A DNA stretch of 64,000 nucleotides. Origin: Myxococcota bacterium. Lineage in GTDB: Bacteria; Myxococcota_A; SURF-8. The notes beneath the pieces are model-generated. The model saw only the letters and a program-made list of their open reading frames with translations. It did no database searches and was not told where the DNA came from. Both the position numbers and the translations under genes were made by a program. Positions within the stretch are counted from its first letter, which is position 1, and each line of letters begins with the position of its first letter. Below, piece by piece: positions 1-64,000 of the stretch. Location: the NCBI GenBank assembly GCA_965140415.1, contig OZ223209.1, positions 1,792,001-1,856,000 on the forward strand, written 5' to 3'.

Positions 1-1384
1 GATTGGCTCCAGCGTTACTATTTGCGCCGGAGTTGTCAGCAGGTTTCTGCCGTGAGTCATCGCGGTCGTAGTTTCGATTTCGATTTCGATTGGAGCGCGA
101 ACGATTGCGCCCGCCGCGAGAACCCCGGCTGGACGAATGCGAACGGTTATCCGAACCGTTTATGGGGCGACGTGTGCTGGATGCGCGCAGAGACTGAATC
201 GTTTCGAATAACTCCGTGGACACGTCTCCCTTGTCCATAACCGGTAATGACTCGACGTGTCCTTTACGGTCGATGATATGCACGATGTTGGTGTCCACTT
301 CGAAACCGGCGCCTTCCTGGGAGACGTCGTTGACGACGATCAGATCCAGGTTTTTCTCGCGCAGTTTCTTTTTACCGCTTTGCATCACCTGATGCGTTTC
401 CGCCGCGAAACCGACCAGGAACTGGCTGCGCTTTTTCCTGCGCCCCAGTTCGCGAAGAATATCCACCGTGCGCGAAAGATCAAGGTTGAAATCCTTGCTG
501 TCCTTGTGGATCTTGGTGTCCGACGAGCGGGTGGGGCGGTAATCCGCAACCGCCGCCGCTTTGATAATCACGTTGGCGCTTGCATAATGGGAAAGGACTT
601 CATCCAGCATCTGCTGCGCACTGCGCACCGAAACAACATCCACATCGTAAGGCGGACGCAGTTTTACGGGACCACTGACTAGCAGAACGCGTGCCCCTCT
701 TGCCCGTGCTTCGCGTGCGACGGCATAACCCATCTTGCCGCTGGAACGATTAGCCACGTAACGTACCGGGTCGATATCTTCGTAGGTGGGTCCGGCGGTC
801 ACGAGCACCAGTTCACCGGCCAGATCCTTCTCTTCGCGCACGGCATACTGTACGGCATCCTGGATCCAGTCCAGTTCCTGTAAGCGACCTTCTCCCGTTT
901 CGCCACAGGCCATTTCTCCGCGCTGCGGATGAACGATATGATAGCGGCTGACGGCACGGATTTTTGCCAGGTTGGCTTGCACCATTTCGTTTTGCCACAT
1001 GGCCCAATTCATGGCCGGAGCGATTACGATGTTGCAGCGAGCGGCCAAAATGATCGTGCTGACCAAGTCATCTGCAATGCCGTTGCCGATTTTGCCGATC
1101 AGGTTTGCGGTAGCAGGTGCGACCAGAATGCAGTCCGCCCAGCGGGCAGCTTCGATATGGCTGATCTGCGATTCCTGCTGCTGGTCGAACAGATCGATCA
1201 TTACAGGATGTCCGCTTAGCGCCTGAAAGGTAAGCGGAGTAACGAAGCGGGTGGCCGCCTGTGTCATAACTACACGAACCTGCGCGCCCTGCTTGCTCAG
1301 CATTCGCGCCAGTTCCGCCGCTTTAAATGCGGCAATTCCACCCGTGACACACAACAGGACATGTTTGTCCTTCAGTGTCTGCAT
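1..1384 (-). CDS. coaBC: Bifunctional phosphopantothenoylcysteine decarboxylase/synthetase CoaBC, 3' end runs off the window
   Basis: Absent from the ORF track because there is no stop in the window. Manual translation from ATG 1384 (RBS AAGGAG) gives MQTLKDKHVLLCVTGGIAAFKAAELAR...APATANLIGK...PAMN...VLVTAGPTYEDIDPVRYVANRSSGKMG...AAAVADY...VGFAAET, followed by an R/S/N-rich tail. Confidence 0.95.
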   Translation of the reverse strand, partial: MQTLKDKHVLLCVTGGIAAFKAAELARMLSKQGAQVRVVMTQAATRFVTPLTFQALSGHPVMIDLFDQQQESQISHIEAARWADCILVAPATANLIGKIGNGIADDLVSTIILAARCNIVIAPAMNWAMWQNEMVQANLAKIRAVSRYHIVHPQRGEMACGETGEGRLQELDWIQDAVQYAVREEKDLAGELVLVTAGPTYEDIDPVRYVANRSSGKMGYAVAREARARGARVLLVSGPVKLRPPYDVDVVSVRSAQQMLDEVLSHYASANVIIKAAAVADYRPTRSSDTKIHKDSKDFNLDLSRTVDILRELGRRKKRSQFLVGFAAETHQVMQSGKKKLREKNLDLIVVNDVSQEGAGFEVDTNIVHIIDRKGHVESLPVMDKGDVSTELFETIQSLRASSTRRPINGSDNRSHSSSRGSRGGRNRSRSNRNRNRNYDRDDSRQKPADNSGANSNAGAN

Positions 1385-1474
1385 TGTATTCTCCTTGTTG
1401 TTCATCCATCGATCCGGTGCGGGATAATCCGTGCTTGCTTCGATGCGAGCACAGGTCGGTTTCCGCTACTCGAA

Positions 1475-3277
1475 TCAATCCTCATTCAGTTTCAGTGCGG
1501 CCAGGAACGCTTCCTGCGGAATGATGACGTTGCCCACCTGTTTCATCCGCTTCTTTCCTGCCTTCTGTTTTTCCAATAGTTTGCGTTTTCGCGTAATATC
1601 ACCGCCGTAGCATTTGGCCGTCACGTTTTTACGATAGGCTCTCACGGTCGTGCGAGCAATGACCTTCGATCCTACCGCAGCCTGTATAGCCACTTCGAAT
1701 TGCTGGCGCGGAATCAGTTCTTTCATTTTAACGCACATCGCCAGACCGCGCTCACGCAGGCGGCTGTTGTGTGTAATAATCGAAAGCGCATCCACCGGTT
1801 CGCCGTTCACCAGGATATCCATCTTGGTTAAAGTCGCCGGTTCGTATCCCTTGATTTCATAGTCCAGCGAGGCATAGCCTTTGGTGGTGGATTTCAGCTT
1901 GTCGTAAAAATCGAGAATCACTTCGTTCAACGGAAGCTTGTACGTTACCATAACGCGATTTTCACCGGCGTATTTCATGTCCTGTTGCACGCCCCGGCGA
2001 TCCTCGCACAATTGCAGAACCGCACCGACATACGATTGCGGCATGTGAATGTTGGCGATGATGATCGGTTCATAAATGTTCTCGATCTTTAAGGGGTCAG
2101 GCATTTTTGCCGGGTTGTCGATGGAGAGCTTGCTGCCGTCTTTTAGTTCTATGTTGTAAATGACGGTGGGTGCGGTAGTGATCAGATCCAGATCGTACTC
2201 GCGTTCCAGCCGTTCCTGTACGATTTCCATATGCAGCAGACCAAGATAGCCGCAACGGAAACCGAATCCCAATGCCTGCGAAGTTTCCGGCTCGTAGGTG
2301 AACGAATAATCGTTAAGCTTCAGTTTGTCCAAGGCATCTCGAAGCTGGGTGTAATCTACCGGATCGGTCGGATACAAACCGGAAAAAACCATCGGTTTCA
2401 CGTTCTTGAAACCCGGTAATGCGCTGGTGCTTTTCGTGTCGGCATGAGTAATTGTATCGCCCACGCGGGCCTTATCGATTTCCTTGATGCCTGCAATGAT
2501 ATAGCCGACATCTCCCTCCGACAGTTCCTTGGTATCCTTCATTTCGGGTTCGAAAACCCCGACACGCTGCACGAGATAACGGCAGTCGGTGGCTTTGAAG
2601 TAAATTTCGTCATCCTTTTTGACCGTGCCGCTGAACACGCGCACGAGTACGATGACTCCCTGGTAGGAATCGTACCAGCTATCGAAAATCAATGCGCGCA
2701 GCGCATCGTCCTGCTGTTTCTTGGGAGGTGGAATCAAGTCTACCAGGCGTTGCAGGACTTGCTCGACGTTCAAGCCTGTTTTGGCGCTGATGGCGACTGC
2801 ATCGGTGCAGTCCAAACCGATTACATCCTCGATCTCTTCTTTGACGCGGTCAACGTCCGCCGACGGTAAATCGATTTTGTTGATGACCGGCACGATTTCC
2901 AGATCGTGATCCAGCGCTAGGTATACATTGGCCAGAGTCTGTGCTTCTACGCCCTGGGTGGAATCCACCACCAACAGCGCACCCTCGCAGGATGCCAGAC
3001 TGCGGGAAACCTCGTAATTGAAATCGACGTGTCCGGGCGTGTCGATCATATTCAAGGTATAGTCGTTGCCGTCTTCTGCCTTATAAGGCAGGCGTACCGC
3101 CTGGCTCTTGATCGTAATGCCGCGTTCTCGCTCAAGATCCATGCGATCCAGATATTGTTCTTTCATATCCCGGTCGCTGACGAGACCTGTCAGTTGCAGC
3201 ATTCGGTCCGCCAACGTGGATTTCCCGTGGTCGATATGTGCGATAATCGCAAAGTTACGAATGTATTCGCGCTTCAT
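1475..3277 (-). CDS. lepA: Translation elongation factor 4 (LepA)
   Basis: [38 protein letters not shown]-terminal [25 protein letters not shown]; 600 aa. Confidence 0.98.
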
Positions 3278-4431
3278 GATTTATTTTCACCAATTCGCTT
3301 CGTCGGAAAGTAGGTTTCCCAGCTTCCGCATGTACTACAATACCAATCCAACTTGTTACTGGAATGTCCGCATTGCGAACAAATCCACGAATCGCAGACT
3401 GCCTCGTCTTTTAGACGGCTGGACAAGTCGATGTGTAACAAGGCTGCCAGTTCGCAGATGTCCGGGTTCAACCAGCCATCCGATACCAATTCCGTTACGA
3501 TTTCCCGTGCCGGCAGATCTTCACCCTGCTGTTGATATCGGATCGCCTGCTGAATACGAGCATGCTGCCTGCAAAGTTCATCGTCGTCAAGCAGTTGAAA
3601 CAGGTAATCGTCGAAAATATCGATTTTGTCAATGTTTTCACAAAGCTGCCGCAATTCTGCCAATAAGATCGGGGCGGCTTGCGGAGATTGACCCATCGCC
3701 TGTTTCAACTCTTTAACTGCCGCTTTGGTTTTGCCGCGTGCTGCCTGGTAGCGCGCCATTGCAAAACTCACCTGAACGCAATCTGCCTGCTGCTTTTTTG
3801 CCGTAACCAACAGTGGCTTGGCTGCATCATGTCGACCGGAATCGATCAGTTGCAGGGCCCGCTGCGCAAACACTCGCGCTATCAAAGGGTTCTGCTGCGA
3901 ACGATTACCCGCGCCCAGACGCGGCAGGTATTTCGCCGCGACTTTCCAGTTGCGTGCCCGGATACTCAGATCGATCAATCGTTGTAAGGGCTCGGCCCAG
4001 CGTGGCGCTTGTGCGATCAATTGCTCAAACTGCTCGATGGCTTCTTCAACTCGACCGGCGGCGACCAGATCTTCCGCCAGTTCGAACGTCGCTTTGTGCA
4101 TCGTGGAGTCATCCACCAACTCGTGACGATTCAAGATGCTGCGATGCAGATAAATCGCTCGATCGGTTTGCCCGATGCGACGAAACAGGCGACCCAGCAC
4201 GAAATAGACATCTACGCTTTCCGGATGCTGGCGAGCCGCCTCGCCGAATTCCTTTGTCGCTTCCGTCCAGTTTTCTTCGATAATCTGATACGCTCCCCGC
4301 AGCAGACGGCGACGTTCTTCGCGGATATCCTCTCCGCTTCTTGCTTTTCGAATGCCCAGCCAGAATCCCAGCGCTAGTCCCAACACCAGCCCACCCAAAC
4401 CGATTCCGACATACATCAAATACCCATCCAT
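3274..4431 (-). CDS. lapB: LapB-like TPR protein with C-terminal rubredoxin-type metal site
   Basis: N-terminal TM; TPR motif [23 protein letters not shown]-terminal CSQCG...YCSTCGSW; downstream of a lapA-like gene. Confidence 0.8.
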
Positions 4432-4435
4432 CGTA

Positions 4436-4789
4436 TCACCTGCTCGCGGAATCGTCCGATGATGTATCCCCGAAGGTGGGCAGCGAGGATAGATCCTGCA
4501 AAGGCTGATGACGGAAGGTTAAAAGTTCATCTTCCATCTGTTTTATCTGCCGGTTCAATAATTTGATCCGACGGCGATAGCCGAAAGCCATGACAAGGCA
4601 ATACGTAAAAGAAAGCGCCGCGCCTAGAGCCATCGATGCCAAGACGATCAATGAACTCCACAACGGAACGGTTTCGAAATATAAAAATGACAGCGTCATC
4701 GGTTGCTTGTTGGTCAGCACGAAAATGACCGCCACAATACCCAATAAGACACCCAAAACAACCAGTGAGATGATCTTCGTCTTGCGCAT
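4436..4789 (-). CDS. lapA: LapA-family (DUF1049) membrane protein
   Basis: Two TM helices, an N-K-Q-P-x-T-L-x-F linker and a basic coiled coil after TM2; adjacent to lapB. Confidence 0.8.
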   Translation of the reverse strand: MRKTKIISLVVLGVLLGIVAVIFVLTNKQPMTLSFLYFETVPLWSSLIVLASMALGAALSFTYCLVMAFGYRRRIKLLNRQIKQMEDELLTFRHQPLQDLSSLPTFGDTSSDDSASR

Positions 4790-4797
4790 GTCGTTCC

Positions 4798-5700
4798 TTA
4801 CTGACCCGCCCGATATTCGATGGATTGCCGCCAGCCGCCGGAGACTGCGTTTGCCAGTCCTCGCGCACCGGATTCGAACATTTTCTCAAGGTAATTCAAG
4901 GTCTTTTTCTTCGGGTATAACAAGACCGGATCATCGCCCAGATTCTCTTTTTCGGCGATGTACCTTACAGCATCCTGCATGGTGCCCATTTCATCGACTA
5001 GACCGGCTTCCTGCGCTTGTTTACCTGTCAGCAAACGTCCATCGGCGACCGGTCGCAGGGTTTCCGTTTCGATGTTCCGAGCCGTTCCAACGGCAGACAG
5101 GAATTGTTCGTATACGTCTTCAATCACACCGTCGATCAAGGAAACATCGGAAGGTGTCGCTTGACGGAACGGCGAAAGCGTATCTTTGTGTTCACCCGAT
5201 TTATAAACGGTCATATCGATTTTGGCCAGCTTGAGCAGTTCCTGGATATAGGGTGCCTGGATAATTACGCCAATGCTGCCTGTCAGTGTACCGGGGCTAC
5301 AGAAAACTCGTTCCGCGGCGCAGGAAATGTAATATCCGCCGCTGGCTGCAACGGAACCCATGGATGCGACCACTGTTTTTTTGCCGCGCAATTTCATCAG
5401 CTCACTATAAATTTCCTGTGAGGGAGCCACGGCGCCGCCGGGAGAATCCACACGCAGTACGATTCCTTTCACATCTTTGTCATTGGCAAAATCATGCAAA
5501 TCTTCCAATACACGGCTGGAGTCCTCGATCACTCCCGTCACTTCCAGAATCCCGATGCCTTCCGTTTCTCCGAATCCGGAGAAATCGCTTTCCACGCCCA
5601 TCATGCTGAAGAGAAGCACGAAGAGAAACGCGAATAACATCAGAAAGCCCGCACCCAACAGGGCTACGACTAAAAACAGATTCTGGCGGGAAGAGTCCAT
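4798..5700 (-). CDS. sppA: Signal peptide peptidase SppA (S49, short type)
   Basis: LRVDSPGG, SMGSVAASGGYY, TGSIGVI and KSGEHKD motifs; N-terminal TM. Confidence 0.95.
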   Translation of the reverse strand: MDSSRQNLFLVVALLGAGFLMLFAFLFVLLFSMMGVESDFSGFGETEGIGILEVTGVIEDSSRVLEDLHDFANDKDVKGIVLRVDSPGGAVAPSQEIYSELMKLRGKKTVVASMGSVAASGGYYISCAAERVFCSPGTLTGSIGVIIQAPYIQELLKLAKIDMTVYKSGEHKDTLSPFRQATPSDVSLIDGVIEDVYEQFLSAVGTARNIETETLRPVADGRLLTGKQAQEAGLVDEMGTMQDAVRYIAEKENLGDDPVLLYPKKKTLNYLEKMFESGARGLANAVSGGWRQSIEYRAGQ

Positions 5701-5801
5701 TATTTACACTCCCGAATAGTTGAAATCCTTGAGAACCGGGCCCCATTCTAGGGAATTCACCCCATTCTCGCAACATAAATACCGATTTGACAATTTACAC
5801 T

Positions 5802-5846
5802 AAAATAAAAACGGGCGACCGACCTGGTCCAGTCGATCACCCGTTT
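5802..5846 (-). terminator. Intrinsic terminator after rpsA
   Basis: Minus strand reads ACGGGTGATCGAC-loop-GTCGGTCGCCCGT followed by TTTTATTTT. Confidence 0.75.
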
Positions 5847-5876
5847 CGTAAGCTATTGGACAAGCTCACCGAATGC

Positions 5877-7772
5877 TTATTCAGCTTTCGGTTCTTCGTC
5901 AGCAGTCTCAGTCGCTTCTTCTGCCGGAGCAGCTTCTTCCGCCGGGGCCGCTTCTTCTGCCGGAGCGGCTTCTTCCGCCGGAGCCGCTTCTTCCGCCGGA
6001 GCCGCTTCTTCTGCCGGGGCTGCTTCTTCCGCCTGGGCTGCTTCTTCCGCCGGAGCGGTTTCATCCGAATTCAGTTGCAGTTTCTGCTTGATAGCCGCAC
6101 CCAGGTTGGTGGTAGACGCGCCACCCAGGTTCATGTACTCGGCCATTTCCAGTTTTTCCTGGTTGTTCAGCAGGGAACGGATCGACAGAGCGATTTTGCG
6201 TTCCACCGGGTCCAGATGCTTGATCTCGGCTTTGACTTCCTGACCTTCTTTCAACACCTGGTTGGGATCTTCGATACGTTCGTGAGAAATTTCCGATACG
6301 TGGATCAGACCCTCGACGCCGTCCTCGATCTCCATGAAGGCACCGAATTCGGTGATCTTGGAAATGTGACCGGAAACCACCATGCCGGAATAATATTTTT
6401 CCGGGATGCGTTTCCAGGGATCGGGCACCAGTTGCTTGATACCGAGCGAGAAGCGTTCCTTGTCCGGATCGATGTTGAGCACGACCGCTTCCACTTCCTG
6501 GCCCTTCTTGTACATTTCGGAAGGATGCTTGACTTTCTGCGTCCAGGAAATGTCGGAAACATGCACCAGGCCGTCGATGCCTTCTTCGATACCGATGAAC
6601 ACACCGAAATCGGTGATATTGCGGATCTTGCCACGGATAACGGTACCCTTCGGGTATTTCTCTTCCAGCAGCGACCAGGGGTTGGCTTCGACCTGCTTCA
6701 TACCCAGGCTGATGCGGCGGTTGGACACGTCGATGTCCAGAATCACCACTTCCACTTCGTCGCCGACGGAGACCAGCTTGGACGGATGCTTGATGCGCTT
6801 GGTCCAACTCATTTCCGAAACGTGGATCAAGCCTTCGATGCCTTCTTCCAATTCGACGAATGCGCCGTAATCGGTCAGGCTCACAACCTTGCCGCTGACT
6901 TTGGATTCGACCGGGTATTTCTCCAGGGCATTTTCCCAGGGATCCGGCGTCATTTGTTTCAAGCCCAGGCTCACGCGCTCGCTCTCTTCGTCGAACTTGA
7001 GCACTTTGACTTTGACTTCGTCGCCGATACCGAACATTTCGGAAGGATGATTCACGCGGCCCCAGGACATATCGGTGATATGCAGCAGACCGTCGATGCC
7101 GCCCAGATCCACGAACGCACCGTAATTGGTGATGTTCTTGATGATACCGGTGACAACCATCGACTCTTGCAGGTTCTCCAGAGTCTTGGTCTTCATCGCT
7201 TCGCGTTCTTTTTCCAACAACGCCCGGCGGGAAAGCACGATGTTGCCGCGCTTTTTGTTAAACTTGATGACCTTGAATTTCATCTTCTGGCCGATCAGTT
7301 TATCCAGGTTGCGCACGGGGCGCAGGTCCACTTGGGAACCGGGGAGGAAGGCTTTCACGCCGATATCGACGGACAGACCACCTTTGATGCGCGCTACGAT
7401 CGTACCTTCGATCAGTTCGTCGCGCTCACAGTCTTCACAGATCTTGTCCCATACTTTCTGGCGATCCGCTTTTTCCTTGGACAATACGATCTGGCCGTCT
7501 TCATCCTCGATCTCTTCAAGGATGACGTCGATCTTGTCGCCGGGTTCGATGGTGTAGCCACCGGCGTGATCGGAAAATTCGGACAGATCGATCAGACCTT
7601 CGGATTTGTAGCCGATATCCACCAGGACGTGATCTTTGGAGATCTCCAGCACGGTGCCGGTGACCATTTCACCTTCTTTGATGTCGCGAGTTTGCAAACT
7701 CGATTCGAACATCGCGGCGAAATTTTCTTCCTCTACTTCGTTGACGGGGTTGTTTACGTTTTCTTGTGACAT
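5877..7772 (-). CDS. rpsA: 30S ribosomal protein S1 with an acidic repeat tail
   Basis: Six S1 repeats (VDIGYKSEG, AFLPGSQVD, YGAFVDLGGIDGLLH, EEGIEGLIHVSEMSW). Confidence 0.98.
   Translation of the reverse strand: MSQENVNNPVNEVEEENFAAMFESSLQTRDIKEGEMVTGTVLEISKDHVLVDIGYKSEGLIDLSEFSDHAGGYTIEPGDKIDVILEEIEDEDGQIVLSKEKADRQKVWDKICEDCERDELIEGTIVARIKGGLSVDIGVKAFLPGSQVDLRPVRNLDKLIGQKMKFKVIKFNKKRGNIVLSRRALLEKEREAMKTKTLENLQESMVVTGIIKNITNYGAFVDLGGIDGLLHITDMSWGRVNHPSEMFGIGDEVKVKVLKFDEESERVSLGLKQMTPDPWENALEKYPVESKVSGKVVSLTDYGAFVELEEGIEGLIHVSEMSWTKRIKHPSKLVSVGDEVEVVILDIDVSNRRISLGMKQVEANPWSLLEEKYPKGTVIRGKIRNITDFGVFIGIEEGIDGLVHVSDISWTQKVKHPSEMYKKGQEVEAVVLNIDPDKERFSLGIKQLVPDPWKRIPEKYYSGMVVSGHISKITEFGAFMEIEDGVEGLIHVSEISHERIEDPNQVLKEGQEVKAEIKHLDPVERKIALSIRSLLNNQEKLEMAEYMNLGGASTTNLGAAIKQKLQLNSDETAPAEEAAQAEEAAPAEEAAPAEEAAPAEEAAPAEEAAPAEEAAPAEEATETADEEPKAE
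5910..6053 (-). repeat. 8 x 18-bp tandem repeat encoding (P/Q)AEEA(A/T) in the RpsA tail
   Basis: Eight 18-nt units counted directly; most variation is at third codon positions. Confidence 0.95.
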
Positions 7773-7860
7773 GAATTGCTTCGCAAATCTCCCAATTACA
7801 ATAAGGTTTGTGCATCCAGGGAGAATGTCGATGCACGAACCTGGGCCTCTAAGGGGGCGT

Positions 7861-7889
7861 ACTTTACCCGCTTAACCCTGCATTGTCAA
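7861..7889 (-). promoter_or_regulatory. Sigma70-like promoter for rpsA
   Basis: TTGACA-17 nt-TAAAGT on the minus strand, about 90 nt upstream of the ATG. Confidence 0.6.
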
Positions 7890-7937
7890 AGTATTTTTTT
7901 GCTCGGAAAAGCAACCGTGGACAATAAATTCCATTCG

Positions 7938-10322
7938 CTAGAATCGAGACAAAACCGACTTGGCTGCCTCGGCCACAGCGGATTGGCCGTCTTTGGAGGC
8001 TGCTTTAATGGCTTTCTCCACTTCCGGATATTGGAATGCTGCCAGGGCGAAGCAGGCACGCGCTCGAACTTCGGGATTTTTCGTGCGATTTTTAGAGAAA
8101 ATTCCTTCTTTTTTCAAGGCGGTCAGCAGGTAGGGAACCACCGAGCGATCACCGATTTTGGACATGGCGGTAATGGCATCGATCTGTAGGCCGTCGTCTT
8201 CTTCGACCTGCGCGATCGTACGTTTGGAAATGAAATCGGCCATCATAGGGATCGATTCCGTGTCCTTGAGCACACCCAACAGTGAGATGGCAATCCGTTT
8301 CACACCGAGATCGCTATCGGAAATCAACGGGCGGATGATATCCGCAGCTTCATTCGGGTCCAGCGCCGCAAGTGCTTTGGCGGCTTCCTTTCGAACACGA
8401 GGATCTTCGTTGGAAACAAGTGGAACCACCCATTCCGCATGATCCTGATTTCCTATTTCTTCTAGTAATACAAGCATGTTACGGTGGACATACCAGGGGT
8501 TTCCAGCTGCGCCTAATTCCATTCGCACCGATTCCAGCACGTCGCCTCCCATATTGGAGAGGAGATCCAGAATTTTACGGCGAACCTTGCGATCCTCACT
8601 GGATTTCAACAGTTCCAATAAGGCATTCAGCATGCGATTTCCCATTTGGGAAATCAACTTGGACACCTTTTCTAGCATATCGGGTTCGCCATGCTGATAA
8701 ACCGTCAACAGCATACGAATCACTTCTTCGGATGCCACCATGTCCAGAGCCGATTGTGCCCTCAATTTTTGATCGTGATTCCGTTGCGCATCCTCACTGC
8801 AATGAGATTTAAATAAGGTAGAAATCTTCGTAGCGGTTTCATAACCTTCGTTAAAGATCAACTCTCGTGCCGCATGTTCCAGAAAATCGGAAATAGACTT
8901 ATATACGGAGTTGAACTCAAGCTGCTCTTCCATCTTTCGGACCATGATATCCACCAGACGGTCCAAATTCGGATGGAAAATCACTTCCGCTACGATCTCT
9001 TTCAGTCCTGCCGTTACAGATGCGATATCACCGACGGTCAGTCGGTCATACATTTCCATCACGCGGTCCAGCGCTTCTCGATTAACGGTGCCATCGTTGT
9101 TTAAAAACGATTTCGGAGCGCGGGTGTCCTCGCTCGGTGCAGCTGTCTCTGCGCGTTCAACGAGTTGCTCGGCCACGCTTTCCTTAATCAATCCAGCACC
9201 TTGCAGCTTTTCAATCATTTCCGGGAAATGGCTGCGTTCCATGTTGGTATTGATCAGGGTTTTCACTAAGTCCTTAATTGCGGCAATCTTGACTTGTCGT
9301 TCCTCGGGGGACATCCTACCCGCGTTTTGTTTGAGGTTGCTGACTTCCTCGATAACATACTGAGTCAGATCAAGCACTTCCCCGGAATCCAGGTGATCGA
9401 ACACGTTCTGTTCGATTTCCAATTTGGAAAAATCCGTTGGGTTCTGGCGTTCGTTGTACAGTACGGAGCCGATGACTTCCGGTTCGAATTCGGCAACGGC
9501 TTCAGCCAGGCTGTCTTTAAAAACCTCTTTCTGACCTTCATCGGCGATCTGCATGGTCATGTAATAACCACGCGCCATCACGTCGATCAGTTTCTGGGCT
9601 TTAACCGCAATGATATCTTCTTCGCCACCGGCCTGGCTTCTTTCTTGCTCATCGACGTCCGCATGCGCGACGATCATCGATTTCAAGATGTCGGAAAACT
9701 CTTCCGTATCTCCCATCATTTCCAGCAGTTCGCTGGTATCGACATCATCTCCCATGTCATCGGAAAGCATCTTCGCCAACAACTGTTCCTGATGCTTCCG
9801 GTTTTCCTCTTCTTCCTGGGTGGTCGCAACGTAAATGCGCTCGTTCAGGTTGATATTGGCGATTCCCTTTTCTTCCAACAGTGCCGGAAGGGAACCCAAT
9901 TCTTTTAATTCATTCGGTTTTTTGCTAAGAAGCACCAGGAAGTTGATCAACTCTTCAGCGGAGGTCTTTTTCTTGAAGGTCAAGCTCTGAATATTACGTT
10001 CAATCAAGGATGTCGTAAAATCAATAACCGGAGCGCGTTTGCGATCGCGTTCGTCCAGTTGCTGGCCATCGACCAGCAGCAATCCGTTCACTTCGCTAAA
10101 GGTGATGGAAGACTGCATTTCCAACACTTTTTGCAGGTTGTTGGAAACTTTTTCTACGGCATTGGCGATGGTTTTCGATCCGGGAGGGTACATCCCCAAA
10201 CTGACGGTCGTTGCTCGAATGCTGGTAATAAAGTCAACCGTAAAGCGACTTACTTTCGCTTGGTTCACCACGGAATCAAGAGATTCTTCTTCAACATCGA
10301 ATGCATTTAGGAAGATCAACAT
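7938..10322 (-). CDS. HEAT-repeat domain protein
   Basis: C-terminal HEAT repeats (DPRVRKEAAKAL, DLGVKRIAISLL, PEVRARACFAL); N-terminal YPPG-containing helical domain; 794 aa. Confidence 0.85.
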   Translation of the reverse strand: MLIFLNAFDVEEESLDSVVNQAKVSRFTVDFITSIRATTVSLGMYPPGSKTIANAVEKVSNNLQKVLEMQSSITFSEVNGLLLVDGQQLDERDRKRAPVIDFTTSLIERNIQSLTFKKKTSAEELINFLVLLSKKPNELKELGSLPALLEEKGIANINLNERIYVATTQEEEENRKHQEQLLAKMLSDDMGDDVDTSELLEMMGDTEEFSDILKSMIVAHADVDEQERSQAGGEEDIIAVKAQKLIDVMARGYYMTMQIADEGQKEVFKDSLAEAVAEFEPEVIGSVLYNERQNPTDFSKLEIEQNVFDHLDSGEVLDLTQYVIEEVSNLKQNAGRMSPEERQVKIAAIKDLVKTLINTNMERSHFPEMIEKLQGAGLIKESVAEQLVERAETAAPSEDTRAPKSFLNNDGTVNREALDRVMEMYDRLTVGDIASVTAGLKEIVAEVIFHPNLDRLVDIMVRKMEEQLEFNSVYKSISDFLEHAARELIFNEGYETATKISTLFKSHCSEDAQRNHDQKLRAQSALDMVASEEVIRMLLTVYQHGEPDMLEKVSKLISQMGNRMLNALLELLKSSEDRKVRRKILDLLSNMGGDVLESVRMELGAAGNPWYVHRNMLVLLEEIGNQDHAEWVVPLVSNEDPRVRKEAAKALAALDPNEAADIIRPLISDSDLGVKRIAISLLGVLKDTESIPMMADFISKRTIAQVEEDDGLQIDAITAMSKIGDRSVVPYLLTALKKEGIFSKNRTKNPEVRARACFALAAFQYPEVEKAIKAASKDGQSAVAEAAKSVLSRF

Positions 10323-10542
10323 AGAATGCCCCTACGCTCCCGTTTGAGAGTTTATTGCCCGATAAACCTACTTCAACCGGAACATATTAGCAGAGGTATG
10401 TCAGGCAATCAAAACATTAATTTACTTTTCCGGAAAGAATAGGGTAGCTATTTCCTCTAGTTACTTGGTTGTTTTTGCTCCATGCCTTACTCGGAGAATC
10501 GTCTGTTTTCTGGCTCATCCCGTAAAAGTATGGTAAATACTA

Positions 10543-11634
10543 GTGGATGAAGATTCTTCAAATCGAATCAACAAAGCGGAAAAAATGAGAATTACAAAGC
10601 GTAGTCAACAATTTGTAACCTTCCTGAAGCAGAACTTGACAACAAGCAAAGCGGTTGTCGTATTGCATGACAATCCGGACCCGGATACCTTGGCAGCCGG
10701 ACTTTGTTTAAAGAAGATCTTCGAGAACGCATATAAAGTGCCAACGACCATCGTTTACGGGGGAATCGTTGGGCGTGCGGAAAATCGAAAAATGGTTCAA
10801 GCTTGCGGAATACAAGCGCAGAAAGTTAGGAATTACAAGGAAGATAGCGACACCTTCGTTGCCGTGGTCGATACCCAGCCCGGTGTTGGAAACAACGTAT
10901 TGGAGCCGACGGCGAAGGTCGATGTCGTTGTCGATCATCACCCGCGTGTTCGATCTACCTGGAAAATGCCCTGGGTGGATGTTCGTCCCAAATACGGTGC
11001 AACGGCCACTATCGCGCTCGAATATCTGTTGGCTCACAATCTGGAACTGACCAAGCCTGAAGCTACCGCTTTATTGTATGCCTTGAAGAGTGAAACCCAG
11101 GATCTGGGTCGGGAAGCCTCCGTTGCAGATCGGCGCGCCTACTTCTATCTGTTTCCTAAAAGCGATTTCAACGTGTTATTTCAGATCGCCAATGCGGAAG
11201 TTACACGGGAATACTTTCAAGTGCTGGCTCGTGCGCTGGAAAACGCCAAAATACACAACAACGTTCTGGTTTCCGCCCTTGGGGAAATTGAAATCGCGGA
11301 TTATGTGGCGGAAGTGGCGGACATGCTGCTGCGCCTGAAGGGCGTCAACTGGACCTTCGTTCTCGGTCGCTTCAAAGGGGCGATGATTCTTTCCATGCGC
11401 ACTCTGCAACATGACAGTGATGCCGGGATGGTGATGAAGCAGGTGGTTGAAGGTCTTGGGACCGGTGGCGGTCACGAAATGATGGCCGGGGGGCGCATCG
11501 ATGAAATCAAGGAAGTCGATGGTGCCGAGCCCATGGAAGAGGAACTCTCCTCCCGGTTCCTGCGCGCGCTTAGAAAGCGTAGCAAGGGGCAGGAATTGCT
11601 GGATGGTCCACCTGCAAACAAGCCTCCGCAGTAA
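10543..11634 (+). CDS. DHH/DHHA1-family phosphoesterase
   Basis: HDNPDPD, VVDTQ, VDHH and GGGH motifs. The start may instead be ATG 10585. Confidence 0.9.
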   Translation: MDEDSSNRINKAEKMRITKRSQQFVTFLKQNLTTSKAVVVLHDNPDPDTLAAGLCLKKIFENAYKVPTTIVYGGIVGRAENRKMVQACGIQAQKVRNYKEDSDTFVAVVDTQPGVGNNVLEPTAKVDVVVDHHPRVRSTWKMPWVDVRPKYGATATIALEYLLAHNLELTKPEATALLYALKSETQDLGREASVADRRAYFYLFPKSDFNVLFQIANAEVTREYFQVLARALENAKIHNNVLVSALGEIEIADYVAEVADMLLRLKGVNWTFVLGRFKGAMILSMRTLQHDSDAGMVMKQVVEGLGTGGGHEMMAGGRIDEIKEVDGAEPMEEELSSRFLRALRKRSKGQELLDGPPANKPPQ

Positions 11635-11650
11635 GCGCATGAACTGTGAG

Positions 11651-14600
11651 ATGAAAGAAAAGCGAATGTTCACTGCTTTTGTGTATGTTTATAAATGTTG
11701 CAGATCGATTCCAACTAGCTTCCGCGAAACTACGATTCCTGCTTCAATCCTGTTGCTTCTTCTCAGTCTGTTTCTCGTTTCAGCTCCGGCGTGGGCGAAA
11801 ACACCTGTTTTCGATCCTGAAGTTGCCTATCCGGATGTGATCGAACCGTTACTGACCAACTCTTTAAATGATCTTTCCCCACAGCAACGCATTCAGTTGG
11901 CATCGCATTTCGCTCATACAGAACATCCGGCAATGGCTAGCTATCTTTTAGATGCGGTTGCAAACGGTAATGCAGATCCGCACCTGCTGGACATCCGTTT
12001 CCGGATTGCTGCCAGTGTGAAGCAGTACGATAGGGCATTGGGCTTAGCCAAAGAACTGATCGAAACGCTGAAACCATCAAAGCAGGTGTCGTCTGATCTA
12101 TGGGATGAGCGGTTAGCGTATGTGCTGAGCTGGCTGCATGAGTATTCCTACTGGCAACAAGGCCGGGAGTTGGCAGAGAAGGCAAGCAAGCGTTTCCCGG
12201 ACTGGCCCAAGCTCGCGGCGCAAGCGCTGCATTTTCAACTCGAAACCGAATCCTGGGAGGAAATCGGCGCATCGGTCCGGGAACGGGTGATAAACTGCCC
12301 GTCTTCCATCGGCTGCCTGGAGCTGGCACTTGTTTTGCGACAGACGGGACATCCCGAGCTGGCCCAGCTTGCCGTTATTCAAGCATGGCGGACTGCGCGC
12401 AGTTTTCAAGAGCAACTCGAGCTCTTCCGTTTTACGGATCGAAGCGATAGCCCGGCATTTTCCGAACGGATGCTTCAGCATCTGTTTCAACAAAAGCCGA
12501 CAGACGCCCAAATTGTCGCTTTAGCTAGTGCTGCCAAGCATTCTCGGTCATGGCTGGCTAAGCAATTGGATGGCAACGAAAAACAGCCTTCCGAACTCTT
12601 GTGGGCTAGGATCATGCTACTAATTCAAAGTGGAGACACCAAGCAGGCTGTGGCGCTATTGCCGCCGCTGGAAAAAACGCCGCTTTCTGCCGAGCAGCTG
12701 TATCGGGAATTATTTGTGGTCCGGCAATTACTGGATGCGCTTGGCGCGGGTGCGGAAAAGGCAGTCGTGCAAGCCCGTGAACACGAGCTGTTGCACATGT
12801 TTCCCCCAAAGACGCTCAGCCCGTTATGGCGGCTGCGTTTGCTCTCTCTGGTGCGTGAGGTTGCCGATCCCAAAACCAAGCAGGTGGTTTTGGCTGAAGT
12901 GCAGAAGCTTGCAGAACCAGATAATCTTTTCGTTCATGGTGCGGAACTGCGCATCCGGCAGCAGATGGGGCAGGGTGAAAGCGTGGCCAACCTGCTGCGG
13001 CAGGATATGGAAACGAATGCAAAGGATAATTTATCCGTTCGATCCGTCATGATTGAACAGGCCATGCAGATGAATCGCGATGGTTGTTTCGATTCAGACT
13101 CCCGCGCACGCGAAGCGCTGGCTGATGCGCTCTCGAAATTGGTTCCCAAGCAACTGACTCACTTTGTTCTGTTGCAAGCTCTTGAGTCTCTCACCGAGCT
13201 GGATAAGCGTTTCGAAGTCGCTGAATTGCTGCGTAAGATCGACACGGAAACCTGGTCTGTCGCTCAACGCCTGGAAATATCACACCTGATTCTTGCCAAT
13301 CGATTAAACCGCGAGGCGGGAAGTTTTCTGGAGTCGATTCAGGCTGCGGAAACTCGTGACCGGCTCGAGCAGATCGAGCAGTTGTTTTTGGCCGATCGTC
13401 ACGAGCAGGCCCAGGCGGTTTGCTTCGCTTTGGAAAACGATGCTGCGAATTCTTCTCTGGACCTTGCGCGAAGACTGCTTCCGCATTACTTGAATTATCG
13501 GTCCTCTTTGACCTTCCTGAGTCGTCAGCAACGTATCGGGTTGGATATCTTCACCCAACTGATCATCCGCAATTTGTTGCGGCACATCGATCAGGCCAAG
13601 GCTTCCGCCGATTGGGCAACCGTCATCGATATCGTCACGCGTATGATGCAAGAGCGGATAAAAGACGAGAAACGCAATTCCCTTCGCAAGGCGCTGTGGG
13701 AAGTGGATGTCGATCTCGATGCTGTCCTGTTCGATGTCTACCAGCGATTCCAGTCTTTCGGTCCGCAACCGTTGGATAGGCGTTTGACGATTCTGACCGC
13801 TCTGGTTAAGGCTCCGAATCCGGATTTCTTTTCCGTTGCCTGGCAGCATGTCGCCGAACTTAAGCTTTCCGCCAGTCAATTGCAGCATTTGATTCGGGCC
13901 TTGTCACTGCGACGGCAGACGGATATGCAGCCCCTGATCGACGAGTTGATGGAAAAGTGGCTCGATGCTTTGGACGAAGACACGAAAGATCATTTACTGG
14001 CCGCTCACGCTTTGCAGGCCAGTGCGGCGGCGATTGAGCAGCAAGGGGTCCAGCAATCCGAGATAGACCGGCTTCAATCGAAGCAGGAAGATATTGAGAT
14101 TTTGCAGGCTACCTTGGACCGGATGGATAAGCGTATTCAGGATGCCCGCAACGCGGTGGAACTCGTTCCTGCGCATGCAACGCTTGAACTGACGGCGAAG
14201 GCGGAAACGCACGGATTCAATACGGCGGAAGTCAATGAGCAGATGATGCACTATGACTGGTTATTGGAAGACTGTCTCTTGGACACGAAAGGTCTGGTGC
14301 AGCCGGTCAGTTTTTCGATGGAAGCGACGACCGACCGCTACGGTCAGATCCGCCAGGTGTCCTTCAGTAAAGCGCCCAGCGGCATCGCTGCCGAGCGGAC
14401 CTGTCTGCGCAATCGCTTGAAAGGTCTGACTCTGGCGAATGTTGAAGCGCCCTTCGGAGTCGGTTTCCTGATCGTGCGCATCGATCCTACCCGGAAAAGA
14501 GGGATGACCGTTCTTGCGCTGGATCATCAGGAACAGCAGATCAAGCTGACCCGGATGGTGATAACGCAACATCTGGATGACTTGAAATCGGAACGCTCCC

Positions 14601-14854
14601 GTCGCATGGATGCAATATTACAGCAACAGAAACTGGCGCGACGCTTGATGATGCTGGCCTATCGCAGCAGTTTCGATCCTGCAATTTATCGAACCGCCTC
14701 CTGGTGGTTTGACGTCATGGGAGACGATCCGGAATTCGCCCGAAAAATAAAGGGCGAAGTCAAATGGATTCAAGCGGCCAAGTTGTCGCCGGTGGCTTTG
14801 CTCGCGCTTGTGGTGGTCTGGCTGCTTCGGCGTCGGCGTAAGAAAAAACGGTAG
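11651..14854 (+). CDS. Large exported helical protein with a putative AgmX/PglI (TonB-C-like) domain and C-terminal membrane anchor
   Basis: Signal-peptide-like LLLLLSLFLVSAPAWA; all-alpha body; coiled coils flanking a Cys-pair alpha/beta segment; C-terminal TM followed by RRRRKKKR. Start uncertain. Confidence 0.6.
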   Translation: MKEKRMFTAFVYVYKCCRSIPTSFRETTIPASILLLLLSLFLVSAPAWAKTPVFDPEVAYPDVIEPLLTNSLNDLSPQQRIQLASHFAHTEHPAMASYLLDAVANGNADPHLLDIRFRIAASVKQYDRALGLAKELIETLKPSKQVSSDLWDERLAYVLSWLHEYSYWQQGRELAEKASKRFPDWPKLAAQALHFQLETESWEEIGASVRERVINCPSSIGCLELALVLRQTGHPELAQLAVIQAWRTARSFQEQLELFRFTDRSDSPAFSERMLQHLFQQKPTDAQIVALASAAKHSRSWLAKQLDGNEKQPSELLWARIMLLIQSGDTKQAVALLPPLEKTPLSAEQLYRELFVVRQLLDALGAGAEKAVVQAREHELLHMFPPKTLSPLWRLRLLSLVREVADPKTKQVVLAEVQKLAEPDNLFVHGAELRIRQQMGQGESVANLLRQDMETNAKDNLSVRSVMIEQAMQMNRDGCFDSDSRAREALADALSKLVPKQLTHFVLLQALESLTELDKRFEVAELLRKIDTETWSVAQRLEISHLILANRLNREAGSFLESIQAAETRDRLEQIEQLFLADRHEQAQAVCFALENDAANSSLDLARRLLPHYLNYRSSLTFLSRQQRIGLDIFTQLIIRNLLRHIDQAKASADWATVIDIVTRMMQERIKDEKRNSLRKALWEVDVDLDAVLFDVYQRFQSFGPQPLDRRLTILTALVKAPNPDFFSVAWQHVAELKLSASQLQHLIRALSLRRQTDMQPLIDELMEKWLDALDEDTKDHLLAAHALQASAAAIEQQGVQQSEIDRLQSKQEDIEILQATLDRMDKRIQDARNAVELVPAHATLELTAKAETHGFNTAEVNEQMMHYDWLLEDCLLDTKGLVQPVSFSMEATTDRYGQIRQVSFSKAPSGIAAERTCLRNRLKGLTLANVEAPFGVGFLIVRIDPTRKRGMTVLALDHQEQQIKLTRMVITQHLDDLKSERSRRMDAILQQQKLARRLMMLAYRSSFDPAIYRTASWWFDVMGDDPEFARKIKGEVKWIQAAKLSPVALLALVVVWLLRRRRKKKR

Positions 14855-14910
14855 GCGAACTGACCGTACACGATATTTCACATGACAATCGTTCATGATC
14901 TGGAGTCACT

Positions 14911-16026
14911 ATGAAAGCCTTGGTTTTACCTAAATCAGGAGACTTGCTATCCCTGCATTTCGAATCCTATCCGGAGCCTGAACCGGGGCCGGGAGAAGTG
15001 ATCGTGCGCGTTGCCGCCGTCGGCCTGAATCCCGTCGACGCCAAGCTGGCGTTAAGTGGATGGCCGAGTTGGCGCTACCCGCATGTCCTCGGTCTGGACG
15101 TGGCTGGAATCGTCTGGTCGGTTGGCGAAGAGGTTCAAAACTGGCGCGAAGGTGACGCCGTCGTGTTTCACGGTGACTTGCGCCGCCCCGGCGGACTGGC
15201 CGAGCTTGTCTGTGCTCCGGCCCATGTGTTGGCTTCCATTCCTGAATCGGTGCCTTTTGCGGATGCCGCTGCCTTGCCCTGCGCCGGGCTGACCGCGTTT
15301 CACATTCTGTTCAGGCGCATGCACCTGCATCCCGGCCAGACCTTATTGGTACAGGGGGGCGCCGGCGGCGTGGGCGGGTTTGCCGTTCAACTGGCGGCTT
15401 ATCACAAGCTCCAGGTTGTTGCGACCTGTTCCGCTCGGAATTTCCCGACCGTACTGGATCTGGGCGCGATGCACGTGCTCGATTACGAATCGGAAGAATG
15501 GCCAGAAGACGTGATGGAACTGACGGACGATCGCGGGGTGGATGCCGCAATCGATATCGTCAGTTCGCAGAGCGCTGCACAAACGCTGGAACTATTGGCG
15601 TATGGCGGTCAACTGGCCTGCGTGGCCGGTATGCCGGATCTGGGAGCGGATGCTCCCTTTATGCGTGGAATTTCCATCCACGACATCGCCCTTGGCGGCG
15701 CTTATCTGTCGGGAGACTATCGTGCCCAGCAGGATCTGGCCAAGATGCTGGATGAACTGCTTTCGCTGGTGGCGCGGCATGAGATTCAACCGCGTGTCGA
15801 ACGTCTTGTGGAGTGGGATGAAGTGGGAGAAGCGTTAAAGGGTTTGCTCGATGGCCACACGCGCGGCAAGCTGGTTGCCAATATCGCGCAACTGGACAAA
15901 AAGCGTCTGCGAAATTCGAAACTCGTTTCGCTGGATGAAATCCCAACCGAATTGCGCGATCTCTCGGAACGACGTGAAAAAGGGAATCTGCGCGTTGCCC
16001 GCGTGGAAGAGGACAACGAGGAATAG
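14911..16026 (+). CDS. MDR-family (Zn-independent, quinone oxidoreductase-like) dehydrogenase
   Basis: VAAVGLNPVD, LGLDVAG, QGGAGGVG and GHTRGKLV motifs. Confidence 0.9.
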   Translation: MKALVLPKSGDLLSLHFESYPEPEPGPGEVIVRVAAVGLNPVDAKLALSGWPSWRYPHVLGLDVAGIVWSVGEEVQNWREGDAVVFHGDLRRPGGLAELVCAPAHVLASIPESVPFADAAALPCAGLTAFHILFRRMHLHPGQTLLVQGGAGGVGGFAVQLAAYHKLQVVATCSARNFPTVLDLGAMHVLDYESEEWPEDVMELTDDRGVDAAIDIVSSQSAAQTLELLAYGGQLACVAGMPDLGADAPFMRGISIHDIALGGAYLSGDYRAQQDLAKMLDELLSLVARHEIQPRVERLVEWDEVGEALKGLLDGHTRGKLVANIAQLDKKRLRNSKLVSLDEIPTELRDLSERREKGNLRVARVEEDNEE

Positions 16027-16038
16027 GCTGTTGTCCTT

Positions 16039-16692
16039 TTACAGGAATTCCAGAACCCGGTACAGGTCTTCTGGGGTTTCAACGTGAACGAACGCGCCTA
16101 GCGCGGAAAAGTCATCCTTATCCTGTAAACGGTCATCCACCGCGATGGCTTCGTGTCCTGTTACTCCGTGTTCCGCCAGAAAGTGTGCGACGTGCGCCGG
16201 TTTGCTGCGCTCCGGATGGCGCAAGGCCACGTTACTGACACCCACCATGCGCCCGTTCTGTTGTTGCACGTCGTTGGCCACGACTTTCACCCGGCCATCC
16301 GGCAATCCGGCCTGTTGTAAAACACGTTTGGCCACGCCGATAAATCCGCTGGAAAGGATCATCATCGCCACCGGCGAACCGTCCGCCAGTCGATGGGCAG
16401 CCACTTGCGGCAGGACTTCCAATGCGGCCTGTGTGGGTTGAATCGTATTCAGCACGTTCAGCACATCGTCTAACTTGCGTCCCGACCACAAGCCAGAGTC
16501 CTTATCGGCCCAGGTTTCGTAGTCGATCTTTCCTGCAAAAAACTGATCGTGGTAGGTTACGGCCTGATCCCAGGTGCCGAAGGCTTCATGAACCAGCCGC
16601 CAGGGGCTTTTTACCGGGGTAAGGGTGCCGTCCAGATCGAAGATAATGGCGCGGGCGGGGAAACCCCCGCCCGCCTTGGAGATGACTTGCAC
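16039..16692 (-). CDS. HAD-IB (phosphoserine-phosphatase-like) phosphatase
   Basis: Motif I FDLDGTL, motif II LSSG, a motif III Lys, and motif IV VDDRLQD. Confidence 0.85.
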   Translation of the reverse strand: MQVISKAGGGFPARAIIFDLDGTLTPVKSPWRLVHEAFGTWDQAVTYHDQFFAGKIDYETWADKDSGLWSGRKLDDVLNVLNTIQPTQAALEVLPQVAAHRLADGSPVAMMILSSGFIGVAKRVLQQAGLPDGRVKVVANDVQQQNGRMVGVSNVALRHPERSKPAHVAHFLAEHGVTGHEAIAVDDRLQDKDDFSALGAFVHVETPEDLYRVLEFL

Positions 16693-16695
16693 GAT

Positions 16696-17934
16696 TTAAC
16701 TTCCGAATTCTTTCTTTACGATGGCAAAGGCTTCATCGGCCACATCCAGCGCCTTGTCGATGTCTTCGTCGGTATGGGTGTAGCAGATAAACCAGTTATG
16801 GTGCGGATGGAACAGGACGCCGCGTGCCACGCATTCCTTCGCCCAAAGTTGCTGACGCAGGAAATTGGTTTCGTTGGAGAAGGTCATATAGGGAATGGTC
16901 GGAGGTCCGCTGACCGTAACCTGCAACCCGTTCTTTTCGGCGCGCTCCTTCAATCCGGCCTGAAGGCGTTTGCCTTTTTCCATCATGCTGTCCAGCACGT
17001 TCAGGTTTTCCATTTCGTCCAGTGTTGCCAGCGAGGCGGCCAGTTCAACGGCGCAGGTATAGTAGCTGCCGGTAAAGAAAACGTTACTGGCGGCGTTTTT
17101 CATTTCATCGGTTCCCACTGCCGCACTTAAGGAAAAGCCGTTGGCGATAGCCTTGGAATAACAGGCCAGATCCGGCTTGAACCCGAAGTATTCGCTGGAA
17201 CCGGCAAGATCCAGGCGGAAGCCGGCGCGCACATCGTCACAGATCAGTACGATGCCGTTGTCGTCGCAGATGCGGCGCACGTCCTGCCAGAATCCCGGAG
17301 CGGGCAGAATGGAGTTTCCAAACGCCGGATGATGGTAGGGTGTCAGGATGACGGCGGCGACTTCGCCTTCGTAGCGTTTGACCAGATCGTTCAACTGGTT
17401 GGCGTCGTTCCAGTTGAAATGGTGAATGGTGTTGATATCCTCTTCGATCAGGCCGCCGTGCCCCGGTGTGCTCCAGGCATGCGAACCGTGATAAGCGCCC
17501 TTGGCCATCAGCACGCGTTTGCGCGAAGTATACTCGCGAGCTACCAGAATGCTGAAGGTCGTGACGTCCGAGCCGTTACGGCCAAAGACCGCCCAGTCGG
17601 CGATTTTGATCGTCTTGACCAGTCGCTCTGCCAGTTCCACGGTACGCTCGGTCGGATGATTGAAACAGGTGCCCTGCTTGGCCTGTTCGGCAGCGGCTTT
17701 TTCGATCTTCTCATAATTATGGCCCAGGATAATCGGACCATATCCGCACAAAAAGTCGATGTAGTCGTTGCCGTCTACGTCCCAGTAGTGACCGTCTTTG
17801 CCGCGGTCGGCGAAATAGGGGAATGCTCCCGGAATGCCGATGGCCGGATTCTTGTGACCGGGAATGCCGCCCGGAATGACTTTGGCGGCCCGTTGGAACA
17901 TCTCCATCGATTTATCGAACTTATAGAGGCTCAT
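16696..17934 (-). CDS. Class III PLP aminotransferase, FumI (aminopentol aminotransferase)-like clade
   Basis: WDVDGNDYIDFLCGYGP, ADWAVFGRNGSD, AKGAYHG, DDVRAGFR, PLP Lys in YSKAIANG, FTGSYY, HPHHNWF. Confidence 0.85.
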   Translation of the reverse strand: MSLYKFDKSMEMFQRAAKVIPGGIPGHKNPAIGIPGAFPYFADRGKDGHYWDVDGNDYIDFLCGYGPIILGHNYEKIEKAAAEQAKQGTCFNHPTERTVELAERLVKTIKIADWAVFGRNGSDVTTFSILVAREYTSRKRVLMAKGAYHGSHAWSTPGHGGLIEEDINTIHHFNWNDANQLNDLVKRYEGEVAAVILTPYHHPAFGNSILPAPGFWQDVRRICDDNGIVLICDDVRAGFRLDLAGSSEYFGFKPDLACYSKAIANGFSLSAAVGTDEMKNAASNVFFTGSYYTCAVELAASLATLDEMENLNVLDSMMEKGKRLQAGLKERAEKNGLQVTVSGPPTIPYMTFSNETNFLRQQLWAKECVARGVLFHPHHNWFICYTHTDEDIDKALDVADEAFAIVKKEFGS

Positions 17935-17955
17935 GGCTCTCCTCCTTTACCTTCT

Positions 17956-18717
17956 CTATGCAAAGTATTTGTTGACGCGATCCATCAGCGCGGTGAAATG
18001 ATCCGCCAGCGGAATCAACCCGATGATGCGGACATCGCAGTTTCCCAATGCGGCGTAGGTATCCAGCTGGTTGAGCATCATACCGGCAGCGACCTCGATG
18101 TCCTTGATGATCACCGTGGAACTGGGATCTTTAACGGTATCGTTCACTGCGTAGAGATGTCCGTTATCCACCAGCACATGCGCCTCGGGACCGTCGCCCA
18201 ATACCTTGAACAGCAAAGTGCCGTTGGGTAGCATGTTCTTCGTTTTTTCCATGTGCGGATCGTGCTCCGCCAGTTCCCGTGCGCCTTCCAAACCGGCCAT
18301 CAGCATCATCTCAACCGCTGCACGGCGGAATTCGGGGCGCGCCATGTCCGCTTCGGTGGGTTTGAGATAACGCGGCATGATTTCGGTCAGGCGGGTGAAT
18401 TTCTTCAACACGCCGAATTTGGTAAGACCCCGATACGGAATCGGGATGACCTTTTCGCCGTCGAACATGCGGTTCAGTTTATCCGCCGAGGTAAAGAACA
18501 GACCGATATCCGCCTTTGCGGTTTTCTGGCGACTGGCTTTGACTTCGCCGTTTTTGAAGGTCAGTTCCACCTGCGGACCGCCGTTGACGACAAAACGGAT
18601 AACCGCGTTCATGTCGCGGGCGATTTCCTTGGCTTCGCTGTCGTAGCGCACCAGTTCTTGCAGTCGTGGTAGGGCTGCGTGCAGATTCAGATTGGCAAGA
18701 ATCGTTTCTTTGTTCAT
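17956..18717 (-). CDS. Tandem SCP2 (sterol carrier/lipid transfer)-like domain protein
   Basis: Two SCP2-like beta-strand/helix patterns (IRFVVNGGPQVELTFKNGEV...ADIGL; LLFKVLGDGPEAHVLVDNG...LDTYAALGNCDVRIIG); RBS GGAGG before ATG 18717. Confidence 0.65.
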   Translation of the reverse strand: MNKETILANLNLHAALPRLQELVRYDSEAKEIARDMNAVIRFVVNGGPQVELTFKNGEVKASRQKTAKADIGLFFTSADKLNRMFDGEKVIPIPYRGLTKFGVLKKFTRLTEIMPRYLKPTEADMARPEFRRAAVEMMLMAGLEGARELAEHDPHMEKTKNMLPNGTLLFKVLGDGPEAHVLVDNGHLYAVNDTVKDPSSTVIIKDIEVAAGMMLNQLDTYAALGNCDVRIIGLIPLADHFTALMDRVNKYFA

Positions 18718-18823
18718 TTCCTCCACCTCGATTTTACTTTCTAACGCAGGCGGTGTTTGCGCCGCCGCTCGGTGTCTGCCGCTGCCTGCACGATCGCCTG
18801 CAACGGCTGTTGGCTGTTTTCAT

Positions 18824-19963
18824 TCAGTCTTGTTCAACGCCTTCGTAATAGGTCAATGTCACGCCGCGTTTGGCGATACGCGGCAGAAACTCGTTCGGGT
18901 CCAGAATCGCTTCGGCGGCAAAGACTCCGCGTTTTTTCAATTCCCCGCGAGCCACCATCAAGGTTGCTTCCACGCAGGGCATACTGGTGATTTCCGCGAT
19001 GTGTCCCACTCCGGTATAGAAGTTATGGCGGTTTTTCCCTTTGTGCTTACCGTAGACATCGATGCGGAAGACCGACTTGTTGGCGGAATCGCCAACGACA
19101 AAGAGATTCATGACCGGTGCCAAGAGTTTCGCCCATACTTCGCGTTTGCGATGGCTGGTGGTCAGGTTCAGATCCCCGAACGTACGCGCGACCAACGCCG
19201 CCCAATTGGGCTTGACACCACCATGCAAGGTCACTTCCTTCAGCCCCTTGAGATTTCGAGGCAAGGAGACGGATTCTGCATGCCCGGTGTAATGTACCGC
19301 TTGCATTCCAACCGGCTCGGGAAACTCGACCATCTTGGTGCCGCGTCCGGTCTTGACCATCACTTCCTTGCCGTCCAGCCATTGCAGCGTTTCGCCTTCG
19401 AAAATGTGCATTACATGCTTGATGTTGGCCGGGCCGACTTCCTCATCCGATCCACCGGTCCATTGGACGTTGATCCGTTCCGGTGCATCCATGGACAAAT
19501 AGCCCTTTTTCGCCAGTACGTTGGTGATGCCCGGAGAGTTACCGATTCCGCTGATGATGGTCACTCCCGCCTGCTTGGCCTGTTCGAACAAGCCTTCCAC
19601 CGCCAGATAGCTGTCGAAATCATCGGCAATGGACACGTAATGCGTACCCGCTTCGATGCAGGCCTGTACGATTACGCGCTCGGTCAGGTAGAAGGGACCG
19701 ACGTAACCCATCATTACATCGGCCTTTTTCGCCAGATCGGTAAGCTCCTGGGGATTCATGGCGTCTATGGCGACGCCGCGGAATTTGTCTCCCATGGAAG
19801 TTGCCGTTTTTTGGGCATTTTCCAGGCTTAAGTCCGCAAGAATGACCTCGGTGACTTCCGGTTCGTTTGCCAGTTCACGCAAAGCCGGGACTGCCATTTT
19901 GGCGCAGCCGCCCAACACGCAAATTGTAAACGCCTTTTTCTCCACCTTTTTAGCCGCCATCAT
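18824..19963 (-). CDS. Saccharopine dehydrogenase-like NAD(P)-dependent oxidoreductase
   Basis: Rossmann VLGGCAKMA...LAD; VGPFY; HYVSIADD; GIGNSPGITN; GHAESVSLPR. Confidence 0.88.
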   Translation of the reverse strand: MMAAKKVEKKAFTICVLGGCAKMAVPALRELANEPEVTEVILADLSLENAQKTATSMGDKFRGVAIDAMNPQELTDLAKKADVMMGYVGPFYLTERVIVQACIEAGTHYVSIADDFDSYLAVEGLFEQAKQAGVTIISGIGNSPGITNVLAKKGYLSMDAPERINVQWTGGSDEEVGPANIKHVMHIFEGETLQWLDGKEVMVKTGRGTKMVEFPEPVGMQAVHYTGHAESVSLPRNLKGLKEVTLHGGVKPNWAALVARTFGDLNLTTSHRKREVWAKLLAPVMNLFVVGDSANKSVFRIDVYGKHKGKNRHNFYTGVGHIAEITSMPCVEATLMVARGELKKRGVFAAEAILDPNEFLPRIAKRGVTLTYYEGVEQD

Positions 19964-20229
19964 GCCTCCCGTATTCGATTTAAAAGTTGGCTTTTCGATG
20001 GACGATCAGAGTTGCTAGCAATGCAAGTCCACTTTATTACCTGTGTTTTACAAGTCAAGCAAAAGATCGAAATTCTCAAAAAGCGATGAATGTGATCCGG
20101 CATTCTGCTGTGGAATTTAGGTGACACAGCTTTACATGGTGAATAGAGATAGCCCCGTAGTGCATCTCGTGGTACAACTACAAGACGTTACAGAGCGAAA
20201 CGGGACTCTATGAAACAGGAACGGACATC

Positions 20230-20670
20230 ATGGAATACTATCCGGTAGTTCTTTGCGAAACCTACGAGCAGATTCAGCAGGCATTTGTGATTCGTCGGAA
20301 GGTTTTCGTGCTGGAACAGCAGATTTCAGAAGAATTGGAACGTGACGAAAAAGACGAAGAGGCCCAGCATTTTCTCGCCTTTGCAGATGATCGACCGGTC
20401 GCCACGGCGCGTCTGATCGCCGATCGTGATACGCTATGGCTCGGACGCATGGCCGTTTTGGAGGAGTATCGCCGCCAGGGTGTGGGGCGGGCGCTGATCA
20501 AGGCGATTCTTCAACATGTCCGCAAATCCGAAGCGAACGAAATCAAACTGCATTCGCAGGCCTCGGCCAGGCTGTTCTATGCCGCCATGGGATTTGTCGA
20601 AGAGGGAGCGCCCTATATCGAAGCGGGGATCGTCCACATCACCATGCGTCTGGACCTCCGCGATAGGTAA
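20230..20670 (+). CDS. GNAT N-acetyltransferase (ElaA/YjcF-like)
   Basis: IRRKVFVLEQ, GRMAVLEEYRRQGVG, FYAAMGF, EAGIVHITM. Confidence 0.9.
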   Translation: MEYYPVVLCETYEQIQQAFVIRRKVFVLEQQISEELERDEKDEEAQHFLAFADDRPVATARLIADRDTLWLGRMAVLEEYRRQGVGRALIKAILQHVRKSEANEIKLHSQASARLFYAAMGFVEEGAPYIEAGIVHITMRLDLRDR

Positions 20671-21205
20671 GAATGACTTTCGTCCGGTAGGGTTTGTTAT
20701 CTCCCTGCTGCCAGCCGATGAAATTCAATGTAAGCTGCAATACCCCTTTGTTTGCCACCAGCAGGATCGGGGATTGATCGGAAATCGAAAATCCGTTCAA
20801 GCGTAACTGCTCGGCGTAAGCCTGGTGAATGACAATCAAATCCTGCTGGAACCCATAGGCGACTTCCGTATCCTGTCCGTCGCGCAGGCTGTATAGCACG
20901 TTGTATCCGTCCGGCGGTGGCAGCAGATGATGAATGTAGGCCGCCGAATGCAGGAAATCGGAGACCAGCATCAAGCCGACCAGGGGAATGATCAGAAAAA
21001 GCATTCCGGCGCTGGCCGAAAGAGAACCCCAACGCCGGGCGGAATCTCCCCGAACGACCTTCAACGCGCCTCTGGTTTGTCCGCTCAGATCCGGAGCTAG
21101 GGTGCGACCTTTGAACAGTCCGACCAATCCCGTGACCGTCATCGCCACTCCAAGCAGGGCGGTTAAGCTGAAAAGGATTGGAAGTATATATAGATAGATC
21201 ACCAT
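20639..21205 (-). CDS. Hypothetical membrane protein
   Basis: Two hydrophobic segments and a soluble C-terminus; overlaps the end of the GNAT gene by about 30 nt. Confidence 0.55.
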   Translation of the reverse strand: MVIYLYILPILFSLTALLGVAMTVTGLVGLFKGRTLAPDLSGQTRGALKVVRGDSARRWGSLSASAGMLFLIIPLVGLMLVSDFLHSAAYIHHLLPPPDGYNVLYSLRDGQDTEVAYGFQQDLIVIHQAYAEQLRLNGFSISDQSPILLVANKGVLQLTLNFIGWQQGDNKPYRTKVILTYRGGPDAW

Positions 21206-21375
21206 TGGAGTTTCTTATATTTATCCATTAACGATATGTCGATACTGATTCTTGATCGGTACAAAACCAAGTAAGCACCGCTTTAACCCGAAAAGCGCAC
21301 TCAGACTACCTTGATTTCAGCAGCTTGTAAATCATCATTTCAACTTTTCCGGTTCTCGTTGCCACACGATGCGTG

Positions 21376-23742
21376 TTACTCGCAGCCGCTATCGATTGCC
21401 TGTCCGGTCTGCTCCGTAACGGTAATGCCGCCGTCACTGGCTACGTGAATGGTCGCCACGACCTGATGCTGGCAATAGCTGCCGCTGAAGCTGCGATCGG
21501 CTGCGTAGACGGAAGCATCGGATACCTGCACCGTCAGGAAATAGTCTGCGGGTGCAAGCTGGGCGTTGTTTTCAATCACCACCTGGTATTCTCCCACGGC
21601 GGGCGTGTCGAGCGTCAACAGTTCGTGCTGGGGCGCATCCGGCGGCGTGATAAGCAGTGGATCGTCCAGGCGCAGTCCTGTTTCTCCCCAATCGGGAGCG
21701 TAAGCTGGACCGGGGCAGCCGCGAAGGGGACAGTCGCTGGCGGTATTGCGCAGGCTGCGACAGTTGGCCTTGTGGCAGTCGCTTTCGTTATCGGCGTTGT
21801 TTCGGGTGAACGTGCCATTCGGGCGAATCAGGTGCAGGTCAAGATCCGCCGCAGGATTCGACCAGGACAACGCGATTCCCAGTCGCGTTCCAAAGTGGGA
21901 AATGATCGGTTGAGTGACGCTATCGCTGTTGTTGCAGGTGTCGTTTGTGGAGCGCACCTGCAAAGCAACGGTATACGTGCTTCCCGGTAAACTGGTTGTG
22001 AACATCGGTGTGGCTTCATCGCTCCAGATGTCGCGGATGTCCTCGCCTTGGCGGTTTAGAATCGGTAATAGGGGAGTGCCGCCCGGACGATTTTGCAGGC
22101 TCCACTTGTAGGAATTGACGATGCCGTCGATGTCGCTGCTGGCAAGACCGTCGAGATACAACCGGCCACCCGGACGCAGGTAGAGGTCGCCACCCAGTGT
22201 GGCCTGGGAGCAGGGTTGCTCGGTGTCCGTCGTTAACGTAACGAAGGTTTCCTTTTGTTGCAGATCGTCCGACCACTGAATCAGCAGTTGTGTGTCGCTC
22301 GGATTGGGAACGATGCTCCCGATTCGAATGGTGGAACTCATGCCGGGATTGAGTACGGTATTGGTGAACGGCTGGTCGATCTGGAACACGGAGCCGAGCA
22401 CCTGGGCGTTAGTAATGGACATCCCGCGTTCGCCCGTGTTGATAACGGTTAAACTTACGACAGAAAGCGAACCAAAGGGAAAGCGCAAGCGTTCCGGCGA
22501 AGCCAGTCGGGCGACCGGTGGCACGGTCAGGTTCAGCGGAATATCGCGCCAGTTATTCTCGTCGTCATTGGAATGAAGGATAATGCGGTCGGCATAGATA
22601 CCGCTTTTGGAGGATCCACCGTAAACGGGTAACTCCACGCTTTCACCGGGGGCAAGTTGCAGCGGCAGAGCCGAAGGCAGCCAGAGCTGGAAAGCGCCGG
22701 GGCCGTAGCCGAAGAGATGGGCGCTGTCGATGTTCAGTGTTTCCGAGCCGTTGTTGCACAGTTGCGCCGCGTGAACGACATACTCGCCTGGAAATAACAT
22801 GCCAAACGCTAAATTGCGCCGATCCACCGACAGGCGCGGGCCTCCCGCTTGCATATCGGCCTCACAGGCAAAGGCGGCATCTGTATCGTAATCGCCATCG
22901 GCCAGACCTTCGCAGGCCGCATAGCCGTCGTGTTCCACGCATTGCTGGGGCGAGCAGTCCTGGTTGTTCCAGTTGTGCCCGTCGCAGTAAATCAACAGGT
23001 TTCCTTCGCAATAGCTGGCTTCTTCCCATTGACACTGTGGACCGCTTTCCTCTTCCATCTCCGCCGTGTCGGCTTCGAACGCATCGAGATCGGCGTCTTC
23101 ATCACCGTCCACATCGGGACCGATTTCATCCTCCAGTTCCACGAATTCCGGGTCGCCGTCGGGGATGTCTCCCACGCAGGCGGGGGGATTCTGTGAGGAA
23201 TCGCAAAAGCCGGGATCGCAGTTGTTGAAAATCCAGGTGCCGTCCCACTTGCAACTGATCAGCACATCATCGGAGCAGAAGGGCGTCATGTACGGGTCGC
23301 ACTCCGTGCCTTCTTCCGCGTCCATTTCCGGTTCTTCATCGCCGTCCGCCGGGGCGATGCATTCCGGTTCGGCACCCAGCCACTTGCAGGTTCCCGGAGA
23401 ACAATCCGTCACCTGCCAGTAATCGTTTTCTCCGCAATAATACAGCAGGCTGCCGAAGCAATACGGTGCATCGATAGAGGAGCAGCGCTCTCCCTCCGGT
23501 TCCGGGTCCATGTCTGCATCGGTTTCGATATCGGTTTCCGCATCGCCATCGGATGCGTTTGCTTCCTCTGTCTCCGCGTCGCCGTCCGGTATCGCGTCTC
23601 CGTCCGGGGATGTCTCGTCTAAATCGCCATTCTGATCGCCGTCGGTCGGTGGGTTTTGGTCCGACGATCCGCCGCAGGCGGAAATGCTGATCGAGAGGAT
23701 GAAAAGCAGCATGAAATAGCAAAACTGTCGGCAGAAATTCAT
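21376..23742 (-). CDS. Lipoprotein with DGD repeats, Cys-rich repeats, choice-of-anchor-D/Ig-like and PKD-like domains, and a DLDLH C-terminal domain
   Basis: Lipobox ISACGG; many DGD motifs; three C-x-G/D-x-x-L-x-x-C repeats; CNNGSETLNI; LDGLASSDIDGIVNSYKW; LSWSNPAADLDLHL. Confidence 0.8.
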   Translation of the reverse strand: MNFCRQFCYFMLLFILSISISACGGSSDQNPPTDGDQNGDLDETSPDGDAIPDGDAETEEANASDGDAETDIETDADMDPEPEGERCSSIDAPYCFGSLLYYCGENDYWQVTDCSPGTCKWLGAEPECIAPADGDEEPEMDAEEGTECDPYMTPFCSDDVLISCKWDGTWIFNNCDPGFCDSSQNPPACVGDIPDGDPEFVELEDEIGPDVDGDEDADLDAFEADTAEMEEESGPQCQWEEASYCEGNLLIYCDGHNWNNQDCSPQQCVEHDGYAACEGLADGDYDTDAAFACEADMQAGGPRLSVDRRNLAFGMLFPGEYVVHAAQLCNNGSETLNIDSAHLFGYGPGAFQLWLPSALPLQLAPGESVELPVYGGSSKSGIYADRIILHSNDDENNWRDIPLNLTVPPVARLASPERLRFPFGSLSVVSLTVINTGERGMSITNAQVLGSVFQIDQPFTNTVLNPGMSSTIRIGSIVPNPSDTQLLIQWSDDLQQKETFVTLTTDTEQPCSQATLGGDLYLRPGGRLYLDGLASSDIDGIVNSYKWSLQNRPGGTPLLPILNRQGEDIRDIWSDEATPMFTTSLPGSTYTVALQVRSTNDTCNNSDSVTQPIISHFGTRLGIALSWSNPAADLDLHLIRPNGTFTRNNADNESDCHKANCRSLRNTASDCPLRGCPGPAYAPDWGETGLRLDDPLLITPPDAPQHELLTLDTPAVGEYQVVIENNAQLAPADYFLTVQVSDASVYAADRSFSGSYCQHQVVATIHVASDGGITVTEQTGQAIDSGCE

Positions 23743-23827
23743 TGCACGCCTCGCAGGTTATTCACGTTCATTCGTTCATTGTAACCAAGAGTGGGGAAAA
23801 ATACGTAGGAAAAATGCCGGATCGCTT

Positions 23828-24964
23828 CTATTTTCCGCGCAGCGCCATCAGCGTTTCTTTCATCGAATAGCGCGGGCTGAAGTCCATGTCCCGTTTCGCG
23901 CGGGAGCCGTCTACATTGCAGATGAAGCGGGCGTAGTCCACTTCCGGCGCAGGGAAATCGGACAGTTTGAAGTCCCAGAGCTTGGCCATCAGGTATTTTA
24001 CCAATGGATGCGGAATGGAAATCGAACGTTTTCCAAGCGTTTTGATAATCGAAGACAGCGGTGCTCCGGTGGGACCGATGATGTTGTAAATACCTTTAAC
24101 ACCCGGTTTCATGGCCAGTACCAGGGCTTCGACGACGTCTTCCTCGTGGATGATCTGCAACACCGGGTCGAAGCCTAGTAATCTTGGGATCATGTCCATC
24201 CGCAAATAGTTGGTGATGCCGTTGCGCATGTTGGGACCGACAACATGCACCGGGCGCAGAATGACGGATTCGATCTCCGAATGCTTCCAGAAAAAGCTTT
24301 GACCCAGCATATCCAGTTCGATCAGGTCGCGAATGTGGGGGAATTTGTGACCCGCCAATAGCGGTGCATCTTCGGTCAGAAATACCGGGTTGTTCGGATG
24401 CGGACCGTAAATGTTGGCGCTGCTTAAAAGAATCATTTTGGGCACCTGGTAACGCTGGCAGTAGTCCAGGATTTTGGTGGTGCCCATGACGTTGAAATTC
24501 TGGTGTTCCTCTCCGAATTTTCGAGGATTGTGATGCATGCCCAGATGATAAACGGCCTGGAAATTATGGTTGCGGAACAGATCCTCGCAACGCTTCTTGC
24601 GGATGTCGATATGATGGACCACCACATCTTTGGGCAGGCCACGGAAGGGGCGCATGTCCACCCCATGCACTTCGGCGATGCGGTGCAGGCGCTTGGCCAG
24701 CAGTCGTCCCAGATTTCCAGAGATGCCGGTTACCAGTACTTTGGGTCGTGAAGTTCGCTTTTTGCTGGAGGGTTTCGGAGGTGCCGGTTTTTGGGCCACG
24801 GCTTTTTTCGTAGACGGCTTTGCGGCTCGTTTCCGTTTCGGCTTGCTCGTTGCTGCTGTTTCTGTTTGCGGTTGTTCTTCATTCAAACTCTGGATGACCG
24901 CTTGCGTACTGATCGTTCCTTTCGGCAGGCGATCCGTTTTCGAAGATTTCTTGGCTCTGGCCAT
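23828..24964 (-). CDS. Extended SDR, NAD-dependent epimerase/dehydratase
   Basis: VLVTGISGNLG, NVMGT, LSSANIYG, VILRP; Lys-rich N-terminal extension. Confidence 0.88.
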   Translation of the reverse strand: MARAKKSSKTDRLPKGTISTQAVIQSLNEEQPQTETAATSKPKRKRAAKPSTKKAVAQKPAPPKPSSKKRTSRPKVLVTGISGNLGRLLAKRLHRIAEVHGVDMRPFRGLPKDVVVHHIDIRKKRCEDLFRNHNFQAVYHLGMHHNPRKFGEEHQNFNVMGTTKILDYCQRYQVPKMILLSSANIYGPHPNNPVFLTEDAPLLAGHKFPHIRDLIELDMLGQSFFWKHSEIESVILRPVHVVGPNMRNGITNYLRMDMIPRLLGFDPVLQIIHEEDVVEALVLAMKPGVKGIYNIIGPTGAPLSSIIKTLGKRSISIPHPLVKYLMAKLWDFKLSDFPAPEVDYARFICNVDGSRAKRDMDFSPRYSMKETLMALRGK

Positions 24965-24985
24965 CGTTTCCACCCCGCTCTTTCG

Positions 24986-25852
24986 TTACCAGAAAATGGC
25001 CCGGCGCTTTTTCAACCCGTAGGTGAGCATCGACTGGATGACTTGCTGAACTTCCGAAACTTTTCGTTCGATGACGATATCTTCGTCGTTGGCGTCGCCC
25101 TCGAAATGCATGGGTTCGCCAAAGTAGATACGGTATTTGGTCGGAAGCGGTAGCCAGCCCAATACCGGCACCAGCAGTTGCGGCAGCATCGGTACGGCGG
25201 GCATGTTCATCAGTTTCGCCAGCGTCTTGAAGTTGCCGAAGGAGGGGAGTTGCTCTTCCGCTCCCACCACGGCGATCGGAACGATGGGGGTATTGGTTTC
25301 CAGCGCCAGGCGCATGAAGCCGGGACCGAATTTGACCAGCTTGTAGCGGTTCCAGAAAAACTTGTTGATACCGCGCGTTCCTTCCGGGAAAACAAGCAGT
25401 GCTTCGTCGCGTTCCAATAACGCTCGTGCGTTTTCCGGCGTTCCCAGAATCTGACCGACGCGCGTGAGGAAGGTGCTGACAAACGGCAGGGTGGGAACCC
25501 AGCGATCCACCATCGAGCGCAAGGCGCGGGGCGGATTGCCTTCCAGAATCAGCGACAGCCCGATCATCACGCCGTCTAAAGGAATTTGGCCGGAGTGGTT
25601 CGAAATCAGCAGTACGCGACCTTCCGGCACGTTCTCGATGCCGCTGATTTCCACCCGGAAATAGTATTTGTATATGGATGCGGCGATGGGCAGCGCCACC
25701 TTCACCCATTCCGGTGAAAAACCGAAATCGTCGAAGCCGAATTCGTTGAGCTTGGTGGGTAGTGCCTTGATCTGTTCGTCGTATTTGCCGCCAGGCGGCT
25801 CTTCCATCCATTCTCGCAATACGGTTTGCAGTTGCCTGAGCCTATCGGCCAC
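24986..25852 (-). CDS. Lysophospholipid acyltransferase (PlsC-like family)
   Basis: NHSGQIPLD (HxxxxD-type) and FPEGTRG motifs; likely GTG start at 25852 after GGAGG. Confidence 0.9.
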   Translation of the reverse strand: MADRLRQLQTVLREWMEEPPGGKYDEQIKALPTKLNEFGFDDFGFSPEWVKVALPIAASIYKYYFRVEISGIENVPEGRVLLISNHSGQIPLDGVMIGLSLILEGNPPRALRSMVDRWVPTLPFVSTFLTRVGQILGTPENARALLERDEALLVFPEGTRGINKFFWNRYKLVKFGPGFMRLALETNTPIVPIAVVGAEEQLPSFGNFKTLAKLMNMPAVPMLPQLLVPVLGWLPLPTKYRIYFGEPMHFEGDANDEDIVIERKVSEVQQVIQSMLTYGLKKRRAIFW

Positions 25853-26783
25853 TCGTTGCCTCCATCTCCAGGATATCCACTGCCTCTTGCTGCGTGACGA
25901 CATGACGGGTCGCTTTCAGGGTTTCGAACACGCGCCGGAACAGACGCTCTTTCTCCTCCCAGCTCACGGCCACATCCGGCTGCTTGAGCAATGCTGGCTC
26001 CAAGCCGTCGGCGCGACCGTCCATGAAGTCCATCGCGTGCAGCTCCAATACCAGGCAGCGTGAGTTCAGCGACAGCATCTTATAAAATGACGGGAACCAT
26101 CGTTCACCGCCCATTATAAGGAAAGATCCCAGAAATGGAAAGCGGAAAAGGGGACTTGTCGAAATCGGCAGTTCCCACAAGGAGGTCGCCCCGCGCTTCC
26201 AATAGTGGTGCAGGTTGGGGCGATACGGGTTCAACGGGGCCAGCAGTACCTCCGGTCCGCCCAGCAGACTGTGCGAGGATTTCCCGCGTGCGGCCATGGT
26301 GGCCAGTACACCGGCTTTGGTCAGATAGTATGGGGTGCAGGGGAAAACGGAACTGTCGTAGCGGTGCCCGCTTTTAGCGATGGTCTGCAATAGTTGCGGC
26401 GTCAGGTTGTAGCCCGGCGCGCGAAATCCAACGACTTCCCGTCCGGTGACCTGCTCGATGGTCTGTTTGCCCTCTTCGACTTCGCGTGTCATTTCCGGAC
26501 CGGAAAGCTGTGTAAGCCGATAGGGGTGGCTGTAGCTGTGATTGGCGATTTCCCAGCCTGCGTCGGACAGGTACTTGAGCAGGCGCGCATTGCCCGCCAT
26601 CTGTATGTCCTGGCCCACCACGAACAGCGTGCCGCGCAGGTCCAGTTCTTCCATGAGATTGACGAAGCGCTCCAGCCCCACTTCATACAGGCTGTTGTCT
26701 TCCTTGTCCTGTTCCAGGTCGTAAATGCCCTGATAGCAGTACAGTGAATCGACGTCGATGCTGATACAGGCTTGGCGGCTCAT
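25842..26783 (-). CDS. Polysaccharide deacetylase (CE4/NodB-like)
   Basis: SIDVD, TLFVVG, EIANHSYSH, GFRAPGY, YDSS. Confidence 0.9.
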   Translation of the reverse strand: MSRQACISIDVDSLYCYQGIYDLEQDKEDNSLYEVGLERFVNLMEELDLRGTLFVVGQDIQMAGNARLLKYLSDAGWEIANHSYSHPYRLTQLSGPEMTREVEEGKQTIEQVTGREVVGFRAPGYNLTPQLLQTIAKSGHRYDSSVFPCTPYYLTKAGVLATMAARGKSSHSLLGGPEVLLAPLNPYRPNLHHYWKRGATSLWELPISTSPLFRFPFLGSFLIMGGERWFPSFYKMLSLNSRCLVLELHAMDFMDGRADGLEPALLKQPDVAVSWEEKERLFRRVFETLKATRHVVTQQEAVDILEMEATSGR

Positions 26784-26798
26784 TTGTCCGTCCCCCAA

Positions 26799-27632
26799 TC
26801 AGCCTTTGACGCGAACCAGGTAAATCAGGCGGGTCAGATCTTTAAGCGCTTTGGGAACCCGGCGATACAGGTTGATCGACGGTGCGCGCATCTCACGCAC
26901 TTTCAGCGGCACTTCCGTTACGCGGAAACCCTGCCGCTCCGCGCGGATCACGAATTCGCTGGCGAACAGATCTTTTTCCAGCTTGCATTCGTCCACGACC
27001 TTGATCAGGCGCTTGCGGTTGAAGGTTTTCAAACCGTGCGTGTCGGTGCCTTTGAAACCCACGCCATAGCGCAACATGCCGTTTAGCACGCGCGTGGCTA
27101 CGCGACGTCCCAGCGGGCGCTCGTCCTGCGACTCGGCCAGGGCTTTACTGCCCACCACCATGTCGGCCTGGTCGTTTTTAAGCAGGCCCAATGCCGTTTC
27201 GTAGAAGTTCACGTCGCCCAGATCGATTTCGTCGCATACGACATACGCGCCGCGCGCATTTAAAATGCCGTTTCTAAGCGCCGCCCCGTAATTGGGTTCG
27301 GGATGATGCAGCAGGCGGATGAAATCGTATTTTTCAACCAACTGGTTGGCGAGCATCACGGTGCTGTCGGTCGAACCGTTTTCGGTGATGATGATCTCGT
27401 AATCGTAGTCTAAGCGATTCAGTTTCGCCACCAGTTGTTCCACGCTGCCGTAAATGATCAGCTCTTCGTTGAAAACGGGAATCACCACGGAGAGCATCGG
27501 CGTAGACGATTTCTTGACCACCGGCTTTTCATGCTTTACTGCTTTCTTTGCCTTGCTCTTGCTTTTGCTCTTATCTTTGCTCTTGTCTTTGCTTTTGGCC
27601 TTCGTGGTTTCTTTTTCTTTGTGACTGCTCAT
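26799..27632 (-). CDS. GT2 glycosyltransferase (polyprenol-phosphate glycosyltransferase-like)
   Basis: LSVVIPVFNEE, ENGSTDST, DMVVGSK, DTHGLK. Start placed at ATG 27632 (AGAGG RBS) to avoid overlap with the upstream gene. Confidence 0.9.
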   Translation of the reverse strand: MSSHKEKETTKAKSKDKSKDKSKSKSKAKKAVKHEKPVVKKSSTPMLSVVIPVFNEELIIYGSVEQLVAKLNRLDYDYEIIITENGSTDSTVMLANQLVEKYDFIRLLHHPEPNYGAALRNGILNARGAYVVCDEIDLGDVNFYETALGLLKNDQADMVVGSKALAESQDERPLGRRVATRVLNGMLRYGVGFKGTDTHGLKTFNRKRLIKVVDECKLEKDLFASEFVIRAERQGFRVTEVPLKVREMRAPSINLYRRVPKALKDLTRLIYLVRVKG

Positions 27633-27652
27633 CGGACTGCCTCTTTGTGTCG

Positions 27653-28948
27653 TTAGCGGTTGGAGCGGATCGTTTGTGCGGCCTCGCGACCGTCGATCAA
27701 CGCGGTTTCCATTGAATTGTAGGTCCAGCGGCCATAGCGACCGATGGACTGAATGCCGTTCTTGTTCAGCCAGGGATGCAGAATAGACAGGCTCTTTTCG
27801 TAGTGCTTGTCGAACACCACGTAGGCGTAAGGGATGTTGCGCGCCTCGTGGAAGAGGACGTCGTCCTGGCTCTTGATAACGCGCGCCTGGATCAGCCCCT
27901 TGACGGTGCGGTTCCACAGCGTCCGTTTGGACGGCAGGTTCCCGCGATGGCTGATTTCCACGTACAGGCTGCTCTTGCCGCGCGGAGCCATGCTGGGCAC
28001 GGCGTTGGAATAGCACCCGGCACGATAGAACGCGAAGGGCTTTTCCGGGAAGTAAATCCAGTGCGACGGAGAACCGGCCTTCCGGTTCAGGGCGATGTTG
28101 TAATAGAACACCTGGTTGTGCAGCAGCTTCGTTGCCGCGTTCTGCACGGTTTTGGGTGCATCCGCCAACAGTTTGATCAGTTCGGGCAAGGGCAGGCTGG
28201 AAACCAGGTTGTTGTAGCCGATGGTCTCGCCGTTACTTAGCTCGATTTTCTTTTTCTTGGCGTAAATGCGCACCGGTTCGGTTTTGTACTGCACGTGATT
28301 GCCATCCAGCGCGGCGGCCAGATTTTTACTCAGTTCACCGATGCCACCGGTTTTCGGATACACGAACCCGGCGTTGTAGCCGATGGTTTCCTCCGGTTTG
28401 CGCAGCGCGCCATCCAGTAATTGATCCAAGGTCGGTTTGGGCACGTAATGCTGGCACCAGTGCGGCGTCATATCGCGCGGATGGGTACACCACAGCTTCT
28501 CGTTGTAAGGAATCATGAAATGCTTGGCGATGCCCGCGCCCATGTGTTTGAGCACCCATTCCTCAAAGCTCTTCGGTTCGGAAGAACTGGGGTTGTGATA
28601 CACCGCTTCCACGAAACCGGCGATGATCTCCTTGATCACGTCCACCGGCAAACCGTAAGTGTTCGTTTGGAAGGGGTAGTATGTATAGACGTCCTTGCTG
28701 AAAATGCGCGAGTCGCGCACCACGTTTACAAGGCGTTTACCCATCAAATCCGTCACCATGCGGCGAATGCCGTCATCGCGCATGTGCAGCCAGTGACCGG
28801 TGACATCGAAATGAAAGCCGTCGCGATTGTGCGTCACGACCAGCCCGCCCGGATGCGCTTCGCGTTCGATGATTTCGTAATCGTCACCCAGGTGATACGC
28901 CGTTGACATACCGGCCAGCCCGGCTCCTAGAATAACTGTCTCTCGCAT
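27653..28948 (-). CDS. FAD-dependent oxidoreductase (protoporphyrinogen oxidase/UDP-galactopyranose-mutase-like)
   Basis: ILGAGLAG, GGL...GFHFDVTGHWLH, PYNEKLW, FVYPKTGGIG, PYAYVVFD, GRYGRWTYNSM. Confidence 0.8.
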   Translation of the reverse strand: MRETVILGAGLAGMSTAYHLGDDYEIIEREAHPGGLVVTHNRDGFHFDVTGHWLHMRDDGIRRMVTDLMGKRLVNVVRDSRIFSKDVYTYYPFQTNTYGLPVDVIKEIIAGFVEAVYHNPSSSEPKSFEEWVLKHMGAGIAKHFMIPYNEKLWCTHPRDMTPHWCQHYVPKPTLDQLLDGALRKPEETIGYNAGFVYPKTGGIGELSKNLAAALDGNHVQYKTEPVRIYAKKKKIELSNGETIGYNNLVSSLPLPELIKLLADAPKTVQNAATKLLHNQVFYYNIALNRKAGSPSHWIYFPEKPFAFYRAGCYSNAVPSMAPRGKSSLYVEISHRGNLPSKRTLWNRTVKGLIQARVIKSQDDVLFHEARNIPYAYVVFDKHYEKSLSILHPWLNKNGIQSIGRYGRWTYNSMETALIDGREAAQTIRSNR

Positions 28949-29271
28949 TGCAACTCCGACCCGTTTTTGATCGTTTCAAGCGGTTTCTAAACGTCACAAC
29001 ATTGGGGGCCGATTACTACCATGGCAAACGGGAAAAATCCAGTGAAAAACGTAGCGATCAAAGGCGTTATGCATCGACAAAGCCGTGGTGGTTCCGCCTT
29101 TCCGTTGTTTTGTGCGGCAGCGATTGGGAAGCGCCGATATCGCTTTTGCTCGTGAACAAATCGTATCGCCAATACGACACATGGGGATAGGAAGAAATTC
29201 ATAGCGGCGGCATATGGCGAGGCTGTGGCGGAAGCGGCAAAAGCAGGCTGCGTATTCTTTTGCTTTTTTGC

Positions 29272-29326
29272 TTGACCTTGTTGTCAAGGTTAATATAATC
29301 CACTTAATGTATACGTAGGACATACA
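29272..29326 (+). promoter_or_regulatory. Promoter and probable GntR autoregulatory operator
   Basis: TTGACC-16 nt-TATAAT at 29272-29299, followed by the palindrome TGTAT-N9-ATACA at 29308-29326. Confidence 0.6.
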
Positions 29327-29351
29327 AGGCGCAGGGAAGGGAGTCGAGAAT

Positions 29352-29735
29352 ATGAATGACTACAGCATCGAGCCCGGTTCTCGGGTACCGTTGATGCATC
29401 AAGTTGCCCGTCAGATTCGAGCCAGCATCGCACGCGGTGATCTGGTCATCGGTGATTATCTGCCCTCCGTTCGGGAGTTGGGACGGTCGTTGCAGATCAA
29501 CTTCAATACGGTGGCGAAAGCGTATCGATTGCTGGAGCGCGAAGACCTGATCGATATCAAGCATGGCCTGGGCGCGCGGGTGAAAAACGTGACCGTGGAG
29601 AGCCAGGAAAACAAGGGGCAGAAGCACTTGTTGTCGGAACTGGAAGAAGTAATTTGTCAGCTCACGCTTTCCGGAGCCAATCAGGAAGAGGTGGTGGATT
29701 TCTTCGCCGAGGCGATCGGACGGCATTACAGCTAG
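29352..29735 (+). CDS. GntR-family regulator (YtrA subfamily)
   Basis: LPSVRELGRSLQINFNTVAKAYRLLEREDLI; short C-terminal domain. Confidence 0.92.
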   Translation: MNDYSIEPGSRVPLMHQVARQIRASIARGDLVIGDYLPSVRELGRSLQINFNTVAKAYRLLEREDLIDIKHGLGARVKNVTVESQENKGQKHLLSELEEVICQLTLSGANQEEVVDFFAEAIGRHYS

Positions 29736-30027
29736 TCGTATTCTCTGAAACTCCAGTAAAATCATTGCGTTAGACTTGTTTTTGTAAGTCGTGGGGTCGG
29801 TGCGTGGAATGTGGCACGTGCCATTGGTGACGCTTGTTTTGCCGGTCGGAAAACGCAGTTCGAAAACAGGAATCGAAGCCGGTTTTTTCTTGTGTAAAAG
29901 TCGTGTAATAACAGCATGTTAGGTGCTGTTCAGAATGCGTTTTTTCCTTTACAACTTCCGGTAAATATGGTACAAATATTCTAAATGGAGCGTAATTCTC
30001 CAACCTGTTGTTTTTACTTCATATTAA

Positions 30028-32469
<2,442 letters not shown>

Positions 32470-32490
32470 TTTCAATCTGAAAACGAAATC

Positions 32491-32531
32491 AAAACCGGAA
32501 GTTCGATCTTGCATCGGCTTCCGGTTTTTTT
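32491..32531 (+). terminator. Intrinsic terminator after gyrB
   Basis: AACCGGAAG...CTTCCGGTT stem followed by a T-run. Confidence 0.85.
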
Positions 32532-32572
32532 GTGTTTGCTGAGTGTGTATTATTTAAAATGGCTAAAGTCAA

Positions 32573-32666
32573 GGGTGCCACGGCCTTTCGCCTGTAAGGC
32601 GAATGACCGTGCAAATTTTATGATTCCGGGCAATCGATTCGTACCAAATCGAAGACCCGGGCACCC
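32573..32666. repeat. REPIN-like element (GGGTGCC...GGCACCC) with two internal hairpins
   Basis: Terminal inverted repeats GGGTGCC/GGCACCC; hairpins ACGG..TTCGCC-TGTA-AGGCGAA..CCGT and CCGGG..TCGATT..AATCGA..CCCGG. Confidence 0.65.
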
Positions 32667-32725
32667 AACTAATAATGAATTCTAGACTAGGTATCAGTCA
32701 TATTTAGCCACTGATTCTAAGAATT

Positions 32726-32826
32726 TGTGCCATAGTCTTACGCGATCGAAGATCGTGGAAGGCTGTGTGTCTTCAATAGGTTATACACGGCCTCCCGGAA
32801 TTTTCATTCCGTGAGACCATGGCACA
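32726..32826. repeat. REPIN-like palindromic element (TGTGCCATAGTC family)
   Basis: TGTGCCATAGTCTTACG pairs with CGTGAGACCATGGCACA around three inner hairpins; a half copy lies at 39096-39135. Confidence 0.7.
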
Positions 32827-32899
32827 TCATGATTACTCGGTGGGCAGAAATGAGTAATATCTGTTATAATTCCTCTATTTAAAATGAACGATATATGCT

Positions 32900-33187
32900 T
32901 CAGCCCCGGTCGGATGGATGGAGCTTGAACAGCAGTTTCATCACGACCAGTGAACCGATGCACAACGAAATGAAACTATTAGCGCCGATGATCAGCCAGT
33001 CTTCGCGGAACAGGCCGTAAAACAGCCAGCACAAGGTTCCCGCGCCGAATACACCCAGCATGGCAAAGGAGAGATCCTCCAGCCTCCGGGTTTTATAACC
33101 TTTGACGATCTGTGGTACCCAACTCGTGGAAGTCAGCAGGGCGCCGAAAAATCCGAGCACGATGAAAATCCAGCCGTTCTCGTCCAC
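32900..33187 (-). CDS. SemiSWEET/PQ-loop transporter
   Basis: LTSTSWVPQIVKGYKTRRLEDLS, WLFYG, IIGAN; 3 TM; 95 aa. Confidence 0.9.
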   Translation of the reverse strand: MDENGWIFIVLGFFGALLTSTSWVPQIVKGYKTRRLEDLSFAMLGVFGAGTLCWLFYGLFREDWLIIGANSFISLCIGSLVVMKLLFKLHPSDRG

Positions 33188-33217
33188 GTTCGCTCCTTAT
33201 CAACTTGTTAAGAAAAA

Positions 33218-33625
33218 TCAGGTGTCCTTCTCGATGCCTTCACCGAAGAAGTTGAGCGTTTCGTAAGCCGCCGCATTGGCTCCGTAGGAGCGCACCCATT
33301 CTTCCGAAACGAAAATCGTGGCCTGCTCGCCGAAGCGTTTGGAAAAGAAAACCTGTCCCTGTGCGCCGTCGGTATAACGGAAATGAATTTCCGCCAGGTT
33401 GCTGTCCACCTCCGAATCCAGATTGGCCGAGCAGACCGGGCAGAGGAATTTGATCATATCTCCTGGGGAAAAGGAGAAATCGTCGCTGGCGATCATCTGG
33501 TAGTTGCCCGGCTGTGGACTGAACAACACCAGGCCGCGACTCATATCCTTCACGGCGGTTAAAATGATTTTTACGTTCGGGTTCAACGTCGCGTTGCATT
33601 TAGGACAGTAGTAATATCGTTTCAT
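33218..33625 (-). CDS. Hypothetical protein with two CPxC motifs (Zn-ribbon-like)
   Basis: YYCPKCNATL and FLCPVCSANL; RBS GGGAG. Confidence 0.75.
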   Translation of the reverse strand: MKRYYYCPKCNATLNPNVKIILTAVKDMSRGLVLFSPQPGNYQMIASDDFSFSPGDMIKFLCPVCSANLDSEVDSNLAEIHFRYTDGAQGQVFFSKRFGEQATIFVSEEWVRSYGANAAAYETLNFFGEGIEKDT

Positions 33626-33773
33626 TGCGTTTTCTCCCTATTGGCAGACCCGTTATGCACCGGTACGATATCGATGAGGATCACCCTTATGCTACTCCGT
33701 TTCGAAGCGGGGGTCAATTCCGGACAACCTCCGAAATACGGGATGGTTGCATTGAAAGGTATTGAAAGCCTTT

Positions 33774-33862
33774 CCGATTTCAGGGTGGCGCGGGCTAAGC
33801 CGCAGGCTTGCCCGTGTTCGAGAGTCACATGGGTAAGCTCCATTTACTTCGTTTCACCCATG
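33774..33862. repeat. Dispersed ~90-bp two-hairpin repeat, copy 1
   Basis: Near-identical to 58520-58609, with an identical core CAGGGTGGCGCGGGCTAAGCCGCAGGCTTGCCCGTGT. Confidence 0.9.
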
Positions 33863-33919
33863 ATTCCCATTGCAACATATCGCGATATACCCCCTACCGA
33901 AAAGCTCCATAAAAACACG

Positions 33920-33947
33920 TTGAAAGCGCAAGCTTTACGGGTATAAT
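33920..33947 (+). promoter_or_regulatory. Sigma70-like promoter for the thioesterase-mlaE unit
   Basis: TTGAAA-16 nt-TATAAT. Confidence 0.55.
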
Positions 33948-33986
33948 CCGCCGAACGATCTGGATTACTTGAAAACAGGAGTATTT

Positions 33987-34430
33987 ATGCGCGAGTCCGA
34001 ACTCTCATTCCCCGTTCCTCTGTACGAAGTCGATATCGGCGGTGGCGTATACCACGGACATTACTTTCATTTTTTCGAACTGGGGCGCGAAGCGCTGCTG
34101 CGCGCGGTTGGCTTGCCTTATCCCGAACTCGTCGAGTTGGGAGCGCATCTGACGGTCGCCCAGTGCCAGGTGCAGTATCACAAACCGTTGCGCTATAACG
34201 ATCCGGCCCGCATTCGCTGCGGCTTCGTTTCATTAGGCAATCGCAGCGTCCGCATCAGTCATCGCATTCTGGTCAACGACGTCTTGTATACCGAGGCGGA
34301 ACTGGCGATGGTCTGTGTCGATCGCCACACGGGACGCGCCACCGAACTTCCCCAGGCATTGCGCGACGGCGTAGCGGCCTGGGAAGAGGGCGGTAACGGG
34401 CAGATAGCTACAGAGAGGCAGGTGGACTGA
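33987..34430 (+). CDS. YbgC/FadM-family acyl-CoA thioesterase (hot-dog fold)
   Basis: YEVDIGGGVYHGHYFHFFELGRE and YHKPLRYND; RBS AGGAG before ATG 33987. Confidence 0.88.
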   Translation: MRESELSFPVPLYEVDIGGGVYHGHYFHFFELGREALLRAVGLPYPELVELGAHLTVAQCQVQYHKPLRYNDPARIRCGFVSLGNRSVRISHRILVNDVLYTEAELAMVCVDRHTGRATELPQALRDGVAAWEEGGNGQIATERQVD

Positions 34431-35191
34431 TCTCGGCGCTCGTTCGATTCATTCTGCAACTGGGGGACATCGGCAATTTCTTTTTGCGAGCGGTGTACTG
34501 GGCGCTGCGCCCGCCATACGATGTCGCCGAGTGGGTGCGCATCATGAACAGCATCGGCTGGCGTTGCCTGATTCCGGTGCTGTGCGTGGTGGGACCGATG
34601 GGCGCGGCAGTCAGCTTGCAAGGCATGAAACTGTTGCAGATGTTCGGTACCGAGCACATGCTTTCCTCCATGCTCTCTATCGCGATTCTGCGCGAAATCA
34701 GCCCCGTCATGGCATCGATGATGGTCGCCAGCCAGGCGGGTTCTTCTATCGCAGCGGAATTGGGTGCCATGCGCGTCAAGGAGGAAATCGACGCCCTGGA
34801 GGTCATGGCGGTCAATCCCATGCAGCGGCTGGTCGCCCCGCGCCTGTTGGCCGGGTTGATCATCACCCCGCTATTGAATGCGGTCGCCTCCTTTGTGGGT
34901 TTGCTGGGCGGCTATCTGGTGGCGGTGCCGATCAAAGGCATGAATTCGGGTACCTTCTGGGCGAACCTGTTCGAACTCGTCTCCACTCAGGATCTGACTA
35001 TCGGACTGATCAAAACCAGCCTGTTCGGTTTGATCATAACCACCATCGCCAGCTATTACGGCTATCACGTTACCGGCGGAGCGGAAGGCGTTGGGCGCGC
35101 CACCAACCGCACCGTCGTCTACAGCGTCGTGGTCGTCCTGCTCTTCAACTACCTGCTTTCCAGCCTGTTTTACGGTAAAACCATCGGATAA
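34427..35191 (+). CDS. mlaE: MlaE-family ABC transporter permease, probable CTG start
   Basis: LREISPV, GSSIAAELGAMRVKEEIDALEVMAVNP, GGAEGVGRATNRTVV. MlaE-like sequence continues upstream of TTG 34484 to CTG 34427. Confidence 0.88.
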   Translation: MISALVRFILQLGDIGNFFLRAVYWALRPPYDVAEWVRIMNSIGWRCLIPVLCVVGPMGAAVSLQGMKLLQMFGTEHMLSSMLSIAILREISPVMASMMVASQAGSSIAAELGAMRVKEEIDALEVMAVNPMQRLVAPRLLAGLIITPLLNAVASFVGLLGGYLVAVPIKGMNSGTFWANLFELVSTQDLTIGLIKTSLFGLIITTIASYYGYHVTGGAEGVGRATNRTVVYSVVVVLLFNYLLSSLFYGKTIG

Positions 35192-35335
35192 CTGTGAAAT
35201 AAAATTATCCCGATTCTTTCCTCATCTCCTTTCGTAAAAGATTTGACCCCGCAGTCTTAGGGCGCTAAGCTTTCAGCATAGAGAAGAATTTGGTTGTTGG
35301 GGAACCCTACTTTTTAGCGAAAGGGAGTATCGTTC

Positions 35336-35866
35336 ATGGCGATTTTTCAATTCGACGACCGCGTTCCGAAGATCGGAAAGAATTGCTACATTGCAGACAG
35401 CGCCGAGGTGATCGGCTCGGTTGTTTTGGGTGACGACTGCTACGTGGGACCGGGTGCCAAGATTCGCGGCGACTACGGCCAGGTATTCATCGGCAGCAAC
35501 ACCGGAGTCGAGGAAAACTGCGTGATTCACGCCCGGCCCGATGAAGTCTGCACCATCGGCGACTGGGTCACTATCGGTCACGGCTCGATCATCCACAACG
35601 TCGCCAAAATCGACGACTACGCGGTTATCGGCATGGGTGCCATCGTCAGCGACTGGGCGATCGTCGGGCGCTGGGCGGCGGTCGGCGAAGGTGCGGTCGT
35701 GCGCAACAAGCAGGACATTCCACCGGGTGGCATCGTGGTGGGCGTACCCGCCAAGCTGATCGGTCAGACAAGCCAGGAATGGCGGGAGCAGTGGAAGATC
35801 TTCAAGCAGTATTACGTTGAATTTGCCCGGACGTATCGGCAGCGCTTGAAACGGCTGGATGGCTAA
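35336..35866 (+). CDS. Gamma-carbonic-anhydrase-like hexapeptide protein
   Basis: IRGDYG, ENCVIH, VTIGHGSIIH, VGVPAK. Confidence 0.9.
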   Translation: MAIFQFDDRVPKIGKNCYIADSAEVIGSVVLGDDCYVGPGAKIRGDYGQVFIGSNTGVEENCVIHARPDEVCTIGDWVTIGHGSIIHNVAKIDDYAVIGMGAIVSDWAIVGRWAAVGEGAVVRNKQDIPPGGIVVGVPAKLIGQTSQEWREQWKIFKQYYVEFARTYRQRLKRLDG

Positions 35867-35915
35867 CCGTTAGAGCGGTCGTTACACTATACGTCTTGAA
35901 AACGGGAGGAAACTC

Positions 35916-37271
35916 ATGGAAATGCTTGATCGCTGGTTTCACCTGACCGAAGCCGGATCGACCTTGCACGACGAATTGCGTGGCGGGGCGACGACCTTTC
36001 TTACCATGGCCTACATCATTTTCGTGCAGCCGGCCATTCTTTCCATCGCTGGTATGCCCTATGATTCCGTTTTTCTAGCCACCTGCCTGGCCGCTTCTGC
36101 GGCGACGATTTTAATGGGTTTGGTAGCGCGCTATCCCATCGCCCTGGCTCCGGGTATGGGCGAGAACTTTTTCTTCGTCTTCTCGGTAGCGCTGGTAAAG
36201 GTCGGTGGCGAAACGGTAGGTTGGGAAAGTGCCTTGGCAGTGGTTTTCATTTCCGGCATTCTTTTCTTTGCGTTGACGGTGTTCAAGATCCGCCAGATGA
36301 TCCTGGAAGCCGTTCCGGCGAGTTTACGCAACGCCATCGCCGTGGGCATCGGTCTGTTTATCGCCGAAATCGGCTTGATGCATGGCGGGATCATCGTTGT
36401 GGATCGCATCAGCCTGCTGCCGAAACTGGGGGATCTTTCCAGTCCGCCGGTTTTCCTTTCCATTTTCGGTCTGTTGATTACGGCGGGTTTGTTGCTGCGC
36501 GGCTTCAGGGGCGCGATTTTGTGGGGTATCCTGATTATGACCGGGTTGGGTCTATTGGTCGGAGTCGTACAGTATAAAGGCATCGTCGCATTACCTCCCG
36601 GCGATTTCTCCGTTTTCTTTGCAATGGATTTCAGCAAGGTGTTTACACACCCGGAATTCATCACGCTGATTCTGGTGTTTCTGTTTATGGATATGTTCGA
36701 TACCTTGGGAACGCTGGTCGGAGTGAGCGAGCAGGCCGGGTTCATCAAGGAAAATGGCGAACTGCCACGAGCCAACCGGGCGCTGTTATGCGATGCCGCC
36801 GGAACGGTGGCCGGTGCCTGCATGGGAACCAGTACCGTTACTTCTTATATCGAATCGGCCTCCGGCGTTACCGCCGGTGCGCGTACCGGCCTGGCCAATC
36901 TCGTAACCGGCCTGCTCTTTCTGGTTGCGCTGTTCTTTTCGCCGCTGGTTTCGATGGTCGGTGCGGGCTGGCAGATTCCCGGCTCGGACCCGGCGGTGTT
37001 TCTGTATCCGATAACCGCTCCGGCTTTGGTGCTGGTCGGCGTGATGATGATGCGCAACGTGCTGAAAATCGACTGGAACGACTACGGCGAAGCCATCCCG
37101 GCCTTTTTGACCATTCTCGGCATCCCCCTTGCATTTTCGATTTCCGACGGCCTGGCCTTCGGTTTCATCAGTTATCCGTTGCTGGCGCTGCTCGGAGGGC
37201 GAGCGAAGAAGATTTCGCCCCTGCTCTTTGTACTGGCGCTTCTGTTCTTCTTGCGGTACGCTCTACTCTGA
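35916..37271 (+). CDS. NCS2/AzgA-type purine permease
   Basis: TTFLTMAYIIFVQP, APGMG, FDTLGT, TSYIESASG...GARTGL. Confidence 0.93.
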   Translation: MEMLDRWFHLTEAGSTLHDELRGGATTFLTMAYIIFVQPAILSIAGMPYDSVFLATCLAASAATILMGLVARYPIALAPGMGENFFFVFSVALVKVGGETVGWESALAVVFISGILFFALTVFKIRQMILEAVPASLRNAIAVGIGLFIAEIGLMHGGIIVVDRISLLPKLGDLSSPPVFLSIFGLLITAGLLLRGFRGAILWGILIMTGLGLLVGVVQYKGIVALPPGDFSVFFAMDFSKVFTHPEFITLILVFLFMDMFDTLGTLVGVSEQAGFIKENGELPRANRALLCDAAGTVAGACMGTSTVTSYIESASGVTAGARTGLANLVTGLLFLVALFFSPLVSMVGAGWQIPGSDPAVFLYPITAPALVLVGVMMMRNVLKIDWNDYGEAIPAFLTILGIPLAFSISDGLAFGFISYPLLALLGGRAKKISPLLFVLALLFFLRYALL

Positions 37272-37337
37272 TGAGCAGGTTCTATTAAGAAGTCGGTGTG
37301 AAAGATAAAACCGAACCCAATCGCAAAGGAACCGCGC

Positions 37338-38540
37338 ATGATTACCACATCAGATGATTCCATCCGTTCGCTGATTCCCGAACTGATCGCTACTCGCAGG
37401 GACTTGCATCAGTATCCCGAGTTGGGCTACAAGGAAAAACGTACCTGCAAAAAAGTAGCCGACCGATTGGAAGAACTCGGTTTCGAGGTGCGCCGCGATG
37501 TAGCGAAAACCGGCGTGATTGGCTTGTGGCGTGGAGAAGTCCCGGAAGGAGAAAAAGCGACGACAATCGCCTTCCGCGCCGATCTGGATGCGTTGCCGCT
37601 GGAGGAATTGAGCGACCACGACTACATGTCCAGAAATCCGGGTGTCATGCATGCCTGCGGGCATGACGGTCATACCGCCATCTTGCTGGCGTTCGCACGT
37701 TGGCTGAGCGAACGAAAAGAGAAGCTTCCGGGGCACGTCAAGCTGTTGTTTCAACCGGCGGAAGAAGGTTTAGGTGGTGCGGAGCCGATGATCCGCCAGG
37801 GCGCATTGCGCGACCCGGATGTCAATTGCATTTTCGGCCTTCATTTGTGGAATCCGCTGCCGGTGGGCACCATCGGTGTACGCCCCGGTCCCATGATGGC
37901 GTCGGCGGATGAATTTACGGTTACAGTCAAAGGTCGCGGAGGGCATGGCGCGATTCCTCAACAGGCGGTGGATGCTGTCGTGGTGGCGTCGCATATCGTG
38001 ACGTTACTGCAAACCATTGTCAGTCGTTCCATCGATCCATTAAAGCCCGCCGTCATCACCGTCGGCAAATTGCAGGCCGGTTCCGCTCATAACATCATCG
38101 CCGAAACGGCAACGTTGGTGGGTACGGCGCGTGCTTTCGATACGGACGTGCGAAGCGCCATCCCGGAACTGATTCAGCGCACAGCCAATGGCGTGGCGCG
38201 TGCAATGGGTGCGGAAATCGATTTCGACTGGCGACCGCAATATCCACCGACCATCAACGATGGCCGTGTGACGAGTTTTGCAAAACGCATTTCCAAGGAA
38301 CTGGTAGGACCGGAAAACGTGCTGCGTCCCGATCCTTCCATGGGTGCGGAGGATATGTCGTTTTATTTAAACGCCGTTCCCGGTTGCTTTATCTTTCTAG
38401 GATCTTCCAATAAGGAAAAGGGTCTGGACAAGCCGCACCACAATCCCTATTTCAACTTCGATGAAGACGCCATGCCGATCGGCGTGGCGTTATTCGCCCG
38501 TATAACCGAATCCTTTTTCGAAAAGAATCCGCTGGGGTAG
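37338..38540 (+). CDS. M20D amidohydrolase
   Basis: RRDLHQYPEL, RADLDALP, MHACGHDGH, FQPAEE, GGHGA, MGAEDM, HHNPYF. Confidence 0.93.
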   Translation: MITTSDDSIRSLIPELIATRRDLHQYPELGYKEKRTCKKVADRLEELGFEVRRDVAKTGVIGLWRGEVPEGEKATTIAFRADLDALPLEELSDHDYMSRNPGVMHACGHDGHTAILLAFARWLSERKEKLPGHVKLLFQPAEEGLGGAEPMIRQGALRDPDVNCIFGLHLWNPLPVGTIGVRPGPMMASADEFTVTVKGRGGHGAIPQQAVDAVVVASHIVTLLQTIVSRSIDPLKPAVITVGKLQAGSAHNIIAETATLVGTARAFDTDVRSAIPELIQRTANGVARAMGAEIDFDWRPQYPPTINDGRVTSFAKRISKELVGPENVLRPDPSMGAEDMSFYLNAVPGCFIFLGSSNKEKGLDKPHHNPYFNFDEDAMPIGVALFARITESFFEKNPLG

Positions 38541-38584
38541 GGGGCGGTTGTGACAACTTGCAGAAATTGCGGAGCATGACCGGA

Positions 38585-39055
38585 ATGGCAGCATTGACGA
38601 TAAGACAGGTGGATTCTTCTGATGCTCCATTCAACCTGTTATTGGAAGCGGACCCAAGCTTAGATCAGATCGAAACCTATCTGCCCATTTCCGAATGTTA
38701 TGTCGCGGAAGAAAAAGGAGAAATCGTCGGCGTATGCGTTCTATGCAGACGCTCGGAAAAGATGACGGAGTTGATGAACATCGCCGTCGCTCCAGCGCGT
38801 CAGAGGCAAGGGATCGGAACGAGAATATTGAAAGAGGCGATCTCCGTCGCTCGGTCCTCAAAGCTGGAAAGTCTTGAAGTCGGAACGGGAACATTCGGCT
38901 ATCAACTTGCCTTTTATCAGCGGGCGGGATTTCGAGTGGACCGGATCGATAAGGATTTCTTCTTGAAAAACTATACCGAACCGATCTTCGAGAACGGTAT
39001 ACAATTGAAAGATATGCTCCGGCTTGTATTATATCTAGAGCAAATAAATGAGTAG
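38585..39055 (+). CDS. GNAT N-acetyltransferase
   Basis: LLLEADPS, ELMNIAV, QRQGIG, FYQRAGFR, ENGIQLKDM. Confidence 0.88.
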   Translation: MAALTIRQVDSSDAPFNLLLEADPSLDQIETYLPISECYVAEEKGEIVGVCVLCRRSEKMTELMNIAVAPARQRQGIGTRILKEAISVARSSKLESLEVGTGTFGYQLAFYQRAGFRVDRIDKDFFLKNYTEPIFENGIQLKDMLRLVLYLEQINE

Positions 39056-39078
39056 GATGGGCAATTGCCTTGCCCATC
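39052..39078 (+). repeat. GTAG-family REP, single copy
   Basis: GTAG-GATGGGCAA-TTGCC-TTGCCCATC; homologous to the REP pair at 45272-45344; overlaps the GNAT stop codon. Confidence 0.8.
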
Positions 39079-39095
39079 ATCTCTGCCGTTTGCCT

Positions 39096-39135
39096 TGTGG
39101 CATAGTCTCACGAACGGAGTTCGGGAGGCTATGTG
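39096..39135 (+). repeat. Half copy of the TGTG(G/C)CATAGTC REP family
   Basis: TGTGGCATAGTCTCACGAA-CGGAG-TTCGGGAGGCTATG hairpin; matches the left arm of 32726-32826. Confidence 0.65.
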
Positions 39136-39169
39136 CTTTGTTGATGTGATCCTTTCATCAGGATTGTAT

Positions 39170-39478
39170 TTACCGCTTGATTTCTTCCTTCACGTTTACC
39201 TGCACCGAATCGATTTTTCCGTCCAAGCGCCCGGATGAGCCGCGACGGTCGTCGATTTTGATTGCCGTGCTAACGCGCTCCGATTGTGCAGCCATATTCA
39301 GATGTACCTTTTTGATCAGTTCGAAAACCTGATCGGCTTCGCCCTCAACGATGGTGCCCATGGCTGTCAGCCGGTAATCCAGACCCGAAGCCTGAATCAG
39401 TTCGATGGATTGCGCCACGTATTTCGAAAACCCTTCCAGGGTCTTGTCGATTGGAGTAACGGAAAATTCAGCCAACAT
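39170..39478 (-). CDS. MTH1187/thiamine-binding family protein
   Basis: MLAEFSVTP, SKYVA, YRLTAMGTIVEG, RVSTAIKIDDR. Confidence 0.9.
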   Translation of the reverse strand: MLAEFSVTPIDKTLEGFSKYVAQSIELIQASGLDYRLTAMGTIVEGEADQVFELIKKVHLNMAAQSERVSTAIKIDDRRGSSGRLDGKIDSVQVNVKEEIKR

Positions 39479-41273
39479 GATGATGTCCTCCGTTGTTTCG
39501 TCTTTGCCTTCGAATGATAGATAAACCTAGCAAGGAGAAGAGTAACCAGATGCCAGACGGCGTACCCGAATTCCGGCAACCGGAATCGGGACCATCCGGG
39601 ATGCGAGTGTCGCCGTCAGTGGTATCGTCACCGTCCGGGATCACATATTGATTCGGCGGTTCGAAATCCTCATCGCCGCCTTGCGTCGGCGTGCCTTCCA
39701 CACAATGGCCTTCGCCGTCGCAGATACTAGACGCCGTTTGCGGATCGCCGTCATCGCAGGAAACGCCGTAACTCTGCGCCGTGCGGCAGTTCGCCAGGCA
39801 GCAGTCGCTATCGTCGCGGTTGCCGTCGTCGCAGATTTCGCCTTCTTCCAATTCACCGTTACCGCAGGTGCTCTGAATTCCCAGCCATTCTGCCGCCGCC
39901 ATGACATCCACTCGCGGTGCCTCATTCGGTTCGCTTGGCAACTCGACATTAACCCCGCTCTCCGTCATTGCCTGCACGATCTCCTCGTTTGTGGCTTGCG
40001 GTTTCAGCGAAATCAATAGTGCCGCAGCGCCGGCTGCAATCGGTGTTGCCTGGCTGGTGCCGGTGAACCATAAACCGGCTGAGCCATAAATGTCGGTCGA
40101 ATAAACTTCGACGCCGGGAGCCAATAGATCCAAACAGGAACCGATATTCGTAAAGCATGCCAGGGTATCGGGCAAGGCGTTTTCATCGTGACAGTTGGCG
40201 TCGGAAAATTCTCCTTGGGCGGGATAGCGCCCATAGTCCTGGTCGTAAACCGCACCGACGGAAATGGTGGAAGAAAAACAGGCAGGCAGCGCCATTTTGC
40301 CTCGTCCTCCGAAATTGCCGGTGCAGGCAAAGTTGATGACTCCGGCTTCTTCCAGATTATCGTAGGCGTCTCGCGCGACTTGCGACCAGCTAAATTCGTC
40401 GCCGCAAGGGCAGGAGGAAAATAAATCCCAGCTTTGCAGGCTAGAATTACTTACGCGAAGTTCCGGCCAATCCTCGATGTGCTCGGCGACGTAATCCGCC
40501 GCTGCCGCCCAATCACTCACCCAGCCGGAGTTGTCGCTGTCCAGTACTTTGAAAATCAAAAGCTTGGCTTTCGGCGCCATGCCCGTCGGCGCGATCGTTC
40601 CCGCGGCTGCCAGAATTCCGGCAACGTTGGTGCCATGGCCGTGATCGTCGGCGATAGCGCCTGCTACGAATCCACTTTCATTCAAAAATGAGCCACCCGC
40701 GATAATGCGGCCAGAAAAATCGGGATGCGTGGTGTTGATTCCAGAATCGAATATCGCCACCGTTACGTTTTCGCCGCCGATTCCGTATTGATTGCGAAAA
40801 TCGGAAGCCCCGACAAACGGAACCGTTTCCGCGGCTTGACCAAAAATACGCGCATCCGCACCGATTCGAAGAACGTTCGGATTCTCAGCAAGTTTTTCCA
40901 CGACTTGCGGCGAGGCAGTCAGTGTCAACGCGGAAAGATGGCGATAGCGATAAACTTCTTGCCAGCCTTCATTAGGAAGTTGATTTAAAACGAGTTGCTG
41001 CCGTTCATAAATCTCGCGACTCCCCGCGATGCTCAAGGCGGAAAGGCGGAACTTTTGCAAGGAGTTGGCAAGTTGCACGATGACAACCTGCTCGCGTCCC
41101 GCTTGCATGTTTTCAAGCACTTTCGCCTCGATTGTAGCCGCCTGAGCCGCCCGAAAAAGGCTGCCGGAAATGCACGCAACCGACACCAAAAAGCACAGTA
41201 AAAGCACACGAAAGCTACACAAGCCGACAAGTAGGCGATTGGTGTATTTTGAGGTAGTATAGGGTTTCATCAA
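39468..41273 (-). CDS. Secreted S8 subtilase with a myxobacterial Cys-rich repeat and MYXO-CTERM-like tail
   Basis: Catalytic triad IFDSGI, HGTNVAG, GTSQATP; repeat CGNGELEEGEICDDGN; tail SGCRNSGTPSGIWLLFSLLGLSIIRRQRR. Confidence 0.92.
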   Translation of the reverse strand: MMKPYTTSKYTNRLLVGLCSFRVLLLCFLVSVACISGSLFRAAQAATIEAKVLENMQAGREQVVIVQLANSLQKFRLSALSIAGSREIYERQQLVLNQLPNEGWQEVYRYRHLSALTLTASPQVVEKLAENPNVLRIGADARIFGQAAETVPFVGASDFRNQYGIGGENVTVAIFDSGINTTHPDFSGRIIAGGSFLNESGFVAGAIADDHGHGTNVAGILAAAGTIAPTGMAPKAKLLIFKVLDSDNSGWVSDWAAAADYVAEHIEDWPELRVSNSSLQSWDLFSSCPCGDEFSWSQVARDAYDNLEEAGVINFACTGNFGGRGKMALPACFSSTISVGAVYDQDYGRYPAQGEFSDANCHDENALPDTLACFTNIGSCLDLLAPGVEVYSTDIYGSAGLWFTGTSQATPIAAGAAALLISLKPQATNEEIVQAMTESGVNVELPSEPNEAPRVDVMAAAEWLGIQSTCGNGELEEGEICDDGNRDDSDCCLANCRTAQSYGVSCDDGDPQTASSICDGEGHCVEGTPTQGGDEDFEPPNQYVIPDGDDTTDGDTRIPDGPDSGCRNSGTPSGIWLLFSLLGLSIIRRQRRNNGGHHHVG

Positions 41274-41338
41274 GTTGCTTATCGCTCCATTTAGTATGTT
41301 GTAACAACAAAAAGCAGTGACCTTGGACGCATCACAAC

Positions 41339-41367
41339 AGTGTATGACCGCTAAAAAGCATTGTCAA
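41339..41367 (-). promoter_or_regulatory. Sigma70-like promoter for the S8 peptidase
   Basis: TTGACA-17 nt-TACACT. Confidence 0.6.
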
Positions 41368-41430
41368 CTGGTGCGTTAGGTGTCAGGTAGTGCGCATCTT
41401 CGGATTGGGGAAAGTAAAATATGGATTTGT

Positions 41431-41457
41431 AAAAAAACGGCGCGGAAGGCCGCGCCG
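41431..41457 (-). terminator. Intrinsic terminator closing the arcE-arcC-arcB operon
   Basis: CGGCGCGG-CCTT-CCGCGCCG followed by T7. Confidence 0.88.
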
Positions 41458-41493
41458 AGAAGGAATAGTCAATTATACTGTAAAACCAAGAGC

Positions 41494-42432
41494 TTAGCTC
41501 ATAAGCATGGCCATCAGGGCTTTTTGAGCGTGCAAACGGTTTTCCGCTTGCTGGAAAATCGCCGAGCGTGGATCGCGCGAAGCGTCGTACGTGATTTCTT
41601 CGTCGTAATGAGCGGGCAAACAATGCAACACGATGGCATCCGGATTGGCGGCGTTTAGCAAATCCATGTTGATCTGATAACCGACGAATTTCTTTTGCCG
41701 CTCGATTTTTTCCGCTTCCTGGCCCATCGAGGCCCAAACGTCGGTGTAAAGCACGTCGGCGTTTTTAACCGCTTCTTTTGGATCGGCGGTTAAAATAACT
41801 TCCGCCCCGGTTTTCTTTCCAATGGCGGCGGCTTCTTCCACGATCTGCATTTGCGGGCGATAATCTTCCGGCGTGGCCAGGGCGACACTCATGCCTAACT
41901 TGGTGCAACCGTATAATAAAGAATGCGTCATGTTGTTGCCGTCGCCGATGTAGGCAAGCTTCAAACCCTTCAGCGTTCCCTTGCGTTCAACAATCGTTTG
42001 CAAGTCGGCCAGCACCTGGCAGGGATGGTTGAAATCGGTCAGGCCGTTGATTACCGGCACCTTGCTGTATTTCGCCAGATCCAGCACGATCTGATGTTCG
42101 AAGGTTCGCGCCATGATTCCATTTGCATACGAAGCCAGTACGGTGGCGATGTCTTCCGTGCTTTCGCGTTTGCCGATGCTGATTTGATCCGGGCCAAGAT
42201 ACACGGCGTAGCCGCCCAATTGATGCATGCCGATTTGGAAGGAAACCATGGTTCGTAAAGACGGTTTCTGGAAAATCATGGCCAGCGTTTTACCCGCCAG
42301 ATACGGATGCGGACGGCCTGCGTTGACATCGGCCTTCAAGCGGATGGCGAGTTTGAAAATGGCATTCATCTCTTCAACGCTCAAATCGAGCAGAGAAATC
42401 AAATGTTTGGTAGACAGGGAAAACTCGGTCAT
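41494..42432 (-). CDS. argF: Ornithine carbamoyltransferase (ArgF/ArcB)
   Basis: KPSLRT, HPCQVLAD, GDGNN, DVWASMG, HCLP, QAENRLH; RBS AAGGAG before ATG 42432. Confidence 0.95.
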   Translation of the reverse strand: MTEFSLSTKHLISLLDLSVEEMNAIFKLAIRLKADVNAGRPHPYLAGKTLAMIFQKPSLRTMVSFQIGMHQLGGYAVYLGPDQISIGKRESTEDIATVLASYANGIMARTFEHQIVLDLAKYSKVPVINGLTDFNHPCQVLADLQTIVERKGTLKGLKLAYIGDGNNMTHSLLYGCTKLGMSVALATPEDYRPQMQIVEEAAAIGKKTGAEVILTADPKEAVKNADVLYTDVWASMGQEAEKIERQKKFVGYQINMDLLNAANPDAIVLHCLPAHYDEEITYDASRDPRSAIFQQAENRLHAQKALMAMLMS

Positions 42433-42578
42433 GTTTCTCTCCTTTAAAAAGACATCGGAATGCTTGCCCGATATCGGCTGGTGGCTGCGAATGAATACAA
42501 CAAGCGCAGCCCTGCGCGAAAATTCGAAACCCCGTATATTCAAAGAAAGGTTGGGTTTCTTCGCGGTTGCTCGTAAAC

Positions 42579-43550
42579 CTATTGGAACGTGATGGTCGTC
42601 CCGGCCTTGCCCTGCATCGCCTGGCGCAGGTTTTCATGGTCGGTGATGATCACTTTCTTCGTTTGCTTGCGGCGCACGCCTTCCAGATAATCGATGGCGG
42701 CCTGGATCTTCGGTCCCATCGAACCTTCGGGGAATTGGCCCTGCTTCAAATATTCCTTGGCTTCGTGAACGGTCATGTGATCCAGCCATTTGGGATCGCC
42801 GCTCTTGAAATCGAGGGCGACCCGATCCACGGCGGTCAGCATGATCAGTACGTCCGAATCCAACGACAGCGCCATCAAACCCGAAACCAGATCTTTGTCG
42901 ATCACGGCGTCTACGCCTTCATATGAGCCATCGCGCTCGATAATGACCGGAATGCCGCCGCCACCGCCCGCGATGACAATCGCGCCGCTGCTGATGAGGC
43001 TTTCGATGACATCGAGTTCCACGACTTCAAGCGGGTAGGGCGAGGGCACCACGCGCCGCCAGCCGCGTCCCGCGTCTTCGACCATCGACCAGCCCAGCTC
43101 GTCCATACGCTGCTTGGCGTCTTCCTCGCTGTAGAAAATCGCGCCGATCGGCTTGGCCGGTTTGATCAGCATGGGATCGTGACGATCCACCACGACCTGC
43201 GTTAAAATCGTTACCACCGGCATGTCGCGGTTTTCCATCAGCATGTGATTCTGCAAGGTCTGCTGAATCATGTAACCGACCGAACCCTGCGTAGCTGCAC
43301 CCATTACACCCAATGGCTGCGCGGGAACCTGGTCCATCGCGCTTTCCATCTGGATCAGCAGATCGCCGATCTGCGGGCCGTTGCCGTGGGTGATGACCAA
43401 CTGGTAGCCTTCCTCGATGAGATGCCAGAGCGTGCGAATCGAGGCGCGTGTGTTGGCGAACTGCTGGGTGATGGTTCCCTGTTCTCCTTTTTTGGTCAAG
43501 GAGTTGCCGCCTAAAGCGACAACCGCGACCTTGCGTCTTGCGTGTGGCAT
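42579..43550 (-). CDS. arcC: Carbamate kinase
   Basis: ALGGNSL, THGNGPQIG, GWRRVVPSP, GGGGIPV, VIDKD, GSMGPKI. Confidence 0.96.
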   Translation of the reverse strand: MPHARRKVAVVALGGNSLTKKGEQGTITQQFANTRASIRTLWHLIEEGYQLVITHGNGPQIGDLLIQMESAMDQVPAQPLGVMGAATQGSVGYMIQQTLQNHMLMENRDMPVVTILTQVVVDRHDPMLIKPAKPIGAIFYSEEDAKQRMDELGWSMVEDAGRGWRRVVPSPYPLEVVELDVIESLISSGAIVIAGGGGGIPVIIERDGSYEGVDAVIDKDLVSGLMALSLDSDVLIMLTAVDRVALDFKSGDPKWLDHMTVHEAKEYLKQGQFPEGSMGPKIQAAIDYLEGVRRKQTKKVIITDHENLRQAMQGKAGTTITFQ

Positions 43551-43605
43551 ACCCGTTTTCCTATGCATCATTGCAACCCATTAGTACGGGTGCGTAACGA
43601 AACAA

Positions 43606-43636
43606 CCGCCTTCCACGGTCTGGCCATGGAAGGCGG
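43606..43636 (-). terminator. Intra-operonic hairpin between arcE and arcC
   Basis: CCGCCTTCCA...TGGAAGGCGG stem, followed on the minus strand by TTGTTTCGTT (a weak terminator or mRNA stabiliser). Confidence 0.6.
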
Positions 43637-43660
43637 CTAAACCCTGTTACCAATTACAGT

Positions 43661-44968
43661 TTAGAACTTTTCAAGCAATTTGGCCAGTTCGCCGGGATTG
43701 CGTTCTTCCAGTTTGTAACCGACGCGCACCATGGGCTTGTTGACTTTGATGATGCGGGTCAAGTCGATCGGCGTTGCCGCCACGACCACGTCGCAGTCGG
43801 TCTTGTTGATGGTTTCCTGCAAATCCTTCACCTGCTGATCGCCGTAGCCCATCGCCGGAAGCAGGGTACCGATGTTCGGATAATGCTCGAAGGTTTCGGT
43901 GATCGTGCCGACGGTGTAAGGACGCGGATCGACGAATTCAGCCGCGCCGAATTTCTTGGCGGCCACAACACCAGCGCCGTATTTCATTTCGCCGTGAGTC
44001 AGGGTGGGGCCGTCTTCGACCACCAGCACGCGCTTGCCTTTGATGACGTCCGGATCGGATACGCTGACGGGGCTATTGCATTCGACCACTGCCGCATTGG
44101 GGTTCAGCTTTTTGATGCTGGCTTTAACGGTAGCGATGCCTTCTTCATCTGCGGTGTCCATTTTATTAATGACGACCACATCGGCCATGCGCAGGTTGGT
44201 TTCGCCCGGATGATAAATCAGTTCGTGACCGGCGCGATGCGGATCGACCACGACGATGGAGAGGTCCGGCTTGTAGAAGGAGAGATCGTTGTTGCCACCG
44301 TCCCAGATGACCACGTCCGCTTCTTTTTCGGCTTCTTTCAAAATTGCGCCGTAATCCACGCCCGCGAAAACGACTTCGCCGTTATCGATGTGCGGCTCGT
44401 ATTCTTCACGCTCTTCGATGGTGCAATCATGCTTGTCCAGATCCGGGTAATCGCCGAAGCGCTGCACGGCCTGCTTGGCCAGATCGCCGTAAGGCATGGG
44501 GTGACGGATGGCGGCCACGGTGCGGCCTTTTTCCTTTAATACGTCGCATACGTAACGGGTGGTCTGGCTTTTACCGCAGCCGGTGCGCACGGCGCAGATG
44601 GAAACCAGCGGCTTGTCCGATTTGATCATGGTGTCGCGTGCGCCCTGCATCAGGAAGTTCGCGCCAGCGGCCAACACTTCGGAAGCCAGGTGCATGACAT
44701 GCGTGTGCAGTACGTCGGAATAGGCGAATACCACGTAATCCACATCGTGTTCTTTAATGATTTCGGTCAGGTTTTCTTCGGCCAGAATCGGAATCCCCTG
44801 GGGATACAGTTTGCCTGCCAGTTCGGCAGGATAGGCGCGGCCATCGATGTTCGGAATCTGAGTTGCGGTAAACGCCACTACCTGATACTCGGGATTGTCG
44901 CGGAAAACGACGTTGAAGTTGTGAAAATCGCGTCCGGCTGCTCCCAAGATAACCACTTTCTTCGCCAT
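43661..44968 (-). CDS. arcE: Arginine synthetase ArcE-like P-loop enzyme (cyclic 2,3-DPG synthetase/'GTPase' family)
   Basis: GAAGRDFHNFN, AFTATQIP, AVRTGCGKSQT, RHPMPYGDL, TIEEREEYE, WDGGNND, VEDGPTLTHG, PAMGY; directly upstream of arcC and OTC. Confidence 0.85.
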   Translation of the reverse strand: MAKKVVILGAAGRDFHNFNVVFRDNPEYQVVAFTATQIPNIDGRAYPAELAGKLYPQGIPILAEENLTEIIKEHDVDYVVFAYSDVLHTHVMHLASEVLAAGANFLMQGARDTMIKSDKPLVSICAVRTGCGKSQTTRYVCDVLKEKGRTVAAIRHPMPYGDLAKQAVQRFGDYPDLDKHDCTIEEREEYEPHIDNGEVVFAGVDYGAILKEAEKEADVVIWDGGNNDLSFYKPDLSIVVVDPHRAGHELIYHPGETNLRMADVVVINKMDTADEEGIATVKASIKKLNPNAAVVECNSPVSVSDPDVIKGKRVLVVEDGPTLTHGEMKYGAGVVAAKKFGAAEFVDPRPYTVGTITETFEHYPNIGTLLPAMGYGDQQVKDLQETINKTDCDVVVAATPIDLTRIIKVNKPMVRVGYKLEERNPGELAKLLEKF

Positions 44969-45116
44969 GGAATCCTCCTCGCTTGTCTGATTCAACTGTA
45001 AAAAATTGTTCTGGATACCGTACCCACCCAGCGGATGGATGGGGAAATCGCGAAGATTTCGGACAGCCTGGCGACCGTCACGGCTGGAGGGAGGACTGGG
45101 TCAACTCCCGCTATGA

Positions 45117-45145
45117 TTTGTACCCAAAGTGGAAACGCTTGTCAA
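45117..45145 (-). promoter_or_regulatory. Sigma70-like promoter for the arcE operon
   Basis: TTGACA-17 nt-TACAAA on the minus strand, about 150 nt upstream of the ATG. Confidence 0.55.
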
Positions 45146-45271
45146 GTCCTGTAAGCTGAGATCGTACAATTTAGGAAAAGAGAAACAAAAGGTCGGTTGA
45201 CGGATTTTTTACGTCGTCATGCCATACTGCACTACAACATTGTAATCTTTGGAGCTTTTCTCAAGTCAAGT

Positions 45272-45344
45272 GTAGGATGGGTAATTGTTTTACCCATCGA
45301 TACAATTGCTTGATTAAGATGGGCATGGCAAATGCCCATCCTAC
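45272..45344. repeat. REPIN made of two inverted GTAG-family REPs
   Basis: GTAGGATGGGTAATTGTTTTACCCATC, a 19 nt spacer, then GATGGGCATGGCAAATGCCCATCCTAC. Confidence 0.88.
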
Positions 45345-45387
45345 GGAAGGGCGGCATTTGTCGGGCAAGACATTTGCCCGACCGGTT

Positions 45388-48378
45388 CTACGGTTCTTCA
45401 TCCAATTCGATTTCCATCTGCATGGGTTCCACTTCATCCATGACCTTGGAAAAATCGATGGGCAATTCTTCCTTCTTGCGCCAGATGTTGAAGCGCGCCA
45501 TGTAGCGCACCGCCTGCTGGAACTTTAACTGGCGATCCAACGCGCGCCCGGCGTAGAAATCCACTTCCGGGAAACGCTTGCGGAAGGCTTCGTCTTCGGC
45601 TAAAGGCACCAGCAAACGCTCGGCCCGTTCGAAATCGAGTTGCTTGACAGCCAGTGCGCCGGCTACCAGTTTCAAGCGGGGATCTTTATCCTTGCTCATC
45701 AGTTCATCCACCTGCCGCCGCGCTTCTGCCGGTTCACCCGCCACGATGGACATGGCCAGCATGGTATATTGCTCGTCTTCCTTTTCGGTGATCAGCCAGC
45801 CGTTGGTGACCGGCACCCATTGATGATCTTTCAGGTAGATCAGTTCGCAGACTTCCTCGACCTCTACGGCCAGCTCGTTTATGTGGATCTGCATCGAAGC
45901 TCCGGCCACCTGATAGGCGGCGTCGGTGCGGCCATGCGCCAGCAGATGCAGCGCCAGTTCGCCAAGCCGCGAGGCGCGGGTTTCTTTCGTGTCGCCCAGA
46001 TCGTCCAATAGGGGCAGCAACTCGCCATGCTCCGAATCGAAATGAAACTCCAGTGCGTTTTTCGCGTAGCGCTCGTATTGCAGCATGTCCTTGGGTCCGG
46101 CGAATTCGATGTAGCCGTTGTCATCCGTGTTATAGATCCCGCTTCCCACGAAGCGCTGTACTTCAAGATCGTTGACGGCTAACAATGACAGCAGATCGTA
46201 AGCGCCTCCTTGGTGAGCGACGGAAAGCGCGTCTTGCGTACCGGCGCGTTTGGCGCGTTCGATCAACTGGTTGACCTTCAAGCGCCAGGGTGTTTTCTTG
46301 CCAAGCAGGATCAGATCCACACCGCGCTCGGAAGCGGAGAAGACCAGAATGTTGGGAAAGACTTTGTGGAAGCCGCGCATCAGAATTTTCAGATTTTCCG
46401 GCGACAGTTCATAGAGTTGCAGCCACTGCGCGTAAATGCCGCCCTCCGCCAGCCTGCGTTCCATGCGGCGGTAGAAATCGACGGTAAACAGGCTGCCCGC
46501 CCCGGCCACCCAGGGATTGCTGGGTTCGGAGACGATGACGTCGAACTTGTTGGCGCTGTATCCCAACACCGTGCGGGCATCGCCGATGACCAGATTCATG
46601 CGCTCGTCGTCGGTGGGATGGAAGTTGACGCCTTCGAAGTAGAGCGAAGCATCCACCACGCGCGGCTCCAGTTCCACTGCCGTCAGGCTACGCAAGGGCG
46701 TTTGCAGCATTGCTCCCGCCGTGACGCCGGAGCCATAGCCGATCAGCGCCGCCTTGTGACCCTCTTCACGATCGTGCAGCAGCATCGGTAATAAACCCAC
46801 AAGCACCTGGGTGGGCATGTCGAAGCGATTGCTGGCTTCGGCCTTGCCGTTGACGCGCATCGTGCGGATGTCGGCGCGTTGCTCGACCGTTACCGTACCG
46901 ACGGGACCATCTTTATAATACAACATGCGGCTGCGCACGGGCCGATCCTGCTGAGCCATTTTCTGCGCCAGTCCCACTCGGAACATGCCCGAGGTCAAGC
47001 GTCCCAGATCCCAGCCGGGCAGCAGAAAGAGCGCTACCGCCAAAACCACTGCCACCGGGGCGTTGCGCAGGATTTTCTTTTTGCTTAAAAATCCACCTTC
47101 GGTGCTGGCGAATAAGGCCGTCCACAGGATAGCCACTCCGGCGGCGTTTAAAATGGTGGCCTGCAAACCGATCATGGGAATCAGCACGAAGGCGGCTAAA
47201 AAGCTTCCGAGTATCGAGCCCAGCGTATTGAGAAAATACGCGACGCCGACATCGTAACCCAGACGACGCACCCCGGCGGAGATCAGTCGCAGCGCCGCCG
47301 GAAAGGAGATGCCCATCGCCAGGGTGGGGAGCAGCAGTACCGCGGCGATCAAGCCGCCGTGAACGAAAAAGATCTGAGGCGTAGCCACCTGGCCGCTTTT
47401 CGCATAGGCCATCAGCAGTTCGGGGAGCCTGTCGGCGAATTGCACGCCCAATACCAGAAACAAAGCCAGGATGCCTTGTGCAATCGCCAGGGTGCGAAAG
47501 GGCTTTACCCGCCCGGCGAGAATCGAGGCATAGAGAAGGCTGCCCAGTCCGATGCCTGCCAGAAACACGGCGACCGTTAACGTAAAACTATAGATGCTGG
47601 AACCCAAAACCACTGCCAGTACGCGCGTGTAGGCCACCTGTACCAGCATGGCGCTGAAGCCGGAAAGAAACATGAATGCGCCCAGCATGGCGTAGGGTTG
47701 CAGCGGTTTGCCCAACTTCGTAAGGTCCATGCCCGTCGGTTCGGGAAGGGCCGTTTGCTTTTTATCCAGTAGCAGCGAAAACAAAAACGCCGCCGCCGCC
47801 ACCGTAAGCGATAGCGCCGCCACCGCCCAGATCGACTTCTGCTGGCCCAGATAAGGCAATAGCAGAAAGCCGCCGGTCAGAACTCCGGCGAAAGCTCCCA
47901 ACGTGTTGATGCCGTAGAGCGCGCCGATGCGCGGGCCGATCTGCTCGTAACGCTGGGTCAGACCGCGCACCAAAAGCGGCAGCGTGGCTCCCATCGCCAT
48001 GGTCGGCGGCAATAAGGCCAGGAAAATCGCGACGAAACGAATGGCGGCGTAAGCGGAAGCCGAGAGCATCGCACCGCCTAGTACGCGGTATTGCAAAACA
48101 TCCAGTTCAGCCAGAACCAGCGGACTCAGCAGCGCATACAACCCCACGAAGCCTTCCAGCGCAGCATAGAGCAGCACCGGACGCCGGACGCGGTCGACCA
48201 ACTTGGCCGCTACCAGCCCGCCCAGACCCAAACCGCCTAAAAACGCGCCGGTAACCGTGCCGCTGGCCCAACTGCTCGACCCGAACACCAGGCTCAACTC
48301 GCGGAACCAGATCGTTTCCAACACCAGGCCCGTCAGGCCGGACAAGAAAAAGAGAGGGGCTATCAAACGTATCATCAT
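45388..48378 (-). CDS. Fused multi-TM (MFS-like)/spermidine-synthase-like SAM-binding protein with C-terminal TPRs
   Basis: About 13 TM helices (FFLSG...LYGINTLGA pattern repeated); IGYGSGVT, VELEP, GDAR, FDVIVSEPSNPW, NTDDNGYIEF. Confidence 0.88.
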   Translation of the reverse strand: MMIRLIAPLFFLSGLTGLVLETIWFRELSLVFGSSSWASGTVTGAFLGGLGLGGLVAAKLVDRVRRPVLLYAALEGFVGLYALLSPLVLAELDVLQYRVLGGAMLSASAYAAIRFVAIFLALLPPTMAMGATLPLLVRGLTQRYEQIGPRIGALYGINTLGAFAGVLTGGFLLLPYLGQQKSIWAVAALSLTVAAAAFLFSLLLDKKQTALPEPTGMDLTKLGKPLQPYAMLGAFMFLSGFSAMLVQVAYTRVLAVVLGSSIYSFTLTVAVFLAGIGLGSLLYASILAGRVKPFRTLAIAQGILALFLVLGVQFADRLPELLMAYAKSGQVATPQIFFVHGGLIAAVLLLPTLAMGISFPAALRLISAGVRRLGYDVGVAYFLNTLGSILGSFLAAFVLIPMIGLQATILNAAGVAILWTALFASTEGGFLSKKKILRNAPVAVVLAVALFLLPGWDLGRLTSGMFRVGLAQKMAQQDRPVRSRMLYYKDGPVGTVTVEQRADIRTMRVNGKAEASNRFDMPTQVLVGLLPMLLHDREEGHKAALIGYGSGVTAGAMLQTPLRSLTAVELEPRVVDASLYFEGVNFHPTDDERMNLVIGDARTVLGYSANKFDVIVSEPSNPWVAGAGSLFTVDFYRRMERRLAEGGIYAQWLQLYELSPENLKILMRGFHKVFPNILVFSASERGVDLILLGKKTPWRLKVNQLIERAKRAGTQDALSVAHQGGAYDLLSLLAVNDLEVQRFVGSGIYNTDDNGYIEFAGPKDMLQYERYAKNALEFHFDSEHGELLPLLDDLGDTKETRASRLGELALHLLAHGRTDAAYQVAGASMQIHINELAVEVEEVCELIYLKDHQWVPVTNGWLITEKEDEQYTMLAMSIVAGEPAEARRQVDELMSKDKDPRLKLVAGALAVKQLDFERAERLLVPLAEDEAFRKRFPEVDFYAGRALDRQLKFQQAVRYMARFNIWRKKEELPIDFSKVMDEVEPMQMEIELDEEP

Positions 48379-48601
48379 GTCATTTCCTAGACTGATAGAC
48401 GGGGAGATTGCATGTGCGGGGTGTAAGTTACGCGCAACGTGATTCGCGCCAATTTCCGGCGCAAGGCGGATATCCTATTGAAACACCCCGCTTATTCCTT
48501 GCTCCTTCTACCAGAATCGGCTAAAAGAGGCAAACAGGGAAGCGGAAAAAAGTGTGCGTCGGCCTGGAGTTTGAAAGAATGACCGATAAGAGGAGCCAAG
48601 C

Positions 48602-49381
48602 ATGAATTTTCTACAAGAGTACGCGCGCGGATTCGGATTGCCGCTGGACGGCTTTTCGCTGATGCGAAAAGAGCCGAGACTGAGAACGTTTGTCCTGATT
48701 CCCATTCTCATCAACGCCATCTTGTTCATTGCCGGAATGACGGCGCTTTGGATCTATCGCGTGGATGTGGTGGAGTTGATCTGGAGCTATCCTGCTGAAA
48801 GTATTGTCCGAATCGTGTTGTGGTATCTGGTGGCGGTTCTGGTGATGGGAGGCGCGATGGTGCTTTCCTACTTCCTTTTCACTCCCATCGGCTGCCTGAT
48901 CGCGTCTCCCTTTAACGATGCGCTTGCCGGACGCACCGAACAGGTGTTGGACCCAGACTCCAACCAGGCGGAAGTGTCGGTTTCTTTTAAGGAAATAGCG
49001 AATACGATCAAGAAGGAACTGGGCAAGGTGCTGCTGGCGAGCGTGGTGTTTTTAATCGCGATCGTGGTCAACCTGCTGCCTGCGATCGGTCAGGTGATCT
49101 CCATTGTCGTGACCTTACTGTTGGGTGGCTGGGTGATGAGTTTGGAATACCTGGATTATCCGATGAGTCGTCATGGTTACACCTTGGCCGAGATTCGGCG
49201 CACCGTTAGGGAAAATCAGGCGCTTTGTTTGGGATTTGGTGGTGGCGTGATTGTGTTGTTGATGATTCCGCTATTGAATCTGGTCTGTATTCCTGCTTGC
49301 GTAGTTGCTGGAACGGATCTGTTTGTACGCTTGCGTAAACAGAATCGAATAACCCCCCCGGTGAATGTTGCTGCCAAGTAG
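48602..49381 (+). CDS. CysZ/EI24-family membrane protein
   Basis: IASPFNDALA, EYLDYPMSRH, IPLLNLVCIPACVVAGT. Confidence 0.85.
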   Translation: MNFLQEYARGFGLPLDGFSLMRKEPRLRTFVLIPILINAILFIAGMTALWIYRVDVVELIWSYPAESIVRIVLWYLVAVLVMGGAMVLSYFLFTPIGCLIASPFNDALAGRTEQVLDPDSNQAEVSVSFKEIANTIKKELGKVLLASVVFLIAIVVNLLPAIGQVISIVVTLLLGGWVMSLEYLDYPMSRHGYTLAEIRRTVRENQALCLGFGGGVIVLLMIPLLNLVCIPACVVAGTDLFVRLRKQNRITPPVNVAAK

Positions 49382-49397
49382 ACTGAAAGCCCGGCTA

Positions 49398-49793
49398 TTA
49401 GCTCGTCAGTTCCAGTTCTTCGAGCGTTTCTAATAGCTTTTTCTTTTCAATCGGTTTGATCAGATAGGCATCGCATTCGGATCGAAACGCCTTGCTGACG
49501 TTTTTGTAGTCGCTCAATGCGGTGGTCATGATGATCTTGGCTCCAAGACCTGCCGTGACGCCATGTTCGGTTTCCAACTCGCGAATGGCTTTCAAGGCCT
49601 GCTGTCCATCCATGCGCGGCATCATGATGTCCATGCAGATCAGCTCGTAAGGATTGCCTTGCTGCAAAGCCAGCTTTACCGCCTGGACGGCCTCTTCCCC
49701 ATCAACGGCGACATCGCAGGTGCCGAAACGGGACAGGTTGCCAATAAGAATCATTCGCGAAACCAAGTCATCTTCCGTGATCAAAATTCGCAT
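49398..49793 (-). CDS. Single-domain response regulator (CheY-like)
   Basis: ITEDD, MDIMMPRMDG, MTTA, YLIKP. Confidence 0.92.
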   Translation of the reverse strand: MRILITEDDLVSRMILIGNLSRFGTCDVAVDGEEAVQAVKLALQQGNPYELICMDIMMPRMDGQQALKAIRELETEHGVTAGLGAKIIMTTALSDYKNVSKAFRSECDAYLIKPIEKKKLLETLEELELTS

Positions 49794-49807
49794 GTACACC
49801 ACTCCTT

Positions 49808-52480
49808 CTACAGTTCATGCTTGGTTGGGTTGGAAAAAGTCGAGGTATCCCATTTTGAGAAATCGATGTTTTGCAGTTTCTCTCGAACCGCAAAAAACTC
49901 TGTTTGCAGATTCTGCAAACGTTCACCAAGGGGTTCGAGATCTCCCTGGCTGGCCGTTTTCTCGATTTCGTAGGCGACTTCATTGAAACGACCTGCACCG
50001 ATGCTTAAACCGGCACCTTTCATGGCGTGTGCCAGACGTTCGACTTTAGCCGGATCGTTGTTGGAGAATGCCTCCTGTATCGATTGCAGATGCTCGTTTG
50101 TGTCTTGAAGAAACGCCTGGACGATCTGTTCGAGTAATTCTGCATTGCGCCCAACGGAACGAAGTAATTGGGCCGAATCGAAAACCGGTGCCTCTGTCGA
50201 TGTTTGAGAGGATAGCATCGAATCCGAGGTCTCAGACGAGGTCAAATCCGTGGGTTTACAAGGGAGCCAGTTTTTTAGAACGTCATACAACTGATCGATT
50301 TGCAGAGGCTTGCCAAGGTAATCATCCATTCCGGCCTTTAAATAGCGTTCCTTCGCGCCATTGACGACATCGGCGGTCATGACGATGATTGGCGTCGGTG
50401 CTTTCTCGGATTGAATTTCTCGAATCAAAGCCGCAGCCTGTATTCCGTCCATGATCGGCATTTGAGCATCTAGCAGAACGGTATCGAAGGTTTGCCGCCG
50501 GTATTCTTCTACCGCCTCCTTGCCATTGTCTACCGCAACCACTTCGCAGCCCAGACGCTCAAGCATACCCACGGCTACTTTGCGGTTGACCAGATTGTCT
50601 TCGGCCAACAGTATTTTTGCCTGCAAACCGGCGAAGATGGGCGAGTTGCCGTACCGGTTTTCTGCCAAGGTATGGCGCGTGATCAAGCGCTTTTCTCGAT
50701 CCCGATCGACCGCCAGCCCCAAAGCGTCCATGATTTGTTCGGATCGGATCGGCCAACTGAGGTAGGCGAGATAGCCTGCTTTGGTCATGCGTCGAGCATC
50801 TCCGCGCAGCCCGTTATTGGAAATCAACAAAAGCGGCAGACGATTCAATCCCGGTTCTGAACGAATGCGCCAGGCCAGTTGTTCGGTATCCATGCCGATT
50901 GCGCCGGAATGAACGATCAATGCATCGAAGGGACGTTGATGCAAGGCTTGTTGCAAGCGCTGGAACATATCCGCTTCCGAGGAAGTAACTTCGATCTGCA
51001 AGCCGGATTGCTGCAACTCGTCGAGGATATGTTCGGAACTGGTGGAACGCTGTAGAAAAGCCAGTATGTGTAAGTCTTCCACAGTTCCGTATTGCAGAGA
51101 AGTTTCGTTGGGGGCCGTATCCAGCGGCAGTGTGATGCTAAAGTTGAAATCCGAACCTACGCCGATTTTGCTGGAAACCGAGATGTCACCGCCCATCATC
51201 TCCACGATTCGTTTGCTGATGGCCAAGCCCAATCCGGTTCCACCGTATTGCCGGGTTGTAGAGGTGTCCGCCTGGGTAAACTTCTCGAAGATCAATTCAT
51301 GCAGCGCCGGATCGATGCCGATACCCGTGTCTCTGATGCTGAATCTAAGTGTGGCTTGCTTGGCGTCTTTTTCCAGGCAGTCCACGCATATCGTTACCTG
51401 ACCTTCCTCGGTGAACTTGATTGCATTGCCGGCCAGGTTCATGATCACCTGCCGAATTCGTCCCGGATCGCCGATGAAACGGCGTGGTGCATCGGGCTGA
51501 TAGCGCACGACCAGCTTGATGCCTCTTTCCACCGCCTGGCTGATCAAGGGGAACTCGATGTCGCGCATGGTGATACCCAGATCAAAGGGGATCGGATCCA
51601 GGTCCATTTTCTGCGCTTCGATGCGGGAGAAATCCAGAATGTCGTTGATGATCACCATCAGGGAGTCGGCGGAGGAACGTACCATTTCAGCATAGTCACG
51701 CTGTTCTGCGCCCAATTCGGTTTCCAGCAGAAATTCGGTCATGCCGATAATGCCGTTCATCGGCGTTCGGATTTCGTGGCTCATGTTGGCCATGAATTCG
51801 CTTTTCGCACGACTGGCGGACTCCGCTGCTTCTTTGGCCAGCCAGGATTCTTCTTCGGCCCGCTTGCGATCCGCAATTTCCAATTTCAGTTGTTTATTGA
51901 CCAGTTCCAGATGGTGGGTGCGCTCGATGATCCTTTGCTCTAGTTGCTCCCGATGTTTTCTTGCGGCTTCTTCGACGATGAACTTGGACCCAAGCGAAAG
52001 AGCGAACTGCTGAATTTCCTGGGCGTGAAAAGGTTTGAATAGGAAGTAGACGTTTTCCGCCGGTGGCACTTTGGCGGCAATTTCATCCAGCCGTGTCGTT
52101 TCGCTGTGGGCTGTGGCGAAAACGATGTTGACATCGCGATCGAAAAAGCGAATACGCTCCGCGCATTCGATACCGCCGATGCCTTCGGGCATACGGATAT
52201 CTAAAAAAATGATTTGAAACGGTTCGTTGTCCTGCTTGGATTGACGCACGACTTCTACGGCGGTTTCTCCGTCGTCGGTCAATACAACTTCCAGACCACG
52301 CAGGGATTTCAAGGCTGGCGGGGAACGATAGACGTCCACGGAAAGATTCTGAGACAACGATCGTTTTTCCGGTTCTCCGAATCGACCCACAAGAATATTC
52401 CTGTAGGTCTTTAAAACGAACTCTTCGTCGTCTACAGCCATGACGCGTATCGGTTTGTTTGTTTCAGATGTGCTCGTCAT
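49808..52480 (-). CDS. Cytoplasmic hybrid histidine kinase REC-HisKA-HATPase-pseudoREC-REC-HPt
   Basis: N-terminal REC (VDDE, LDIRMP); [50 protein letters not shown]; HPt AHAMKG; no TM. Confidence 0.93.
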
Positions 52481-52654
52481 ATTGAAACTGCCCCCGCAAT
52501 CTCGATGATGCTAAATTCCCAGATGCTCAGCTCCCAAGTAAAATACCAATCGGAGTACGTCATTGATTACATGATCGTTTTCATGCACGTATCACATGAT
52601 ACTGGGCTCCCGTAACGGAGCACACACAATAGCACCAATATCATGTCTTCGTCA

Positions 52655-53854
52655 TCAACCGAAAGTCGTTTGAATCTGTGTCCAATCCGGTAGACGATCC
52701 AATAAGCCGATCGAAGCCAGGAAGTCTTCGTCGACTTGTAAAAGATGTTGTCCCTGCGACTGCCCTGCCAGTGCATTGGCAACATGTACTGCTACAATAG
52801 GCGATAAACCCGAAACCCGAGTTTCATTCGGACTATGATGAAAAAGGATTGCCTGCACCACGGGATCCGCAAATCCCCACAGGCTCATTAAAAACGCACC
52901 GACTTCCGCATGCGTCGCCCCAAACACTTCTCGCTCAAGCCGCTCGACATCACGATGGAATTCAGGAGTTTTTTGCAGGTTGGCGCGTTTTGCGAGAAAC
53001 CACACCATTTGTTCCGGAACGCGGCAAGCCAAAACCAGCTTTCCGCAATCGTGCAGTAAACCGGCCAGATACGCCTGGTCGATGATGCGCTGATTGGTGC
53101 TTTCCCCGGATGCGATGCGTCGTGATAGTTCTCCAACAAGCAGGCTATGCTGCCAGAGTTCATCGATGGAGAATCCGGGAGTTTGGGAAACATCGAATTT
53201 TGTAAATAACTGTGTGACCAGTACCAACGCTTTTACGGTTTCCATTCCCAACAGCACAACCGCCTGACCTGGGCTGGAGACACTTTGCGGAACGGAGAAG
53301 AATGCGGAGTTGACGAGTTGCAGAATTTTGGTCGTCATTCCGGCATCGCGACCGATGATTTCACCGATGCGGCGCATGGAAGATTCTTTACTGAGCAATT
53401 CTGCATGCAGTTCTTCAAGAATCACGGGCAGACTGGGCAATGCTCCGATCTGAGCTATCAACTGGCGTAATTTCTTGGAAGCCAGACGCTGACGCAATTC
53501 CAGCGTTTGTCCGATTTTGGCGAAAAGTGCTTCCGGAAGAATGGGTTTAAGCAATACTTGATGAACGATATTGCTGGAGAAGAGAGCGGTTTCCTTGTCT
53601 GCGTGAGAACAAAAAGCGATGCGGATGGTGTCGGGATAGCGATTGCGAACCCGCCGTAGCAACTCCACTCCGTCCATACCCTTGAGATTGATATCCGTGA
53701 CCAGGACATCGAACGGAGTCGGTTCAAAGCGGACAAGCGCCATTGAACCGCTTTCCACGAAGTCAAGCTCCCACTTATCCCGCCACGGATGCAACGACCG
53801 CCGTAATGCCTGCAACCGGACAAGATCGTCATCTACGAATAATATACGTTTCAT
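52655..53854 (-). CDS. REC-HDOD domain response regulator
   Basis: ILFVDDD, LPSLP, KILQLVNSAFF, LWQHS, GLLHDCGK, THAEVGA. Confidence 0.92.
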   Translation of the reverse strand: MKRILFVDDDLVRLQALRRSLHPWRDKWELDFVESGSMALVRFEPTPFDVLVTDINLKGMDGVELLRRVRNRYPDTIRIAFCSHADKETALFSSNIVHQVLLKPILPEALFAKIGQTLELRQRLASKKLRQLIAQIGALPSLPVILEELHAELLSKESSMRRIGEIIGRDAGMTTKILQLVNSAFFSVPQSVSSPGQAVVLLGMETVKALVLVTQLFTKFDVSQTPGFSIDELWQHSLLVGELSRRIASGESTNQRIIDQAYLAGLLHDCGKLVLACRVPEQMVWFLAKRANLQKTPEFHRDVERLEREVFGATHAEVGAFLMSLWGFADPVVQAILFHHSPNETRVSGLSPIVAVHVANALAGQSQGQHLLQVDEDFLASIGLLDRLPDWTQIQTTFG

Positions 53855-53863
53855 CCTTGCGCC

Positions 53864-53891
53864 AGTATAACAGAATAGACATCTATGTCAA
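53864..53891 (-). promoter_or_regulatory. Promoter of the REC-HDOD gene (near-leaderless)
   Basis: TTGACA-16 nt-TATACT with an extended -10 TG; the hexamer ends 9 nt before the ATG. Confidence 0.6.
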
Positions 53892-54158
53892 CAGCATTTA
53901 CATTCTAATTCGGACATTGAAAGGCCGGATCATATTGATTCTATTAGCTTTTTTGCTTTGTTAAACAGAAATGGTTCCTGATTGGGGTCTTGAAAAAAAA
54001 GCATATGCTTTTAATCCTAGTGTGTTACTGAAACTTACTTATGAGTAAAATTATGATAGCCAGGTTACAGGCAAGTTAAAGGATGATTTGGAATCCGCTA
54101 AAAATCGGGTGCCTGAATCGGAATGAAAGATCAGGCTGTTTTTAGTCCATTTCGATGT

Positions 54159-55553
54159 CTAGCTCGGACCGAGTTTGTGACCGCTTGGTTTGCGCTTGAG
54201 AATGCGTCCGACCAGGTCGTGCTCGTGGCTGTCAGTGATGCGCACCGGGCGAATCGTGCCGACTTCGGCTTCACCCTGCGTCAAGTATGTCACGCCGTCG
54301 ATCTCGCGCGCCTGTCCCCAGAATCGCCCCGATAGCAGAAATTCATGTTCGGCGCTTGCACCTTCCACCAGCACATCGACGACTTTACCGCGATAGCGTT
54401 GCAGACGTTCCTCTGATACTACGCGTTGCACTTCCAGAAGGCGTTCCAGCCGATCTTCTTTCACTTTTTCCGTTATCTGATCGGGTAGCGTTGCGGCCAC
54501 GGTTCCTTCTTCGCAGGAAAATGCGAAGGCTCCCAGGCGGTCGAAATGTCCTTCGGCGACGAAGTCCAGCAAGTGCCGGAACTGCGCGTCGGTTTCGCCC
54601 GGATAGCCGACGATCAGGGTGCTGCGCAATACGGCGTTGGGAAGAATCTCACGCACACGTTCAATGGCAGTGCGTGTGGAGGCTTCGCTATCTTTGCGGC
54701 GCATCGATTTCAAAATCTTGCTGTCGATATGCTGAACGGGCATGTCGATGTAAGGCAGCACCGTGTCGCTCTCCCTGATGCTTTCCAATAGTTCCCGCTC
54801 CAATAACGACGGATACAGGTAATGCAAGCGCACCCAGTGGCGCCCGCGAGCCAGTTCCGGCGTGCGTAACAGCGCCGCCAGGCTGGCGCCGTCTGTGCGG
54901 TCCTGCCCGTACGCGGTGACGTTCTGCCCGATCAGGACCAGTTCCTTTACGCCTTGCTGTCGCAGCTTTTTCGCTTCGCGTTGAATGTCCTGTATCGAGC
55001 GGCTGCGCTGCGGTCCGCGCACGCGCGGAATCACGCAAAATGCACAATGACTGGAGCAGCCTTCCGACAGTTTGATGTTGGCGCTGTACGGCGGTGTGGC
55101 CAGCACACGCGGCGTATCGGCATTCATCAGAAATTGGGGGCGAGCGACGCGGATGCGTTCGCTTTCGTTACCCGAAAGCAACTCTTCCAGCACATACAAT
55201 TCACCGGTGCCCAGAAAGACATCGACTTCCGGCAGTTCCTTGGCCAGTTCCTGCGGGTAGCGTTGCGCCAGACAACCGGCTACGATCAGCTTTTTAAGCC
55301 GTCCCTTTTTCTTGAGTTCGGCGATTCCCAGGATCGTGTCGATTGATTCCTCTTTGGCTTCTTCCACGAAGCAGCAGGTATTGATGAGCACCCAGTCGGC
55401 CCGTTCGGCTTCGGGGATGACCTGCCAGCCGGCCTTAACCGCCAGACCGACCAGCACCTCCGAATCCACCAGGTTCTTGTCGCAGCCCAACGAAACGAAA
55501 CAGATCGTTCCCGGTTTCTTGTTGCTTGCTTGCTTGTTAGCGTTACTCATCAT
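54159..55553 (-). CDS. rimO: Ribosomal protein S12 methylthiotransferase RimO
   Basis: SLGCDKNLVDSE, INTC, GCLAQRY, radical SAM EGCSSHCAFC, GYPGET, TRAM domain with EIDG. Confidence 0.93.
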   Translation of the reverse strand: MMSNANKQASNKKPGTICFVSLGCDKNLVDSEVLVGLAVKAGWQVIPEAERADWVLINTCCFVEEAKEESIDTILGIAELKKKGRLKKLIVAGCLAQRYPQELAKELPEVDVFLGTGELYVLEELLSGNESERIRVARPQFLMNADTPRVLATPPYSANIKLSEGCSSHCAFCVIPRVRGPQRSRSIQDIQREAKKLRQQGVKELVLIGQNVTAYGQDRTDGASLAALLRTPELARGRHWVRLHYLYPSLLERELLESIRESDTVLPYIDMPVQHIDSKILKSMRRKDSEASTRTAIERVREILPNAVLRSTLIVGYPGETDAQFRHLLDFVAEGHFDRLGAFAFSCEEGTVAATLPDQITEKVKEDRLERLLEVQRVVSEERLQRYRGKVVDVLVEGASAEHEFLLSGRFWGQAREIDGVTYLTQGEAEVGTIRPVRITDSHEHDLVGRILKRKPSGHKLGPS

Positions 55554-55562
55554 CGTGATCCT

Positions 55563-57158
55563 TCATGCGGATTCATTGCGAAGTTGAACTTGACGGCGCG
55601 CGGCGCGCAGACCGTCGACGGCGGCGCTGGTGATTCCGCCCGCATATCCCGCGCCTTCCCCGACCGGAAGCAGTCCCGGCAGGGTAACGGAATGGAAACT
55701 GTCCGGGTCGCGCAGCACACGAAGCGGCGCGGAGGTTCTGGATTCCACCGCGAAGAGCAGGGCTTGCTCGTGACGCGAGAAACCGCGTAGCAGATGGTCG
55801 AAACGCTCCAGTCCTGCATCGAGCGCCTGAAGGATGGCAGCCGGGAAGATCGAACGGATATCCGCTCGAATCGCACCCGAAAGGCAACTGCTGCGCTGCG
55901 GCAGGGTTACATCGCCTTTTCCGCGATAGGCCAATAGGGGCAGGGCAGGTGCTTGGGAATTTCCTCCGGCCTGCTGCACCAGATCGAAGGCGCGTGTTTC
56001 CAGTTCGTGACGAAAGGCCAGCGGCGCGAAGATGTCCGCGCCCCAGTCGCGAGGATCGACGGTTACGACGACGGCGGAATTGGACCAGCGCGAACCACGC
56101 GCGGTGTTGCTCATGCCGTTGACGACCATTGTTGCGGCTTCGGTGGCGGCGGGTAATACGTAACCGCCTGGGCACATGCAGAAGCTATAGACGCCGCGCT
56201 CAAGTTGTTTGAGGTTGCAGGTCAGCCGGTAGCTGGCGCTCTCCAGCGCCGGATGCCCGGCGGATTCGCCAAACTGGGATCGGTCGATGAACTCCCGTGG
56301 ATGCTGTACACGCAGACCGACGGCAAAGGGCTTTTGTTCCATCGCCGCGCCGCGTTGATGAAGCCAGCGGTAAGTGTCCGAGGCACCGTGTCCGCAGGCC
56401 ACCAGAACGACATCTGCATTTAGCGTTTCTTCGCGTTCCTGCTCGTTCAAACGCAATACGCGGATTCCGCTGACCTGGCCGTTTTGCTGCTCCAGATCGA
56501 CGGCGCGTGTGTGGAAGTGAAATCGAACCCCCCATTGTTGCAGGGCTTGCGCCATATTGCGGATCACCTGGCGGATGAGATTGGAGCCGACGTGTGGATT
56601 GTAGGCCCACAAAATCCGTTCGGGTGCGCCGAAGGCCGCCAGAATTTGCAGGATTTCCGATACTTCTGGATGCTTGATTCGTGTGGTCAGCTTTCCGTCC
56701 GAGTACAACCCGGCTCCGCCAAGGCCGAAACAGACGTTGTCGTCCGGGTTCAAGATGCCGCGCCGGAAGTAGGCACCGGTGGCGCGGTGGCGCTCCGGTA
56801 GTGACGAGCCACGCTCGACAAGGTCCACTTCCCAGCCACCACGGCGAAATTCCAGTGCGGCGAATAAGCCCGCCGGTCCCGCGCCGACAACGATGGCCCG
56901 CCCTCGTGGACGATCGTAGGCGGTGATTTCACGGGCGTAGCGTTCTGGGGTTGGAGGGCCGGGAGGCGTTTCATCCACGGCGAAGACCTGCAAGCGGTAG
57001 ATCACGCGAATCGCGTTTTTACGGCGGGCGTCGATGCTGCGGCGCAGAAAGCGCAACGTTCCGATGCGCTCTTGTTTCCAGCCGAGTTGTTCCGCCACAA
57101 GCTGTCGCAATTCGGCATCCCGCTCCAGGGGGACGATCAGGTTATCGATCTGTTCCAT
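55563..57158 (-). CDS. FAD-dependent dehydrogenase (COG2509-like)
   Basis: RRSIDARRK, VGAGPAG, GGAGLYSDGKL, YSFCMCPGG, GEGAGYAGGITSAAVDG. Confidence 0.88.
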   Translation of the reverse strand: MEQIDNLIVPLERDAELRQLVAEQLGWKQERIGTLRFLRRSIDARRKNAIRVIYRLQVFAVDETPPGPPTPERYAREITAYDRPRGRAIVVGAGPAGLFAALEFRRGGWEVDLVERGSSLPERHRATGAYFRRGILNPDDNVCFGLGGAGLYSDGKLTTRIKHPEVSEILQILAAFGAPERILWAYNPHVGSNLIRQVIRNMAQALQQWGVRFHFHTRAVDLEQQNGQVSGIRVLRLNEQEREETLNADVVLVACGHGASDTYRWLHQRGAAMEQKPFAVGLRVQHPREFIDRSQFGESAGHPALESASYRLTCNLKQLERGVYSFCMCPGGYVLPAATEAATMVVNGMSNTARGSRWSNSAVVVTVDPRDWGADIFAPLAFRHELETRAFDLVQQAGGNSQAPALPLLAYRGKGDVTLPQRSSCLSGAIRADIRSIFPAAILQALDAGLERFDHLLRGFSRHEQALLFAVESRTSAPLRVLRDPDSFHSVTLPGLLPVGEGAGYAGGITSAAVDGLRAARRQVQLRNESA

Positions 57159-57227
57159 GACGTTCCATCCGCCATCAATGAAAGCCCGGTTTCGCGGCCA
57201 TGTATTGGAATGTGACAGGAGTCATAT

Positions 57228-57257
57228 AAATAGACCGGGCACATTCGCCCGGTCTTT
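57228..57257 (-). terminator. Hairpin/terminator downstream of the selenoprotein gene
   Basis: AGACCGGGC-loop-GCCCGGTCT stem with T/A-rich flanks. Confidence 0.55.
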
Positions 57258-57308
57258 CTAGCTGTATATGCTGAAAAATCCTAGATTTTATTTTGCTGCG
57301 TCTGCTTT

Positions 57309-57521
57309 TCAGTCGTCGGTCAATTCTCCCGGTCGCGGAAAACGTCCGATCTGGCGTTTGGAAAACACCAGTTTTCCGTCGCGCAGCACTTCGAACACGC
57401 CGCCACGACTGGGAATGAAGGTAATATCGGCTTCCGGGAATTTCTCTTTGATTTCTTCCGACGCACGGTCGGCGCGAGGTCTATAGTTTCAAGAAGTGCA
57501 GTATTCGATGGACCATTTCAT
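57309..57521 (-). CDS. SelW/SelT/SelH (Rdx)-family selenoprotein, CxxU, in-frame TGA read as Sec
   Basis: Manual translation: MKWSIEYCTS-U(TGA 57491-57489)-NYRPRADRASEEIKEKFPEADITFIPSRGGVFEVLRDGKLVFSKRQIGRFPRPGELTDD*; ATGA overlap with the upstream gene. Confidence 0.92.
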
Positions 57522-57793
57522 GCGTGGTTCTCCTCTGTGTCCATGGTGGCGTTCTCGCTGGTGTCATCGACGGAGAATTCGTCTTGTACGTCCGCTACCG
57601 GAGGCGCAAAAGTCGTCGCGGCGACCGGTTCTTCCTCGCGGTCGTATTTCCACATGTAAACCGCCAGGCAGCCCAGCCCCAGACCCCAGCCGATCCAGTA
57701 TATCACATCGCTATGCTTGGCGGCGAAAAAACCACCCGCCAGACCGAAAACCAGGCTCAATACCAGCAATACCCATCCAAACCACTTCGGCAT
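57518..57793 (-). CDS. Small 2-TM membrane protein with acidic tail
   Basis: RBS GGAGGA before ATG 57793; MPKWFGWVLLVLSLVFGLAGG...; stop overlaps the selenoprotein start. Confidence 0.7.
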   Translation of the reverse strand: MPKWFGWVLLVLSLVFGLAGGFFAAKHSDVIYWIGWGLGLGCLAVYMWKYDREEEPVAATTFAPPVADVQDEFSVDDTSENATMDTEENHA

Positions 57794-57996
57794 ACTATCC
57801 TCCAGGTTCACGTAAAAAACGAGATCATCCTGTAGCACATTCAGGGCTGAAATGCAAGCGCAAGCTACAGAATATAACTGGTATTCTTGGCTTCGCAGTA
57901 GGTTGGGATTCAGCTTCGATATCAGGTAACGTAGTTGTTTTGCCCGATGAAATCGAGTATGCTGCTTATGCAGACGAGCCAATCATGAGGAAATGG

Positions 57997-58479
57997 ATGA
58001 GCGAATTCGATTCGAAAACGCAGCCAATGCAGGACGAAGCCGTATTCTGGCAAGAGTTGGCAAAGGGCGAGGTGCTGGCATTTCGCGCCCGAGGGCGCAG
58101 CATGCTGCCGTTGTATCGGTCCGGGACGCTGTTTCTGATTCAACGGACCGAGCCTACCGCCCTTCGCATTGGCGATCTGGTCTTATGTAAATATGGAGAC
58201 GATGTCCGCCTGCATCGCCTGCTCGGTCGAACAGAAGACAACCCACCGAAATTGTTTACAAAAGGCGACTGGCTGTCCGAAGTCGATGCGCCCTGGACAC
58301 AAGATTGCGTACAGGGGCGGGCCATTGCCGTGCAATTCAGGGGGCGTTTCATTTCGCTTCAGGGCGCACTGCAAAACCGCATGAAACCTCTTTCGGCCAC
58401 GCTAAGCCTGTTCAGCGCTCCTTTACTTTCCGCCATGCGAAAACTCTCCCGGCGGCTGCTTCCTTCACGCTGGGATTGA
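57997..58479 (+). CDS. S24/S26-family peptidase-like protein
   Basis: RGRSMLP (catalytic Ser), GDLVL, LHRL, TKGD; RBS GAGG before ATG 57997. Confidence 0.8.
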   Translation: MSEFDSKTQPMQDEAVFWQELAKGEVLAFRARGRSMLPLYRSGTLFLIQRTEPTALRIGDLVLCKYGDDVRLHRLLGRTEDNPPKLFTKGDWLSEVDAPWTQDCVQGRAIAVQFRGRFISLQGALQNRMKPLSATLSLFSAPLLSAMRKLSRRLLPSRWD

Positions 58480-58519
58480 GTCGTTAATCAGGCTGAATTA
58501 CAAGATACTGAAGTTCTGC

Positions 58520-58609
58520 CCGATTCCAGGGTGGCGCGGGCTAAGCCGCAGGCTTGCCCGTGTACAAGAGCCGCATGGGCAAGCTCTGTTTCTCTTCGCT
58601 TCACCCATG
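58520..58609. repeat. Dispersed ~90-bp two-hairpin repeat, copy 2
   Basis: Near-identical to 33774-33862. Confidence 0.9.
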
Positions 58610-58749
58610 GACCTGTCACTGGGATTGAATATCCATTCAGGATGATCTCACTTTTCGGTTGCCAGCGGGGAGACAGTTGGCTACACTTGAAACGGCCAGA
58701 AATCAACCGAGACAAACCGAGTCCATTCGTTTTCAGATCGGAGGTGTAC

Positions 58750-59334
58750 ATGCGAGCGAAACGAATCGCCACGTGCTTGTTTTCCGCATTATTGCTGCTG
58801 TTATTGTGTGCTTCTGTCGCACAAGCTGATAAATCAAAGAAATCGCCTAAAGCATCCAAACCGATGACCCTGCAATCGGAAGTGTTTTCCGATGGCGCGC
58901 AGATTCCAATGGAGTACGGCTGCAAGCCGGATGGAAATTTCAAGAAAGCCTCGCCTCCACTCAACTGGACCAACGCCCCGCAAGGCACGAAAAGTTTCGT
59001 GATTTTAATGGACGATCCTGCCGAAGTCGCCAAATACTGGGTGCATTGGGTGGCGGTGGATATTCCTGCCGAAACCTCATCGTTGCCCAAGGGCGCCAGT
59101 GGCAAGCGTATGCCGCTAGGCAGCAAGGAACTTCAGAATACCTTCGAAACGCTCGGTTATGGCGGTCCCTGCCCGCCCGATAAAGCGCACAGCTACCGCA
59201 TTCGGATTTACGCCATGCCGACCGAAAAAACGGATCTTACCGTCTGCGGCAAGCGCGGCGACGAACTGAATCGGGAGTTGGAAAAATTGGCGCTGGCACA
59301 CGCGCAACTCACCGGCAGCTATCCTAAAAAGTGA
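58750..59334 (+). CDS. YbhB/YbcL (PEBP/RKIP-like) exported protein
   Basis: Signal peptide; SPPLNW, DDP...WVHWV, YGGPCPP, HSYRIRIYA; RBS GGAGG. Confidence 0.92.
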   Translation: MRAKRIATCLFSALLLLLLCASVAQADKSKKSPKASKPMTLQSEVFSDGAQIPMEYGCKPDGNFKKASPPLNWTNAPQGTKSFVILMDDPAEVAKYWVHWVAVDIPAETSSLPKGASGKRMPLGSKELQNTFETLGYGGPCPPDKAHSYRIRIYAMPTEKTDLTVCGKRGDELNRELEKLALAHAQLTGSYPKK

Positions 59335-59374
59335 GAAAAAGAAAACGGGCCGCCCCTGATCGAGACAGCCCGTT
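59335..59374 (-). terminator. Terminator after panB (convergent gene pair)
   Basis: Minus strand reads ACGGGCTGTCTC-GATCA-GGGGCGGCCCGT followed by TTTCTTTTT. Confidence 0.75.
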
Positions 59375-59397
59375 GTGATGCGGTTTGCAATTCAGCC

Positions 59398-60249
59398 TTA
59401 CAGTTTTTCCGCTTTTTCAGCGAATTTCTCCAGTTCGGCATCCTCGATTGTAAAGGTGTGTTCGACTGCCGGGAAGGTCTGTGCTTCCACTTCCTGACGA
59501 TACCCCTGCGCCGCTTTGAGCATGTCATCCCCAATGGTGGCCCAGCTCTTGACGAATTTGGGCGTGAATCCGGCGCGAATGCCCAGCATGTCGTGCAACA
59601 CCAGCACCTGGCCATCGCAGCCTGAACCGGCGCCGATGCCGATGGTGGGAATCTCCAGCTTTTTGGAGATCAATTCCGCTACCCGGTCCGGCACCATTTC
59701 GAAGACGACCATGCATGCGCCCGCTTCCTGCAACAGCAGGGCGTCTTTTAAAATGTGCATGGCCTGTTCGGCAGTTTTTCCCTGTACGCGATAGCCGCCC
59801 AGCATGCCCGCCGTCTGCGGCGTAAGACCCAAGTGACCGACGGTCGGAATTCCCGCCTGCACGACCGCTTTCAATGTTTCGGCCATAAGGCCGCCGCCTT
59901 CCAGCTTGACGGCGTCGGTGTGTGCTTCCTTTATAAAGCGTCCGGCGTTGCGGATCGCTTCTTCGCGATTGACGTTATAGGACATGAAGGGCATGTCGCC
60001 GATGACGAAGGCGTGTTGCGTACCACGCGCCACGGCGGCGGATAGCATTACCATTTCGTCCATAGAAACCGGCAGCGTGTCCTTGTACCCAAGTACGACG
60101 TTGGCGGCGGAATCGCCGATTAGGATGCAGTCGATGCCTGCCTCATCCAGTGCACGCGCGCTGGGGGCGTCGTAGGCGGTGAGCATGGTGATTTTTTCGC
60201 CCTGCGCCTTTTTCTGCTTCAGTGTCGCCAGTCCGATTTTCTTGCCCAT
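59398..60249 (-). CDS. panB: 3-methyl-2-oxobutanoate hydroxymethyltransferase
   Basis: MLTAYD, IGDS, DMPFMSY, VKLEGG, HLGLTPQ, IGIGAG, DGQVLV. Confidence 0.97.
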   Translation of the reverse strand: MGKKIGLATLKQKKAQGEKITMLTAYDAPSARALDEAGIDCILIGDSAANVVLGYKDTLPVSMDEMVMLSAAVARGTQHAFVIGDMPFMSYNVNREEAIRNAGRFIKEAHTDAVKLEGGGLMAETLKAVVQAGIPTVGHLGLTPQTAGMLGGYRVQGKTAEQAMHILKDALLLQEAGACMVVFEMVPDRVAELISKKLEIPTIGIGAGSGCDGQVLVLHDMLGIRAGFTPKFVKSWATIGDDMLKAAQGYRQEVEAQTFPAVEHTFTIEDAELEKFAEKAEKL

Positions 60250-60495
60250 CGCCGAATCCTCCTTACATCAGAAACTACATCAAAAAACCTCGAAGCTTGC
60301 GCGCGCATTGTAGGGAATTCCCAGCGAGATTGCAAACTTGAAAATATAGAATGACAGGTAAGTTTTCATAATCCCCTTTCAATTTCCCGATTCTGTTGAC
60401 AGAAAATGTCTCCTTCGGGTATCGTGACGCTTCCTTTATCAAGGAAATATGTTGTTGGAAGTATCCTTATCCATTTTAGGTAACGGAGATGGGCC

Positions 60496-61986
60496 GTGCG
60501 AACATTCAATACTCTGGCGATTCTTTTCATTCTTCTCTGCGGATTGAGTTTATGGGCCTGCTCGGAGGACGACGCCACCATAGATGGCGACAGCGACGGC
60601 GATCTGGGCGAAAGTGAAGATGGCGACATCGACGGCGATGCGGATTCGGAAACGGATGGTGAACTTGTTGTGCGCCCGGCTTTGCCGCATGCCCATTGCG
60701 GTATGGAATCCTACGATCTCATCGATCCTGACGAACTGGGCCAGGTGATCGAATACGAGGAAGATCCCCTGTTCAACCTGGGACCGGATGCCATCGACGG
60801 CTTGCTGCAAACCGCCGGATACGATCAGTTGTCGCCGGTGCCGTATGGCACGCGCCTGTTCCGCTATCGTTACACCACCCAGGACAAAGGGCAGGTTGTG
60901 GAAGCCACCGCCGTATTGGGCATTCCCGCCAACACCGATTTGCCTGATGGCGAAATGCCCTGGGCGATCTTCCATCATGGCACGACCGGCTTCTCGCATC
61001 CCTGTGCGCCCAGCCGCAACGGTGACGGCCAGGCTATGGCCGCCGTGGTGGCCGCAAGCGGCCTAGTCGCGGTAGTGCCCGATTACATCGGCTTGCAGGG
61101 CTTCGGCACAACGGACGATTCCCGGCACGGGTATCTGGTCGGTGAGCAGGTGGCCATCGGTTCCTGGGACGCCTTGCGCGCCGCGCATAAACTGTTGACG
61201 ACCGAACTGACGGATCTGGTTGACGTCGGCTACGATACCGTGTTGTGGGGCGGTTCGCAGGGCGGGCACGCCTGCATCTTCACCGAACTGTTCGGTCCCT
61301 ATTATGCACCCGAGTATCACGTCGCCGGAGTAAGTGCCGCCGTGCCGCCGATCAACATTCTCGGCCTGACCGAGATTGCCGTAACGGAATTCACGGCTCC
61401 CGCGCAGACCTTCCCCGCCGTGTTGACCACCATGCGCAACTGGTACGGTATGCCAGCGGATATGAGCGCGGTGCTGGTTAACGAGGAGCCGTTGTATCTG
61501 GCGGATAACGCCGAAACCATTTTCTACCCGCAGGAGGAATGTGAGGCCCCCGAAGGCATGGAAGAAGCCATCACCGGCATCGACAAGATCTACACGGTGG
61601 ACTTCATGGATAAGGTCAAGCAGGGAAAATGGGACGAGTTGGAGCCTTGGTCCTGCTTCTTGAAAGAGTCCCAACCCGCCACCAGTTCCGTGCCGATGCT
61701 GCGCGATACGCCGATACTGATGAGTTTTTCCGAAGATGACGATCTGGTCGTGACCCAGCCGCAGCGGGAGGAATTCGATCGCCTGTGCGATGCGGGCTGG
61801 AAACTGGAATACCTGGAGTGCATGAACGCGGGACATTCGCAGGGCGCGTTGTGGTCCTTGCCGGAGCAGTTGCAGTGGTTGCGCGACCGCCTGAACGGCG
61901 AACCCATGGACGAAGACAGAATCTGCCAGCGTTTCGACCCAATCTGCTGCACCGCTACCGAAAAACCGGAGGAGCGCTGTCAGTAA
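60496..61986 (+). CDS. Lipoprotein, secretory-lipase (LIP)-like alpha/beta hydrolase with DGD-repeat linker
   Basis: Lipobox LWAC; HGTTG...CAPS; PDYIGL; nucleophile GGSQGG; DDLV; GH. Confidence 0.85.
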   Translation: MRTFNTLAILFILLCGLSLWACSEDDATIDGDSDGDLGESEDGDIDGDADSETDGELVVRPALPHAHCGMESYDLIDPDELGQVIEYEEDPLFNLGPDAIDGLLQTAGYDQLSPVPYGTRLFRYRYTTQDKGQVVEATAVLGIPANTDLPDGEMPWAIFHHGTTGFSHPCAPSRNGDGQAMAAVVAASGLVAVVPDYIGLQGFGTTDDSRHGYLVGEQVAIGSWDALRAAHKLLTTELTDLVDVGYDTVLWGGSQGGHACIFTELFGPYYAPEYHVAGVSAAVPPINILGLTEIAVTEFTAPAQTFPAVLTTMRNWYGMPADMSAVLVNEEPLYLADNAETIFYPQEECEAPEGMEEAITGIDKIYTVDFMDKVKQGKWDELEPWSCFLKESQPATSSVPMLRDTPILMSFSEDDDLVVTQPQREEFDRLCDAGWKLEYLECMNAGHSQGALWSLPEQLQWLRDRLNGEPMDEDRICQRFDPICCTATEKPEERCQ

Positions 61987-62009
61987 ATTCCTGATTTCGA
62001 CTCGAAACG

Positions 62010-62047
62010 AACGGCTCATTTCACAAAGTTGGAATGAGCCGTTTTTT
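62010..62047 (+). terminator. Intrinsic terminator after the lipase gene
   Basis: AACGGCTCATT...AATGAGCCGTT followed by a T-run. Confidence 0.85.
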
Positions 62048-62296
62048 ATGGGGCCAATCCCAAAATCGGGGAGTCAAACAGACAGAAAGAAATCCACAAG
62101 GCCCACCATCAAGGAAGGGAACAGGAAGCGACCAACTCCGTTCGTTCAAATCGAGAACGTTCTCTCGAAATGGGTCTTGACCTCTTTTCACCCCAGTGAA
62201 CCGATGCTCTCTCTTTTATTTGAAAACTGTAAACGCATCTGATACGTTTGGATTGTTGACGCCATACTTTTACACGAATCTACCGGGGAATCAGAT

Positions 62297-63394
62297 ATGG
62301 CAGTACGTTTTACATTTCTGATGATTGTCCTGTCGCTGTGCTTTGCCTGCAACGATTCCGAAACCCGCTTTCTGATAGATGGCGACTCCGTTGATGGAGA
62401 TCAAATTGATGGAGATTTGGATCAGGAGCGGGAAAACGCGCCAGCCGATGAGGATACGAAGGTTTCCGATGGCGATCCGGATGCTGACGCGCCAACGGAC
62501 GGCGATGCCGACATGGAACTTGAAGCAGAAATCGGAACCGAGTTGGAACGCGTTGATTGGGATGAGGGCGAACAGTTGGAACTGATGCCGATTACATCGG
62601 ATCAGCCTCTGGGCTACGATGCCCGCGTGTGCACAGGGCGTCCCGGACGAATGACCGGCTATCAAATGACACTAAAAGCCTGTGATCCATTAGGTACCTG
62701 GAAATATGAGTATGCTGTCGGTATAGATACAGGCTTTGGAAGTTGCATGTACTGGCCGGGATCGAGCTGCTATTTTCGTCTGCCTCGAAACGAGCAGGGA
62801 GAGATTGTCAGTGGTTATCTTGGATGCCGAGAGGAAAACGATCTGTATTTCGACCGTTTGGAAATGACGATTGATTCGTATGCACTGGTGGAGTTGAGTT
62901 TGGATACCACATGCGACTGGTCTTCGACGGATGGCGATGTGGACGGCGAACAGGAAGGCGATGTGGAGTGTGTTGACAATGAGGATTGCCAGCCGGGATA
63001 TCATTGCAGCCAGATCCATGCGAATGTCTGTATAGAAGATTGCGTGCAAGCCGGTTGTGAAGCCGGTATGGCCTGTATTCCCATGGCTGCCTACAACGAG
63101 TGTTACGAGTGTACGCTGGATTGTCCCGCTGATGCGACTTGTAGATTTTCCGTACTGGGCTTGGAAACTCCCGGCTCGGAACCATGGGATTGCATTTACG
63201 CTTGCCCCTCCGACTGTCCGAACGAGCAATGCAATCCGCTAAACGGAACCTGTGTGCCTGCCTGTGAACGTTCTTGTGATGAAGGGCAGGTGTGCCGGTT
63301 TTATCGCGACGACTATTACTGCCTGCCTCCTTTCGATGCGAACCGTCCCATTGAATGGGTCGATCTGAATACCGGTAAATGCCTGACGGACTAG
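62297..63394 (+). CDS. DGD-repeat, Cys-rich lipoprotein
   Basis: Lipobox CFAC; DGD repeats; Cys-rich C-terminal repeats. Confidence 0.8.
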   Translation: MAVRFTFLMIVLSLCFACNDSETRFLIDGDSVDGDQIDGDLDQERENAPADEDTKVSDGDPDADAPTDGDADMELEAEIGTELERVDWDEGEQLELMPITSDQPLGYDARVCTGRPGRMTGYQMTLKACDPLGTWKYEYAVGIDTGFGSCMYWPGSSCYFRLPRNEQGEIVSGYLGCREENDLYFDRLEMTIDSYALVELSLDTTCDWSSTDGDVDGEQEGDVECVDNEDCQPGYHCSQIHANVCIEDCVQAGCEAGMACIPMAAYNECYECTLDCPADATCRFSVLGLETPGSEPWDCIYACPSDCPNEQCNPLNGTCVPACERSCDEGQVCRFYRDDYYCLPPFDANRPIEWVDLNTGKCLTD

Positions 63395-63539
63395 TTAAGA
63401 TAAATTGCCCCTTTCTTTCTTGGAAGCGCAACGACATCACGTTGTGGATATCCAGTTCACACAGGTCTTGAAATCGATACCATTCTTTGGTAATAGGAAT
63501 AGTATGAATCGAAGTAACCTATTATCCAAGAAGGTGGCT

Positions 63540-64000
63540 ATGCTTATCAATGTACGCGGCTGGTTCGTGATCGTGGTACTGGCGCTTCAAGTCGTCGCTT
63601 GTTCCGATCTGGAAAACGAGCAGTGGAACGCGGATTACGACTGGCAAGAGTTGGACATCGAAAACGGCGATAGGGTGGACATCGACCGGATTGAGACCGA
63701 GTCTGCCGATTCGGATCAAAAGAGTTCCCCTGCCGATGTAGATGAAACGCTGCTGGACGGCGATTTGGATCTGGATGTTGTAGACAGTGACCTGTTCGAG
63801 AATGAGGCGGAAATCGAGGAAGACCTGCCTTTGCCATCCTTACCGAGCGATGGTCCATTTGGCTTTCAAATTCTAACCTGTATCGAATACGCCGGACATG
63901 CGGTTGGTGTGGCCGAGAGCATAGTGGCCTGTGAACCGTTGGGTGTTTGGAAATATTTGTGGGCCAGTGGAAACAACAGCGCTTTTGGAAGCTGTTTGTT
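63540..64000 (+). CDS. Paralogous acidic lipoprotein, 3' end runs off the window
   Basis: Manual translation MLINVRGWFVIVVLALQVVACSD...ACEPLGVWKYLWASGNNSAFGSCL matches ACDPLGTWKYEYAVGIDTGFGSCM of the preceding gene. Confidence 0.8.
   Translation, partial: MLINVRGWFVIVVLALQVVACSDLENEQWNADYDWQELDIENGDRVDIDRIETESADSDQKSSPADVDETLLDGDLDLDVVDSDLFENEAEIEEDLPLPSLPSDGPFGFQILTCIEYAGHAVGVAESIVACEPLGVWKYLWASGNNSAFGSCL

Follow-up and report, generated by a model that had tools for sequence, protein, structure and literature searches.

A tandem SCP2-fold protein beside a FumI-like aminotransferase: a Myxococcota variant of a widespread operon that probably acts on sphingosine-like lipids

Four co-oriented genes lie on the minus strand between positions 16039 and 19963 of the window, by which we mean the whole 64-kb stretch of DNA analysed here, part of a contig of ~5.98 Mb. 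In the ORF listing they follow one another in the order saccharopine-dehydrogenase-family (SDH) oxidoreductase, tandem SCP2 protein (SCP2a), aminotransferase (AT) and phosphatase (HAD), with gaps of 106 nt (SDH/SCP2), 21 nt (SCP2/AT) and 3 nt (AT/HAD), which confirms the tight packing described in an initial annotation of this DNA. Since the four ORFs are long and have strong family matches, they are not chance ORFs. The features of the locus are:

20639-21205, minus strand: gene for a 188-aa protein without any Pfam family match
20230-20670, plus strand: GNAT acetyltransferase gene (Pfam Acetyltransf_10, 80 bits)
20031..20058, minus strand: promoter-like site 5' of the SDH gene (TTGACT, 16-nt spacer, TAAAGT)
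18824..19963, minus strand: SDH NAD(P) oxidoreductase gene, 379 aa, first in the row
18718..18823, minus strand: SDH—SCP2 spacer, 106 nt
17956..18717, minus strand: tandem SCP2-fold protein gene (SCP2a), 253 aa, from the ATG at 18717
16696..17934, minus strand: class-III (PLP) aminotransferase (AT) gene, FumI-like, 412 aa
16039..16692, minus strand: HAD-IB phosphatase gene, 217 aa, starting 3 nt past the AT stop codon

The SCP2a ORF extends over 17956-18726 when read from a GTG (256 aa); the ATG at 18717, with a GGAGG 5 nt 5' of it, gives the 253-aa form that is also found in the protein collection. The same collection places the SDH start one codon later (378 aa). The promoter-like site agrees with the consensus at 9 of 12 positions. 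Three such sites occur in the region, where 2.6 are expected by shuffling, a number not above chance, and we regard the site as weak evidence only for a promoter of the SDH gene. The SDH—SCP2a spacer contains a short GC stem lacking a T run. A TetR gene, missing here, occupies this position in a related locus, L002, and no TetR homologue was found anywhere in the 64-kb window. The GNAT gene and the gene for the 188-aa protein have tblastn matches only in L002 (52% and 35% identity, respectively), where they keep the same relative orientation; they are syntenic context, and their membership in the module is not shown.

SCP2a is a true tandem SCP2 protein. Pfam SCP2 matches residues 23-90 only, but the AlphaFold (AF2) model (pLDDT 90.5, pTM 0.87) reveals two alpha/beta repeats, and its best Foldseek matches are SCP2 proteins with E-values of 3e-5 to 1e-3, including AF1534, UbiJ-SCP2, the alkylsulfatase C-terminal domain and human SCP2 (TM(target) 0.5-0.67). 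Alignment of the N-terminal half with the C-terminal half by hhalign gave a probability of 97.1% and an E-value of 6.5e-11 over 108 columns. The three approaches thus agree with the tandem SCP2 fold proposed initially. The family is rare, with 14 proteins in a search of 5.8 billion clusters and 70 genome loci, and a plasmid search found no SCP2a homologue.

The neighboring AT matches Pfam Aminotran_3 (156 bits), and its best PDB match is FumI (6hbs, "aminopentol aminotransferase") with 344.9 bits and an E-value of 6.4e-102, followed by HemL with 172.3 bits. A HemL assignment is rejected by the TIGR00713 equivalog (230 bits, cutoff 527) and by the tree, in which E. coli HemL is a remote outgroup, so that the earlier preference for FumI over HemL stands. 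The best NCBIfam match, GntE, reaches 272 bits, below its cutoff of 525. All five motifs singled out in the initial annotation (DDVRAGFR, ADWAxFxxNGSD, AKGAYHG, TGS and HPxHNxF) are present and align with identical or matching residues in 6hbs, and no variation is seen at Lys261 or in the PLP-site motifs across 30 of 30 aligned ATs. Identity to FumI is nevertheless only ~38% (154 identical positions over 403 aligned columns, counted manually), while enzymes shown to deaminate hydrolysed fumonisin have identities of 62% or more. According to its published description, FumI converts a 2-amino-3-hydroxy long-chain polyol and pyruvate to the 2-ketone and alanine with a Km of 1.1 uM (PMC3136697). 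FumI-like ATs without SCP2 also occur in Proteobacteria with varied neighbors: an amidase and penicillin acylase in Variovorax, a P450, a kinase and an aldolase in Novosphingobium, and phytanoyl-CoA dioxygenases in Burkholderia. Other FumI-like ATs adjoin TPP-dependent C-C-cleaving enzymes or a ketose-type kinase with a class II aldolase.

The phosphatase exceeds the TIGR01488 cutoff (48.8 bits, cutoff 45), and its AF2 model (pLDDT 92.7) best matches the phosphoserine phosphatase 1f5s of M. jannaschii (E 1.1e-12, TM 0.67-0.69) and then SerB2, SerB, human PSPH and ThrH, bearing out the HAD-IB call. The SerB equivalog itself is rejected (22.7 against a cutoff of 144). Its FDLDGT motif (D19, D21, T23) is invariant in nine of nine sequences. 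The family is tiny and matches the cassette in rarity, with seven close homologues at 54-59% identity and one at 27% in addition to the protein of the window. A base-1-phosphate may be regarded as an analogue of phosphoserine.

The SDH protein carries Pfam Sacchrp_dh_NADP (50.7 bits) and Sacchrp_dh_C (38.3 bits) domains, as its earlier family assignment implied. A profile built from 37 homologues retrieved 4rl6 (3.4e-20), 4ina, carboxyspermidine dehydrogenase 8deb (6.8e-16) and saccharopine reductase 1e5l from the PDB; the carboxynorspermidine synthase equivalog is rejected (28.7 bits, cutoff 800). The chemistry of those SDH-family enzymes that have solved relatives is imine reduction, not alcohol oxidation.

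To place the gene row in context, we surveyed the neighborhoods of the 70 genome loci, spanning nine phyla by their record titles, that encode SCP2a homologues. Draconibacterium aestuarii Z1-6 and Desulfatibacillum alkenivorans DSM 16219 are carriers of the operon available in culture. In 67 of the 70 loci the gene directly 3' of SCP2a, on its strand, encodes an AT; of the remaining three, L062 and L068 are contig ends and L027 is a real absence. The pair is normally joined by a split transketolase (N-part in 57 of 70 loci, C-part in 54 of 70) and by a second tandem-SCP2 protein, SCP2b, which is found in 52 of 70 loci and follows in 51 of the 53 with both transketolase parts. These partners had not been foreseen in the initial annotation. 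The conserved unit is therefore SCP2a with AT, normally together with the split transketolase and SCP2b, and not the four-gene cassette whose co-conservation had been expected: the SDH gene accompanies the pair in a single locus (1/70; L002, 70% identity), and HAD lies 3' of AT in L001 and L002 only (2/70). The initial interpretation thus holds for the folds, the AT family and the HAD-IB class, and fails for conservation of the cassette as a whole. The SDH-like family is large (323 matches, 13 of them with at least 66% identity) and not dedicated to the SCP2a—AT module. This size, the single co-occurrence and a methyltransferase at the SDH position in L001 make its link to the module weak, and its role is the least certain of the four genes.

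The window is a derived variant, since its AT is nested in a Myxococcota clade that otherwise has the transketolase. With the ATs of Myxococcota loci it shares 59-70% identity, and the tree places it among them in a clade of nine (support 100). Six of these have the order TK-N, TK-C, SCP2b, SCP2a, AT, whereas the remaining three (the window, L001 and L002) are without transketolase and all have a HAD gene. This small clade lacks both transketolase and SCP2b at the locus, and no transketolase was found within the 64-kb window. Pairs without an adjoining transketolase also occur in L033, L044, L046, L056 and L060, each with different neighbors.

The transketolases of 51 loci retain the catalytic His, Asp and Glu. 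Ala replaces D469 (E. coli numbering) in 49 of these 51 and R358 in 41, while S385, H461 and R520, three of the four phosphate-site residues, are unchanged. Ala at 469 is not unique, occurring in 16 of the 150 nearest cluster representatives, with Asp in 75 of 150. In a published engineering study, D469A and D469T are transketolase changes that improve the use of non-hydroxylated aliphatic aldehydes (PMC3657141).

Most other neighbors of the pair are heterogeneous. TetR genes occur in 20 of 70 loci (L002 among them, with the gene inside the cassette), ALDH3-type aldehyde dehydrogenases in six, and MFS, SNF and APC transporters are also present, which lends the neighborhoods a catabolic flavour. 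The aldehyde dehydrogenase is closest to benzaldehyde dehydrogenase MdlD (412 bits, cutoff 550). A genuine alanine dehydrogenase (505-530 bits, cutoff 392) adjoins the pair in three of four loci tested (L025, L046, L039); the fourth, L012, is PntA, and of the seven "AlaDH-like" matches in all, at least one and probably three are PntA. Some neighbors are acyl-CoA synthetase-like or acyl-CoA dehydrogenase genes. Just 5' of the pair, a SAM methyltransferase (four loci) or a GpgS-like glycosyltransferase (five loci) suggests biosynthesis.

Modeling supports, but does not prove, a direct SCP2a—AT interface. The predicted complex has an ipSAE of 0.61 (runs 0.64, 0.61 and 0.60), the best of three controls reaching 0.00; of 157 solved complexes 116 attain the ipSAE mark, as do 2 of 215 mismatched pairs, counts that are only rough here because our own alignments were used. 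At least 88% of contacts are common to the runs, and partner pLDDT is at least 88. Predicted AT contacts are strongly conserved among SCP2-linked ATs (F13 100%, P30 98%, P35 97%, H159 94%, F205 95%, Q362 100%, H378 100%) and differ in seven SCP2-less FumI-like ATs, which agree with the consensus at 5 of 26 interface positions as against 194 of 386 elsewhere (Fisher p = 0.002). Similarly, D219 and G233, which alone are invariant in the C-terminal domain of SCP2a, both fall in the predicted interface. We note that class-III ATs are dimers and that the complex was modeled with one AT chain, so that part of the modeled surface could be dimer interface.

We tentatively favor, as a possible reading, a pyruvate-linked transamination, assisted by a carrier, that turns a hydrophobic vicinal amino alcohol into an alpha-hydroxy-ketone; in the window, a phosphatase and a reductase would flank this step where other lineages have transketolase cleavage. 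SCP2a would bind a long-chain vicinal amino alcohol of low solubility, for instance a sphingoid or 1-deoxysphingoid base, and hand it over to AT, which would interconvert the 2-amino-3-hydroxy compound and its 2-keto form via pyruvate/alanine; in the catabolic direction, the 2-amino group would pass to pyruvate, yielding alanine and a ketol. In most lineages the split transketolase with SCP2b may then cut the ketol between C2 and C3 to give a fatty aldehyde, and a ketol product fits these partners and the Ala at 469. In the window's clade, the HAD-IB enzyme would most simply free the base from its 1-phosphate, and SDH may use as substrate the ketol, or else an imine or secondary amine derived from it. 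We infer which lipid is the substrate, that the direction is catabolic, that HAD acts before AT and AT before SDH, and any SDH role; the analysis shows the gene structure, folds, family placement, SCP2a—AT adjacency and derived transketolase-less state. Counting against this reading, the sequence itself names no ligand, AT is distant from FumI, the ketol has no evident fate within a transketolase-free 64 kb, and SDH is weakly linked to the module. The biosynthesis-type genes 5' of some pairs, the retained phosphate-site residues with an Ala469 that is not unique, and the heterogeneous neighbors with PntA among the "AlaDH-like" matches also weigh against it.

The same parts could run in reverse, building an amino lipid by the logic of the serine pathway, a reading we consider rather unlikely. 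SDH would turn a hydroxyl group on a phosphorylated lipid alcohol into a ketone, AT would aminate it from alanine and HAD would dephosphorylate the product; in transketolase loci, a fatty aldehyde would become a 1,3-dihydroxy-2-ketone and, through AT, a 2-amino-1,3-diol. The order SDH, (SCP2), AT, HAD is indeed that of dehydrogenase, aminotransferase and phosphatase, with precedents in SerA-SerC-SerB and NtdC-NtdA-NtdB, and the HAD fold is phosphoserine-phosphatase-like. Within the clade, HAD is present only where the transketolase is missing (3/3 as against 0/6), which fits two alternative supplies of the keto intermediate. Moreover, anisomycin biosynthesis includes a natural transketolase-then-aminotransferase route (AniP, AniQ, AniN; PMC11387542), D469A-type changes favor ketol synthesis from aliphatic aldehydes in the engineering work noted above, and the methyltransferases and glycosyltransferases upstream would suit tailoring. 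However, FumI, the closest characterised AT, is catabolic, and TetR/Crp regulators, alanine and aldehyde dehydrogenases and uptake-type transporters are commoner neighbors than tailoring enzymes. An acyltransferase or ceramide-synthase-like gene is not consistently adjacent among the surveyed loci, and SDH, whose solved relatives are imine reducers, is missing from 69 of 70.

It is unlikely that SCP2a and AT, perhaps with HAD, are the sole functional unit here, the SDH, GNAT and other genes being rearrangement bystanders and the keto product being handled by a transketolase or other enzyme encoded elsewhere. The solitary SDH co-occurrence in a family of at least 323 proteins, the L001 methyltransferase, the 106-nt spacer with its small stem and the changing neighbors of the five other transketolase-less pairs all point that way. 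Against it, the L002 SDH gene overlaps the TetR gene by 4 nt, and a TetR of that cluster is found beside the operon in 19 loci; the longest contigs listed for SDH and for HAD homologues also agree in length in four cases (2,694,912 bp, L002's own, and 18,386, 11,754 and 6,922 bp), which is no more than suggestive of repeated co-residence. Decidedly improbable, in our judgement, is a non-sphingoid amine substrate giving a ketol or acyloin (an aromatic or medium-chain amino alcohol, or an amino-polyol), with the SCP2 proteins as structural or regulatory subunits and not lipid carriers. The SCP2-less contexts of the proteobacterial ATs, the three retained phosphate-site residues and the MdlD-like neighbor would agree with such a substrate, but a typical operon, with its four SCP2 domains, seems made for a hydrophobic cargo, the fold is matched by lipid-binding domains (SCP2, UbiJ, alkylsulfatase), and acyl-CoA synthetase-like or acyl-CoA dehydrogenase genes adjoin some loci.

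No account of these genes as a set came up in literature searches, in line with the initial remark that no description of the combination was known, and the widespread SCP2a—AT operon is apparently undescribed. Were the biosynthetic direction the true one, the transketolase loci would make sphingoid-type bases without serine palmitoyltransferase. In the transamination reading that we favor, the window cassette is a lineage-specific variant of the widespread operon, with SCP2a docked on the FumI-like AT as its core, a pair that probably transfers an amino group from or to sphingosine-like lipids.

The four genes of the row lie on the minus strand, between two genes of the opposite strand.

20230-20670, plus strand: GNAT gene, diverging from SDH
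18824-19963, minus strand: saccharopine-dehydrogenase-family oxidoreductase (SDH), first of the row
17956-18726, minus strand: tandem-SCP2 protein (SCP2a), as open reading frame; ATG start at 18717
16696-17934, minus strand: FumI-like class-III aminotransferase (AT)
16039-16692, minus strand: HAD-IB phosphatase (HAD), last of the row
14911-16026, plus strand: MDR-type quinone oxidoreductase, converging on HAD

Translation of SCP2a most likely starts from the ATG at 18717, because a 253-residue form is present in the protein collection and GGAGG stands 5 nt upstream. With this start, the gaps measure 106 nt (SDH/SCP2a), 21 nt (SCP2a/AT), and 3 nt (AT/HAD), confirming the co-oriented, tightly packed arrangement described in the initial annotation. 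The flanking oxidoreductase and GNAT genes lie outside the row. Promoter and terminator counts (3 vs 2.6; 4 vs 6.1) did not exceed those of shuffled sequence. The presence of lepA and gyrB shows that the window is chromosomal.

Tandem-SCP2 proteins form a rare family: a large protein search gave 14 of them. A genome scan with their alignment yielded 70 loci that, judged by record titles, come from nine phyla: Myxococcota, Spirochaetota (including Leptospira-like MAGs), Bacteroidota, Thermodesulfobacteriota, Hydrogenedentota, Nitrospirota, Actinomycetota, Planctomycetota, and Bacillota. When the window proteins were compared with these loci by tblastn, the AT was found at 67 of the 70, on the same strand and just downstream of the SCP2 gene; two of the misses (L062 and L068) lie at contig ends and one (L027) is a real miss. 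The SDH was recovered once (L002, 70% identity), HAD twice (L001, 58%; L002, 57%), and the GNAT gene and a 188-residue protein at L002 only. We therefore find that the four-gene cassette is not widely co-conserved, and that the conserved unit is the SCP2a–AT pair. At L002, the SDH gene overlaps by 4 nt a TetR gene belonging to a cluster that adjoins the operon in 19 loci, while at L001 the position of SDH is taken by a methyltransferase and a 192-residue protein.

The usual layout, as revealed by ORF clustering, Pfam, and tblastn, is SCP2a, AT, the two parts of a split transketolase (TK-N and TK-C), and then a second, more distant tandem-SCP2 protein (SCP2b).

Genes accompanying the SCP2a–AT pair at the 70 loci (first five rows, tblastn; last four rows, ORF clustering and Pfam)
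Transketolase N-part: 57/70
Transketolase C-part: 54/70
SCP2b: 52/70
TetR: 20/70
Aldehyde dehydrogenase: 6/70
Crp-type regulator: 10/70
VOC (glyoxalase-fold) protein: 8/70
GpgS-like glycosyltransferase: 5/70
SAM methyltransferase: 4/70

Of the 53 loci having both transketolase parts, 51 continue with SCP2b, and the two exceptions, L036 and L041, end at a contig edge; SCP2b occurs without transketolase only at L046. A true alanine dehydrogenase (AlaDH) is found at L025, L046, and L039, three of the four loci scored (505-530 bits vs an NCBIfam cutoff of 392), and the genes of L030 are arranged as in L025. Sequence clustering had merged AlaDH with PntA: the “AlaDH-like” neighbor of L012 (PntA according to NCBIfam) and probably those of L026 and L053, where PntB adjoins, belong as PntA to a pntAA-pntAB-pntB transhydrogenase operon. 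Within the 64-kb window, tblastn detected no homologue of transketolase, SCP2b, TetR, AlaDH, or aldehyde dehydrogenase; TK-N, TK-C, and SCP2b were sought with two query sets, and their sole match was that of an SCP2b query to SCP2a itself.

A Pfam survey of 130 of the 252 unclassified neighboring ORFs, leaving out 20 of more than 620 residues and 102 others, turned up no other lipid enzyme that recurs, but sporadic genes of acyl-CoA synthetase-like, acyl-CoA dehydrogenase, and SRPBCC type. Two Spirochaetota loci without transketolase have, after the AT, a 473-residue protein without Pfam match (L033, 4432-5853; L044, 12322-13743) and then GlmS; this protein may be another alternative partner of SCP2a–AT. 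Five Leptospira-like loci (L038, L040, L052, L057, and L063) carry upstream of SCP2a a GpgS-like glycosyltransferase (NF010496 91.9 bits, under cutoff), a 96-residue ORF, and an MBL-fold protein, with a VOC/glyoxalase-fold protein downstream of the operon.

The AT has the class-III PLP fold (Aminotran_3, 156 bits), and K261, D233, N120-G121-x-D123, and Y148-H149 are invariant in 30/30 aligned ATs. Its best match in the PDB is FumI of Sphingopyxis sp. MTA144 (6hbs, “aminopentol aminotransferase”; 344.9 bits, E 6.4e-102; see also 6hbv), some 170 bits above the best HemL (172.3 bits, half of the FumI score), and none of the other top 60 PDB matches comes near this score. The five motifs that the initial annotation had read as FumI-like are indeed all common to FumI in the full-length 6hbs alignment, and the suggestion that the AT is nearer FumI than HemL holds by score; in the phylogeny described below, built without FumI itself, HemL is a distant outgroup. 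The best NCBIfam models are GntE and HemL-like ones, all under cutoff; assignment as HemL is rejected (TIGR00713 230 bits vs 527; PDB HemLs at about half the FumI score), as is assignment as the guanitoxin enzyme GntE (272 bits vs 525). However, the AT and FumI share only about 38% identity (154 identities over 403 columns, hand count), below the range of 62-74% identity to FumI that PMC9858248, in the passages retrieved, gives for proven hydrolyzed-fumonisin aminotransferases. A further difference from FumI is that no carboxylesterase gene adjoins the AT in the window.

In a quick IQ-TREE phylogeny of 74 ATs (LG+G4, SH-aLRT, rooted on E. coli HemL, FumI left out), the window AT falls in a Myxococcota clade of nine with a support of 100. 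Six members (L003-L007 and L010) have the order TK-N, TK-C, SCP2b, SCP2a, AT, and the window AT is 59-64% identical to the ATs of transketolase-bearing Myxococcota loci. The remaining three (the window, L001, and L002) are without transketolase and SCP2b, and it is in exactly these three that a HAD gene follows the AT. The transketolase-less state of the window is therefore derived, being nested in a transketolase-bearing clade. The tree places L002 nearer L003-L006 (support 98) than the window, in conflict with gene order, which instead pairs the window with L002 (SDH, GNAT, 188-residue protein, HAD). Compared with the widespread operon, the window thus retains SCP2a and AT orthologues, the 21-nt gap, and the same AT clade, but has HAD and an SDH-like gene in place of transketolase and SCP2b; compared with L002, it is without the TetR gene.

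For SCP2a, Pfam recognizes a single SCP2 domain at residues 23-90 only (PF02036, 30.1 bits vs a cutoff of 21.3), and a fold search was required because a sequence search of the PDB gave chance-level matches only (E ~0.1). The AlphaFold model (pLDDT 90.5, pTM 0.87) displays the helix-sheet pattern twice. Foldseek matched about 110 columns to AF1534, UbiJ-SCP2, the C-domains of alkylsulfatases, and human SCP2 (E 3e-5 to 1e-3, TM(target) 0.5-0.67, probability 1.00 to many SCP2 structures), and hhalign aligned the N-terminal with the C-terminal half of the family (probability 97.1%, E 6.5e-11). From the repeated pattern, the Foldseek matches, and the alignment of the halves we therefore conclude that SCP2a is, as modeled, a true tandem SCP2 protein, in line with what had been proposed for the protein encoded at 17956-18717. 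Twelve of its 18 invariant residues (L73, F75, S77, M84, P92, P94, G97, F107, L110, T111, L118, and P120) lie within residues 73-120 of the N-terminal domain. The plasmid collection yielded no SCP2a homologue.

Modeling of SCP2a with a single AT chain gave a complex with an ipSAE of 0.61 (runs 0.64, 0.61, and 0.60; best of three controls 0.00), with at least 88% of contacts in common between runs and partner pLDDT of at least 88. The ipSAE mark is passed by 116/157 solved complexes and 2/215 mismatched pairs, a rough calibration as own alignments were used. A caveat is the use of one AT chain, since class-III ATs are dimers. The predicted interface involves the C-terminal SCP2 domain (residues 155-159, 198-200, 219-236, 243, and 246) and AT residues 10-40, 158-167, 205, 356-362, and 378. 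Residue conservation gave an independent check. In SCP2-linked ATs, F13, Q362, and H378 are conserved at 100%, P30 at 98%, P35 at 97%, F205 at 95%, and H159 at 94%. In the C-domain of SCP2a, just two residues, D219 and G233, are invariant, and both fall within the predicted interface. Seven FumI-like ATs from plasmids and chromids (~38-41% identical), which are outside the SCP2-linked clades and have no adjoining SCP2 partner, differ at the predicted contact positions: SCP2-linked and SCP2-less ATs agree in consensus at 5/26 interface positions vs 194/386 elsewhere (Fisher p = 0.002). Binding of SCP2a to the AT is supported by these models. The invariant stretch 73-120 of SCP2a lies outside the predicted AT interface, and a ligand gate or a site for a second partner is conceivable there.

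The HAD protein passes the HAD-IB model (TIGR01488, 48.8 bits vs a cutoff of 45) and retains motif I (DxDxT), with D19, D21, and T23 invariant in 9/9 sequences, bearing out its assignment as a HAD phosphatase. A search of the PDB by sequence gave no match at E 0.01. The model (pLDDT 92.7) is nearest to phosphoserine phosphatases in Foldseek (1f5s, 1l7o, and 1l7p; E ~1e-12, TM 0.67-0.71; 1f5s at E 1.1e-12, TM 0.67-0.69), followed by SerB2, SerB, PSPH, and ThrH. Assignment as SerB is rejected (TIGR00338 22.7 bits vs 144.15; TIGR01491 64.3 vs 151.9). The family, with seven other close homologues (54-59% identity; next relative 27%), is as rare as the cassette. The SDH contains both saccharopine-dehydrogenase Pfam domains, each above cutoff (PF03435, 50.7 bits; PF16653, 38.3 bits), and its SDH-like identity was likewise upheld. 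Even a profile of 37 homologues matched no more than structural-genomics “saccharopine dehydrogenases”, carboxyspermidine dehydrogenase, and saccharopine reductase in the PDB (1e-10 to 1e-20). No named NCBIfam equivalog matched, and assignment as carboxynorspermidine synthase is rejected (NF043000, 28.7 bits vs 800). For SDH and HAD, the ESM Atlas returned generic family names only, and SDH homologues in the plasmid collection are only ~29% identical.

The transketolase would offer a chemical rationale for the usual operon. As described in passages of PMC3136697, FumI converts a 2-amino-3-hydroxy long chain and pyruvate, its preferred acceptor, to the 2-ketone and alanine. This product is an alpha-hydroxy-ketone (ketol), and the AT product of a sphingoid base would be a 1,3-dihydroxy-2-ketone, shaped like a transketolase donor. 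We inspected 51 transketolases (50 SCP2-linked and one from Variovorax) in E. coli numbering, confirmed on the aligned sequence. These retain the residues for TPP and metal binding and for catalysis (H26 50/51, H66 51/51, H100 50/51; D155, N185, E411, and H473 each 51/51); the H261 column, which falls where the N- and C-parts were put together, is all gaps and not interpretable. Among the residues that bind the substrate phosphate (R358, S385, H461, and R520, as given in the retrieved text of PMC11387542), R358 is replaced by Ala in 41/51 and the other three are kept. D469 is replaced by Ala in 49/51; according to the text retrieved of PMC3657141, propionaldehyde is used better by D469A and D469T, and linear aliphatic aldehydes are substrates of D469 variants. 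Ala469 is enriched in the operon transketolases, not unique to them, because among the 150 closest representatives of the C-part at 50% clustering, 16 also carry Ala (Asp in 75; the S385 column, misaligned there, was disregarded).

Other FumI-like ATs, too, have TPP enzymes of the C–C-cleaving kind or ketose-type enzymes as neighbors. In Variovorax paradoxus VAI-C (L072, CP063167.1 538409-555611), the AT precedes GntR, then come a split transketolase, an amidase, and a gene of the penicillin acylase family, a layout that suggests deacylation of an N-acyl amine, then transamination, then TPP-dependent cleavage; the record is a large replicon, and an SCP2 protein is absent from the locus. Plasmids of Agrobacterium sp. 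T29 and Shinella (L074 and L075) encode a fused alpha-ketoacid dehydrogenase E1 alpha/beta, a binding protein, and the AT. There, the AT is flanked by the ABC binding protein and a class-IV aminotransferase, and the opposite strand carries a four-carbon acid sugar kinase, a class II aldolase, and an acyl-CoA dehydrogenase. Novosphingobium has class II aldolase, AT, carbohydrate kinase, and TetR, with aldehyde dehydrogenase and P450 too. No C–C-cleaving TPP or ketose-type enzyme stands beside the FumI-like AT in Streptomyces, Burkholderia, or a second Variovorax replicon.

The best-supported reading is that SCP2a and the AT are conserved as a unit, are probably in physical contact, and would act on a hydrophobic amine that has a ketol as its keto form. 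From its fold, SCP2a may be expected to bind a hydrophobic ligand, and a non-lipid substrate seems to us very unlikely. For the cassette as a whole, we lean tentatively towards catabolism: the phosphatase would free the base from its 1-phosphate, the AT would deaminate the freed base to the ketol, and the SDH-like enzyme would take on the ketol, a step at which other lineages rely on cleavage by transketolase. We prefer this direction because the characterized relative, FumI, is catabolic and because the neighborhoods more often contain TetR/Crp regulators, AlaDH, aldehyde dehydrogenase, or transporters. The same observations count against the biosynthetic mirror image, in which, following serine-pathway logic, SDH would act first, then the AT, and then HAD (elsewhere transketolase, then the AT). 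The gene order, the strict swap of HAD for transketolase, and the methyltransferase and glycosyltransferase neighbors speak for such a synthesis, which we nevertheless hold to be unlikely. The SDH may also be a bystander, although we rate this as rather improbable; its family is large (323 matches, 13 with at least 66% identity), and there are hints that the SDH and HAD genes travel together on more contigs, because the longest-contig sizes given for their homologues coincide in four cases (2,694,912 bp, L002's own; 18,386; 11,754; and 6,922 bp).

On a broader view, it is conceivable, if doubtful, that SCP2a–AT and transketolase–SCP2b together represent a new, widespread, carrier-assisted route for sphingoid-type long-chain 2-amino-1,3-diols, in breakdown or in synthesis. 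Such a route could dispense with serine palmitoyltransferase and with sphingosine-1-phosphate lyase. A lipid carrier docked on a PLP transaminase would assist it in interconverting base and ketose-like ketol, the C2–C3 bond would be cut or formed by a transketolase specialized for non-hydroxylated aldehydes, and in the window clade this transketolase arm would have been exchanged for a phosphate-dependent arm, with a phosphoserine-phosphatase-like HAD and an SDH-like reductase.

Several known systems share parts of this logic. Taurine catabolism uses taurine:pyruvate aminotransferase, alanine dehydrogenase, and the TPP enzyme Xsc, in which the transaminase depends on pyruvate, AlaDH regenerates it, and the TPP enzyme takes up the carbonyl product, with parallels here in AlaDH (confirmed in three loci) and TPP enzymes (57/70); however, it involves other enzyme subfamilies, a small polar substrate, and no carrier protein. 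SerA-SerC-SerB and NtdC-NtdA-NtdB each comprise a dehydrogenase, an aminotransferase, and a HAD phosphatase. The window resembles these triads in its NAD(P) oxidoreductase, aminotransferase, and HAD phosphatase, the last with a model nearest to phosphoserine phosphatases, but differs in its oxidoreductase and aminotransferase families, in a HAD that scores under the SerB cutoff, and in the SCP2 gene inserted between the others. UbiJ/UbiT-type SCP2 proteins present isoprenoid lipids to soluble enzymes, and UbiJ-SCP2 (6h6p, 6h6n, and 6h6o) is among the best fold matches of SCP2a and likewise an SCP2 serving a soluble enzyme; unlike UbiJ, SCP2a is a tandem protein with a predicted PLP aminotransferase partner, and there is no sequence-level relationship between them. 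Engineered transketolase–transaminase cascades to 2-amino-1,3-diols show the same pairing around a ketol intermediate. In anisomycin biosynthesis, as far as the retrieved text of PMC11387542 describes it, AniP/AniQ/AniN combine a transketolase-type enzyme and an aminotransferase around a ketol, with a dehydrogenase alongside, and phosphate-site and acceptor-site residues are altered there as in the operon transketolases; in contrast, that system is a Streptomyces secondary-metabolite cluster without SCP2 proteins.

Other genes of the window were noted in passing. About 4 kb from the cassette, a co-oriented row at 23828-28948 (minus strand) looks like a separate lipid/glycolipid-modifying cluster.

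23828-24973, minus strand: NAD-dependent epimerase/3-beta-HSD family
24986-25903, minus strand: PlsC-type acyltransferase
25842-26798, minus strand: polysaccharide deacetylase
26799-28016, minus strand: GT2 glycosyltransferase
27653-28948, minus strand: flavin amine-oxidase/desaturase-like protein

At 21376-23742 (minus strand), a 788-residue predicted lipoprotein-like protein has a weak Ig-like match as its sole match and a very acidic, Asp-Gly-Asp-rich N-terminal half with repeated Cys-containing modules. A DHH/DHHA1 phosphoesterase ORF at 10543-11634 (plus strand) overlaps by 134 nt an ORF at 11501-14854 (plus strand), whose longest reading of 1117 residues has no Pfam match and whose true start is probably further downstream. 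A 996-residue protein with a central spermine/spermidine-synthase domain (45388-48378, minus strand) and an ornithine/aspartate carbamoyltransferase with an amino-acid-kinase-family gene (41494-43571, minus strand) are polyamine- or arginine-related and unconnected to the cassette.

In the open full-text literature (subscription journals lie outside it), we found no description of an operon of SCP2, aminotransferase, and transketolase, of a tandem-SCP2 bacterial family, or of transaminase-based catabolism of sphingoid bases; the SCP2a–AT–transketolase–SCP2b operon thus apparently has no earlier description there. Little has been charted of how bacteria turn over free sphingoid bases and related amino lipids, and the known routes use a kinase and a lyase, or oxidases. 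Even if our reading is wrong, the conserved SCP2a–AT pair is still an unannotated two-protein unit with cultured carriers at hand, such as Draconibacterium aestuarii Z1-6 and Desulfatibacillum alkenivorans DSM 16219. If it is true, a transaminase-first route would be in use in nine phyla or more, with Leptospira-like spirochaetes, marine Bacteroidota, and sulfate reducers among them, and these distant FumI relatives with a built-in solubilizing partner would be candidates for the detoxification of sphinganine-analogue mycotoxins; this would be the first case known to us of an SCP2 carrier dedicated to a PLP enzyme, and a natural use of the transketolase–transaminase pairing that chemists have made artificially for amino-diols.
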